Assembly (NCBI RefSeq): GCF_001598795.1
Contig: NZ_BCZP01000009.1
Span: forward strand, 210,001-242,000
Length of the DNA: 32,000 nt
Direction: 5' to 3'
DNA from: Delftia acidovorans NBRC 14950
Lineage (GTDB): Bacteria > Pseudomonadota > Gammaproteobacteria > Burkholderiales > Burkholderiaceae_C
In this document: piece after piece, positions 1-32,000 of the stretch
Layout of the letters: every line of letters begins with the position of its first letter
How positions within the stretch are numbered: position 1 is the first letter of the stretch
Notes under the pieces: generated by a model
What the model was told of the DNA's origin: nothing
Database searches by the model: none
Seen by the model: the letters and a program-made list of their open reading frames with translations, nothing else
Translations under genes and position numbers: made by a program

Positions 1-488
1 AAACCGTTGGTTTTCCTCAATCAGCCTATTGTCTGAAGCCAGGGGCCAAAGACGAGCGTCATGGATTCGTCATGAATACAAGATCGTATTTCAATCGGAC
101 TCCGAATGCGGCGTGAGTGTAGCTTGAGTTCCGCAAAAAGCCATGACACGAATCGAATGGATATGAGGTGGATACATTTTTTTTCAGATGTATCCGCCGT
201 AACAATTCAGTCTGCTCAATTGTTTGTATTTTGCCGGCCTTATCCACTATCATCGCGGCTCCAACAAAGGAGGGCGGTTCACGACAGTGAGGATTGCAGG
301 CGATTGTCAATACATTCCTTGACCATCCAGGGTATGCGCCGCACTGATCTGAATCACGTGTTAAGTGAATCGGTTTCGTGCGCTCTACCCGAGAGTGGTT
401 TCCCCTTTGTTCGCGTGTGAACTATCCGATGCAATCAGGCTATTGGGTTGCATGCGAACGTTTAATCCATTAGTTCGAGAGGTGTGCA

Positions 489-971
489 ATGTCCGTTGAT
501 ATGTTCATGAAGGTCGAGGGCGCCAGTGGCGAGTCCCAGGATTCCAACCACAAGGGCTGGACCGACATCGACTCCTTCACCTGGGGTGCTACCCAGCCCA
601 ACACCATGTCCAGCGGCGGTGGTGCCGGTGCCGGCAAGGTGAGCTTCCATGACCTGAACGTCATCGCCAAGGTGGACAAGTGCTACCCCGCCGTGCTCAA
701 GCACTGCGCCACGGGCAAGCACCTGGGCCAGGTCGACATCTCGCTGTGCAAGGCCGGCGGCTCGCAGATCGAGTTCACCAAGATCACCCTGACCGACGTC
801 ATGGTGACGAACGTGACCGTCAGCGGCGCCAACTCCTCTGACACCGTGACCGTGAACTACTCGTTCCAGGCTGCCAAGGTCAAGACCCAGTACTGGGAAC
901 AGACCAACCAGGGCGGCAAGGGCGCCGAGAGCCAGATGGGCTTCAACATCAAGGAAAACCGCGAAGCCTGA
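489..971 (+). CDS. hcp: Type VI secretion tube protein Hcp (Hcp1 family), orphan copy
   Basis: 160-aa ORF. MSVDMFMKVEGASGESQDSNHKGWTDIDSFTWG and the GGGAGAGKVSFHDL loop run parallel to Hcp1-type proteins as I remember them (MAVDMFIKIGDVKGESKD...GGGGGAGKV...). The C-terminal GFNIKENREA resembles Hcp1 WNIRQNVQA. SD-like GAGAGG (477-482) lies 6 nt before the ATG, and a hairpin plus T-run follows the gene. Confidence 0.93.
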   Translation: MSVDMFMKVEGASGESQDSNHKGWTDIDSFTWGATQPNTMSSGGGAGAGKVSFHDLNVIAKVDKCYPAVLKHCATGKHLGQVDISLCKAGGSQIEFTKITLTDVMVTNVTVSGANSSDTVTVNYSFQAAKVKTQYWEQTNQGGKGAESQMGFNIKENREA

Positions 972-1054
972 GCTTCCTCCCGCAGCTGTGCTGCTGCGGC
1001 AACCCGCGTCGGACTCGTCTGGCGCGGGTGTTGCCGTGGACAGGCGGGAATATG

Positions 1055-1080
1055 GCCTCCATCTATCGATGGAGGCTTTT
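1055..1080 (+). terminator. Rho-independent terminator after hcp
   Basis: 9-bp stem GCCTCCATC (1055-1063) / GATGGAGGC (1068-1076), 4-nt loop TATC, then TTTT (1077-1080). Confidence 0.7.
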
Positions 1081-1232
1081 CAGTATGGAAAGTCGAAATT
1101 GGGCTGTTGAAGGAATATCGGAGAGACGTGCCTTGAGGCCGCGTGGGTAACCGCGTGCCTGGCTGGTTTTTGTGTCATTTTTTTGACGTGGGCCAGCTTT
1201 CCATTCCTGTCAAAAGCTGAATGTCGTTAGGC

Positions 1233-1249
1233 TTGTCAATCTTTGACAA
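1233..1249. promoter_or_regulatory. Perfect palindrome TTGTCAA-N3-TTGACAA (candidate operator)
   Basis: Read directly: ttgtcaa tct ttgacaa in the AT-rich spacer between hcp and the GntR gene. The GT...AC core fits the generic GntR-family operator idea, but no binding protein can be assigned from sequence. Confidence 0.25.
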
Positions 1250-1785
1250 ACACAAAAACCCATGGCCGCGGGCATGGGGAATCGACTTGCTCGCTGCACT
1301 ATCAATGTGCAGAAAATTTCTGATAAAAATGGATTGCCGTGGATATGCGCAGGATTACCGCGCGTGGGTTCCTGTGTCTATTGATCAGGCACATTGAATG
1401 CCTGGTGCCGGGGCCTGCGAACCGTTGTGGTGCGTTTGGCCCGTACTGCGGCGAGTGGCGGAGCATACACGAACATCGGACGTTGTCGAGAATATTTTTG
1501 CCGGTCCAATTATTAAAACGCAATTCGTTTCTTTAATAAATTCCACTGCCAACTTGTGTACAAGAAAGAGTACTAAATGCGTGAATGGACCATTGCCCAT
1601 TGCCGGCGTGCAAACCAGTCAGAGAGATTGCAGCAGCAATCGGCGTATACCCTGTCACCGCCCGCAAATCTGCCCGGTGCCGCAGGCATGGCTTCGCTCT
1701 TTTCCACCGCCTTGAGCCGGGTCTTGGCTGGCCTTGGCTGTCGCCAACGGCAGGGGCGGTGTTCTCCAACCGGCATGGCAGTCGC

Positions 1786-2523
1786 ATGAGCATCGCGGTT
1801 GCCTCCCCGCCCGTGTGCGAGACGCGCCAGGGGCCTGCAAGCAGCGCGCACTCGCTGGCCGCGCAGATCTACGCTTGCCTGAAGAACGACATCTTCGACT
1901 TCCGCCTGCTGCCCGGCGACCGCTTCAGCGAGGGCGAAATCGCCACGCGCATGCAGGTCAGCCGCACGCCTGTGCGCCAGGCGCTGTTCTGGTTGCAGCG
2001 CGATGGCTATGTCGATGTGCATTTCAAGAGCGGGTGGCAGATCAAGGCCTTCGACTTCAAGTACTTCGAGGATCTCTATGAGGTGCGAACCCTGATGGAG
2101 ACCAGCGCCGTGGCCAGCCTGGTGGGCGAATCGCTGAAGTCATTGCAGCCGTTGCGCGAGGTCTGGTGCGTGCCCGAGGAGCAGCGCGAGACCGACCCCG
2201 CCGTGGTGGCCTCGCTGGACGAGGCCTTCCATACCGGCCTGGTGGCTGCAACCGGCAACCAGGAGATGGCGCGCATCCACCTGGACATCACCGAGCGCAT
2301 CCGCATCATCCGGCGCCTGGATGTCATCAAGCTGCCGCGCGTCTCGGCAACCTATGACGACCATGCCGCCATCCTCGCGGCCATCGAGGCTGGCGATGCG
2401 GCGCGGGCCCAGTCCTGCCTGAGGGAGCACATCGCCGACAGCCGGGCTGAGGTCAAGCGCATCACGTTCTACATGCTGCAAACGGCGCGCGAGCGCTATG
2501 GCGCCCTGACGCAGATGGCCTGA
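1786..2523 (+). CDS. GntR-family transcriptional regulator with FCD-type C-terminal domain
   Basis: Track ORF is 1585..2523. The conserved part begins near the Met at 1786 (MSIAVASPP...). Winged-helix signature: RLLPGDRFSEGEIATRMQVSRTPVRQALFWLQRDGYV. It is followed by a helical effector domain (EDLYEVRTLME..., ITERIRIIRRL, DHAAILAAIEAGDAARA). The start codon is uncertain. Confidence 0.85.
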   Translation: MSIAVASPPVCETRQGPASSAHSLAAQIYACLKNDIFDFRLLPGDRFSEGEIATRMQVSRTPVRQALFWLQRDGYVDVHFKSGWQIKAFDFKYFEDLYEVRTLMETSAVASLVGESLKSLQPLREVWCVPEEQRETDPAVVASLDEAFHTGLVAATGNQEMARIHLDITERIRIIRRLDVIKLPRVSATYDDHAAILAAIEAGDAARAQSCLREHIADSRAEVKRITFYMLQTARERYGALTQMA

Positions 2524-2544
2524 GGGCCGCAATGTGTTGGTGGA

Positions 2545-2567
2545 GGGCCTCTTCGGAGGCCCTTTTT
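2545..2567 (+). terminator. Rho-independent terminator after the GntR gene
   Basis: 7-bp GC-rich stem GGGCCTC (2545-2551) / GAGGCCC (2556-2562) with a TTCG tetraloop, followed by TTTTT (2563-2567). Confidence 0.8.
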
Positions 2568-2746
2568 CATGGCCGGGGCGCTGCGGGAAGGCGGCGGACA
2601 TTCGTTCCAGCGCAGCAAAGCCTGCAAGTCGTGGGCAAGGGGCCTGCTTTTCCCCGCATCGCTGCGGCGGCGTCCCGGTAGTCTTCCTGCCAAACCGTGG
2701 ACGGGCCTCGCGCCCGCGCCATCTGCCAACTCACAGGGAAGAGAAC

Positions 2747-3583
2747 ATGAGCATCAGAACCGACAACCTGAACGTGCAAAGCCTGCTGGCCCGCGCCCAA
2801 TCCAAGCTCAACAGCAGCACGACGCAGGCGGCTTCGGATTCGGCCGGCAAGAAGAGCGCTGCGGAGACCAGCGCCACCAAGACGGACAGCAACAGCACCA
2901 AGACCGAGACCACTGAAGCGGAAAAGGTGCGCAAGCTGGCGCCGTCGCTGACCAAGGCGCACGAGCGCATCGTGGCCCAGGCCCAGGCGGGATCGACTTC
3001 GCTGTCGGCGTTGGGGCAGTTCAAGTCATCCCTGGTGGACCTGGCCTCGGCGGGCAAGGATGTGGCCGCGCTCTCGGCCACCAGCACCACCCAGTCGGTG
3101 CAAGGCGCGCTGGAAAAGCTGGTGGCGCGCTATAACTCCAGCGTTGCCAAGGGCAGCGTGAGCGCGGCGGCCGGTTCTTCCACCGATGTGGGTGCCACCC
3201 GCGCCCTGCGCGAGTTGCGCTCGGCCATCATGAGTGTCACGGGCAGCGCGACCGCGCCCAGCCTGGGCAAGCTCGGCATCGTCCAGCGCCAGGACGGCAC
3301 GCTGGCGGTGGATGCCAAGGCCCTGGAAAAGTCCATGGCCGCCGATGCCGCCGGCGTGACCTCGGCCCTGGCCGGCATTGGCAAGGCGGTGGAGAGCAGC
3401 GCCAACTCTGCGCTGTCCACGGGCAGCCGCCTCAGCTCGTCCATGGCCAGTCTGGGTGACCGGGTCAAGACGCTGCAGCAGCAGCAAAGTGCGGTGGTTG
3501 CCACGGCCGAGAAGCTGGGCGACTCCCTGGTCGGTTCGGCCAACTGGAACCGCATGGTGCTGGACGCCTACCTCAAGAACTGA
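2747..3583 (+). CDS. Short FliD-like (flagellar filament cap-like) protein, 278 aa
   Basis: ATG at 2747 is preceded by AGGGAAGAG. SLSALGQFKSSLVDLASAGKDV resembles the FliD N-terminal helix (LSAYGTLKSAL...). LRELRSAIMSV...LGKLGIVQRQDGTLAVDAKALEKSMAADAAGVTSAL resembles the FliD C-terminal motif (LAQIGITT..DGKLELDADKLTAALKKD..GV.AL). The central head domains appear to be missing. The assignment is by eye only. Confidence 0.6.
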   Translation: MSIRTDNLNVQSLLARAQSKLNSSTTQAASDSAGKKSAAETSATKTDSNSTKTETTEAEKVRKLAPSLTKAHERIVAQAQAGSTSLSALGQFKSSLVDLASAGKDVAALSATSTTQSVQGALEKLVARYNSSVAKGSVSAAAGSSTDVGATRALRELRSAIMSVTGSATAPSLGKLGIVQRQDGTLAVDAKALEKSMAADAAGVTSALAGIGKAVESSANSALSTGSRLSSSMASLGDRVKTLQQQQSAVVATAEKLGDSLVGSANWNRMVLDAYLKN

Positions 3584-3624
3584 TTTCAGCACCATCCCCG
3601 CCCTGCATCCTGCTCCCGGAAAAC

Positions 3625-5430
3625 ATGAAAAACCTGCGCATCGGCCTCCGTCTCGGAGGCGGCTTCACCATTCTTTTGCTGATCATGCTGTTGATCAGTG
3701 TCACCAGCATCGTCAGCATGGGGCACATGGCCCGCTCGACCACGGAAATCACCGAGGTGGCCCTGGCCAAGGAGCGGATGATCAGCGACTGGTTCCGCAA
3801 CATCCACTCGGGCTCGCGCCGGACCACGGCCATTGCCAAGAGCAGCGATCCTTCGCTGGCCACTTTCTTTGCCGAAGACGCGGCCGAGTCCTCGCGCCAG
3901 TCGAGCAAGCTGCAGGACCGCATCGAACCGCTGCTGCAGACGCAGGAAGAAAAGGACATCTGGGTCGAGATCAAGAAGGCGCGCGCCGGCTACCTGGCGG
4001 GCCGCGACGTGGTGACCAAGGCCAAGGCCGAAGGCCGTGCAGAAGATGCCGAGCGCCTGTTCACCCAGGAGTACCAGCCCGCCACGCAGCGTTATATAGA
4101 GATCGTGCAGCGCCTGCTGGACATGCAGCGCGCCGCCATAGACAGCTCCGCCGCGGAAGTGCAGGTGCGTTTTTCTGCCAGCCGCGCCACCATCATCGCC
4201 GTGGTGTCCCTGGCCGTGGTGCTGGGCGCGCTGGCCGCATGGTGGATCACGCGCGGCATCACCGTGCCGCTGGCCGAAGCCCTGCGCGTGGCGCGCACCG
4301 TGGCCAACAACGACCTGACCAGCCGCATCACCGTTGATTCGCGCGACGAAACCGGCCAGTTGCTGCAGGCGCTGCGCCAGATGAACGACAACCTGGCCCA
4401 GGTCGTGGGGCAGGTGCGCTCGGGTGCGGACAGCATCGCCACGGCTTCGGGCGAGATCGATGCGGGCAACCAGGACCTGTCCTCGCGCACCGAGCAGCAG
4501 GCCAGCTCGCTCGAGCAGACGGCTGCCGCCATGGAGGAGCTGACCAGCACGGTCAAGCAGAACGCCGAGAACGCACGCCAGGCCAATCAGCTGGCCGCTT
4601 CGGCATCGCAGACTGCGGTGCAGGGCGGCAAGGTAGTGGCGGGCGTGGTGGACACCATGGGCGGCATCAGCGAGTCCAGCCGCAAGATCGCCGACATCAT
4701 CGGCGTCATCGACTCCATTGCCTTCCAGACCAACATCCTGGCGCTGAACGCTGCCGTGGAAGCGGCACGTGCCGGTGAGCAGGGCCGCGGCTTTGCCGTG
4801 GTGGCGGGCGAGGTGCGTGCGCTGGCCCAGCGCAGCGCCTCGGCAGCCAAGGACATCAAGGACCTGATTGCAGACTCCGTGTCCAAGGTGGACGCGGGCA
4901 CGCGCCAGGTGGCCGAGGCCGGCCGCACCATGGACGGCATCGTGCAAAGCGTGCAGCAGGTCAGCGACCTGGTGGCCGAGATCACGGCCGCCAGCCAGGA
5001 GCAAAGCAGCGGCATCAACCAGGTGCACCAGGCGATTTCGCAGATGGACACGGTGACGCAGCAGAATGCCGCGCTGGTCGAGGAAGCAGCAGCTGCGACC
5101 GGCTCGCTCAAATCCCAGGTGAATCAGCTGGCGGCCGCCGTGAGTGTGTTCCGCATCGACGGCTTGGCGCCGGCCCGTGCAGGGACGGGAGCAGCTTCGT
5201 CTTCAGTACCTGCCGCGCGCGCGCCTTCTGCGGCAGCGCCCATGCGCCCTGCGGCCAGACCGCTGGCCGCGTCCGCCCCTGCTGCTGGCACTGCCCCTGC
5301 TGCTGGCACTGCACCTGCTGCTGCCGCACGCAGCGCCTCTGCCGCCCCAGCGCCCGCCGCAAAGCTGCCTGCCGCCCGGCAGACCGTGGCGGCCAAGGGC
5401 AATGACGACGGGGACTGGACTTCGTTCTGA
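3625..5430 (+). CDS. Methyl-accepting chemotaxis protein (4HB-type sensor, HAMP, MA domain, C-terminal xWxxF pentapeptide)
   Basis: N-terminal TM (FTILLLIMLLISVTSIV), periplasmic helical region, second TM (IIAVVSLAVVLGALAAWWI), and HAMP. The canonical hairpin tip is IADIIGVIDSIAFQTNILALNAAVEAARAGEQGRGFAVVAGEVRALAQRSA, and there is a methylation-site-like QQNAALVEEAAAAT. The protein ends in DWTSF. Confidence 0.95.
   Translation: MKNLRIGLRLGGGFTILLLIMLLISVTSIVSMGHMARSTTEITEVALAKERMISDWFRNIHSGSRRTTAIAKSSDPSLATFFAEDAAESSRQSSKLQDRIEPLLQTQEEKDIWVEIKKARAGYLAGRDVVTKAKAEGRAEDAERLFTQEYQPATQRYIEIVQRLLDMQRAAIDSSAAEVQVRFSASRATIIAVVSLAVVLGALAAWWITRGITVPLAEALRVARTVANNDLTSRITVDSRDETGQLLQALRQMNDNLAQVVGQVRSGADSIATASGEIDAGNQDLSSRTEQQASSLEQTAAAMEELTSTVKQNAENARQANQLAASASQTAVQGGKVVAGVVDTMGGISESSRKIADIIGVIDSIAFQTNILALNAAVEAARAGEQGRGFAVVAGEVRALAQRSASAAKDIKDLIADSVSKVDAGTRQVAEAGRTMDGIVQSVQQVSDLVAEITAASQEQSSGINQVHQAISQMDTVTQQNAALVEEAAAATGSLKSQVNQLAAAVSVFRIDGLAPARAGTGAASSSVPAARAPSAAAPMRPAARPLAASAPAAGTAPAAGTAPAAAARSASAAPAPAAKLPAARQTVAAKGNDDGDWTSF
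5276..5329 (+). repeat. 18-bp in-frame tandem repeat (2 exact copies plus 1 degenerate) in the MCP linker
   Basis: CCCCTGCTGCTGGCACTG occurs at 5276-5293 and 5294-5311, followed by the degenerate CACCTGCTGCTGCCGCAC. It encodes APAAGT-APAAGT-APAAAA. Confidence 0.85.
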
Positions 5431-5476
5431 GTCCGCCCGGCTACGGTTGAGTTCTGCCGGGTTTGGCCGAGTTCAG

Positions 5477-5884
5477 CTACTTGGGGGCGCCCAGTTGGTA
5501 CTTGGAGCCCTCGCCCTGGCCATCGGTGATGGCGGCGGCCTGGCCGGCGGCCGGGTTCACGCCGCCGGCATCTTCCTTGTTCGTGGCTCCTGCGCCGCTT
5601 GCGGGCTCCGATGCCTTGGCGGGCAGGGGCGCGGCTGGCGGCAGGGGCTCGTGCGGATCCCCCTTGGCATGGGGCATGACCTGCTCGGCCATGATCACGG
5701 GCTGGCCCAGCAGGGGCTTGTCCGGCGGGGGCTGGTTGAAGCGCGGCACTTCTGCCATGGGAAATCCCGCGCGCGTTGACGAGGTCTCGCCCGAGCAGGC
5801 GGCCAGCGTCAGCAACGAGGTTGCGGCGACGCCCAGGGCCAGCCGTCTGGCGAGTGTCGTGGCCTGCACAAATTCATGGGGCAT
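5477..5884 (-). CDS. Putative lipoprotein, Pro/Ala/Gly-rich (135 aa)
   Basis: Internal Met of track ORF 5477..6025. MPHEFVQATTLARRLALGVAATSLLTLAAC|SGE gives a signal peptide with lipobox L-A-A-C. GGAGA SD lies upstream on the minus strand. The mature part is low-complexity and no family is recognised. Confidence 0.7.
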   Translation of the reverse strand: MPHEFVQATTLARRLALGVAATSLLTLAACSGETSSTRAGFPMAEVPRFNQPPPDKPLLGQPVIMAEQVMPHAKGDPHEPLPPAAPLPAKASEPASGAGATNKEDAGGVNPAAGQAAAITDGQGEGSKYQLGAPK

Positions 5885-5990
5885 GGTTGTTCTCCGATGT
5901 CGATCTTCCGGCCGACATGCTCCCATGTGTCCAGGACTGGTGGCGTAGGTCCATGCCGGATTCCCGGTGACAGGCCACCGCAATCCTTGC

Positions 5991-6380
5991 TCAGGGCTGG
6001 CTGCCGCTGGCCTTCCACGATCCATCGGACTGCTTGCAGAACCAGAAGCGCCAGTTTTCCGAGGTCTTTTTCAGGCGCACGTCGGCCGACAGCAGGCGGC
6101 AGCTTCCGGCCGAGCCGGTCTGCACGGTCTGCTGCGGCTGCAAGGCCATCGTCACGCGCTGGTTGGTACGGTTCGGGCGGCTGGTCCATTCGGTCACGGA
6201 GCCGTCGGCGGCCTCGTTGAGCACCTTGGCCACGGTGGCCTTTGCGTCGGGCAGGTCCCTGGCGGGAATGCGTGCGGCGATGGTGTCGTTGAGGAAGATC
6301 AACGCTGCGGCATTGGCGCTGGTGGACACCAGCGAGGCGGCGGCGGCCAGCGATGCGACGGTGAGGGCAAAGGTTTTCAT
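5991..6380 (-). CDS. Small secreted protein of unknown function (129 aa)
   Basis: Sec signal MKTFALTVASLAAAASLVSTSANA|AA. The mature domain has two Cys (SCRLL...WFCKQSDGSW). AGGAA SD-like lies upstream. No family is confidently recognised. Confidence 0.7.
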   Translation of the reverse strand: MKTFALTVASLAAAASLVSTSANAAALIFLNDTIAARIPARDLPDAKATVAKVLNEAADGSVTEWTSRPNRTNQRVTMALQPQQTVQTGSAGSCRLLSADVRLKKTSENWRFWFCKQSDGSWKASGSQP

Positions 6381-6587
6381 GCAATGGTTCCTGGAGTGTG
6401 GGCCGACGACCGCAGCGGGATGTCGGAAGGAAGGTATCGGGCCATGTTAACGGCTGCCGTGGTGGCGCCGTGCGTCGCGCACCGCTGAAACCAGCGCGGA
6501 CTGCGGCCGAGTGCTGCCGAGGGCCGCGCAAAACCGTTACAGTCCCTGGCGGATTCCTTCGTCCATTTCCGCCAGAAATTCCACTGC

Positions 6588-10133
<3,546 letters not shown>

Positions 10134-10146
10134 CAAGGAGGACGCG

Positions 10147-10986
10147 ATGCCTCAGCTGAAAAAAGCCCGCACCGCCGACATCGAGCAGCGCCTGCTGATC
10201 GATGCCATCTACCACCGCTACCACTACGACTTCCGGGGCTACGCCCAGGCCTCGCTCAAGCGGCGCCTGCAGTCGGCCCTGGTGCAGTTCGACTGCAAGA
10301 CGCTGTCGCAGCTGCAGGACCGTGTGCTGCACGATACAAGCGTGTTCCCGGCCCTGCTCGAGTACCTCACGGTCCAGGTCAGCGACATGTTCCGCGACCC
10401 GACCTACTTCCGCTCGCTGCGCACCGAGGTCGTGCCGCTGCTGCGCACCTATCCCTCGCTCAAGGTCTGGGTGGCCGGCTGCAGCGCGGGCGAAGAGGTG
10501 TATTCGCTGGCCATCCTGCTGCATGAAGAGGGCCTGCTGGACCGCACCCTGATCTACGCCACCGACATCAATCCCCATGCGCTGAAGGCGGCAGAGCAGG
10601 GCGTGTTCGACATGGCGCGCGTGGCGGCATTCACCGACAATCATGCGCGCTCGGGCGGGCACAGCTCGCTGTCGCACTACTACACGGCGCGCTATGGCCG
10701 TGTGGTCTTCGACAAGGGGCTGCGCGAGCACATGGTGTTCTCCGACCACAGCCTGGCCACCGACAGCGTGTTCGCCGAGATGCACCTGGTGTCCTGCCGC
10801 AACGTGCTCATCTATTTCGAGCGCGAGCTGCAGGACCGGGCGCTGGGCCTGTTCCGCGATGCGCTGTGCCATCGCGGGTTCCTGGGCCTGGGCTCCAAGG
10901 AGTCGCTGCGGTTTTCAGGGCATTCGGAGGCCTTCGAGGACTTCGTGCTCGAAGACCGCATCTACCGCAAGAGGGCCGGGCTGTGA
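10147..10986 (+). CDS. cheR: CheR-type protein-glutamate O-methyltransferase
   Basis: AAGGAGGA SD precedes ATG 10147. MPQLKKARTADIEQRLLIDAIYHRYHYDFRGY is a typical CheR N-domain. The SAM-binding core is LKVWVAGCSAGEEVYSLAILL...IYATDIN...CRNVLIYF. Its stop overlaps the next start (TGATG at 10984-10988). Confidence 0.93.
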   Translation: MPQLKKARTADIEQRLLIDAIYHRYHYDFRGYAQASLKRRLQSALVQFDCKTLSQLQDRVLHDTSVFPALLEYLTVQVSDMFRDPTYFRSLRTEVVPLLRTYPSLKVWVAGCSAGEEVYSLAILLHEEGLLDRTLIYATDINPHALKAAEQGVFDMARVAAFTDNHARSGGHSSLSHYYTARYGRVVFDKGLREHMVFSDHSLATDSVFAEMHLVSCRNVLIYFERELQDRALGLFRDALCHRGFLGLGSKESLRFSGHSEAFEDFVLEDRIYRKRAGL

Positions 10987-11600
10987 TGCCCGCGACCACG
11001 AACACACCCGCCTCGGACGCCGCCACAGCCTACGAGGCCATCGTGATCGGCGGCTCGGCAGGCGCGCTTGATGCGCTGTCCGTGGTGCTGCCCACGCTGC
11101 CCGCCAGCCTGCGCGCTTCGGTGCTGGTGGTACTGCACCTGCCGCGCGACCGGCGCAGCCTGCTGGGCCAGCTTTTCGGGCCGCGCTGCGCCCTGCCGGT
11201 GCGCGAGGTGCAGGACCAGCAATGGCTGGAGCCGGGCTGCCTGTACTTTGCGCCGGCCGACTACCACCTGCTGGTGGACAGCGGGCCCAGGCTGGCGCTG
11301 TCGCTGGATGCGCCCTGGCATTTTTCGCGGCCCTCGATCGATGTGCTGTTCGAGTCGGCTGCCGACTGCTATGGCGAGCGCCTGCTGGCCGTGCTGCTGT
11401 CCGGCGCCAACGAGGATGGCGCCCAGGGCATGGCCAGCGTGCACGCGGCCGGCGGCCTGGCGGTGGTGCAGTCGCCAGACAGTGCCGCAATGCAGACCAT
11501 GCCGCGGGCGGCCCTGGCCCGCGTGCCACAGGCCCAGGTGCTGGCGCCGCAGGGCATTGCCGCGCTCATCGCATCGCTGCACGGCCAGGGGAGGCTTTGA
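10986..11600 (+). CDS. cheB: CheB-type protein-glutamate methylesterase, catalytic domain only (no receiver)
   Basis: 204 aa. Contains IVIGGSAGALDAL (active-site Ser context), VLHLPRD (His) and RPSIDVLFES (Asp). Translationally coupled to cheR upstream and abuts the next ATG (TGA ATG at 11598-11603). Confidence 0.9.
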   Translation: MPATTNTPASDAATAYEAIVIGGSAGALDALSVVLPTLPASLRASVLVVLHLPRDRRSLLGQLFGPRCALPVREVQDQQWLEPGCLYFAPADYHLLVDSGPRLALSLDAPWHFSRPSIDVLFESAADCYGERLLAVLLSGANEDGAQGMASVHAAGGLAVVQSPDSAAMQTMPRAALARVPQAQVLAPQGIAALIASLHGQGRL

Positions 11601-12779
11601 ATGTCCATTCAGCGCGCTCCCACCAGACAAAATACCGAGAGAGAATCCATGTCCCAAACAGATCGCGTCAAATGCCTGATCGTCGATGACATTGCCGAGA
11701 ATCTGATCGCCATCGAAGCGCTGCTGCAGCGCGACGGCATCGAGTTCCTCAAGGCGCATTCCGGCCCCGAGGCGCTGGAGCTTTTGCTCGACCATGGCGA
11801 TGTGGCGCTGGCCCTGCTGGACGTGCAGATGCCCGAGATGAACGGCTTCGAGCTGGCCGAACTGATACGCGGCAGCGAGCGCACGCGCCACATCCCGCTC
11901 ATCTTCATGACGGCCGGCTCGCGCGAGCACAACTGGCAATTCCGCGGCTATGAAAGCGGCGCCGTGGACTTTCTGTACAAGCCCATCGACCCGCACATGC
12001 TGACCACCAAGGCCAATGTGTTCTTCGAGCTGCACCAGCGCAAGCAGGCGCTGGCCCAGCAGCTGCAGGAGCGCACCGAGGCGCTGCGCATCAACGAGAT
12101 GTTCATGGCCGTGCTCAGCCACGACCTGCGCACGCCGCTGCAGTCCATCAAGGCGGCGGCCACCGTGCTCACGCGCCAGCCCGATCCCGGCAAGGTGGCC
12201 AACATGGCCGAGCGCATGCTCAGCAGCAGCCAGCGCATGTCGCGCATGATCGAGGATCTGCTGGACGTGACCCGCATCCGCCAGGCAGAAGGCCTGCCGC
12301 TGTCGCCCCAGCCGGCCAGCCTGCAGACGCTGCTGCAGCGCACGCTGCAGGAGGTGGAGACGGGCTTCCCGGAGCGGCGCCTGGAAAGCGAGATGCTGGG
12401 CAATCTGGAAGGCATCTGGGATGGAGAACGCCTGTGCCAGGTGCTGACCAACCTGCTGGGCAATGCCATGCACCACGGAGATCCCGCGCAGCCGGTGCAG
12501 GTGACGGCCGATGGCCGCCAGGACGATCGCGTGTCCATCACGGTGCGCAACGGCGGCACCATTCCCGCGGAACTGCTGCCCACGCTGTTCAACCCGTTTC
12601 GCGGTGGTGAACGCCGGCCCGGCCAGCACCAGGGACTGGGTCTGGGGCTGTTCATTGCGCACCAGATCGTGCGTTCGCACGGCGGGCGCATCGATGTGCG
12701 CTCCGCCGACGGAGTGACCAGCTTCAGGGTGGAATTGCCGCGCGAGGCGGCGGTGGGAGGCTCCAAGGCCGTGCTGTGA
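11601..12779 (+). CDS. Response-regulator receiver fused to histidine kinase (REC-HisKA-HATPase_c)
   Basis: GGGGAGG SD lies 6 nt before ATG 11601 (alternative Met at 11649). REC: KCLIVDDIAENL...LLDVQMPEMNGFEL...FLYKPID. H-box: MAVLSHDLRTPLQ. N/G boxes: NLLGNAMHHG and GLGLGLFIAHQIV. Confidence 0.9.
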   Translation: MSIQRAPTRQNTERESMSQTDRVKCLIVDDIAENLIAIEALLQRDGIEFLKAHSGPEALELLLDHGDVALALLDVQMPEMNGFELAELIRGSERTRHIPLIFMTAGSREHNWQFRGYESGAVDFLYKPIDPHMLTTKANVFFELHQRKQALAQQLQERTEALRINEMFMAVLSHDLRTPLQSIKAAATVLTRQPDPGKVANMAERMLSSSQRMSRMIEDLLDVTRIRQAEGLPLSPQPASLQTLLQRTLQEVETGFPERRLESEMLGNLEGIWDGERLCQVLTNLLGNAMHHGDPAQPVQVTADGRQDDRVSITVRNGGTIPAELLPTLFNPFRGGERRPGQHQGLGLGLFIAHQIVRSHGGRIDVRSADGVTSFRVELPREAAVGGSKAVL

Positions 12780-12814
12780 CGGCGGGAGCCGGGGGGCGCG
12801 AAAGCGCGAACGCT

Positions 12815-13183
12815 TCAGTGGGCGGGGTTGCCGAGCGCTTCCTGGATGGAGTCCAGCAGCGTCTCCAGGTCCTCGATCTCGAAGGGCTTGAGCAGGGTCC
12901 GCACATGGGAGCCCCAGGCCGTGGGGTAGGGTCCCAGGTCGTAGCCGGAGCACAGGATGATCCAGCGCTGGGCATCGGCCTCCAGCAGCTGCCGCGCCAG
13001 GTCGGTGCCTGACAGACCGGGCAGGCTGACATCGGAAACCACCACGTCGAAAGGCTGGGCCGCATCCAGTTCCAGGGCCTGCTCGGCGGTGGCGCAACTG
13101 GTCACGAAGCGTGATTCGCTCTCCATCAGCAGGCCAATGGTTTCGCGCAGGTCGGCATTGTCTTCAACGTACAGGATTCGCAT
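12815..13183 (-). CDS. Single-domain CheY-like response regulator
   Basis: MRILYVEDNADLRETI..., acceptor VVVSDVSLPGLSG, ILCSGY, and conserved Lys in LLKPF. 122 aa with no output domain. Convergent with the REC-kinase gene across a 35-nt gap. Confidence 0.9.
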   Translation of the reverse strand: MRILYVEDNADLRETIGLLMESESRFVTSCATAEQALELDAAQPFDVVVSDVSLPGLSGTDLARQLLEADAQRWIILCSGYDLGPYPTAWGSHVRTLLKPFEIEDLETLLDSIQEALGNPAH

Positions 13184-13368
13184 ATCTCTTTGTTGCAGTG
13201 CATCATGCTGCTATCAAAAAGGCAGCATTGACGAGGGCTGATCATCCACACCCTCGGGCGGCCATCGCGTAGGACAGCATGCAAACTTTTCTGCCGCCGC
13301 CTGCATGGAGGCCGAGGCTATGGATTGTGCAATACAACGAAGAACGCCAGAACAAGGCTTGCGCGCGT

Positions 13369-14184
13369 TCAGCGGGTGGAGGCCTGCGGCGGGTCCAGAA
13401 CATGCTTTTGAACGGGCAGGAATTCATCCGCCTGCCGTGAATAGTCCCAGCGCGTGAGCTCTCGGCGCCAGGCCGGGCCCTGTCCAGCCCAGTCCTCCTG
13501 CTGCTCCAGCGTGAACAGGCTGTTGGGCGCATGCGCGCGCAGCCGCAGCGATACCGCAGTGCCCGCCTGCGCCGCCCACAGTCCCGGCAGCGGCTGGACC
13601 AGGCCGGGGTCATGTCCATGGCCTGACAGCACCAACTGCGCTCCGGCGTCGCGCCAGGCCGCCAGGGCCGTTGCCGCGCGGTGCGGGCGGTGGCTGCGGT
13701 CCTGCGCATGGGCGGCGGCCAGCGGGTGGTGGCTGACCACAATGCGCCAGTCGCCGGGGCTGGCCTGCGCCAGCCTTTGGGCCACTTGCCGGATCTGGCT
13801 GGCCGACAGGCTGCCGCGCTGGTGGCGCCACCAGCGCGTGGTGTCCACGCCAATCACGCAAAAGCCCTGCTCTGCGCACCAGGGCTGCAGTTCGGCACTG
13901 ATCCAGCGGGCGTAGCGATCATGGGCATGGCCGCCCAGCCGCTCCCACCAGGCAAGCAACGGCAGATCGTGGTTGCCCGGCACAACCAGGCGGCGCGGTA
14001 CGGGAAGGGCATCGAGAAACTCGCGCGCCTGGGCAAACTGTGCGGCCGTGGCACGCTGGGTCAGGTCGCCGGAGACCACCAGCAGCGCCACGGGCAGACG
14101 TGCGGCCAGTCTTGCCGCGGCGGCGCACACGGCCGGATCGTGGGCGCCGAAATGCAGGTCCGACATATGCATGAGCAAAGCCAT
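13369..14184 (-). CDS. Calcineurin-like metallophosphoesterase
   Basis: Internal Met of track ORF 13369..14292 (MALLMHMSDLHFG). All metallophosphoesterase motifs are present in order: DLHFG, SGDLTQ, GNHD, VVSHHP, SGHGHD. Confidence 0.85.
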   Translation of the reverse strand: MALLMHMSDLHFGAHDPAVCAAAARLAARLPVALLVVSGDLTQRATAAQFAQAREFLDALPVPRRLVVPGNHDLPLLAWWERLGGHAHDRYARWISAELQPWCAEQGFCVIGVDTTRWWRHQRGSLSASQIRQVAQRLAQASPGDWRIVVSHHPLAAAHAQDRSHRPHRAATALAAWRDAGAQLVLSGHGHDPGLVQPLPGLWAAQAGTAVSLRLRAHAPNSLFTLEQQEDWAGQGPAWRRELTRWDYSRQADEFLPVQKHVLDPPQASTR

Positions 14185-14207
14185 GGGCGTTCCTTGTCCC
14201 TTGATGA

Positions 14208-15215
14208 TCAGGAGGAGGGCCCGGCCTCGCCCGGCACGATCAGCCACAGCGGCTTCTCGCCCAGGCGAAAACGAATGGGCGGGGCCATCCATTCGCGCTC
14301 GCCATCAAAGGCCACCTTCAGGCGCCGCGGGCGCCGACCTGCGGGCTCTGCCACCAGCTCGGTGCAGGCCAGGCTGGCCACCGCATCGTCCTGCGCCAGC
14401 CGTCCCAAGACGGCATTCCAGACCACGCGCGCCGGGGCCTCGCTGGCCTGTGGCAGCAGCAGCACGGCGGCCAGGTGCTGGCCGTCGGCCACGGCGCGGG
14501 CTTCGGCAATGCCCACGCGCTCCAGCTGCATCGGGTTGTTGCCTACGAACAGTGTGCTGGCCAGGTGTTCCTGCTGCTGCAGCGGCGCCTGGCGGTCGGA
14601 GCGCAGGGCGATGCGCCAGCGGCGCGCGCTGCCACCGCGAAGAATGCTCCAGATGGAGGCCGCAATGGCCACCAGCCGCGTGCGGCCAAAGCGTGTGGAC
14701 GCGCGTTCGCGTTCGTCCAGCAGGCGCGGGTACAGGCCCAGGCTGGCGTTCACCAGAAACAGCCGTTCGTTGACCAGGCCCACGTTCACGGGCCGCATCT
14801 GGCCGGCCTGCAATGCCTGAAGAATGTCCTGCACGGCCTGGGCAGGCTCCAGCGACAGCGCCTGCTCGCGGGCGAAGTAGTTGAAGGTGCCCAGCGGAAC
14901 CACGCCCATGGGCACGCCCCGCGCCCAGGCTGCGGCGGCCACCGCATTGATGGTGCCGTCACCGCCGGCGGCCACGACCAGGCCGCCATCCTGGCTGGCC
15001 CTGTCCACGGCGCGGGCGGCCAGGTGCACGATGTCGGCGCGTGCGCCAGGCACATGCCACTGAACGCTGCGCTGCTGCAGCGCGGGCACGCTGGTGAGGC
15101 GGGCGCGCAGCTGTTCCAGGTCGGCGCCTGGGCGCAGAGGCACGATCAGGTGGATGGGGCCGGCGGGGTCCAGACGGGGCGGGGGCGGCTGGCTCTCGGA
15201 ATAGGTGGGCGTCAT
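14208..15215 (-). CDS. Diacylglycerol-kinase-family lipid kinase (YegS/DAGK_cat-like)
   Basis: VVAAGGDGTINAV and PMGVVPLGTFNYFARE are hallmark DAGK catalytic-domain motifs. The gene ends 23 nt upstream of the metallophosphoesterase start on the same strand. Confidence 0.88.
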   Translation of the reverse strand: MTPTYSESQPPPPRLDPAGPIHLIVPLRPGADLEQLRARLTSVPALQQRSVQWHVPGARADIVHLAARAVDRASQDGGLVVAAGGDGTINAVAAAAWARGVPMGVVPLGTFNYFAREQALSLEPAQAVQDILQALQAGQMRPVNVGLVNERLFLVNASLGLYPRLLDERERASTRFGRTRLVAIAASIWSILRGGSARRWRIALRSDRQAPLQQQEHLASTLFVGNNPMQLERVGIAEARAVADGQHLAAVLLLPQASEAPARVVWNAVLGRLAQDDAVASLACTELVAEPAGRRPRRLKVAFDGEREWMAPPIRFRLGEKPLWLIVPGEAGPSS

Positions 15216-15372
15216 GGAAGGCGGGAGGCTGGAACAGGCGCCGATTGTTTCGTGGATTGCACCTGCATGTGCACCGGATCATGCAAGCGGCACACGTCAG
15301 CCAAAGCCGACAGGCAGGGCACCACAAGGCAGCAGTGGATCACCAGCGACTCCCTGGTGGCCCACTGGTGGC

Positions 15373-17943
15373 TCACTCGGGCCAGGGAGAGCGGTACTCC
15401 AGCATCTGCGCCAGCGGCACGGGCCGCTCGAACAGATAGCCCTGTGCATGCTCGCAGCCCAGGGCATGCAGCAGCCTGGCCTGGGCCTGCTCCTCCACGC
15501 CTTCGGCCACGACCTTGACGCCAAAGCCCTGGGCGATGCGCAGCACGGCGGTCACGATGGACTTGTCGGATTCGGACTCCGGCAACTGGCCGACGAAGCT
15601 CTGGTCGATCTTGATGCAGTCAAAGCGCAGGCGGCTGAGATAGGCCAGGGAGGAGTAGCCGGTGCCGAAGTCGTCAATGGCGATCTTCACGCCCAGCGCG
15701 CGGATGGCGGCAATGCGCTGCAGCGTGGCGTCGCTGTCGTCCAGCAGCATGGACTCCGTCAGCTCCAGGGTCAGCAACCGGGCGGGCAGGCCGCTGGTGG
15801 CCAGTGCCTGCTCCAGCGTGGAGGCGAAGTCGGACTGGATGAGCTCGCGTGCCGACATGTTGACGTGCAGCTCGAAGTCAGCAGGCAGCCGGGGCAGGTG
15901 GGAGGCGATGTCGTGCGCCGCCGTGCGCAGCACCCATTCGCCCACGCTCAGGATCAGGTCCGACTCCTCGGCCACCGGAATGAAGACGCCGGGAGGCACC
16001 ATGCCGCGCGTCGGGCTGTTCCAGCGCACCAGGGCCTCGGCGCCGACCATGCTGCCTGTGGCCAGGTCCACCACGGGCTGGTAGAACACGCGCAGCTCGT
16101 TGCGCTCCACCGCCTGGCGCAGCTCCATGGCCAGCTGCGTGCGGCCCAGCATTTTCTGCGCCAGGCTGGGCTCGAACAGCAGGAAGGGGTGCGAGCCGCG
16201 CTGCGCCTCACCCAGCGCAATGCTGGCGTTGCGCAGCCACTCGGGCAGCGCGCCCGGCAGCAGCTCGCCGCTGACGGCGCCCGCGCAGGCGCGCAGCACG
16301 ATGTCGTCCTTGCCCACGGAAAATGGCTGGTCGAAGATTTCCAGCAGGTGGCGGCATTTGTCCTGCATCTGCTGCGGCGTGCAGTCATGCAGCCACAGCA
16401 TGGCGAACTCGTTGCTGGCCGTGCGCGCCAGCAGGGCAGGAAACTGCAGATGGTGGTTACGCAGCCGCTCGGCCACGGCCCGCAGCAACTGCTCGCCCGT
16501 GCCGTGGCCCACATCGTCGCGGACGCTGCGGAAATTCTGCAGCTCCAGCAGGCACAGCGCGGCAGGGCAGGGCGTGTTGGCGGCTGCAGCCGCATCGGCC
16601 TGCTCGATCAGGCCGGCGCGCGTGAGCAGCTGCGTCAGGCTGTCGTACTGCAGCAGGGTGCGCATGTGCTCGAACGATTCCTGCAGCCGCTGCGCCATGT
16701 TGTGGAAGGCCGAAACCAGGGACGATGTCTCGACCAGGGACGTATCCGGCAGCGCCCCTACCGCGCTCCAGTCGCCCTTGGCCAGGCGGTTGGCCGCATC
16801 GGCCGTCACCGCCAGGGGGCGCAGCGCCCGGCGCAGGCACCACACGCCCAGCCCCAGTCCCAGCAAGGCCAGGCCGAAAGCGAGGACCAGCGCATGGCGG
16901 CTGTCCGCCCGCATGCTGCTGACCAGATCGGATTCGGGCTGCAGCACCAGGATCCGCCAGTCGATGCCGCGTACATCGTGGAATGCGGTGACCTGGCCGT
17001 GGTAGATCTGCCCCTGTTCCTTGAAGCTCAGGTTGATGGTGTTCTGGGGGGCCGCTGGCGCCGATGGATCCGCGCTCAGATGCGCAGGCAGCAGGGCGGC
17101 CAGGCTGCGCAGCGCAAGATCGGGGCTTTCAGACAGCCGCAGGCGCACGGGTGGGTCATAGGGGCCTTCGCGCCGCTTCAGCACCGACAGCTCGGACGAG
17201 TGCGCCACCATGTAGCCCTGTGCGTCGACCACGGCGATATGGCCGTTGCCACGCAAGGGCTCGTCGCGCAGAAAGCGGTTCATGCTGCTCAGCCGCACAT
17301 CGGCGGCCACCACGCCGGCCAGCTGGCCGGACACCCGCACTGAAGTGGATGCGGAAATCGTGGTATCGCCCCGGTCGCCAGTCACCGTGTAGATGGGCGA
17401 CCAGTGCGGGCCGTCTTTGTGGATGGCAGGCTGGTACCAGGGGCGCACGCGGGGGTCGTAGCCTGCAAGGCTGGACATGGGCGGGCCGGGCTCCAGCCCC
17501 TCGAAGATCTGCAGGGCCCCCTGGGTGCTGCGGTCCTGAAGAATCAGGCGGTAGCGGCCATCGGGCTCCAGCCGCACCCCCGTGTATTCACCTTGTACGC
17601 CGCCAAAGCTCAACAGGCTGATCTGGTGGTGCTGGGCGTACAGCTCGGTGAATGAGCGTGTCAGATAGCCATAGATGGGGCGCAGGTCGCCGGGGGTGTA
17701 GAGCGCCTGCCGGGCCACGGTCTCGGCCAGGGCCTGCTGCACGCGCAGCGGGGTCTCCAGGTAATCGGCCAATTGGTGGCGCGTGGTGGTGGACAGGGAG
17801 TCGAGCAGCCGCAGGCTTTCGCGGTTGATGAGTTGGTCCACCTGGCGCTGCTGCCATGCCGCCAATAGCCCGGCCGTGACCACGAACACCGCTATGAAGG
17901 GGGCTGTGACTGCCGTGCGAAGTGAGAGCCTGAAGGCGGGCAT
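15373..17943 (-). CDS. c-di-GMP phosphodiesterase-type signalling protein: TM - dCache - TM - HAMP - degenerate GGDEF - EAL
   Basis: Start placed at MPAFRLSLRTAVTAPFIAVFVVTAGLLA (internal Met of track ORF 15373..18144). Cache hallmark is YDPRVRPWY. The GGDEF site reads TASNEF (16405-16422). EAL-domain motifs are intact: YQPVV, GAEALVRW, ELTES, DDFGTGYSSL, KIDQSFV, AEGVE. Confidence 0.9.
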   Translation of the reverse strand: MPAFRLSLRTAVTAPFIAVFVVTAGLLAAWQQRQVDQLINRESLRLLDSLSTTTRHQLADYLETPLRVQQALAETVARQALYTPGDLRPIYGYLTRSFTELYAQHHQISLLSFGGVQGEYTGVRLEPDGRYRLILQDRSTQGALQIFEGLEPGPPMSSLAGYDPRVRPWYQPAIHKDGPHWSPIYTVTGDRGDTTISASTSVRVSGQLAGVVAADVRLSSMNRFLRDEPLRGNGHIAVVDAQGYMVAHSSELSVLKRREGPYDPPVRLRLSESPDLALRSLAALLPAHLSADPSAPAAPQNTINLSFKEQGQIYHGQVTAFHDVRGIDWRILVLQPESDLVSSMRADSRHALVLAFGLALLGLGLGVWCLRRALRPLAVTADAANRLAKGDWSAVGALPDTSLVETSSLVSAFHNMAQRLQESFEHMRTLLQYDSLTQLLTRAGLIEQADAAAAANTPCPAALCLLELQNFRSVRDDVGHGTGEQLLRAVAERLRNHHLQFPALLARTASNEFAMLWLHDCTPQQMQDKCRHLLEIFDQPFSVGKDDIVLRACAGAVSGELLPGALPEWLRNASIALGEAQRGSHPFLLFEPSLAQKMLGRTQLAMELRQAVERNELRVFYQPVVDLATGSMVGAEALVRWNSPTRGMVPPGVFIPVAEESDLILSVGEWVLRTAAHDIASHLPRLPADFELHVNMSARELIQSDFASTLEQALATSGLPARLLTLELTESMLLDDSDATLQRIAAIRALGVKIAIDDFGTGYSSLAYLSRLRFDCIKIDQSFVGQLPESESDKSIVTAVLRIAQGFGVKVVAEGVEEQAQARLLHALGCEHAQGYLFERPVPLAQMLEYRSPWPE

Positions 17944-18187
17944 GCAGAGGTTTCCGTAGCGTGCGCCGGGCAGCCAAGGGCCGGATCTGCCTGCGACAGC
18001 GGCCATTGTGCAGTGCCTTCGCAGCCCTGCGCCGCCGCCGCAGCAGTCCGCGCCTGGGCGCTCCTGTGGTTGATAGGAAAATTTGTTGATAAATGGTTTT
18101 CGGTAGAAAAAATGAATTCTTGATGGCGATTTGCCAGAACGCAAAGGCGGGCCGTGGCCTGCGCAAAGCCAGCCATTGCGCCACTCG

Positions 18188-18244
18188 GTTTACATATCCG
18201 TTTACAAATTGATCGCCATTACATGTAGACATCACATGTAATGG
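18188..18244. promoter_or_regulatory. Repeat array upstream of the psp-like operon: two GTTTACA direct repeats plus an 11-bp perfect inverted repeat
   Basis: GTTTACA occurs at 18188-18194 and 18200-18206. CCATTACATGT (18216-18226) / ACATGTAATGG (18234-18244) are separated by 7 nt and end 16 nt before ATG 18261. The TTACA core recurs four times (three direct, one inverted). Confidence 0.4.
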
Positions 18245-18446
18245 CCGCTATGGTATCCGCATGGAACAAAAGACATCAGCCCATTACCAGCGCCTGCACC
18301 GGCAACGGCTGCGCGAACAGGGGCTGGTGAAAAAGGAGGTCTGGATTCTTCCAGAGTACGGCGCGGCATTGCAGCAATTGGAAAAGCAAATGCGCGTGCC
18401 GGGATTGCAACCGGAATCAATGGTTCTCATCCACAAGGAGGGCGGC

Positions 18447-18929
18447 ATGGACAACAGCAGACAGGCATATCGGGATATTCACGCCTTGGCGGGCGATCTG
18501 CAGCAATCGGCACTGGTGCAGGGCGGCCGGCTCCATATCGAGGTGCTGGAAGGCGCAGACGCAAGTTTGCTGGTCAGCCTGCCCGAATTCGGCGATCTGC
18601 CGGTGCATGTGGCGCTCTCGGGCGACCAATTGGTGGTGGAGGCCTTTCTGTGGCCCGCCGACCAGGTGCACGACCGCGCCGGTCTCAACGAGCAGATGCT
18701 GCGCCTGCAAAAACTGTTTCCCTTCACCACGATGGCGCTGGAACCCCAGGCCCACGGCGGCGAGGGCTACGTGATGTTCGCCGCCCTGCATGCCAGCAGC
18801 AGCGAGGGCGACATCATTGCCGAGATCCTGACCCTGGCCGACAGCGTCATCCAGGCCACCGAGGCACTGGCCCACTACCTGACGCCGGTGCCCGCCCCCA
18901 CATCCGCATCCGCCCCCGCGCAGGCCTGA
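18447..18929 (+). CDS. YjfI/DUF2170-family protein (CesT/Tir-chaperone-like fold reported for this family)
   Basis: Strong SD AAGGAGG (18435-18441) lies 5 nt before ATG 18447. FGDLPVHVALSGDQLVVEAFLWPADQV...GYVMFAALHASSSEGDIIAEILTLADSVIQATEAL runs parallel to E. coli YjfI as I recall it (YGDLQINILFTSRQMIIETFICPVS...YYIVFGALSLKSSLEDILLEITSLVDNALDLAEI). The frame stays open upstream to ATG 18261 (222 aa), so the start is ambiguous. Confidence 0.78.
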   Translation: MDNSRQAYRDIHALAGDLQQSALVQGGRLHIEVLEGADASLLVSLPEFGDLPVHVALSGDQLVVEAFLWPADQVHDRAGLNEQMLRLQKLFPFTTMALEPQAHGGEGYVMFAALHASSSEGDIIAEILTLADSVIQATEALAHYLTPVPAPTSASAPAQA

Positions 18930-18970
18930 CGCCCCGCCCGTTGAAGACACTGAGCCCCTAGGAGATCATC

Positions 18971-19681
18971 ATGACCATCTGGAACAAGCTGGTGACAGCG
19001 TTGCGCGGCGCCGCCCACGAGGCCGGCGAGGCGGTGACCGACAGCCAGGCCCTGCGCATCCTGGACCAGGAAATCCGCGATGCCGACAGCGACCTGAACA
19101 AGTCCAAGGAAGCGCTGGCCGACATCATGGCCAAGCAAAAGCTGGCGGCCGGCAAGCTCAAGCAGACCCAGGAACGCATTGCCGAGTACGAGGGCTATGC
19201 CGTCAAGGCGCTGGACACCAGCGACGAGGCGCTGGCGCTGGAAGTGGCCGGCAAGGTCTCCGTGCTGGAGACCCAGCGCGACGAGGAGCAATCCCAGCTG
19301 GACGCCTACACGCAAAGCGTGGAGCAGCTGCGCGTGGCCATACAGACGGCGCAAACGCATATCAAGCGCCTCAAGCAGCAGGCCGACACGGTCAAGGCCA
19401 CGGAAAGCGTGCAGCGCGCCCAGGCCACGGTGGCCGGCCGCTACGCAGGCTCGCAGACGCGCGTGCAAAGCGCGCTGGATTCTCTGGAGCGCATCAAGCA
19501 AAAGCAGGCCGAGCGCGGTGCGCGCATGGAAAGCGCGGCCGAGCTGGCGCGCGACAGCAGCGAAGACGCGCTGGATGCCAAGCTGCGCGCTGCCGGCATC
19601 ACGCCCCAGGCGGGCAATGCGCAATCGGTGCTGGAACGCCTGAAGGCGCAGCGCGCCGCAACTGGCGGAAAAAACGCTTGA
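18971..19681 (+). CDS. PspA/IM30-family protein (YjfJ-like; ESCRT-III superfamily)
   Basis: AGGAG SD lies 7 nt upstream. The protein is all-helical and 236 aa. ILDQEIRDADSDLNKSKEAL, TVKATESVQRAQATV, LERIKQKQAERGARMESAAEL and KLRAAGI...VLERLKAQR closely parallel E. coli YjfJ as remembered (MLEQHIRDAKAELDKAGKS, VVKATEAMQRAQQAV, LKRLQTRQAERQARLDAAAQL, KLAEAGI...VLARLQRQ). Confidence 0.92.
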   Translation: MTIWNKLVTALRGAAHEAGEAVTDSQALRILDQEIRDADSDLNKSKEALADIMAKQKLAAGKLKQTQERIAEYEGYAVKALDTSDEALALEVAGKVSVLETQRDEEQSQLDAYTQSVEQLRVAIQTAQTHIKRLKQQADTVKATESVQRAQATVAGRYAGSQTRVQSALDSLERIKQKQAERGARMESAAELARDSSEDALDAKLRAAGITPQAGNAQSVLERLKAQRAATGGKNA

Positions 19682-19755
19682 TGCGCGGCCGTTGTCCAGG
19701 CAGGCACTGCCAGGCCTGCCGCCTCGGCTGCCGGATTTGAGGGGAGGGGAGAAAC

Positions 19756-20424
19756 ATGTCTGCGTTCCTGCAATACGCGTTTGGCTTTCCGACTTTCATC
19801 TTTGGCGCCTTGCTGCTGTTCATGCTGCTGTACTGGCTGATCGCCATGCTGGGCCTGCTGGAGGTGGACTCGCTGGACCATTGGGTGCTGTTCGACGGCA
19901 GCGACCATGCGCACGGCGTGGAGCATTCGGTCAGCGCGCTGGCCGGGCTGCTGCTCAAGGTGGGCCTGGGTGGCATTCCGCTCACGGTCATCCTCACCGC
20001 GCTGTTCCTGATGTCCTGGCTGGCCTCGTATGTGCTGTGCCATTTCGTGCCCATGCCGCAGGGCTGGACCCTGGTGAACCTGCTGACCGGCTCCCTGGTG
20101 GCAGCGGCAGCCATGGTGCTGGGCTTTGCCGCCACCGTGCTGCTGCTGCGCCCGCTGCGGGGCATCGTCAACAAGGTGGCGCCTGCAGAGGAGCCCAAGG
20201 TGCTGCTGGGCCGAACCGGCCTGGTGCGCAGCGCCGTGGTGGACGGCACGCAGGGCTACGGCAGTGTCGAGGACGGCGGCGCGGGCCTGAACGTGCAGAT
20301 GCGCTCGCCCGAGCGCGCACTGGGCCGGGGCACCGAGATCGTGCTCATCGAGCACCTGCCCGAGCACAACGCCTGGCGCGTGGTCAGCAAGGCCGAGTTC
20401 GACGGCACCGAGCTGCCGCGCTAG
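19756..20424 (+). CDS. YqiJ/DUF1449-like inner-membrane protein with NfeD-like C-terminal OB segment
   Basis: GGGGAGGGGAG SD. Several TM helices are present (FPTFIFGALLLFMLLYWLIAMLGLL, IPLTVILTALFLMSWLASYVL, LLTGSLVAAAAMVLGFAATVLLL). The soluble tail is GRTGLVRSAVVDGTQGYGSVEDGGAGLNVQMRS...GTEIVLIEHLPEHNAWRVV. It sits immediately upstream of a flotillin gene, as with E. coli yqiJ-yqiK. Confidence 0.8.
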   Translation: MSAFLQYAFGFPTFIFGALLLFMLLYWLIAMLGLLEVDSLDHWVLFDGSDHAHGVEHSVSALAGLLLKVGLGGIPLTVILTALFLMSWLASYVLCHFVPMPQGWTLVNLLTGSLVAAAAMVLGFAATVLLLRPLRGIVNKVAPAEEPKVLLGRTGLVRSAVVDGTQGYGSVEDGGAGLNVQMRSPERALGRGTEIVLIEHLPEHNAWRVVSKAEFDGTELPR

Positions 20425-20441
20425 TTCCGGGATTCCCACAA

Positions 20442-20483
20442 GGCCCGAGCGCCCGTTCGGCGGGCGCGGCCTTTCCGTTTTTT
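20442..20483 (+). terminator. Terminator-like hairpin plus T-tract inside the operon (possible attenuator)
   Basis: GGCC-CGA-GCGCCCG (20442-20455), loop TTCGG, CGGGCGC-GGCC (20461-20471), then TTTCCGTTTTTT (20472-20483). It lies between the yqiJ-like stop (20424) and the flotillin start (20523). Confidence 0.5.
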
Positions 20484-20522
20484 CAGCGTTTTCACAGATA
20501 GCAATTCACAGGGGAGATTCGC

Positions 20523-22598
20523 ATGAACATGAGCAACATGGAGTGGTACATCGTCGCCGGGGTGGTGATCGGTTCCGTCTTCGTCGTCATCCTCGGGCTG
20601 TTCGCCCTGGTCAAGGCCTTCTACATCAAGGTTCCACAGGGCACGGCGCTGATCATCAACGACACCACGTCGCAGCCCAAGGTCAAGTTCACGGGCGGCC
20701 TGGTGCTGCCGGTGATCCACAAGAAGGAGTTCATGCAGATCTCGCTGCTGACGCTGGAGATCGACCGGCGCGGCAAGGAAGGCCTGATCTGCCGCGACAA
20801 CATGCGCGCCGACATCACCGTGGCCTTCTACCTGCGCGTCAATGAAACGGCGGAAGACGTGCTCAAGGTGGCCAAGGCCATCGGCGTGGACCGGGCCTCG
20901 GACAAGACGGCCGTCAACGAGCTGTTCAACGCCAAGTTCTCCGAGGCGCTCAAGACCGTGGGCAAGCAGATCGAGTTCGTCAAGCTGTTCGAGAACCGCC
21001 AGGATTTCCGCGACCAGATCATCCATGTCATCGGCAACGACCTCAACGGCTATGTGCTGGAAGACGTGGCCATCGACTACCTGGAGCAGACGCCCAAGTC
21101 CTCGCTGGACCCCAACAACATCCTGGATGCCGAGGGCATCCGCAAGATCACCGAGCTGACGGCCAACCAGAACATCGTCACCAACGAGCTCGAGCGCAAC
21201 TCCGACCTGGCCATCACCAAGAAGAACGTGGAGACCAAGGAAGCCATGCTGGCGCTGGAGCGCCAGCAGGCCGATGCCGAGGCGCGCCAAAAGCGCGAGA
21301 TCGCCACCATCCAGGCGCGCGAGCAGGCCGAAACCCAGAAGGTGCAGGAGGAAGAGCGCCTGAAGGCCGAGCAGGCGCGCATCCAGACCCAGGAGCAACT
21401 GGACATCCGTGAGGAAAACCGCCAGCGCGAAGTGGCCGTGGCCCAGCAAAACCGTGAGCGTGCCGTGGTGATCGAGGTCGAGAAGGTCACGCGCGCCAAG
21501 GAGCTGGAGATCGTGGCCCGTCAGCGCGAGGTGGAGCTGCAGCGCATCGAGAAGGAAAAGGCCATCGAGGTCGAGAAGGCCAACATCGCCAACGTGGTGC
21601 GCGAGCGCGTGGTGGTGGAAAAGTCCGTGGCCCAGGAAGAGGAACGCATCAAGGAAGTGCGCGTGGTCTCCGAGGCCGAGCGCATGAAGCAGGTCACCGT
21701 GCTGACTGCCCAGGCCCAGGCCGAGGAAGACATGGTGCGCCAGGTCAAGAAGGCCGAGGCCGAAGAGGCTTCCTCGCGCCACAAGGCCGTGGAAGTCACG
21801 ACCATGGCCCAGGCCGAGCTGGAAGCGGCCAGCAAGACCGCCGAAGCGAAGAAGAAGCTGGCCGAGGCCATCGAGGTCGAGCGCGCCGCGCCCGGCCTGG
21901 CCGATGCCAAGGTGCGCGAAGTCACCGCCGCCGCCCTGGAAAAGGAAGGCCTGGCCCAGGCCCGCGTGATTGCCGAGAAGCTGATGGCCGAAGCCAAGGG
22001 CCATCAGGAAAAGGGCCTGGCCGAGGCGCGCGTCATCGAGGCCACGGCCGACGCCAACGAAAAGCAGGGCCTGGCCGATGCCAAGGTGCTGGAAGAGCGC
22101 CTGCTGGCCCAGGCGCGCGGCGAAGCCCAGGTGGGCGCCACCAAGGCCACGGTCACGCGCGACGTGGGCATGTCCGAGGCCGATGTGCTGCGCGACAAGC
22201 TCTTCGCCGAGGCCAAGGGCCTGACCGAGAAGTTCACCGCGCTGGCCTCGCTGTCCGACCAGGCGCGCTCGCATGAGGAGTTCCGCATGCAGCTGGAGAA
22301 GAACTTCGAGCAGGCGCTGGCCGCCATCGAAGCCAACAAGAGCGTGGCCAAGGACCAGTCCGAGGTGCTGTCGGCCGCACTCAGCAAGGCCAACATCGAC
22401 ATCGTGGGTGGCGAGGGAGCCTTCTTCGACAACTTCGCCAAGGCGCTGTCCGTGGGCAAGGCCGTGGAAGGCGTGGCGGGCAAGAGCCCCATCGTGCAGG
22501 ACCTGATCAGCAAGTTCCTCAGCGGCAAGGGCGGCGCATCGCTGCTGAACGCGCTGGGCGACGGCAAGGGCCTGCCGCCCACGCAGAGGGTCGACTGA
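20523..22598 (+). CDS. Flotillin-family SPFH/Band-7 protein (YqiK-like), 691 aa
   Basis: GGGGAG SD. N-terminal TM is WYIVAGVVIGSVFVVILGLFALV. The SPFH core includes YIKVPQGTALIINDTTS...LVLPVIHKKEFMQISLLTLEI...DNMRADITVAFYLRV. A long Glu/Ala/Lys/Arg/Gln-rich coiled-coil (EA-repeat) region follows, with four GLA(D/Q/E)A(K/R)V repeats. Confidence 0.93.
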   Translation: MNMSNMEWYIVAGVVIGSVFVVILGLFALVKAFYIKVPQGTALIINDTTSQPKVKFTGGLVLPVIHKKEFMQISLLTLEIDRRGKEGLICRDNMRADITVAFYLRVNETAEDVLKVAKAIGVDRASDKTAVNELFNAKFSEALKTVGKQIEFVKLFENRQDFRDQIIHVIGNDLNGYVLEDVAIDYLEQTPKSSLDPNNILDAEGIRKITELTANQNIVTNELERNSDLAITKKNVETKEAMLALERQQADAEARQKREIATIQAREQAETQKVQEEERLKAEQARIQTQEQLDIREENRQREVAVAQQNRERAVVIEVEKVTRAKELEIVARQREVELQRIEKEKAIEVEKANIANVVRERVVVEKSVAQEEERIKEVRVVSEAERMKQVTVLTAQAQAEEDMVRQVKKAEAEEASSRHKAVEVTTMAQAELEAASKTAEAKKKLAEAIEVERAAPGLADAKVREVTAAALEKEGLAQARVIAEKLMAEAKGHQEKGLAEARVIEATADANEKQGLADAKVLEERLLAQARGEAQVGATKATVTRDVGMSEADVLRDKLFAEAKGLTEKFTALASLSDQARSHEEFRMQLEKNFEQALAAIEANKSVAKDQSEVLSAALSKANIDIVGGEGAFFDNFAKALSVGKAVEGVAGKSPIVQDLISKFLSGKGGASLLNALGDGKGLPPTQRVD

Positions 22599-22701
22599 AC
22601 GGGGCGGCCGCCCGGCCGCTCCCTCCACCGGCTGCCCAGCCTCCCGCATCCGCCTTCCTCCGCCCGCCTGCCTGCCAGTCAGCTGGCCGGGGAGGGCGTG
22701 A

Positions 22702-25700
22702 ATGGTCCCTGACACGCGAAAGCCCGTGACGCCCATGTCCCAACCGTCCCCATCGTCTTCACAGTCCCTGTCCCCCGACACCGCGGCCTCCGCCGTGGAC
22801 CAGGCAGTCGCCAGCGGCGGCTCCTACGAAGTGCTGGCCAAGCGCCTTGACGGCCAGGGGCAGGCGCTGGAGACGCTGGCACGCCAGCTCAACGAGGAGC
22901 GGCTGGAGGAATTCGGCCGCAGCCAGATGGAAGTCATCGGGCGCATGCGCGTGCGCACCGAAAACAACTGCCTGGGCCGCGACATCGCCCAGGTCGGCGG
23001 CTACCTGCTGTTTGGCTACAACGTCTTCATGGGTCTGAAGCAGTCCACGCGCGTGGAGGACGTGTTCGTGCTGTACCGCCTGCACGAGGGACAGCAGGGC
23101 TACGAGGTCACGCCGGTCGATCTCAAGGACAGCTTTCTGGGCATACAGAGCTTCGTGCAGGACTTCCAGGAGCTGTACGCCTACTACAAGAACACCCGGC
23201 TGATGCAGCTGGCCGTGCGCGACGGCAAGCTGCTGGCGAGCTTTCAGATTGGCGAGCGCCTGTCCGATGTGCGCGTATTCCGCTGGTCCGTGCCCGTCGA
23301 TGGCCAGCCCATCCGCTACATAGACAACCGGGGCGAGCGCGATATCGAGCTGCCCGCACCGCATGACTTCGAGTGGCAGCGCGCCGGGCGCGAGCAGCTG
23401 GTGCAGGGGCGCCACCCGCACATCAACGTGCTGGACGGGGTCTTCGTCGAGACCCTGGGCGGCACGCTGACCATCAAGGTCGAGAACAACACCAACGACG
23501 GACTGGGCATCTACAGCGAGCCCGTGCAGGAGAAGAACCAGTCGCTGGACGACGCCGTGTTCGAGTACGCGGCCGTGGGCAGCCTGATCCTGCTGAAGAT
23601 CCTGCCCTACCGCGAAGAGCAGTGGCGCTACCTGATCTTCAACACCCTGTCGCGCCAGGTGCTGCGCATGGACGCCATCGGCGCGGCCTGCATCCAGCTG
23701 CCGCAGGACCACGGCATCATCTTCCCCGGCGGCTACTACCTGCAAAGCGGCGAGAACCGCTCGTTCGAGCAGAACATGCAGGGCATGCGCTACCGGCGCA
23801 GCATCCGCTCGCCCAACGGCGAGGATGTGCTCTACGTGTTCTACGAGCCCGAGAGCGGGCGCATGGCGCTGTTCAAGTACAACCTGATCGAGCGCGCCCT
23901 GCAGCCGCCCATCATCGGCCACGGCTATGCGCGCATGGACGACGGGCGCGTCGTCATCTTCGCGGCCGAGAGCAACGAGGCCTCGCGCGTGCACCCCATG
24001 CAGGTCTGGCGCACGCCCTTCGCCTCGGACGACTATGCGGCACGCCAGCCGCAGCGCGACAGCTTCCTGGGCCGCATCGGCAATGCCGAACTGGTCAGCG
24101 GCATCTCCGACCTGTACAGCGTGCGCAAGGAAATCGCGGCCACCGAGGTCTCGCTGCCGCGCTACGAGCGCCTGATCGACGCCGCGCGCCGCCTGTTCGA
24201 GCGCTACCACTGGCTGGGCGCGCCGCAGCTCAAGGGCGTGCACGAGACCCTGCTGGGCATTGTCGCCACGGGTGATGCGGTCATCGACGAGTACGAAAAG
24301 GTCGAGAGCATCCGCAACGCCTCGGCCAAGGCCATGGGCGAGGTTTCCAGCCGCCACGGCCAGTTGCTCAAGACACTGCGGCTGGCCGACTGGAAAAGCA
24401 TTGGCGAGTACGTGGACGCGCTCACCCAGCTGGGCCAGTTGCGCGGCCAGCTCATGGCCACGCGCGACCTGCGCTATGTGGACCAGGCCGCCATCGACAC
24501 CATGGTGCAGGGCGTCAACGAGGCCCAGGCCGAAGTCTCCCAGCGCACGGCCGCCTTCATTGCCACCGACGAGGCCATGCAGCCCTATGCCGATCAGCTG
24601 CAGGCACTGGACCAGGCCGCGCAGGCGGCAGCCACGGTGGCGCAGATCAACGAGCCGCTGGCGCGCATGGCCGACATGGCGGCTGCGCTGGACATGCTGT
24701 CCGAGCTCATGGGCAGCCTGTCCATCGACGACGCCACGCAGCGCACCCAGGTGGTGGATCGCATCTCGGCCGTCTACGCGCGCCTGAACCAGGTGCGTGC
24801 ACGCGCCGAGCAGCGCCGGTCTGGCCTGGGCGGCGCCGAGAACGTGGCCCAGTTCGCCGCCCAGCTGGCGCTGTTCTCGCAAAGCATCGTCAGCGCCCTG
24901 GGCCTGGCGCAGACGCCCGAGAAATGCGACGAGCAGCTGGCGCGCCTGCTGGTGCAGCTGGAGGAAATCGAAAGCCGCTTCGGCGAGCACGAGCAGTTCC
25001 TCGGCGACATCATGGCCAAGCGCGAGGAGGTGCTGGAGAGCTTCGAGGCGCGCCGCCAGTCGCTGCAGGACGAGCGCCAGCGCAAGGCGCAGGGCGTGCT
25101 GGACGCGGCGCTGCGCATCGTGCAGAGCCTGCCCAAGCGCACCGAGAAACTGGCCAGTGCCGACGCGCTGCATGCGTTCTTTGCAGGCGATCCGCTGATC
25201 GGCAAGCTCAAGGAGCTGGCCCAGCGCCTGCGCGAGCAACTGCATGACCCGGTCAAGGCCGACGACATCGACGGCCGCGTCAAGAACCTGCGCGACCAGG
25301 CGTTTCGCGCGCTGCAGGACCGCACCGAGCTGTACGAAGGCGACGGCGCCATCATTCGCCTGGGCCGCCACCGCTTCAGCGTGGGCAACCAGGAGCTGGA
25401 CCTGACCCTGCTGCCGCGCAACGGCGAACTGTTCCTGCATCTGGTCGGCACCGAGTATTTCGAGCCCATGGACAACCCGGAGCTGGCCGCCCTGCAGGCC
25501 TACTGGGATGCCTCCACGCCGGCCGAATCGCCGCAGTTCTACCGGGGCGAATACCTGGCGCTGGAAGTGGTGCTGGCTGCGCGCCAGCGCCGTGACGGCT
25601 GGAGCGAGGCCCGGCTGGCCCAGTTGCTGCCCGACGAGGCGGCGCTGACCCAGGCCATCCGCGAATTCTCCGCGCCGCGCTACCGCGAAGGCTATGAGCG

Positions 25701-28323
25701 CGGCATCCACGACCATGATGCGGCCCGCATCCTGCAGGTGCTGCTGCCCCTGCGCGATGCTGCTGGCGTGCTGCGCTTTGCGCCCGACGCCCGTGCGCTG
25801 GCCCTGCTGTTCTGGAGCGCACAGGCCCAGGTGCAGCAGCCGCAGCTGGCTGCCGCCATGGCGCAGTGGCCGCTGCGCGCCCAGCAGGCCCAGGCCATGC
25901 AGCAGATGTTCGGCAGCGAGGCCGAACAGCTGAGCCTGCGCACCGACATCTCCGAGCGCCTGCGCGCCTATGCCGAAGAACGGGGCCTGCTGCGCGACCT
26001 GCTGCCAGGACAGGCGGCGCCCGCAGACAGCGATATCGACAGCCTGATCCACGGCGCCGCCGACTACCTGCAGGCCGAGCTGGCGCAAAAGGCCGTGCGC
26101 TTTTCCTTCTCCAGCTACAGCCAGTCGGCCATTGCCGCGCTGCAGGCTGCCGTGCAGCAGCAGGCCCAGCCGCTGCAGCGCTGGGAAGAAATGCAGGCCT
26201 ACTGGCAGGGCGAGGACCGGCGCGACAAGGCCGTGGCGCCGCTGGACCAGCGCTGGCGCAGCGCGCTGCACTGGCTGCAGACCGCCTGCCGCGCGCTGGA
26301 CGACGGGCAAGGGCAGGCCTGGCTGGCCTATTGCGGCGAGGCCGCCGCCTGGCTGTGCTGTGCCGGCCAGTTGCCGTGCAAGGTCAGCAGCGTGGACCTG
26401 CGCCACGAAGTGCCGGGCCTGCTGGGCCAGCATCCGCGCATTGCGGACGGCCGCATGTGGCTGCAGATCGACGACCTGGGCCAGCGCGCCGCGCGCCATT
26501 TCCGTACCTTTGTTCCCGAATTCGGCCGCTACCAGGCGCTGCGCCAGCAGCTGCTGCAGGAGTGGCGCTCGCGCGTGCGGGTGGAGGAATTCAAGGCCCG
26601 GCCGCTGTCGTCCTTTGTGCGCAACCGGCTCATCAACGAGATCTACCTGCCCGTGATCGGCGACAACCTGGCCAAGCAGATCGGCGTGGCCGGCGAGAAC
26701 AAGCGCACCGACCAGATGGGCCTGCTGATGATGATCTCGCCGCCCGGCTACGGCAAGACCACGCTGATGGAGTACGTGGCCAACCGGCTGGGCTTGATCT
26801 TCATGAAGATCAACGGCCCGGCGCTGGGCCACTCCGTGCGCTCGCTGGACCCGGCCCAGGCGCCGGACGCCACGGCGGCCAAGGAGCTGGAAAAGCTTAA
26901 CCTGGCGCTGGAGATGGCCAACAACGTGATGCTGTACATCGACGACATACAGCACACGCACCCCGAGTTCCTGCAGAAATTCATCTCGCTGTCGGACGGC
27001 ACGCGCCGCATCGAGGGCGTGTGGAAGGGCCAGACCCGCACCCACGACATGCGCGGCAAGCGCTTTTGCGTGGTCATGTCGGGCAATCCGTACACCGAGT
27101 CGGGGGAGGTCTTCAAGATCCCCGACATGCTGGCCAACCGTGCCGACATCTACAACCTGGGCGATGTGCTGGGCGGCATGCAGGAGGTGTTCAAGCTCAG
27201 CTACATCGAAAACAGCATGACCTCGAACGCCGTGCTGGCGCCGATGGCCACGCGCAGCCTGCAGGACCTGTACCTGCTGCTGGACAAGGCGCAGGGCCGT
27301 GAGGTCTCGGGCAATGCGCTGTCGCACGACTACTCATCGGCCGAGCTGCGCGAGATCGAGGCCGTGCTGGCCCGCATGGTGCAGGTGCGCGAGCTGGTGT
27401 TCAAGGTCAACCAGCAGTACATCCAGAGCGCCGCGCAGGACGACGGCTACCGCACCGAGCCGGCCTTCCGGCTGCAGGGCAGCTACCGCAACATGAACAA
27501 GCTGGCCGAGAAGATCACGCCCGTGATGAACGACCAGGAAATGCAGCAGATGCTGGCCGACCACTACCAGGGCGAAGCGCAGATGCTGACCACGGGCGCC
27601 GAGGAGAACCTGCTCAAGCTCGCCGAGCTGCGCGGGCAGATGAGCGACGAGGACAGCGCCCGCTGGCAGCAGATACGCCAGCAGTTCCTGCGCCGCCAGG
27701 CTGCAGGCGGCGCCAATGCCGACGCCGCCACGCGCGTGACGGCGCAGCTGGTCGACCTGGTCGCCGCTACGCGCGAGGTGGCCCAGTCGGTGTCCCAGTC
27801 CCAGCAGCAGGCGATGCAGGAAGGCGCCGCCGACCAGGCCCACGCATCGGCAGCGGCCGCGCACGCCGCCGCCAGGGACGCTGACCAATCCCAGACGCTA
27901 CAGGCGCTTCAGACTCTGCTGGCGCGGCTGCTGCAAACCCAAAGTGCTGCAGGCGACTCGCTGCACGGCATACGCGAGCTGATGGCGCAAAGGGCGGCCA
28001 GCGAGCCCGTCGGCACCCAGGCCAGCACCCTTTCGGAGGTACAGGCCGCCCAGGAACGTCAGGCCCTGGTCCACATGCTGGGCCAACTGCTGACCCGGTC
28101 GCTGACCCAGTCCCTGGAGCCCGTGGTCACGCACCTGGACCAGGCCCGCCGCCAGCAGCTGGGCCTGCACCGCGTGCTGATGCAGGTGGCCACGCGCATG
28201 CAGGAGCAGATCGACGCCCAGCGCGCGGGCCGTCCCGTGCCGGCTGCGGGCGCCATACGCTCCGAGGAAATCGACAAGGCCTTCGAGCGCATGCAGCGCG
28301 GCGACGTGCCGCCTGCGGCCTAG
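22702..28323 (+). CDS. Giant (1873 aa) uncharacterised protein with a single MoxR/dynein-type AAA+ ATPase module
   Basis: GGAGGG SD (22691-22696) lies 5 nt before the ATG. Walker A is SPPGYGKTT (26737-26763) and Walker B is MLYIDD (26929-26946). A sensor/arginine region follows: VVMSGNPYTESGEVFKIPDMLANRADIY. The remainder is a beta-rich-looking N-terminal about 400 aa plus roughly 1100 aa of helical Ala/Gln/Leu/Arg-rich sequence. No TM or signal peptide is evident. Confidence 0.9.
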   Translation: MVPDTRKPVTPMSQPSPSSSQSLSPDTAASAVDQAVASGGSYEVLAKRLDGQGQALETLARQLNEERLEEFGRSQMEVIGRMRVRTENNCLGRDIAQVGGYLLFGYNVFMGLKQSTRVEDVFVLYRLHEGQQGYEVTPVDLKDSFLGIQSFVQDFQELYAYYKNTRLMQLAVRDGKLLASFQIGERLSDVRVFRWSVPVDGQPIRYIDNRGERDIELPAPHDFEWQRAGREQLVQGRHPHINVLDGVFVETLGGTLTIKVENNTNDGLGIYSEPVQEKNQSLDDAVFEYAAVGSLILLKILPYREEQWRYLIFNTLSRQVLRMDAIGAACIQLPQDHGIIFPGGYYLQSGENRSFEQNMQGMRYRRSIRSPNGEDVLYVFYEPESGRMALFKYNLIERALQPPIIGHGYARMDDGRVVIFAAESNEASRVHPMQVWRTPFASDDYAARQPQRDSFLGRIGNAELVSGISDLYSVRKEIAATEVSLPRYERLIDAARRLFERYHWLGAPQLKGVHETLLGIVATGDAVIDEYEKVESIRNASAKAMGEVSSRHGQLLKTLRLADWKSIGEYVDALTQLGQLRGQLMATRDLRYVDQAAIDTMVQGVNEAQAEVSQRTAAFIATDEAMQPYADQLQALDQAAQAAATVAQINEPLARMADMAAALDMLSELMGSLSIDDATQRTQVVDRISAVYARLNQVRARAEQRRSGLGGAENVAQFAAQLALFSQSIVSALGLAQTPEKCDEQLARLLVQLEEIESRFGEHEQFLGDIMAKREEVLESFEARRQSLQDERQRKAQGVLDAALRIVQSLPKRTEKLASADALHAFFAGDPLIGKLKELAQRLREQLHDPVKADDIDGRVKNLRDQAFRALQDRTELYEGDGAIIRLGRHRFSVGNQELDLTLLPRNGELFLHLVGTEYFEPMDNPELAALQAYWDASTPAESPQFYRGEYLALEVVLAARQRRDGWSEARLAQLLPDEAALTQAIREFSAPRYREGYERGIHDHDAARILQVLLPLRDAAGVLRFAPDARALALLFWSAQAQVQQPQLAAAMAQWPLRAQQAQAMQQMFGSEAEQLSLRTDISERLRAYAEERGLLRDLLPGQAAPADSDIDSLIHGAADYLQAELAQKAVRFSFSSYSQSAIAALQAAVQQQAQPLQRWEEMQAYWQGEDRRDKAVAPLDQRWRSALHWLQTACRALDDGQGQAWLAYCGEAAAWLCCAGQLPCKVSSVDLRHEVPGLLGQHPRIADGRMWLQIDDLGQRAARHFRTFVPEFGRYQALRQQLLQEWRSRVRVEEFKARPLSSFVRNRLINEIYLPVIGDNLAKQIGVAGENKRTDQMGLLMMISPPGYGKTTLMEYVANRLGLIFMKINGPALGHSVRSLDPAQAPDATAAKELEKLNLALEMANNVMLYIDDIQHTHPEFLQKFISLSDGTRRIEGVWKGQTRTHDMRGKRFCVVMSGNPYTESGEVFKIPDMLANRADIYNLGDVLGGMQEVFKLSYIENSMTSNAVLAPMATRSLQDLYLLLDKAQGREVSGNALSHDYSSAELREIEAVLARMVQVRELVFKVNQQYIQSAAQDDGYRTEPAFRLQGSYRNMNKLAEKITPVMNDQEMQQMLADHYQGEAQMLTTGAEENLLKLAELRGQMSDEDSARWQQIRQQFLRRQAAGGANADAATRVTAQLVDLVAATREVAQSVSQSQQQAMQEGAADQAHASAAAAHAAARDADQSQTLQALQTLLARLLQTQSAAGDSLHGIRELMAQRAASEPVGTQASTLSEVQAAQERQALVHMLGQLLTRSLTQSLEPVVTHLDQARRQQLGLHRVLMQVATRMQEQIDAQRAGRPVPAAGAIRSEEIDKAFERMQRGDVPPAA

Positions 28324-28580
28324 GCCCATCGCTGGGGCAAAGCCGGGACAAAGCCGGGGCAGGGCACATCGGCAAAGGCTGGGGCGCCTTGCTGGCGCTG
28401 CCTTTGCATGGGCCGGGGGCCCTCGCACGTCTGCATGCGCTGATCCGTCATCGGACAACCCGATGTCCCGGACGTTGGACCATCACCTACAACCCGAGAC
28501 GCGTCCCGAACCGATGCTTGGAGCGGCGTGTTCGCAGCAGTGTGCACGCCCCACGAACGAGCCAACACGATGGACGCCCC

Positions 28581-29225
28581 ATGGAACACAACACCCAGCT
28601 TTCCGTTTCGCGCAGGGACCTGCTGATTGCAGGTGCCTCCACGGCTGCGGCAACGGCCGTGCCTCGATCGGCCGGCGCGCAAGTGCAGCCTCCCTCCATC
28701 CCCGAAGGGGTCCAACTGCCCGTCACCCTGCAGGTCAACGGCAAGGAACACCGCCTGGACCTGGACACCCGCACCACGCTGCTCGACGCCCTGCGCGAGC
28801 ATCTGCACCTGACCGGCACCAAGAAAGGCTGCGACCATGGCCAGTGCGGGGCCTGCACGGTGCTGGTCAATGGCCGGCGCGTGGTGTCCTGCCTGAGCCT
28901 GGCCGTGATGAACCAGGGCGCCGCCGTGACCACCATCGAAGGTCTTGGCACACCGCAATCCCCGCACGCCATGCAGGCCGCCTTCGTGCGGCACGACGGT
29001 TTCCAGTGCGGCTACTGCACGCCGGGGCAGATCTGTTCTGCCGTGGGCGTGCTCGATGAAATCAAACGCGGCATGCCCAGCCATGCCAGCGAAGACATCG
29101 TGGCCCAGCCCCTGGTGTCGGCCCATGAACTGCGTGAACGCATGAGCGGCAACCTGTGCCGCTGCGGGGCGTATTCCAACATCGTCGATGCCATCACCGA
29201 AGTGGCGGGGGAGGGGCGCACATGA
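28581..29225 (+). CDS. paoA: Periplasmic aldehyde oxidoreductase, 2Fe-2S subunit with Tat signal (PaoA/YagT-like)
   Basis: Twin-arginine motif [18 protein letters not shown]. Two 2Fe-2S cluster motifs: [12 protein letters not shown] and CGYCTPG...CRCGAY. Internal Met of track ORF 28389..29225. Confidence 0.92.
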
Positions 29226-30172
29226 TTGCCTTCACCTACGAACGCGCCCAATCCCCCGCGCAGGCCGCCGCCGCCGTGGCGGCCCGGCCGGGCGCCCGCT
29301 TCATCGCCGGGGGCACGAATCTGCTGGACCTGATGAAGCTGCAGATAGAAACCCCCGTGCATCTGGTCGATGTGAACGGCACCGGCATGGACACCGTGGA
29401 GCCCACCGCGCAGGGCGGCTTGCGCATAGGCGCGCTGGTGCGCAACAGCGACCTGGCCGCCCATGCGCGCGTGCGGCGCGACTACGGCGTGCTGACCCGC
29501 GCCCTGGTGGCCGGCGCCTCGGGCCAGTTGCGCAACATGGCGACCACAGGCGGCAATCTGCTGCAGCGCACCCGCTGCCCGTATTTCTACGACACCAATA
29601 TGCCGTGCAACAAGCGCGTGCCGGGCAGCGGCTGTTCGGCCATTGCCGGCGTGAGCCGCCAGCATGCGGTGATCGGCGGCAGCGAGGCCTGCATTGCCAC
29701 CCATCCCAGTGACATGGCCGTGGCGCTGCGCGCGCTGGACGCCACGGTGGAAACCATCCAGGCCGACGGCAAGGCCCGCGTCATCCCCATTGCCGACTTC
29801 CACCGGCTGCCCGGCAGTACGCCGCATGTAGAGACGGCCTTGCAGGCCGGCGAACTGATCACCTCCGTCACCCTGCCGCCCCCGCCGGGCGGCACGCACA
29901 TCTATCACAAGGTGCGTGACCGCGCTTCCTATGCGTTTGCGCTGGTGTCGGTGGCCGCCATCGTGCAGCGCGACGGCAGCGGGCGCGTGGCCCTGGGCGG
30001 CGTGGCGCACAAGCCCTGGCGTCTGGATGCTGCCGAAGCGTTGATGCCGCAGGGCGCCAGGGCCGTTGCCGACCGCCTGCTGGCGGGCGCCCGGCCCACG
30101 CACGACAACGCCTTCAAACTCCCGCTGGCCGAACGCACGCTCGCCGCCGTGCTGGACCAGGCCAGGAGCTAG
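29222..30172 (+). CDS. paoB: Aldehyde oxidoreductase FAD-binding subunit (PaoB/YagS-like)
   Basis: ATGA start/stop overlap with paoA (29222-29225). [19 protein letters not shown]...[14 protein letters not shown] is the CO-dehydrogenase-flavoprotein-type FAD domain. A Cys-rich stretch, [27 protein letters not shown], is consistent with the PaoB-type 4Fe-4S insert. Confidence 0.92.
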
Positions 30173-30438
30173 AGCGTGTTGTGCACTTTTAAGTGCCCGC
30201 GAAAGCCGGGAAAGGGGCCCGGAACGAGGCGTAGCACGCGCCGCGGTTGCCACACCGCAAGCGGGCTGCAACGAAGGGCCGGGCCCCTTTCCCGGCTTTC
30301 CCGAAGGGTTGGCTCTGTGCGCAGGCGCTCGCGGCGTTGCAGCGCTTGCCAAGGCATGGGCCTTGGCTGCGCACTGCGCCTTGCGATCACCAGCGCGCAG
30401 AGCCAACGCGGGTACTTAAAAGTGCACAACACGCTCTA
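30170..30438. mobile_element. MITE-like nested-palindrome element (about 265 bp) flanked by TA/TA
   Basis: Terminal inverted repeats at 30170-30201 and 30407-30438: TAGAGCGTGTTGTGCACTTTTAAGT is perfect over 25 nt and 31/32 overall. Internal perfect 22-bp IR: GAAAGCCGGGAAAGGGGCCCGG (30201-30222) / its complement at 30279-30300. A second internal IR is GTTGGCTCTGTGCGC (30308-30322) / GCGCGCAGAGCCAAC (30393-30407), 14/15. There is no credible ORF inside. Confidence 0.6.
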
Positions 30439-30443
30439 AAGCC

Positions 30444-32000
30444 ATGAAATTCGACACCCCCGCAACGGTCAACCCCATTGACCAGCTCAAGACCATCGGC
30501 CAGCCGATGAACCGCATCGACGGCCTGCTCAAGACCACCGGCACGGCGCCGTATGCCTATGAACGGCATGACGTGGTCCAGCACCCGGCCTATGGCTATG
30601 TGGTGGGCTCGGCCATCGCCAAGGGCCGCATACGCAGCATCGGGCTGGCGCAGGCAAGCCGCGCGCCCGGCGTGCTCGCCATCGTCACCGCGCAGACCGC
30701 TGGGAAGCTGGGCCAGGGCAAGATGAATACCGCGCCGCTGCTGGCAGGCCCCCAGGTGGCCCACTACCACCAGGCCGTGGCCCTGGTGGTGGCGGAGACC
30801 TTCGAGCAGGCGCGCGCTGCCGCGCAACTGGTCCGTGTGGACTACGAGCCCGTGGCTGGCGCCTATGACCTGGCCGAGGCCAAGGACTCCGCCGTGCCAC
30901 CCGACAGCATCAATGGCGATGCGCCGGATACGGCCATTGGCGATTTCGAGGGCGCCTTCGCTTCGGCCCCCATGAAGGTGGACGCCACATACACCACGCC
31001 AGACCAGTCGCACGCCATGATGGAGCCCCATGCCACGCTGGCCGCATGGAAGGGCGACCAGCTCACGGTATGGACCTCGAACCAGATGATTGCCTGGGGC
31101 CAGGGCGAGCTGGCAAAGACGCTGGGCATTCCCAAGGACAAAGTGCGCCTGGTCTCGCCATTCATTGGCGGCGGTTTTGGCGGCAAGCTGTTCCTGCGGG
31201 CCGACGCACTGCTGGCCGCGCTGGGCGCCCGCGCGGCAGGCCGGCCCGTCAAGGTCGCACTGCAGCGCCCGCTGATGGCCAACAACACCACGCACCGCCC
31301 GGCCACCATCCAGCGTGTGCGCATCGCGGCAGGGCAGGACGGAAAAATCACCGCCATCGGCCACGAAAGCTGGTCGGGCGACCAGCCAGGAGGATCGGCG
31401 GACGGTGCCGTGGACCAGACCCGTCGCATGTATGCCGGCACCCATCGCATGACCGCCACGCGCCTGGCCGTGCTGGACCTGCCCGAGGCCAATGCCATGC
31501 GCGCCCCCGGCGAGGCCACGGGGCACATGGCCCTGGAGGTTGCCATGGACGAGCTGGCGGAAAAGCTCGGCATCGATCCCGTGGAGCTGCGCATCCGCAA
31601 CGACACCCAGGTGGTGCCGGACAGCGGCAAGAAGCCGCAACCCGAGGCGAAGGAGGGCACCCCTGCCCAGGAGCACAAGCCGTTTTCCCGCCGTGAGTTC
31701 GTGCAGTGCCTGCGCACGGGCGCCGAGCGCTTCGGATGGAGCCAGCGCAATCCCCAGCCGGCCCAACGACGCGAAGGGCGCTGGCTGATCGGCCTGGGCA
31801 TGGCCGGCGCCTACCGAGGCGCCCCTGTCATGAAGTCCGCCGCCCGCGTGCGTCTGGACAGGCAGGGCATGCTCACCGTGGAAACCGACATGACCGACAT
31901 CGGCACGGGCAGCTACACCATCATTGCCCAGACGGCGGCCGAGATGCTGGGCCTGCCGCTGCAGCAGGTGCGCGTGCGGCTGGGCGATTCCGGCTTTCCC
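30444..32000 (+). CDS. paoC: Aldehyde oxidoreductase molybdopterin-binding large subunit (PaoC/YagR-like), 3' end outside the window
   Basis: This ORF is not in the track because it is open at the window edge. My own translation from ATG 30444 gives MKFDTPATVNPIDQLKTIGQPMNRIDGLLKTTGTAPYAYE...YGYVVGSAIAKGRI...HYHQAVALVVAETFEQARAAA. That is near-identical in idiom to E. coli PaoC as remembered (MKFDKPAGENPIDQLKVVGRPHDRIDGPLKTTGTARYAYE...). The frame stays open for 519 codons to 32000. Confidence 0.92.
   Translation, partial: MKFDTPATVNPIDQLKTIGQPMNRIDGLLKTTGTAPYAYERHDVVQHPAYGYVVGSAIAKGRIRSIGLAQASRAPGVLAIVTAQTAGKLGQGKMNTAPLLAGPQVAHYHQAVALVVAETFEQARAAAQLVRVDYEPVAGAYDLAEAKDSAVPPDSINGDAPDTAIGDFEGAFASAPMKVDATYTTPDQSHAMMEPHATLAAWKGDQLTVWTSNQMIAWGQGELAKTLGIPKDKVRLVSPFIGGGFGGKLFLRADALLAALGARAAGRPVKVALQRPLMANNTTHRPATIQRVRIAAGQDGKITAIGHESWSGDQPGGSADGAVDQTRRMYAGTHRMTATRLAVLDLPEANAMRAPGEATGHMALEVAMDELAEKLGIDPVELRIRNDTQVVPDSGKKPQPEAKEGTPAQEHKPFSRREFVQCLRTGAERFGWSQRNPQPAQRREGRWLIGLGMAGAYRGAPVMKSAARVRLDRQGMLTVETDMTDIGTGSYTIIAQTAAEMLGLPLQQVRVRLGDSGFP

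Follow-up and report, generated by a model that had tools for sequence, protein, structure and literature searches.

Five genes on one strand of a 32,000-nt stretch of Delftia acidovorans DNA (here called the window) lie close together, the last of them encoding a giant ATPase. This locus raises the question of whether the five proteins form a single membrane system and, if so, which of its neighbors the ATPase serves. The original prediction treated the set as one functional unit, with the ESCRT-III polymer and its Vps4 ATPase as the organizing analogy.

Correspondence of the Delftia Locus to the Pseudomonas aeruginosa bac Operon

The ORF coordinates and the coding-type GC3 of all five ORFs (0.78 to 0.92) agree with the predicted plus-strand array, in which successive genes are separated by gaps of 41, 74, 98, and 103 nt (Table 1). 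The predicted families were likewise recovered, by Pfam for gene 1 (DUF2170, E = 1.5e-45), gene 2 (PspA_IM30, E = 9e-49), and gene 5 (DUF3686, DUF7902, and AAA), and by profiles of orthologs compared with Escherichia coli YqiJ and YqiK for genes 3 and 4. The resulting series on one strand, DUF2170–PspA–short NfeD/YqiJ-like–flotillin–DUF3686 ATPase, matches bacA through bacE of P. aeruginosa bacABCDEF (PA3732-PA3727; PA14_16140-16200) in order and orientation. Identities between the two species are 46% for BacA, 55% for BacB, 36% for BacC, 77% for BacD (PaFlo3), and 60% for BacE, and reciprocal best matches to the P. aeruginosa Bac proteins are found among the five. Judged by these comparisons, the Delftia genes are the orthologs of bacABCDE, minus the phospholipase-D gene bacF; tblastn with BacF, a PLD/HKD hydrolase, found no such gene in the window. 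The flanking genes differ from those of P. aeruginosa bac; they are signaling and metabolic genes with none of defense type; the gene next after bacE encodes a 2Fe-2S subunit and begins at ATG 28581, beyond a spacer of the predicted 257 nt. No outstanding terminator-like site was found in the locus (6 found versus 7.3 expected), and the genes share a promoter region.

Table 1. Features of the Delftia bac locus (positions within the window)
Feature	Position	Strand	Description
Divergent intergenic regulatory region	17944-18260	.	317 nt, 56% GC; minus-strand GGDEF-EAL gene on one side, bacA on the other
Putative operator	18215-18245	+	Perfect 12-nt inverted repeat GCCATTACATGT-N7-ACATGTAATGGC with two ACATGT boxes (18219-18228, 18232-18241)
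Sigma-70-like promoter	18226-18254	+	TAGACA-17 nt-TATGGT; -10 hexamer ends 6 nt 5' of ATG 18261
bacA-like gene	18261-18929	+	222 aa; basic 47-residue N-terminal extension and DUF2170/CesT-like chaperone domain (aa 71-207)
Internal AAGGAGG (18435-18441) and ATG 18447 (Met63)	18435-18449	+	5 nt between motif and ATG
bacB-like gene	18971-19681	+	236 aa; PspA/IM30 family, YjfJ type
bacC-like gene	19756-20424	+	222 aa; YqiJ/short-NfeD-like membrane protein; N-terminal TM helices, C-terminal beta-rich domain
bacD-like gene	20523-22598	+	691 aa; YqiK-type flotillin: TM helix, SPFH domain, long coiled coil, conserved C-terminal region
bacE-like gene (giant ATPase)	22702-28323	+	1873 aa; DUF3686, DUF7902, helical middle, single AAA+ core
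Shine-Dalgarno motifs of bacB, bacC, bacD, bacE			AGGAG, GGGGAGGGGAG, GGGGAG, GGAGGG

The five-gene arrangement recurs in other genomes, more than chance would give. The cluster is real but already known: the original prediction was correct about both the bac cluster and the survey of PspA neighborhoods (PMC2587700, PMC11237479), and the novelty that it implied did not survive, the five-gene (sometimes six-gene) operon having been published in 2024. Specifically, a comparative-genomic study (PMC11237479; mSystems 2024) had already delineated this gene set as the class [quoted passage not shown] all five components of which are present in Delftia with no essential difference, DUF2170 being the proteobacterial chaperone type. 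Regulatory sites, a distinction between long and short BacA, and linkage frequencies are absent from that study. What appears to be new here is the lack of a Shine-Dalgarno site at gene 1, an N-terminal extension that lies outside the crystal structure, and the ACATGT boxes with their promoter geometry.

The prediction of a single functional unit is supported by work on P. aeruginosa. RT-PCR joins bacA through bacF as one transcript in strain PA14, and BacB to BacF are increased 6- to 13-fold in a bacA mutant (PMC10948618). Moreover, two phages were tested, and PA3728-PA3732 belong to a set of 17 genes that both of them induce (PMC12041424). [quoted passage not shown] On the opposing side, deletion of the PA14 flotillin gene lowers biofilm by only ∼20% (PMC13086221). 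Cotranscription, derepression, and phage induction are experimental results from P. aeruginosa, not Delftia, and the remainder of our account is sequence comparison or inference.

Protein Families of BacA to BacD

BacB is a member of the PspA/IM30 family, and hence of the ESCRT-III superfamily, scoring 166.4 bits against PspA_IM30 (Pfam gathering cutoff of 33.9 bits) and matching solved Vipp1/PspA chains with E values of 5e-5 to 2.5e-4. The window's own BacC and BacD proteins had no Pfam match. A profile of BacC orthologs aligned with E. coli YqiJ over 131 columns (hhalign 91%, E = 1e-6), and BacC matched YuaF (2K14) at the expected position with an E value of 0.2, which gives moderate support, from sequence, for a YqiJ/short NfeD type. 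For BacD, the ortholog profile aligned with the E. coli flotillin YqiK over 412 columns (hhalign 99.9%, E = 8e-32), and 2 of 18 orthologs matched Band_7 (E = 9e-7); BacD is an SPFH/flotillin protein of the YqiK type.

BacA aligned end to end with the NCBIfam BacA model (positions 1-203 of 206) at 238.6 bits, below the equivalog cutoff of 300 bits, and is by that cutoff a homolog and not an equivalog. Its AlphaFold2 model fits the crystal structure of P. aeruginosa BacA (8Q8O) with a TM-score normalized to the target of 0.90 to 0.93. Residues 70 to 210 of the model (pLDDT ∼90) also match the folds of AmyR/YbjN, SicP, ExsC, and CesT, and the modeled BacA has the CesT/Tir-like (T3SS-type) chaperone fold.

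The crystallized PA14 BacA (146 aa) matches a short form of the protein, and a conserved 47-residue N-terminal extension is absent from the structure. Of these first 47 residues, 19 are invariant in 29 to 30 homologs, and codons 6 to 32 of bacA differ from those of P. aeruginosa by 13 synonymous and 2 nonsynonymous changes. AlphaFold2 models the extension with low confidence (block-mean pLDDT of 48 to 72). Its match to the Pfam MazE-like family, seen in 14 of 20 segments (best E = 0.0013), falls under the curated cutoff.

A Putative Operator Overlaps the Predicted bacA Promoter

The gene set had been predicted to start at 18216, with a Shine-Dalgarno site for every gene. Position 18216 instead falls within a perfect inverted repeat, and the first ATG is at 18261. 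The ribosome-binding sites stood for genes 2 to 5; ATG 18261 has none, and the AAGGAGG credited to gene 1 lies inside its ORF. Met63, which follows this internal motif, is invariant in the homologs compared, and ATG 18447 is possibly the start of a short BacA isoform consisting of the chaperone domain only.

Upstream of bacA, the predicted 317-nt AT-rich region was recovered, its length assuming that the divergent GGDEF-EAL gene starts at ATG 17943; its GC content is 56%, compared to ∼67% window-wide. The inverted repeat carries the only two matches to YYACATGTRR in the 32 kb (0.22 expected). Long bacA genes of the SA[HY]YQR type were examined in other genera, and all 23 have two ACATGT boxes on their 5' side; variant boxes occur in some Xanthomonadales. 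P. aeruginosa bac shares the long BacA N terminus, the boxes, and the promoter-to-ATG geometry, with the boxes spaced 22 bp apart compared to 13 bp in Delftia. The boxes sit inside a predicted σ70-type promoter whose geometry is kept in 20 of the 23 long-bacA loci (-10 hexamer ending 6 to 7 nt 5' of the ATG, spacer of 17 ± 1 nt). Because the Delftia -10 hexamer ends just 6 nt before ATG 18261, the predicted start implies a leaderless transcript, and the conserved positions of boxes and -10 element together suggest a leaderless, self-repressing BacA.

A σ54 promoter was proposed by the authors who studied P. aeruginosa bac; no TGGC-N8-TGC σ54 site was found within the Delftia intergenic region. 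The locus likewise does not conform to a classical Psp regulon (PspF, σ54, PspBC), the scanned flanks encoding signaling and oxidoreductase proteins (small ORFs being scanned incompletely). In each of the 12 short-BacA loci, a tandem ribbon-helix-helix (RHH)-like gene is present separately and the palindrome is a different one, GACAT-N-ATGTC; the RHH-like protein and the BacA extension showed no homology (hhalign 0.1%).

BacE Linkage Tracks the Flotillin

BacE comprises DUF3686 (aa 56-503), DUF7902 (aa 624-707), an AAA+ core at about aa 1338-1490, and a variable C-terminal tail. The core contains a Walker A motif (GYGKT, 1349-1353), a Walker B DD (1414-1415), N1462, and R1480. The Walker B motif is DD, not DE, in every family member examined, and the ATPase may therefore be slow or regulatory. 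By eye, the BacE stretch NP-x-E-x-G...P-D-x-L-x-N-R resembles MoxR. Profile searches with the whole protein and its segments detected no MIT or Vps4_C match and no nuclease, helicase, or DNA-binding domain; neither a protease domain nor an evident TM segment was detected. The best profile match of the core was RuvB (94% over 73 columns), whereas its match to the classical-clade FtsH (75%) covered just 35 columns around the P-loop; hhalign with E. coli RavA (MoxR-type) gave 5.8%, and no VWA gene was found among recurrent bacE neighbors. The top fold match of the low-confidence BacE model (pLDDT 63) was NorQ (E = 1e-3, query-normalized TM-score of 0.16), and Vps4, katanin, and spastin were absent from its top 50. 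These results do not identify BacE as a Vps4-type AAA ATPase.

We surveyed bacE gene neighborhoods in 80 genomes, the 80 loci being the best of at least 585 tblastn matches, a sample consequently biased toward Proteobacteria. Of these loci, 71 with flanks of 5.5 kb or more were taken as informative. Within this best-80 sample, bacC and bacD lie 5' of bacE in 71/71 informative loci, bacC preceding bacD each time; the median bacD–bacE gap is 102 nt, and the stop and start codons of this pair overlap in Actinomycetota and one deltaproteobacterial MAG. The bacA–bacB pair is near bacE in 38 to 39 of the same 71 loci (∼55%); in ∼45% bacE has no PspA gene within 10 kb, and none lacks the flotillin. 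Linkage to PspA, with other partners, is seen again in Flavobacterium (Bacteroidota) and a Planctomycetota genome, and a PLD-family gene (bacF) follows bacE in ∼15 of these best 80 loci. The original prediction had named a lack of enriched synteny as grounds for rejection, and the survey did not reject it: the giant ATPase adjoins flotillin and YqiJ-like genes invariably, and PspA in about half of the informative loci. The Vps4/ESCRT-III analogy of that prediction is not supported as the organizing idea: the ATPase follows the flotillin and not PspA, lacks MIT, and matches RuvB better than FtsH. These findings make it more likely that the ATPase works primarily with the flotillin, PspA being a recurrent add-on; lineages without an adjacent PspA gene could be served by one elsewhere in the genome.

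Discussion

Comparison with other systems places the Delftia locus among partial counterparts. E. coli yjfIJ and yqiJK encode the same DUF2170, PspA, YqiJ, and YqiK flotillin families, but, as predicted, they are separate loci, 1.2 Mb apart and neither with an ATPase gene; YjfI is a short form of 133 aa, compared to 222 aa in Delftia, and yjfIJ sits in a polyamine-linked operon. HflK/C–FtsH sets a precedent for an inner-membrane SPFH scaffold that is paired with an AAA+ machine, although FtsH is a membrane-anchored classical-clade protease, to which BacE is similar only in the P-loop. In Bacillus subtilis pspA-ydjGHI (samGHI), PspA is coencoded with an SPFH protein, as in Delftia, and PspA requires this protein, YdjI, to reach the membrane (PMC8581546). 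The B. subtilis locus, however, lacks an AAA+ ATPase, a CesT-like chaperone, and a YqiJ-like protein, and its SPFH protein is soluble.

The ESCRT-III/Vps4 systems of archaea and eukaryotes resemble the locus in that a gene for a PspA/ESCRT-III-superfamily polymer lies beside one for an AAA+ ATPase, and BacE could serve as a dedicated unfoldase of the Vps4 kind that takes BacB polymers apart, with the flotillin and YqiJ-like protein merely a platform. PspA genes adjoin the three bacC–bacD–bacE genes in Proteobacteria, Bacteroidota, and Planctomycetota; P. aeruginosa induces and represses all five proteins together, and ATP-dependent membrane remodeling like that of Snf7/VPS4 has been proposed for PspA operons with an AAA+ ATPase (PMC11237479). 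BacE, however, is four to five times larger than Vps4, has a propeller-type N-terminal region, has one AAA+ core only, lacks MIT or any other ESCRT-III-binding domain, and cannot be shown to belong to the classical clade. Given also the many loci without a nearby PspA gene, we regard this role as unlikely. Less probable still is a membrane-acting antiphage or abortive-infection system, with a phospholipase-D effector in some lineages. The phage induction in P. aeruginosa and the PLD-family genes 3' of some bacE genes would fit defense, but induction by phage is equally a trait of a phage-shock-type stress response, the Delftia locus has no PLD gene, and the operon is widespread in sampled Proteobacteria. 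In addition, PADLOC models gave only weak, coiled-coil noise for the five proteins (PspA to LmuB and JetC).

Databases label the BacE family "DNA repair ATPase," a name that, with the RuvB match of the core and the separate E. coli loci, would suit two or three unrelated neighboring modules (yjfIJ-like, yqiJK-like, and an ATPase acting on DNA). The linkage of bacE with flotillin and YqiJ-like genes, invariant across phyla in the best 80 of at least 585 matches and extending to stop/start overlaps, the cotranscription and coregulation in P. aeruginosa, and the lack of detected DNA-related domains make this reading very improbable. No paper was found that backs the name, and DUF3686 had no matches in a full-text search.

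The account we favor, and consider reasonably probable, is that Delftia bac is a two-module envelope-stress/membrane-maintenance system with a leaderless, BacA-repressed operon. In the core triad, whose members always occur together, the flotillin BacD would assemble with YqiJ-like BacC into an SPFH scaffold at the cytoplasmic side of the inner membrane, and BacE, the giant AAA+ member, would spend ATP on assembling, remodeling, or recycling that scaffold or its clients. The accessory pair, present in about half of sampled lineages, comprises the ESCRT-III-like PspA homolog BacB and the CesT-like chaperone BacA, and the scaffold may bring BacB to damaged membrane, by analogy with YdjI and PspA. 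A σ70-type promoter is predicted to produce a leaderless mRNA from the bacA ATG, and full-length BacA, through its conserved basic N-terminal extension, would bind the two promoter-overlapping ACATGT boxes and so repress the operon that encodes it. Membrane condition would feed into this repression through the binding of BacB to the BacA chaperone domain.

Identity of the five-gene array

The five ORFs of the cluster, bacA- to bacE-like genes 1-5 (Table), are separated by intergenic gaps of 41, 74, 98, and 103 nt, and all five show a coding-type GC3 of 0.78-0.92. Profile searches identified gene 1 as a DUF2170 protein, which also aligned end to end with the NCBIfam model "biofilm formation regulator BacA" at 238.6 bits against a cut-off of 300 bits, and gene 2 as PspA_IM30 (E 9e-49). 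The gene 2 product also matched Vipp1/PspA proteins of known structure by sequence. For the proteins of genes 3 and 4 in the window, Pfam gave no match, and single-sequence or profile searches of the PDB returned nothing. These blanks were resolved by profile comparison with Escherichia coli proteins: the profile of gene 3 orthologues matched YqiJ (91%, E 1e-6), and that of gene 4 orthologues matched the flotillin YqiK (99.9%, E 8e-32, 412 columns). Gene 5 encodes a giant ATPase containing DUF3686 (amino acids 56-503, E 8e-205), DUF7902 (624-707), and one AAA+ core. In keeping with an origin from Delftia, the flotillin of the window has identical entries under that name, and the ATPase shares 99% identity with a Delftia protein cluster. 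Among defence-system models, none was matched by the cluster proteins.

The Pseudomonas aeruginosa orthologue of the ATPase, 60% identical to that of the window, is located in an array of the order DUF2170–PspA–213 aa–688 aa–1746 aa–PLD, and the first five proteins of this array share 46, 55, 36, 77, and 60% identity with those of the window, in the same order. This P. aeruginosa array is the bac cluster; its PLD gene (bacF) was not found in the window. The original prediction had noted this resemblance correctly for the first four genes. The initial description of bac covered four genes and linked them to biofilm and virulence phenotypes (PMC2587700). A later study joined all of bacABCDEF by RT-PCR over each junction, and also reported a 6.1-13.5x increase of BacB-F in a bacA mutant and the crystal structure of BacA (PMC10948618). 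Two phages induce PA3728-PA3732 on infection (PMC12041424), and the same proteins were jointly raised in another stress proteome (PMC13637947). A BacA–BacB complex was predicted by AlphaFold2 (PMC13092808), and deletion of the bac flotillin, PaFlo3, cuts biofilm by ~20% (PMC13086221). Comparative genomics had further delineated an operon class of CesT/Tir-PspA, TM-band-7-flotillin, a YqiJ/YuaF protein, sometimes PLD, and a novel AAA+ ATPase with coiled coil and beta-propeller (PMC11237479), to which the gene set of the window corresponds exactly. The genes form a genuine, functionally coherent cluster, albeit one already published; the part that appears new is its regulatory anatomy. The literature search turned up no study devoted to the ATPase, and a search for DUF3686 gave no papers.

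As originally predicted, Shine-Dalgarno motifs precede genes 2-5. For gene 1, two details required correction: position 18216 is not the gene start, and the AAGGAGG placed upstream of it lies within the ORF (18435-18441), 5 nt before an internal ATG at 18447. The ATG at 18261 has no Shine-Dalgarno site.

The cluster is bordered on both sides by other genes. The divergent c-di-GMP gene upstream was a tempting neighbour given the biofilm phenotype, yet its adjacency to the operon is not conserved in other loci, and it was rejected as a part of the system. The downstream oxidoreductase operon, which comprises the FAD-binding subunit of a molybdopterin dehydrogenase and a 2Fe-2S subunit that seems to bear a twin-arginine signal, is unrelated to the cluster. 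As to a terminator or RNA element 3′ of gene 5, folding of the region does not surpass that of shuffled sequence (z-score 0.61), and Rfam gave 0 matches. The upstream part of the window also holds a signalling cluster (1585-12779).

Table. Coordinates of features in the window and in loci of other genomes carrying bacE relatives (L numbers, each locus in its own coordinates)
Feature	Position	Strand	Remark
MCP	3625-5430		signalling cluster
CHASE3-GAF hybrid histidine kinase, three receiver domains	6588-10133		signalling cluster
CheR	10057-10986		signalling cluster
Receiver-histidine kinase	11601-12779		signalling cluster
dCache-HAMP-GGDEF-EAL c-di-GMP gene	15373-17943	-	divergent; upstream border
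Perfect inverted repeat GCCATTACATGT-N7-ACATGTAATGGC	18215-18245		putative operator
Sigma-70-like promoter TAGACA-17-TATGGT	18226-18254		predicted
Gene 1	18261-18929	+	ORF
Gene 2	18971-19681	+	ORF
Gene 3	19756-20424	+	ORF
Gene 4	20523-22598	+	ORF
Gene 5	22702-28323	+	ORF
2Fe-2S/FAD oxidoreductase operon	28581-30172		downstream border, after 257 nt
RHH-like gene	L037 6734-7084		
RHH-like gene	L045 6250-6582		
RHH-like gene	L049 4325-4645		
RHH-like gene	L052 6240-6590		
RHH-like gene	L056 5611-5934	-	plus 7 further loci
TelA-like gene	L014, L016, L019-L024, L028, L029, L033, L038, L041, L079 ~15300-17300		
TelA-like gene	L084 13001-15009		

Conservation of the flotillin/YqiJ-like/ATPase triad

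The ATPase family ranges from Proteobacteria to Actinomycetota, and no fewer than 6,300 clusters of 90% identity match the ATPase. An alignment of the ATPase with distant representatives was used to fetch 80 species-genome loci, the best of at least 585 matches, and the ORFs of these loci were searched with iterated profiles. Because the iterated PLD profile also picked up shadow ORFs within bacE, PLD matches were counted only downstream of that gene. Seventy-one loci, in which the sequence 5′ of the ATPase gene spans 5.5 kb or more, were informative; relatives of the query are over-represented in the sample. The gene-neighbourhood analysis that the original prediction had put forward as a means of its own refutation instead upheld the association with flotillin, as YqiJ-like and flotillin genes lie upstream of the ATPase gene on the same strand in 71/71 loci, with a median flotillin-ATPase gap of 102 nt. 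An overlap of 4-8 nt between the flotillin and ATPase genes, suggestive of translational coupling, is seen in three loci, two from actinomycetes and one from a deltaproteobacterial MAG (L060 9980-9983, L076 9950-9953, and L078 9866-9873).

Linkage of the ATPase to PspA, which had also been anticipated, held only in part. The DUF2170-PspA pair is present in 38-39 of the 71 loci, all from Proteobacteria and divergently oriented in four, and is absent in the remainder; within 10 kb it was not found in Stenotrophomonas, Xanthomonas, Xenorhabdus, Providencia, Myxococcota, Actinomycetota, one Acidobacteriota, and one Clostridia genome. In lineages farther away, PspA is again linked, alongside different partners: the order is CesT_Tir_1–PspA–C–D–extra 586-aa protein–E in Flavobacterium and PspA–PspA–YqiJ_N–D–E in a Planctomycetota genome, while one low-GC contig has C–D–E–TelA. 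Thus, recurrence in the surveyed loci supports the five-gene unit well, and within it the flotillin/YqiJ-like/ATPase triad is the constant core and PspA a recurrent add-on.

Several loci depart from this layout. In Flavobacterium litorale (L085), a CesT_Tir_1 chaperone (2101-2496) stands in place of DUF2170, and the 586-aa protein between the flotillin and ATPase genes (6228-7988) is a coiled-coil protein with a faint SMC_N match. Between 2 and 3.4 kb of other sequence separates these two genes in Lampropedia (L005 6630-10022) and a zetaproteobacterium (L036 7935-9968). In Xanthomonadales, as well as in a distant contig of low GC, the ATPase gene is followed directly by a TelA-like gene, with a gene of ~235-257 aa beside it in at least nine of these loci; the PspA pair is sometimes not nearby, and TelA may partner the core triad instead. 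One further locus (L087 8001-11123) encodes a 1040-aa relative with DUF3686 and DUF7902 but without the AAA+ part, and flotillin, YqiJ-like, and PspA genes were not found nearby.

Motifs and affinities of the BacE ATPase

Alignment of 16 diverse relatives revealed an invariant Walker A (GYGKT, residues 1349-1353) and invariant N1462 and R1480. The Walker B motif ends in DD (residues 1414-1415; window 26941-26946), that is, hhhhDD rather than hhhhDE, in 16/16 of these relatives, which hints at slow or regulated ATP hydrolysis. Searches of solved structures found no BacE relative beyond P-loop similarity. By hhalign, the AAA+ core matched E. coli RuvB (94%, E 1e-7, 73 columns) and, over the P-loop only, FtsH (75%, 35 columns). 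A MoxR-type core, our first impression, was not borne out by comparison with E. coli RavA (5.8%), and no support was found for the database name "DNA repair ATPase". The AlphaFold2 model of residues 1180-1720, for which 29 close homologues were used, was of poor quality (pLDDT 63); its fold matches were weak (E 1e-3 or worse) and mixed, including NorQ, RuvB, and Skd3/ClpB, and did not single out a clade. Vps4 was not among the matches of this low-pLDDT model.

The original prediction had likened the ATPase to Vps4, the remodeller of ESCRT-III polymers, with PspA as the polymer. This analogy loses ground to the view of a flotillin-centred ATPase, as no MIT or other extra domain was found in BacE, either in the whole protein or in segments, and the triad linkage is constant. 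The sharper hypothesis from the survey is that the constant partner of BacE is flotillin, not PspA.

Predicted operator and promoter of bacA

The motif YYACATGTRR occurs in the 32 kb only within the perfect inverted repeat 5′ of bacA, and in other loci it is found almost only upstream of bacA. Two ACATGT boxes are present in 23/23 loci with a long BacA, that is, one with an N-terminal extension, of the SA[HY]YQR type; some Xanthomonadales with a variant BacA N terminus have variant boxes. In 20/23 loci the best sigma-70-like promoter combines a 17 ± 1 nt spacer, which holds the proximal box, with a -10 hexamer ending 6-7 nt short of the bacA ATG. From this spacing a leaderless bacA mRNA is predicted; it would account for the missing Shine-Dalgarno site of gene 1. 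The conserved boxes and promoter recur across genera (window 18215-18261, L001 5673-5721, and upstream of bacA in L002-L072). A sigma-54 promoter was proposed by the P. aeruginosa authors; however, its consensus was not found in the intergenic region 5′ of bacA, and the window and the other loci show a predicted sigma-70-like promoter instead.

Twelve loci encode a short BacA of 134-166 aa. All 12 contain a tandem ribbon-helix-helix (RHH)-like gene of ~110 aa, found in 0 long-BacA loci, which follows the PspA gene in 11/12 and lies downstream of the ATPase gene in L043. GACAT-N-ATGTC palindromes, and no ACATGT boxes, were present 5′ of bacA in 4/4 short-BacA loci checked. From these sequence patterns, the short-BacA loci in all likelihood match another regulator with another operator in control of the operon. 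Homology of the RHH-like protein to the BacA extension was rejected (hhalign 0.1%).

The N-terminal extension of BacA

The extension is a candidate for the part of BacA that binds DNA. The chief argument for this role is the correspondence of one regulator type to one operator type, and it fits the de-repression in the bacA mutant. Conservation in the gene 1 protein is highest over the first 47 residues, 19 of which are invariant in 29-30 homologues, and codons 6-32 differ from those of P. aeruginosa by 13 synonymous and 2 non-synonymous changes. The extension (residues 1-62; window 18261-18446) is basic and absent from the crystallized P. aeruginosa protein (8Q8O, 146 aa), which aligns to residues 74-207 only; therefore, the extension has not been described before. 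It matched Pfam MazE-like weakly but consistently (14/20 segments, best E 0.0013, below the cut-off), no solved relatives were found, and its AlphaFold2 model was of low confidence. Directly after it, Met63 is invariant in 30 aligned homologues and is preceded by the internal AAGGAGG (window 18435-18449); a Shine-Dalgarno-like sequence precedes the equivalent Met in ~20/27 long-BacA loci. A second BacA isoform, consisting of the chaperone domain only and made from this internal site, is plausible.

Working model and implications

Identity, linkage, domain families, and conserved sites rest on this analysis, and co-transcription, negative control by BacA, and phage induction on P. aeruginosa experiments (PMC10948618, PMC12041424). 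In our working model, BacD and BacC would together make up an SPFH platform at the inner membrane. With ATP, BacE would build, remodel, or recycle this platform or else its clients, and BacA would hold BacB and repress the promoter. BacB would be brought to damaged membrane by the BacD/BacC platform; delivery of PspA by YdjI in Bacillus subtilis is a precedent (PMC8581546). A bolder joint reading, which we consider unlikely, is that BacE represents the first case of an ATP-driven remodeller devoted to a flotillin (SPFH) scaffold in bacteria, with BacA a leaderless repressor/PspA-chaperone hybrid that also has a chaperone-only isoform. BacE would then be to SPFH assemblies what Vps4 is to ESCRT-III, and this one platform would also receive PspA. 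By way of the ACATGT boxes, full-length BacA would signal PspA occupancy straight to the promoter; translation from the internal Shine-Dalgarno site at Met63 would yield the shorter isoform.

The bac operon, which is widespread, is the best natural candidate for showing by what means PspA/ESCRT-III-like polymers and flotillin scaffolds of bacteria are disassembled and recycled, and whether ATP is spent on this. The survey provides handles on it in the putative two-ACATGT-box operator, the predicted leaderless start, the overlooked BacA N-terminal domain, and the invariant DD Walker B. In P. aeruginosa, bac is phage-responsive and affects biofilm, rhamnolipid production, and virulence, and thus the regulatory model would be directly relevant to a pathogen.

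Follow-up and report, generated by a model that had tools for sequence, protein, structure and literature searches.

The closest described system is the bacABCDEF operon of Pseudomonas aeruginosa, the "biofilm-associated cluster" from which the gene name bacE derives (Wallart et al., 2024, PMC10948618). There, bacA-F are co-transcribed, BacA is a negative regulator of the operon, and all Bac proteins were increased 6-13-fold in a bacA mutant (PMC10948618). The operon influences P. aeruginosa biofilm formation and virulence and responds to phage infection, which induces PA3728-PA3732 (PMC12041424). PA14_16180 has been classed as the SPFH protein PaFlo3 and PA14_16160 as a "short NfeD", and a paFlo3 (bacD) mutant displayed only a mild biofilm phenotype (PMC13086221). 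Ravi et al. (2024) found the BacE family by comparative genomics, tied it to PspA/band-7 membrane dynamics, and described an architecture with "beta-propeller repeats" along with abbreviated flotillin + YqiJ + ATPase operons (PMC11237479). Reviews describe bacteria as being without a Vps4-like ATPase for PspA (PMC7619361), and HflK/C-FtsH provides a precedent for an SPFH cage paired with an AAA+ enzyme (PMC13220708).

The window analyzed here is a 32,000-nt stretch of Delftia acidovorans NBRC 14950 DNA, in which we found an operon with the order bacA-bacB-bacC-bacD-bacE, bacE being the last gene:

18215..18245, no strand assigned, perfect inverted repeat GCCATTACATGT-N7-ACATGTAATGGC just upstream of bacA (from the sequence)
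18261..18929, + strand, bacA, DUF2170 (CesT/Tir-like; PF09938, E 1.5e-45)
18971..19681, + strand, bacB, PspA/IM30 of the ESCRT-III superfamily (PF04012, E 9e-49)
19756..20424, + strand, bacC, 222 aa, YqiJ/NfeD-like (from the sequence and three N-terminal TM segments)
20523..22598, + strand, bacD, flotillin-like, 691 aa (weak NCBIfam match to FloT; PA14_16180 homologue)
22702..28323, + strand, bacE-like gene encoding a DUF3686 + DUF7902 + AAA+ protein (ORF, Pfam, identity to PA3728/PA14_16190)

The bacE ORF is stop-free and encodes 1873 aa, with its ATG lying 5 nt downstream of a Shine-Dalgarno-like run, GGGGAGGG; an alternative start at 22735 is possible, since the alignments of most homologues begin at M12. 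An antisense ORF at 22759-27327 (- strand) opposite bacE is a common high-GC artefact, and we take the + strand as coding because of the PF12458 homology (E 8e-205). PF12458 (DUF3686) matched aa 56-503 at E 8.1e-205, spanning profile positions 2-448 of 448, and PF25472 (DUF7902) matched aa 624-707 (nt 24571-24822) at E 1.8e-28. Over ~90% of its length the protein shares 60% identity with P. aeruginosa PA3728, and the BacE proteins of two other Delftia loci are 96-97% identical to the window copy. By sequence, we assign the window protein as the BacE (PA3728/PA14_16190) orthologue in Delftia.

BacD has a layout of TM, SPFH and long coiled coil, and is 77% identical to the PA14_16180 homologue encoded in locus L024, while a BacC homologue in locus L025 has PF21001 YqiJ_N. 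Delftia BacA has an additional ~60-aa basic N-terminus and scored 238 bits with the NCBIfam BacA model, under the cut-off of 300. The inverted repeat upstream of bacA overlaps a sigma-70-like promoter and is a candidate operator of the operon; two T[TC]ACATGT[AG]A boxes upstream of bacA are kept in Comamonadaceae, Alkalisalibacterium, Thiopseudomonas and P. aeruginosa, and a sigma-54 consensus was not found upstream of Delftia bacA.

The domain anatomy of BacE given below rests on prediction, with AlphaFold2 (AF2) models supplying most of the boundaries:

22702..22866, + strand, Ser/Pro-rich N-terminus, aa 1-55 (composition, conservation, pLDDT)
22930..24012, + strand, predicted beta-propeller inside DUF3686, aa 77-437 (AF2 model, Foldseek)
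24028..25329, + strand, predicted fixed-length helical scaffold with DUF7902, aa 443-876 (AF2, PF25472, anchor spacing)
25351..25470, + strand, predicted small beta domain RLGRHRFSVGNQELDLTLLPRNGELFLHLVGTEYFEP, aa 884-923 (AF2 strands, invariant residues)
25477..26577, + strand, predicted second helical domain, aa 926-1292 (AF2 models, conservation profile, AAA-less paralogues)
26611..27168, + strand, predicted AAA+ alpha/beta core, aa 1304-1489 (AF2 topology, Foldseek, AAA_5, invariant residues)
26737-26763, + strand, Walker A SPPGYGKTT, aa 1346-1354 (motif)
26926-26955, + strand, Walker B VMLYIDDIQH, aa 1409-1418, Asp-Asp instead of Asp-Glu (motif)
27004-27048, + strand, predicted pre-sensor-1 beta-hairpin, aa 1435-1449 (AF2 strands 1436-1441 and 1444-1449)
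aa 1462, + strand, sensor-1 N1462 (invariance)
27121-27147, + strand, candidate Arg finger R1480 in PDMLANRAD (invariance)
27181..27702, + strand, predicted AAA+ lid and conserved helical extension, aa 1494-1667 (AF2, conservation)
27475-27501, + strand, candidate sensor-2 R1596 in QGSYRNMNK (invariance)
27724..28320, + strand, variable Gln/Ala-rich tail, aa 1675-1873 (pLDDT, identity, length variation)

As an initial annotation, made from the sequence alone, had described, the protein begins with a Ser/Pro-rich stretch (S 18%, A 13%, P 11% over aa 1-55) that is weakly conserved (identity 0.36, gaps 33%) and predicted to be disordered over aa 1-27, where pLDDT is 31-46 and stays below 50; a long predicted helix at aa 25-71 then runs into the propeller. 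The beta-rich head that it had proposed was likewise recovered, as predicted strands at aa 77-437 within the DUF3686 match: ~28 strands in seven groups of four, with pLDDT mostly >90, a grouping that fits a roughly 7-bladed propeller. Foldseek matched this region, at a probability of ~1.0, to propellers of the clathrin terminal domain, Vps18, EED, paraoxonase and IFT-A.

Beyond the head, the initial annotation had seen an almost entirely helical spacer at aa 480-1290, and its helical character holds for the most part (A 15.5, L 12.7, Q 9.9 and R 8.8%), but it is not featureless, as it splits into the scaffold, a 40-aa beta domain and the second helical domain. The scaffold is modeled as fourteen helices of up to 54 residues with short loops between them (pLDDT 70-96). 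Across 77 homologues, down to 27% identity, the spacing of anchor residues over aa 436-888 is constant within 0-4 residues, which fits a fixed-geometry element, of the ruler or lever-arm sort that the initial annotation had inferred, and equally fits an ordinary folded domain. Conservation over aa 650-900 (0.64-0.76) is on par with that of the propeller. The beta domain has five predicted strands and invariant G888, F892 and T917. The second helical domain is predicted to include a few short strands and contains the internal stretch that varies most (residues ~1050-1200), before a long predicted helix (aa 1256-1292) feeds into the ATPase. In Bacteroidota, AAA-less paralogues of 1040-1048 aa end at about BacE aa 1040-1050, and because the first ~1040 aa thus also exist as a stand-alone protein, the arm is an autonomous module. 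The geometry between domains is uncertain (pTM 0.54-0.56 in the AF2 models).

The single P-loop module that had been placed at aa 1300-1530 was confirmed as such, but its extent was not: the core spans aa 1304-1489 and is followed by a lid and extension reaching ~1667. The Gln/Ala-rich tail kept its composition (A 16.8, Q 13.8%) and lost part of its claimed ~340 aa, since the first ~130 of these are conserved AAA+ lid and only ~1675-1873 are variable. The core is predicted to open with an N-linker helix and to adopt an AAA+ fold at pLDDT ~90 (86-97 for the lid and extension), and no inserted hairpin is predicted in the conserved beta2-alpha2 loop at aa ~1369-1389 (18 residues at 1372-1389). 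Walker A and Walker B lie 60 residues apart, within one AAA+ core. We observed K1352, D1414, D1415, N1462, R1480 and R1596 to be invariant in 76/76 BacE sequences; R1584 of the lid is also invariant, and lid conservation is 0.67-0.75. The tip of the pre-sensor-1 hairpin (W1441 in the Delftia protein) is aromatic in 74 of the 76 sequences, followed by x-Gly in 75. From these residues and the models, BacE is apparently ATPase-competent. The motif DD[IVL]QH occurs in 111 of 112 representatives; an Asp-Asp Walker B is known from the switch-type ATPase DnaA, and its family-wide presence here may mean slow, switch-like hydrolysis and not a processive motor. Past the extension, the tail consists of long helices predicted at low confidence (pLDDT 41-78), with an identity of 0.11-0.29 and ~50% gaps, and family members have between 339 and 520 aa from Walker A to their C-terminus.

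Profile and structure comparisons placed this core. Isolated AAA+ segments from seven diverse members all matched the AAA_5 profile at positions 2-127 of 139 with 24-30 bits against a cut-off of 22, while the whole-protein scan gave 21.5 bits, just under that cut-off. In six of the seven, PF00004 aligned with no more than the first half of the core (positions 2-72 of 131), and Pfam AAA_3 (MoxR proper) did not rise above noise in the AAA+ scan. Foldseek returned RuvB with the best E-value (7e-6), and also CbbQ2 (6l1q, TMt 0.64) and NorQ (9qh4, TMt 0.63). On these profiles and predicted structures, the BacE core is probably AAA_5/MoxR-like with a pre-sensor-1 hairpin, an assignment that is new here; the spacing from sensor-1 to the Arg is one that we take to be MoxR-like. 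The initial annotation's view of a lone enzymatic module far from the N-terminus, and the domain order that it gave, are borne out: neither a second catalytic domain (Pfam, NCBIfam, PADLOC) nor a TM helix (Kyte-Doolittle 19-mer average, maximum 1.51) was found in BacE, as it had also stated.

That annotation had called the arrangement unusual, which overstates the case. The BacE family (DUF3686 + DUF7902 + AAA) comprises more than 6300 homologues in 1329 clusters at 50% identity from several phyla, is covered by Pfam models, and has both a gene name (PMC10948618) and a published architecture (PMC11237479). It had also considered that the ORF might be a fusion artefact; this it is not, since about 98 of 105 loci encode the N-terminal part and the ATPase in a single ORF and, in a Walker-motif survey of 112 representatives with 1500 aa or more, 111 carried the ATPase motifs. 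Its link to PspA and flotillin, on the other hand, was apt. All 18 loci from related genomes that had sufficient flanking sequence keep the bacABCDE order, and the same gene order occurs in Bacteroidota and Planctomycetota. We found flotillin-like BacD within 3.5 kb upstream of bacE in 84/88 loci (identity range 42-97%), BacC in 69/72 bacE loci, and DUF2170 (BacA) in 39/72; abbreviated flotillin + YqiJ + ATPase operons also occur among the loci examined. In 4/88 loci bacE stands without any operon partner nearby. An M48 peptidase gene adjoins bacE in one such solo locus (L055), and in that locus only.

We propose, at slightly less than even confidence, that BacE is an ATP-driven remodeller of flotillin/PspA assemblies and the ATPase of a conserved membrane-stress module. 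BacC, with its three TM segments, and BacD would form a scaffold at the cytoplasmic face of the inner membrane, joined in many lineages by PspA (BacB) and the CesT-like BacA. BacE would supply the energy, its AAA_5/MoxR-like domain most likely forming a ring, and the rigid N-terminal arm of ~1300 residues on each subunit would dock onto the flotillin and/or PspA lattice. ATP binding and hydrolysis would then remodel, extract or recycle subunits of these polymers, possibly by way of conserved pore-side loops, namely the invariant one between beta2 and alpha2 and the hairpin with its aromatic-x-Gly tip. What we infer here is that a ring forms, which partner it acts on and whether the reaction runs towards disassembly or assembly, and we predict that the primary partner is flotillin rather than PspA. 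For this reading speak the gene linkage, the co-transcription, co-regulation and phage induction in P. aeruginosa, the invariant ATPase residues with the predicted AAA+ fold, and the confidently modeled arm with its constant spacing. Against it speak the Asp-Asp Walker B, the missing VWA partner, the four solo loci, the ~40% of loci without PspA, the mild paFlo3 phenotype and the uncertain geometry between domains. By analogy, BacE would act as Vps4 does on ESCRT-III, or as MoxR remodelling chaperones do, without being a Vps4 relative. A bolder form of the idea, which we consider possible if somewhat doubtful, is that a bacterial membrane-remodelling machine finds its missing energy source in BacE, a MoxR-type Asp-Asp ring ATPase with six coat-like arms of propeller and helices that would grip flotillin cages and PspA polymers and reshape or dismantle them; if true, it would fill Vps4's archaeal and eukaryotic role with an unrelated motor. 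As a conserved, cytoplasmic AAA+ protein with flotillin in ~95% and PspA in ~60% of the sampled loci, BacE is the obvious candidate to test for disassembly or regulation of these assemblies.

Were BacE instead a PspA-specific disassembly ATPase standing in for Vps4, recognition of PspA would fall to the propeller arm and extraction of its subunits to the ring, with flotillin as a mere platform. The window operon does include a PspA gene, as do 43 of the 72 bacE loci with enough flank, Planctomycetota carry two PspA genes ahead of the bac module, and the Vps4-like role for PspA is, according to reviews, vacant in bacteria (PMC7619361). However, PspA is missing from ~40% of loci, and so is not an obligatory BacE substrate, whereas 95% have a flotillin gene; moreover, BacE has no MIT-like domain, and its AAA+ core appears AAA_5/MoxR-like and not of Vps4's classical clade. 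We regard PspA specificity as unlikely.

Rather improbable, in our judgment, is that BacE is chiefly a structural, coat-like scaffold whose ATPase serves as a nucleotide switch governing assembly on a membrane marked by flotillin/PspA. The top Foldseek matches for the N-terminal 1100 aa (IFT-A at E 7e-8 and 7e-7, nuclear-pore scaffold at E 6e-6, then clathrin terminal domain plus linker at E 7e-5, and Vps18) would suit such a role, as would the Asp-Asp Walker B as a family hallmark and the occurrence of the arm without an ATPase. Yet TM-scores of 0.05-0.3 indicate only local or architectural likeness, of the kind that any propeller gives, the long helices are unlike short solenoid repeats, and the remaining hydrolysis residues are all invariant.

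It is distinctly improbable that BacE deals with membrane proteins caught in a flotillin microdomain, as an unfoldase or quality-control ATPase, like FtsH in its HflK/C cage, with the protease encoded elsewhere. That precedent of an SPFH cage with an AAA+ enzyme, the conserved pore-side loops, which suggest polypeptide engagement, and the M48 neighbour in L055 speak for it; but no protease domain was found in BacE or in the conserved bac operon (window and annotated loci), BacE has no TM anchor, and the M48 gene is limited to that locus.

It seems barely plausible that the operon defends against phage, with BacE as the sensor or the motor. Phage induction of PA3728-PA3732 would point that way, as would the gene directly after bacE in 10/86 loci, which belongs to the PLD family, a fold common among defence effectors. 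But such induction is what a phage-shock-type envelope stress response would show, PADLOC models match none of BacE, BacA, BacC and BacD, and the operon shows synteny and vertical conservation from family to family, not a place in variable islands.

Finally, that BacE is the DNA-repair ATPase of its database names ("DNA repair ATPase", "DNA repair protein", and for DUF3686 "ATPase involved in DNA repair"), with RuvB as top Foldseek E-value and, in P. aeruginosa, a PLD-family gene (bacF) directly after bacE, a yaeQ-like gene next and recJ ~1.4 kb downstream of bacE, is close to refuted, and the initial annotation's doubt over the label is justified. The DUF3686 region is a predicted propeller without the ATPase. 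Resemblance to RuvB extends over no more than the generic AAA+ core in structure and the P-loop in sequence, where the NCBIfam models for RuvB reach 20-22 bits, far short of their cut-offs (282-299). Nuclease, DNA-binding and SMC_N, SbcC or Rad50 head domains were not found in BacE with Pfam and NCBIfam. The conserved neighbours are all membrane proteins, and bacF (PLD-family) and recJ are absent from the window, as recJ and PLD genes are from most bacE loci. Our preferred reading of BacE as a remodeller of flotillin/PspA assemblies thus comes with a corrected annotation, not DNA repair, and with domain boundaries usable for expression constructs.

Among known systems, coat proteins (clathrin heavy chain, IFT-A, nuclear-pore scaffold, Vps18) resemble BacE in starting with a propeller and continuing as a long, entirely helical region, but TM-scores are very low, BacE helices are long where coats have short solenoid repeats, and there is no sequence similarity; on the models, the resemblance is a lead and not membership. 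Like FtsH with HflK/C, BacE is an AAA+ enzyme that would work together with an NfeD-type protein and an oligomer of the SPFH family, but it lacks both a TM segment and a protease domain and is only a remote AAA+ relative. As with Vps4 and ESCRT-III, an AAA+ protein implicated in membrane remodelling is encoded beside an ESCRT-III-superfamily polymer (PspA), whereas BacE belongs to another AAA+ clade, lacks an MIT domain (Pfam), matches half of the PF00004 core, and has PspA as an optional neighbour. The MoxR chaperones CbbQ, NorQ and RavA come closest in the motor, with the top whole-domain structural matches, an end-to-end AAA_5 match and a pre-sensor-1 hairpin. MoxR relatives usually act with a VWA partner, whereas no VWA-domain protein was present among the neighbours in the window and the annotated loci; BacE further differs in its Walker B (DD, not DE), in its 1300-aa extension at the N-terminus and in a tail of ~200 aa; a helix-2 insert is not evident in the model.

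P. aeruginosa BacE has the same Pfam architecture and the same bacA-bacB-bacC-bacD-bacE order, while the Delftia protein exceeds it by 127 aa, owing to the variable 1050-1200 stretch and the Gln/Ala tail, and the Delftia operon is without the PLD-family bacF. The family and operon class are those described by Ravi et al. (PMC11237479). New relative to that work are the predicted order of the parts (propeller, then helices), the AAA_5/MoxR-like assignment, the Asp-Asp Walker B, the linkage frequencies and the AAA-less paralogues.

The plus-strand ORF at 22702-28323 encodes the 1873 residues of BacE, which is a member of a recognised family: Pfam covers it with models, it has been named (bacE), and its architecture and operon have been published (Ravi et al., 2024; PMC11237479). 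The initial annotation had called this architecture unusual, a view that gives way to the models, name and description already existing for the family; no dedicated study of DUF3686/PF12458, DUF7902 or the P. aeruginosa orthologue PA14_16190 was found in the literature. We took the plus strand as coding because of the Pfam DUF3686 match (E = 8e-205) and the thousands of full-length homologues. A 1522-aa antisense ORF (22759-27327, minus strand) is without support and typical of high-GC DNA, and shadow ORFs of this kind overlap the majority of genes across the window. The bacE ATG is preceded, at a distance of 5 nt, by a GGGGAGGG run; since most homologues begin aligning at Met12, the start could alternatively be at 22735, and the other results on BacE are independent of this choice.

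BacE is 96-97% identical to D. acidovorans and D. tsuruhatensis loci. N-terminal and ATPase motifs occurred in a single ORF in 96 loci and in two further full-length ORFs missed by the motif pattern (~98 of 105 loci), and the ATPase motifs were present in 111 of the 112 cluster representatives that were 1500 aa or longer (median length 1650 aa). The loci lacking the fused parts were three AAA-less paralogues, one frameshifted copy and three ORFs ending less than 100 nt from a contig end. Consistently split orthologues were thus not found, which rules out a fusion artefact or split gene and bears out the reading of bacE as a single genuine ORF. The apparently frameshifted copy, from Alkalisalibacterium limincola (locus L018), consists of two overlapping ORFs (9902-12430 and 11665-15276) and reflects either a frameshift, in a possible pseudogene, or a sequencing error.

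We mapped BacE using a conservation profile and two AlphaFold2 models, built on alignments of 76-78 homologues with identity down to ~27% (mean pLDDT 84.1 for aa 1-1100 and 82.8 for aa 1041-1873). Predicted secondary-structure strings were the basis for judging blade number, the packing of helices and a possible helix-2 insert.

aa 1-27: disordered Ser/Pro-rich N-terminus, followed by a long helix (25-71)
aa 77-437: seven four-stranded groups, ~28 strands in total (AlphaFold2 secondary structure)
aa 443-876: fourteen helices, the longest of 54 residues, with short loops between them; Pfam DUF7902 falls here
aa 884-923: small beta domain of five strands
aa 926-1292: second helical domain with a few strands; variable part 1050-1200
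aa 1304-1489: AAA+ core
aa 1494-1667: AAA+ lid and conserved helical extension
aa 1675-1873: Gln/Ala-rich tail, pLDDT 41-78, little conservation

We read aa 77-437 of the model as a seven-bladed beta-propeller; Foldseek with the N-terminal model returned propellers at probability ~1, and Ravi et al. named "beta-propeller repeats" in this ATPase family (PMC11237479). Sequence searches found no solved relatives of aa 1-1300. All five regions of the initial annotation proved real, although three needed correction: the helical spacer is helical as described but is predicted to comprise three structured domains rather than one; the single P-loop module exists but extends further, to ~aa 1667; and the Gln/Ala-rich tail is truly variable over ~200 residues rather than 340. 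The predicted secondary structure of the helical region contained no hidden second, degenerate AAA+ domain. As had been noted from the sequence, BacE has no TM helix, signal peptide or other catalytic motif: a TM check was negative, and no further enzymatic domain was found in Pfam, NCBIfam or PADLOC.

By sequence, the AAA+ module matched solved structures at the P-loop only, and a full-length BacE-family profile likewise recovered only P-loops from the PDB. By fold, Foldseek matched it to RuvB (E = 7e-6), the MoxR-type proteins CbbQ2 (TMt 0.64) and NorQ (TMt 0.63), ClpB/Skd3 and MCM. A pre-sensor-1 hairpin is the mark of the superclade of these matches in the established AAA+ classification, and the AlphaFold2 model predicts a beta-hairpin at aa 1436-1449, after the Walker B helix and ahead of the sensor-1 strand. 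In scans restricted to the AAA+ segments of seven diverse members, Pfam AAA_5 (dynein/MoxR-related subfamily) scored above cut-off in all seven (positions 2-127 of 139), and PF00004 usually matched over the first half of its profile only. Seven residues (K1352, D1414, D1415, N1462, R1480, R1584 and R1596) were invariant in 76/76 sequences. The hairpin tip was aromatic in 74 of the 76 and followed by x-Gly in 75, and the loop after strand beta2 (KINGPALGH...DP) was almost invariant; such conservation of pore-side loops suggests that BacE engages a polypeptide substrate. Walker B read Asp-Asp rather than Asp-Glu in 111 of the 112 full-length representatives of clusters. The IDDIQ form of this motif occurs in DnaA, a slow switch-type ATPase, and by analogy we speculate that BacE may also hydrolyse ATP slowly.

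In the part of BacE preceding the AAA+ module, hereafter the arm, much of the spacer has nearly fixed dimensions. Among 77 homologues the spacing of invariant anchors from W436 to G888 varied by at most 0-4 residues, and the intervals G582-D677 (95 residues) and D677-E757 (80 residues) were exact in every one. Conservation over residues 650-900 equals that of the propeller. Length varies in three places only: aa 917-998, the 261-350 residues from aa 1031 to Walker A, and the tail. In some Bacteroidota the initial ~1040 residues are free-standing (proteins P0310 and P0311). These AAA-less paralogues of 1040-1048 aa, with DUF3686 and DUF7902 only (L021 10001-13123; L028 8001-11147; L029 637-3783), share conserved synteny with a 96-aa gene, a thioredoxin-like gene and a Por_Secre_tail protein, and no ATPase, flotillin or PspA gene lies near them. 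Their existence makes the BacE arm an autonomous module, and an arm so constrained is compatible with the 'ruler' idea of the initial annotation, short of proof.

Four genes precede bacE in the window:

18261-18929 (+): bacA-like DUF2170 protein
18971-19681 (+): PspA/IM30 (bacB)
19756-20424 (+): bacC, 222-aa protein with three TM segments
20523-22598 (+): bacD, 691-aa flotillin-like protein

This gene order is the bacABCDE arrangement of P. aeruginosa. A 269-aa TTG-initiated ORF overlapping the 222-aa ORF was rejected as the third gene; the 222-aa ORF is the real one. A Pfam scan of BacC and BacD returned nothing even at E = 1, and BacD had no match in the PDB by sequence; both were identified from their homologues and the literature. 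In P. aeruginosa, BacD (PA14_16180) is the SPFH protein PaFlo3 and BacC (PA14_16160) a short NfeD (PMC13086221), bacA to bacF are co-transcribed by RT-PCR, BacB, C, D, E and F over-accumulate 6-13-fold in a bacA mutant (PMC10948618), and phage infection induces PA3728-PA3732 (PMC12041424). The bacF gene of that species (L024 13260-13952) encodes a 230-aa PLD-family protein (PLDc_2, HKD); the Delftia window has no bacF/PLD-family gene, and what lies 3′ of bacE there is an unrelated cluster of Fer2/FAD-binding oxidoreductase genes. Divergent from the operon, 15373-18144 (minus strand) encodes a 923-aa dCache-HAMP-GGDEF-EAL sensor protein, and it may be no accident that this c-di-GMP enzyme sits beside a 'biofilm-associated cluster'.

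In the region 5′ of bacA, an inverted repeat with perfect 12-nt arms, GCCATTACATGT-N7-ACATGTAATGGC (18215-18245), overlies a sigma-70-like promoter, 16 nt before the start codon; the stretch 18226-18254 belongs to the same observation. An exact search for the operator pattern found nothing in the homologous loci, and a looser scripted comparison identified two T[TC]ACATGT[AG]A boxes 5′ of bacA that are kept from Comamonadaceae to Xanthomonadales and P. aeruginosa (L001-L016, L018, L020, L024). The extra basic N-terminus of BacA (AHYQRLHRQRLREQGLVKKEVWILP) gave a weak, sub-threshold match to the MazE-like PF11455 (E = 0.045). The overlap of repeat and promoter, the conserved boxes and the basic N-terminus together suggest that BacA is a DNA-binding autorepressor, in agreement with the up-regulation of Bac proteins in the bacA mutant. 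A sigma-54 promoter has been proposed 5′ of bacA in P. aeruginosa; none was found within two mismatches 5′ of Delftia bacA. Between bacE and the Fer2 / FAD_binding_5 (aldehyde-oxidase-like) genes 3′ of it is a sigma-54-type promoter-like site, TGGCGCTGCCTTTGCA (28393-28408), which differs from TGGCAC-N5-TTGCW at one position, and the count of such matches across the whole window was not above chance.

All 18 related genome loci whose flanks were long enough kept the order bacA-B-C-D-E. A further 80 bacE loci (42-97% identity) came from a metagenome scan, and we counted neighbours with jackhmmer profiles of the operon proteins, taking loci with enough flank as denominators; the sample includes close relatives, and the following counts are not independent events.

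84 of 88 loci: flotillin-like gene within 3.5 kb 5′ of bacE (usually <150 nt)
69 of 72 loci: BacC near bacE
43 of 72 loci: PspA near bacE
39 of 72 loci: DUF2170 near bacE
10 of 86 loci: PLD-family gene 3′ of bacE

Linkage to bacE clearly ranks flotillin and NfeD about equally, then PspA, then PLD. The constant core is therefore NfeD-like protein, flotillin and BacE, with PspA/CesT as a frequent add-on, which agrees with the qualitative description by Ravi et al. (PMC11237479). A Sphingobacterium locus reads CesT_Tir - PspA - DUF4177 - 227 aa - 703 aa - BacE and a Planctomycetota MAG locus PspA - PspA - YqiJ_N - 662 aa - BacE; some other distant loci are without PspA altogether.

Individual loci differ in their neighbours. 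Four metagenomic loci (L047, L055, L093, L101) carry full-length bacE alone among unrelated neighbours (AIM24, M48 peptidase and HipA at L055); as far as their flanks extend, flotillin, NfeD-like and PspA genes are all absent. A Comamonas MAG (L013 7587-9820) has a DctP-type solute-binding protein and a luciferase-like monooxygenase between bacD and bacE, the sole interruption of this junction among close relatives. Directly 3′ of the operon, one MAG (L026 13230-17162) has a DUF4178 - DUF350 - spermine-synthase cluster, which Ravi et al. describe as a further system linked to PspA (PMC11237479), and a TelA-family gene lies 3′ of bacE at L023 15001-16221.

We consider it likely that BacE belongs functionally to the flotillin/NfeD membrane module. 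More tentatively, and with somewhat less than even confidence, we propose a specific mechanism in which BacE would be the ATP-driven part of a membrane scaffold of flotillin and NfeD, to which PspA is often coupled, and would remodel or recycle these assemblies. BacE would form a ring, as do MoxR, RuvB and other AAA+ relatives, its propeller arm would dock on BacD and/or BacB, and subunits could be extracted or rearranged via the conserved pore-side loops. The predicted anatomy, the invariance of catalytic residues, the tight gene linkage and the co-expression reported in the literature support such a remodeller.

That BacE is instead a Vps4 analogue specific for PspA seems unlikely. Slightly less probable still is a nucleotide-switched, coat-like scaffold, which the propeller-then-helices order and Foldseek matches to IFT-A, nuclear-pore, clathrin and Vps18 proteins would favour, although at TM-scores of 0.05-0.3 these matches are a lead only. 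We give a little less credence again to an FtsH-like unfoldase without a protease of its own, and very little to an anti-phage role for the operon, for which PADLOC gave only coiled-coil noise on PspA. A DNA-repair ATPase, the name many sources give to homologues and echoed in the Pfam DUF3686 text ("ATPase involved in DNA repair"), is the least probable and can be set aside: BacE has no DNA-related domains, its DUF3686 region is a predicted propeller without a nucleotide-binding motif, its likeness to RuvB does not extend beyond the generic AAA+ core and P-loop and scores less than a tenth of the family cut-off, and the other DNA-related signal is coiled-coil noise. The doubt already voiced over this label was justified; coiled-coil matches to SbcC/SMC-type COGs are the probable source of the label.

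The existence of BacE will not surprise a specialist, and the AAA-less Bacteroidota paralogues give its propeller-scaffold arm an existence apart from the ATPase. BacE is the best available handle on what powers bacterial flotillin and PspA assemblies, and reviews describe bacteria as without a Vps4-like ATPase (PMC7619361). In its proposed way of working, BacE would resemble both the MoxR and the Vps4 remodellers; it is not, however, a relative of Vps4, and it falls outside the MoxR family in the strict sense, with no VWA partner, an Asp-Asp Walker B and huge extensions.

Follow-up and report, generated by a model that had tools for sequence, protein, structure and literature searches.

The ERIC or IRU elements of enterobacteria and Yersinia are imperfect palindromes with terminal TA and low to moderate copy number, found in transcribed intergenic regions and at operon junctions. 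They are co-transcribed, fold as RNA and are conserved at orthologous sites. Each is 127 bp long, with terminal repeats of ~7 bp, a single hairpin, an orientation-dependent RNase E effect and no known IS partner. The Correia elements of Neisseria (CREE or NEMIS) duplicate TA on insertion beside or between genes and have terminal repeats of ~24–26 bp. They are 100–155 bp long and present in hundreds of copies, with IHF sites and promoters, and give rise to transcript hairpins that are RNase III substrates. RUP of Streptococcus pneumoniae (107 bp) is a MITE recognised because its terminal repeats resemble those of an IS, the IS630-family element IS630-Spn1; it inserts at TA and targets other IS elements. 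Elements of the IS5/IS427 group are 830–865 bp long and generate 2-bp direct repeats (PMC3281130).

The element described here lies between paoB and paoC of Delftia acidovorans NBRC 14950. It shares with ERIC the imperfect palindrome, the terminal TA, the copy number range and the position at operon junctions, but is 269 bp long and has 31-bp terminal repeats that match an IS and a predicted four-way junction. With Correia elements it has in common the TA duplication, the long terminal repeats, the insertion next to genes and, as a prediction, the transcript hairpin, whereas length, copy number and sequence differ. Like RUP it is recognised through the ends of an IS and inserts at TA, although the IS family is a different one. 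The element is a MITE, and thus of a known kind, from a Comamonadaceae family for which no description was found in the literature under its terminus sequence or under Delftia or Acidovorax MITEs. It is probably a non-autonomous MITE with IS5-family ends that inserted with TA duplication at the paoB stop and paoC start, where it would be tolerated through coupling across the base of its stem.

Layout and insertion at the paoB–paoC junction

The window is a 32,000-nt stretch of contig NZ_BCZP01000009.1 (positions 210,001 to 242,000). The element within it consists of a nested palindrome of 269 nt with a 31-bp outer stem, two ~100-nt hairpins and one mini-hairpin (Table 1). The original prediction described a non-coding nested palindrome at this place, and all of its listed features are present. 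The terminal inverted repeats (30170–30201 and 30407–30438) are 97% complementary over 32 nt, and the element begins and ends with the bounding TA. An internal repeat that had been given as a perfect 22-mer is part of a longer one (30198–30222 and 30279–30303; 25 nt, 96%), and the 15-mer that encloses the 7-bp hairpin likewise extends to 25 nt (30308–30332 and 30383–30407; 84%). Two occurrences of the 23-nt terminus in the window compare with none in 100 shuffles.

Table 1. Coordinates of the element, its parts and the adjacent gene features in the window
Feature	Position	Strand	Basis or remark
Whole element	30170..30438	+	265-nt core with a TA on either side, of which one is the target duplication; defined by inverted repeats, nhmmer, alignment with ~30 related copies of equal length, and absence from 17 orthologous junctions
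Left TA (target-site duplication)	30170..30171		Sequence; empty sites carry TGA here
Left terminal inverted repeat	30172..30201	+	
Hairpin 1	30201..30300	+	22–25-bp lower stem, irregular upper stem
Mini-hairpin CC-GAA-GG at four-way junction	30301..30307	+	Across copies, stem invariant and loop variable
Hairpin 2	30308..30407	+	Lower stem freely covarying, internal loops sequence-invariant
Hairpin 2 apex, GCCAAGGC-ATGG-GCCTTGGC	30348–30367		
Right terminal inverted repeat	30407..30436	-	
Right TA (second copy of target duplication)	30437..30438		Sequence; family-wide flanks Y-TA...TA-R
paoB-like FAD-binding subunit gene	29222..30172	+	Protein of 316 aa, length unaltered by insertion
AGGAG, Shine-Dalgarno-like motif	30164..30168	+	Within paoB 3' end; putative ribosome-binding role
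paoC start codon	30444..30446	+	5 nt past element; same start called in L001 and orthologs

Two mirror-image ORFs of 87 aa (30176–30439 on the plus strand, 30169–30432 on the minus strand) both read MLCTFK...LKVHNTL, as had been noted. A coding role was rejected for them: the palindrome itself makes the mirror images, and the variable columns of the alignment show no 3-periodicity (52/47/51). Single-nucleotide indels occur in two copies of the element and internal deletions in several. A scan of 30100–30500 for sigma-70 promoters and intrinsic terminators found none.

The flanking genes encode two subunits of a PaoABC/YagTSR-type enzyme, the FAD subunit and, from 30444 onward, the molybdopterin subunit. 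All 17 orthologous paoB–paoC junctions, from other Delftia and from Acidovorax, are without the element and read AGGAGC-TGA-CGCN-ATG, with a 4-nt intergenic gap. With many further copies elsewhere, this bears out the prediction of an insertion as opposed to a conserved spacer. The junction in the window reads AGGAGC[TA...TA]AAGCC-ATG, and taking out the element with one TA regains the length of the empty site. Delftia sp. Cs1-4 is an example of a strain with the empty site. The predicted TA target duplication agrees with these filled and empty lengths. From the flanks one would expect TAA-AGCC as the exact allele before insertion, which is absent from the empty sites: 17 of 17 read TGA-CGCN and lack TA, which requires the assumption of two substitutions. 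The left TA and G30172 recreate a TAG stop for paoB (30170–30172), and PaoB is therefore unchanged. In the empty sites AGGAG is 8 nt from the paoC ATG, compared with 275 nt in the window. The paoC reading frame is open over its full length (750 aa in L001), as in relatives. Within Delftia only one PaoB allele lineage has the paoB–paoC copy, and short-read contigs with the same PaoB allele end inside the left repeat.

Copies and insertion sites in Comamonadaceae

Searched for exactly, the 23-nt terminus of the copy in the window has no match in 185,579 representative genomes, and a degenerate pattern was needed. The degenerate pattern returned 39 genome loci and 3 metagenome loci, ~30 of which hold full or partial copies. 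Matches in Anaerocaecibacter, Caulobacterales and Salinicoccus show no further similarity and were set aside as chance. The family comprises ~28 independent copies or remnants at unrelated loci in genomes and metagenomes, all from Comamonadaceae (Acidovorax, Delftia, Comamonas, Giesbergeria, Simplicispira and Verminephrobacter). The element had been predicted to be a mobile, non-autonomous and non-coding insertion with terminal inverted repeats, and the copies at many unrelated loci agree with this. The number of detectable copies per genome is apparently 1–4, a minimum. Between loci in Delftia and Comamonas, copies are 94–97% identical, which points to recent mobility.

Nearly all copies are flanked as Y-TA...TA-R, and the element is found in both orientations. 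About half of the insertions lie 15 nt or less from a start codon, where enrichment factors are only approximate since the null model for insertion sites rests on a crude home-made gene finder. Several copies lie exactly in stop/start junctions, at which TA and the first G of the element remake the upstream stop. As far as the sequences of the sites indicate, the family has a strong preference for start codons and stop/start junctions. It amounts to a natural experiment in which a large insert parts a start codon from the stop or ribosome-binding site before it, yet the gene that follows is not lost; the operons concerned include pstC-pstA, gspF, a cobalamin operon, fliA and paoBC. The genes flanking the copies are functionally unrelated, and a reading as a regulon element was rejected for this reason. 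The gspF junction in Acidovorax kalamii is a conserved site of the element.

Fold, conservation and translation across the insertion

The RNA fold of the element has a free energy of -205.4 kcal/mol, compared with -121.8 +/- 5 kcal/mol for shuffles (z = -16.7, 0/200); folded as DNA, the element gives z = -14.9. The predicted fold is a closed four-way junction, supported in silico by covariation, and it still forms on its own when flanking mRNA is added to the prediction. In a structure alignment of 22 copies the terminal repeats are conserved, with paired changes. The consensus structure contains 104 pairs, is 97.5% paired and shows compensatory changes in 39 of the 104; none of 500 shuffles reach these values, and slid controls collapse. 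The outer stem with two internal hairpins that the original prediction expected of the RNA is thus recovered in silico by folding and covariation. Compensatory changes affect 14 pairs of helices 2–4, in hairpin 1, and 14 of the 16 pairs of helix 6, in hairpin 2. Among the 63 unpaired columns 21 are invariant, and these fall in internal loops; the hairpin tips vary. Stacking of the outer stem on hairpin 1 gives, on the 5' side, a run of >50 consecutive pairs. No strand bias is seen among the mismatches (39 G.T and 33 A.C, two fixed positions left out), so constraint at the RNA level is not told apart from constraint at the DNA level. A comparison with Rfam 15 gave only weak matches of the miRNA-precursor hairpin type, far below gathering scores. 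A motif resembling hairpin 2 also stands alone in a Comamonas replicon.

Orthologous copies of the element are 92–100% identical, compared with 67–88% at neighbouring third codon positions, and one orthologous pair is identical at 269 of 269 positions with flanks at 91–93%. The divergence of the element is slow relative to synonymous sites (P about 1e-4 to 1e-9). Genes that start 1–5 nt from the element are intact and 92–100% identical at first and second codon positions. The outer stem and hairpin 1 are retained in all of four independent deletion derivatives; the apex of hairpin 2 was lost four times independently while the insertion was kept. Judged by these comparisons, the family is under purifying selection. 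A 269-nt structure that combines unusually strong covariation with such selection belongs to no described RNA family.

Beyond being a tolerated MITE, the element may have a selected function as a structured mobile module, in RNA or DNA form, a reading that adds to its identity as a MITE and that we regard as possible but do not favour. Candidate functions are RNase III or RNase E processing or mRNA stabilisation, either of which would set the ratio of upstream to downstream expression; others are a DNA four-way junction or a protein-binding site. The slow evolution of orthologous copies relative to synonymous sites, the invariance of internal loops next to variable tips, the 39 covarying pairs, the long run of pairs formed by outer stem and hairpin 1 on the 5' side and the solitary hairpin-2-like motif are all consistent with such a module. 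The processing of Correia elements by RNase III and of ERIC elements by RNase E provides precedents (PMC2229807). However, the neighbouring genes are unrelated in function and both orientations occur, the insertion persists where the hairpin 2 apex has been lost, and the element has neither an Rfam match nor a promoter- or terminator-like site.

According to the preferred reading, that of a tolerated MITE, the element would be transcribed as part of the paoABC mRNA. The outer stem is predicted to shut at the very ends of the element and would in this way keep the paoB stop and AGGAG physically near the paoC AUG, so that paoC could still be translated by coupling across the stem base. Such coupling would render insertions tolerable in operon junctions and would account for selection on the fold. 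The invariant internal loops are not demanded by a simple model in which the ends are brought together. At only 3–4 of 8 reconstructable split sites did manual reading of the flanks reveal a clear Shine-Dalgarno motif across the element from the start. If it is the closed fold that renders insertion harmless or useful, this would be a general way for mobile elements to persist in compact, GC-rich genomes and a testable case of long-range translational coupling.

Alternatively, the insertion could be recent junk with a polar effect. In this case paoC, and hence the PaoABC enzyme, would be reduced or lost in the carrier lineage because ribosome-binding site and stop have been parted from the paoC start, and no particular mechanism would be needed. 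We hold this to be a lesser possibility. The restriction of the insertion to one PaoB allele lineage is compatible with it, as are the 275 nt between AGGAG and ATG and the lack of a Shine-Dalgarno motif in the last 25 nt of the element. Enzymes of the PaoABC type are generally dispensable in the laboratory, which is compatible with it too. On the other hand, the paoC frame is still full length, and in several species older insertions lie 1–5 nt upstream of intact genes under purifying selection. These intact genes indicate that the element does not generally abolish expression downstream.

In genes 38 and 25 of phage T4, hairpins unite the Shine-Dalgarno site and the start codon, and in cauliflower mosaic virus ribosomes are shunted across the base of a stem. 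As in the geometry proposed for the element, a stop or ribosome-binding site and an AUG flank a stable stem base in these systems, which are, however, much smaller or eukaryotic. We know of no long-range coupling of this kind shown for a 269-nt bacterial mobile element. A stronger version of the coupling model, which seems rather unlikely to us, would make the element a mobile and selectively maintained RNA structure, that is, a translation-compatible intercistronic insert akin to a bacterial form of ribosome shunting. The stop would be remade at one base of the four-way junction with the next start 1–5 nt past the other, and terminating ribosomes or the upstream Shine-Dalgarno sequence would act across 269 nt. 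This would explain the bias toward start codons and operon junctions, the compensatory evolution and the slow divergence. In a variant of this version, the element would be a large structured RNA of a kind not yet described, marked by the conserved internal loops, with an activity of its own and placed between IS5-type ends.

Element ends and partner insertion sequence

The family-consensus terminus TAGAGCGTGTTATGCACTTT is identical at 20 of 20 positions to both ends of an 862-bp IS5-family IS of Burkholderia glumae. This IS, on the BGR1 plasmid bglu_3p, has perfect 20-bp inverted repeats and is flanked by TA. The first 18 nt of the left repeat in the window differ from the B. glumae end at one position (G, element position 12). 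The IS contains a single ORF, not two frameshifted ORFs, and its transposase consists of DUF4096 and DDE_Tnp_1, with 196 bits on the NCBIfam model transpos_IS5_3. To judge from this match, the ends of the element are those of an IS5-family IS with features like those of the IS427 group, a label given because the 862 bp, 20-bp repeats and 2-bp flank of the IS fit the values in PMC3281130. The element shares with these IS427-like elements (the B. glumae IS and those with ISAzo23-like transposases) the terminal 20 nt, the TA flanks with Y before and R after, and a 2-bp duplication as reported for the IS427 group. In contrast, it carries no transposase, its ~205-nt interior is unrelated to that of the IS, and its hosts are Comamonadaceae whereas the IS with matching ends is known only from Burkholderiaceae. 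Under the tolerated-MITE reading, the element would have been moved in trans by the DDE transposase of this partner group, bound to the 20–31-bp ends.

More TA-flanked copies of the partner IS were found in Mycetohabitans, Ralstonia, Burkholderia, Cupriavidus and a viral contig. Neither this IS nor a related transposase was found in the Comamonadaceae sequences examined, with a pattern that is blind to ends reading CACTTTC. A tblastn search with the transposase against 447 kb of collected loci gave matches only in Burkholderiaceae loci, and against plasmids mostly in Ralstonia, Burkholderia and others, with no partner IS from Comamonadaceae. The best 120 protein homologues of the transposase likewise include none from Comamonadaceae.

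As a MITE the element is ordinary, and the analysis moves its superfamily from IS630 to IS5. The original prediction placed it with the IS630/Tc1-mariner elements, from which it would be derived and by which it would be mobilised. Members of that superfamily typically duplicate TA and have short terminal inverted repeats, and RUP with IS630-Spn1 provides a precedent (PMC2229807). This origin is nevertheless very unlikely. The sole IS found with matching ends is of the IS5 family, and IS427-group IS5 elements also give 2-bp duplications; with TA duplicated next to IS5 ends, the TA duplication alone is not diagnostic of IS630/mariner ancestry. No IS630-like partner was found by plasmid, viral or genome pattern searches.

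A reading as a REP/BIME or REPIN palindrome spread by a RAYT (IS200/IS605-like), or as a native structural spacer of paoABC, can be put aside as scarcely credible: the element is highly palindromic and intercistronic, with compensatory stem evolution as in REPINs, but its absence from the 17 orthologous junctions effectively refutes the spacer, and the 31-nt terminal repeats matching DDE-type IS ends, the TA duplication and the ~1–4 detectable copies per genome, not hundreds, argue against a REPIN.

A nested palindrome at the paoB-paoC junction

The element is a 269-nt nested palindrome lying between paoB and paoC. Every repeat, hairpin, ORF and TA listed in the original prediction was found in its place. 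Inverted-repeat analysis of the window gives termini of 32 nt that are complementary at 97%, and two inner inverted repeats of 25 nt, one at 96% with arms 56 nt apart and the other at 84% with arms 50 nt apart. The apical hairpin is GCCAAGGC-ATGG-GCCTTGGC, the two 87-aa ORFs are mirror images of each other, and TA is both the first and the last dinucleotide. The terminus occurs at two places in the window, both of them element ends, against an expectation of 0. Copies of the element show no codon periodicity, an Rfam search with it gave no match, and a scan of its surroundings detected no promoter- or terminator-like sites. The RNA fold of the 269 nt has a predicted energy of -205.4 kcal/mol, compared with -121.8 +/- 5 for shuffles (z = -16.7). 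For the DNA fold z is -14.9, and when 40 nt of flanking mRNA is added at both ends the predicted fold of the element stays autonomous.

Positions of the element, its structural parts, neighbouring genes and selected copies
Feature	Sequence	Position	Details
ORF upstream of paoABC	window	22702-28323	1873 aa; DUF3686, DUF7902, weak AAA match
2Fe-2S subunit gene	window	28581-29225	PaoABC/YagTSR-type oxidoreductase
FAD subunit gene (paoB)	window	29222-30172	PaoABC/YagTSR-type
Element	window	30170-30438
Outer stem	consensus		31 bp
Paired change	window	30181/30427	element position 12 and partner
Hairpin 1	window	30201-30300	lower stem and irregular upper stem
Mini-hairpin	consensus		CCC-NNN-GGG, invariant
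Hairpin 2	window	30308-30407	fourth part of consensus structure
Molybdopterin subunit gene (paoC)	window	30444 onward	PaoABC/YagTSR-type
Remnant	L001 (source genome)	20414-20481	~68 nt; ~window 39635, outside the window
Contig ends	L002, L003 (Logan short-read contigs)	10990, 5483
Deletion derivatives	L012, L032, L034, L017	5415-5637, 4427-4653, 51-306, 6230-6418
Partial copy	L030 (Streptomyces griseus NRRL WC-3645 label)	1-331	108 nt of MITE
Copy upstream of fliA	L044 (Acidovorax sp. LjRoot129)	2570-2838
Standalone hairpin	L063 (Comamonas odontotermitis plasmid NZ_CP083452.1)	1492-1600	~100 nt

The nearest relatives of the window PaoB are from Delftia. Comparison of 17 orthologous junctions (Delftia sp. 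Cs1-4, several D. acidovorans-like assemblies and metagenome contigs with PaoB 95-98% identical, and Acidovorax at 90%) bears out the predicted insertion, as the element is missing from all 17. Each of these empty junctions consists of the paoB TGA, 4 nt (CGCC, CGCT or CGCG) and the paoC ATG. The window flanks read AGGAGC[TA-GAGCG...CGCTC-TA]AAGCC-ATG, and removing the element while retaining one TA leaves a 16-nt AGGAGC...ATG segment, equal in length to the empty sites. The restored length fits a 2-bp target duplication and does not fit a TA that belongs to the element without duplication, which runs against the earlier caveat that the TA might merely be part of the inverted repeat. The reconstructed pre-insertion site, TAA-AGCC, is two positions off every empty site (TGA-CGCN), and this allele is not present among the 17. 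The PaoB protein is unaltered because TAG takes the place of TGA. The distance from AGGAG to the paoC ATG is 8 nt in empty sites and 275 nt in the window, and a Shine-Dalgarno motif is absent from the final 25 nt of the element. The copy in the window, which is recent, may simply be polar on paoC.

Two Logan short-read contigs with the identical PaoB allele (L002 and L003) break off after 41 and 18 nt of the left repeat. Contigs break at the element, so short-read assemblies under-count it. The large ORF just upstream of paoABC is preceded by two unannotated ORFs and, farther out, a PspA-like gene; it is conserved in several other Delftia loci and has no relation to the element.

Dispersed copies and a candidate partner insertion sequence

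The exact 23-nt terminus of the window copy has no match in the representative-genome collection. A 19-mer of the terminus occurs at three metagenome loci and a degenerate terminus pattern at 39 genome loci. Searching those loci with the window element (nhmmer) yields ~30 full or partial copies, most with TA flanks, so dispersed copies do exist in other genomes, as the original prediction of a mobile element implies. Most are flanked as Y-TA...TA-R. The hosts are Comamonadaceae (Acidovorax, Delftia, Comamonas, Giesbergeria, Simplicispira and Verminephrobacter), with the sole exception of a 331-nt contig labelled Streptomyces. In this contig the MITE segment is followed by a Comamonadaceae-like gene start, and it is probably a contaminant. 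Copy length is strikingly constant at 269 nt, apart from four copies with internal deletions and some short remnants. Genomes carry 1-4 detectable copies (a single one in a complete 5.2-Mb Acidovorax chromosome), counts that are lower bounds since detection needs one terminus matching the pattern. Between loci, Delftia and Comamonas copies share 94-97% identity, indicating recent movement, and Acidovorax copies are 76-85% identical to these. A remnant of the same MITE ~9.5 kb past the element, between convergent porin-like and RskA-like genes, has the left terminus fused directly to the last ~55 nt; at least two insertions have thus occurred in the source genome.

When plasmids were searched with the terminus by short-query BLAST, hits fell at the ends of genes annotated as 'IS5 family transposase'. 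Plasmid bglu_3p of Burkholderia glumae BGR1 carries an 862-bp IS that ends in perfect 20-bp inverted repeats, TAGAGCGTGTTATGCACTTT. The consensus terminus of the element family has exactly this sequence, from which the window copy departs at one position, in both arms. The B. glumae IS is flanked as cTA...TAc, and related IS copies with the same ends follow cTA or tTA in Mycetohabitans, Ralstonia, Burkholderia, Cupriavidus and an IMG/VR contig. Its 265-aa transposase contains DUF4096 and DDE_Tnp_1 domains and scores 196 bits on NCBIfam transpos_IS5_3 (cutoff 110). IS5/IS427-group elements recovered from Paracoccus with trap plasmids are 830-865 bp long, with 13-21-bp repeats and 2-bp direct repeats (PMC3281130, Table 2). 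A TA duplication is thus in full accord with an IS5 origin and does not call for an IS630/mariner assignment. The IS630/Tc1-mariner origin first proposed is not supported, as the only ends matched in the plasmid, viral and genome pattern searches were those of IS5-family IS and none was IS630. The REP/BIME-like alternative is likewise unsupported, the element not conforming to what defines REP/BIME sequences. No matching IS or related transposase was found in the Comamonadaceae sequences examined. Linking a MITE to an IS by the similarity of their terminal repeats has a precedent in RUP. The element is small and non-coding and has the terminal inverted repeats, the target duplication and the dispersed, polymorphic copies that define a MITE, and we conclude with high confidence that it is an IS5-type MITE inserted at a TA. 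Relative to the family consensus and the B. glumae IS terminus, the window copy carries an A to G change in the left repeat and the partner T to C change in the right, so the putative transposase-binding ends too change in concert.

Among known elements ERIC/IRU and Correia/NEMIS come nearest; both are TA-flanked, co-transcribed, hairpin-forming repeats affecting mRNA processing (PMC2229807). No description of the present family was found in the searchable literature. Three features set it apart from a routine MITE, namely its size together with the four-way junction, the strength of purifying selection, and insertions at operon junctions that regenerate the stop codon.

Consensus structure and conservation

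The structure alignment consists of 22 full-length copies and gives a consensus of 104 pairs, in which the outer stem, hairpin 1, a mini-hairpin and hairpin 2 form a closed four-way junction. The predicted outer stem with two internal hairpins is recovered here, and covariation agrees with it. Pairing is maintained in 97.5% of cells. Compensatory double changes occur at 39 pairs, including 14 of the 16 in the hairpin 2 lower stem; in 500 column shuffles the observed values were never reached, and sliding partners by 1-3 columns lowers pairing to 33-43%. Judged from the aligned copies, covariation support for the predicted structure is strong. Outside two fixed G.T positions, mismatches are 39 of G.T type versus 33 of A.C type, near-equal numbers that fit constraint on one RNA strand and on DNA alike. 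The element may have a selected function of its own, for example in processing, in stabilisation or as a DNA site.

Copies at orthologous positions form five groups across different species. Element identity is 88-100% in all 10 pairwise comparisons (92-100% in eight), compared with 67-88% at whichever codon position of the flanking genes varies most, taken to be the third. The Simplicispira and Giesbergeria copies are identical at 269/269 positions while their flanks are just 91-93% identical, an outcome with a chance of ~1e-4 to 1e-9 at flank-like divergence. Among unpaired columns 21 of 63 are invariant, and the hairpin tips are variable. Hairpin 2 is missing in whole or in part from four independent deletion derivatives; all retain the outer stem and hairpin 1, and three retain the hairpin 2 lower stem. 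These losses fit palindrome-tip deletion, and suggest that the hairpin 2 apex is dispensable for persistence of the element.

A standalone hairpin on a C. odontotermitis plasmid, just downstream of ruvA, has an apex resembling that of hairpin 2 (CGTTGCAGCGCTTGCCAA...TTGGCTGCACGCTGCGCC), with differing outer arms and without IS-type ends. As a module, hairpin 2 may not be restricted to the MITE.

Insertion sites relative to genes

The genes flanking the copies are functionally unrelated, which rules out a regulon element. They include DegT-type aminotransferase with sugar transferase, ABC ATPase with CobO, GspF with a 5'-nucleotidase-like gene, PstC with PstA, a gene upstream of fliA, and TctC, LysR, LigB, M20 hydrolase and GT39 glycosyltransferase genes. 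At 4-6 of ~28 independent sites the copy occupies a stop/start junction. Here the upstream stop consists of the target TA and the first G of the element, or lies at most 1-2 nt off, and the next gene starts 1-5 nt past the other end, the same arrangement as in the window. Another ~7 copies have a start codon no more than 15 nt away. As a crude null model, YTAR sites outside coding sequence were taken from 231 kb of these loci; with crude gene calls, ~1% of them fall at stop/start junctions and ~7.5% within 15 nt of a start. The binomial excess is p ~3e-8 for start proximity and 6e-5 to 3e-3 for strict junctions, values that are approximate given the gene calls. Insertion positions are not random; the bias could reflect transposase targeting instead of selective retention. 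Genes starting 1-5 nt from the element are intact and under purifying selection, so the element does not, as a rule, put an end to expression downstream. Scored relative to the downstream gene, copies run ~10 to 3 against the orientation of the window copy (p = 0.09).

With moderate confidence, the element is predicted to be co-transcribed and folded into a closed structure. Closing of the outer stem at its very ends would hold the stop codon and ribosome-binding site beside the AUG, and this adjacency across the base of the stem would let coupling or initiation of the downstream gene survive. That stem closure actually preserves coupling or initiation in this way is a tentative and rather doubtful proposal, which would account both for how insertions at junctions are tolerated and for the selection acting on the fold.

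The Acidovorax sp. LjRoot129 copy lies 1 nt past an upstream TGA and 1 nt before the start of fliA (flagellar sigma factor), parting a GGAG motif from the fliA ATG.
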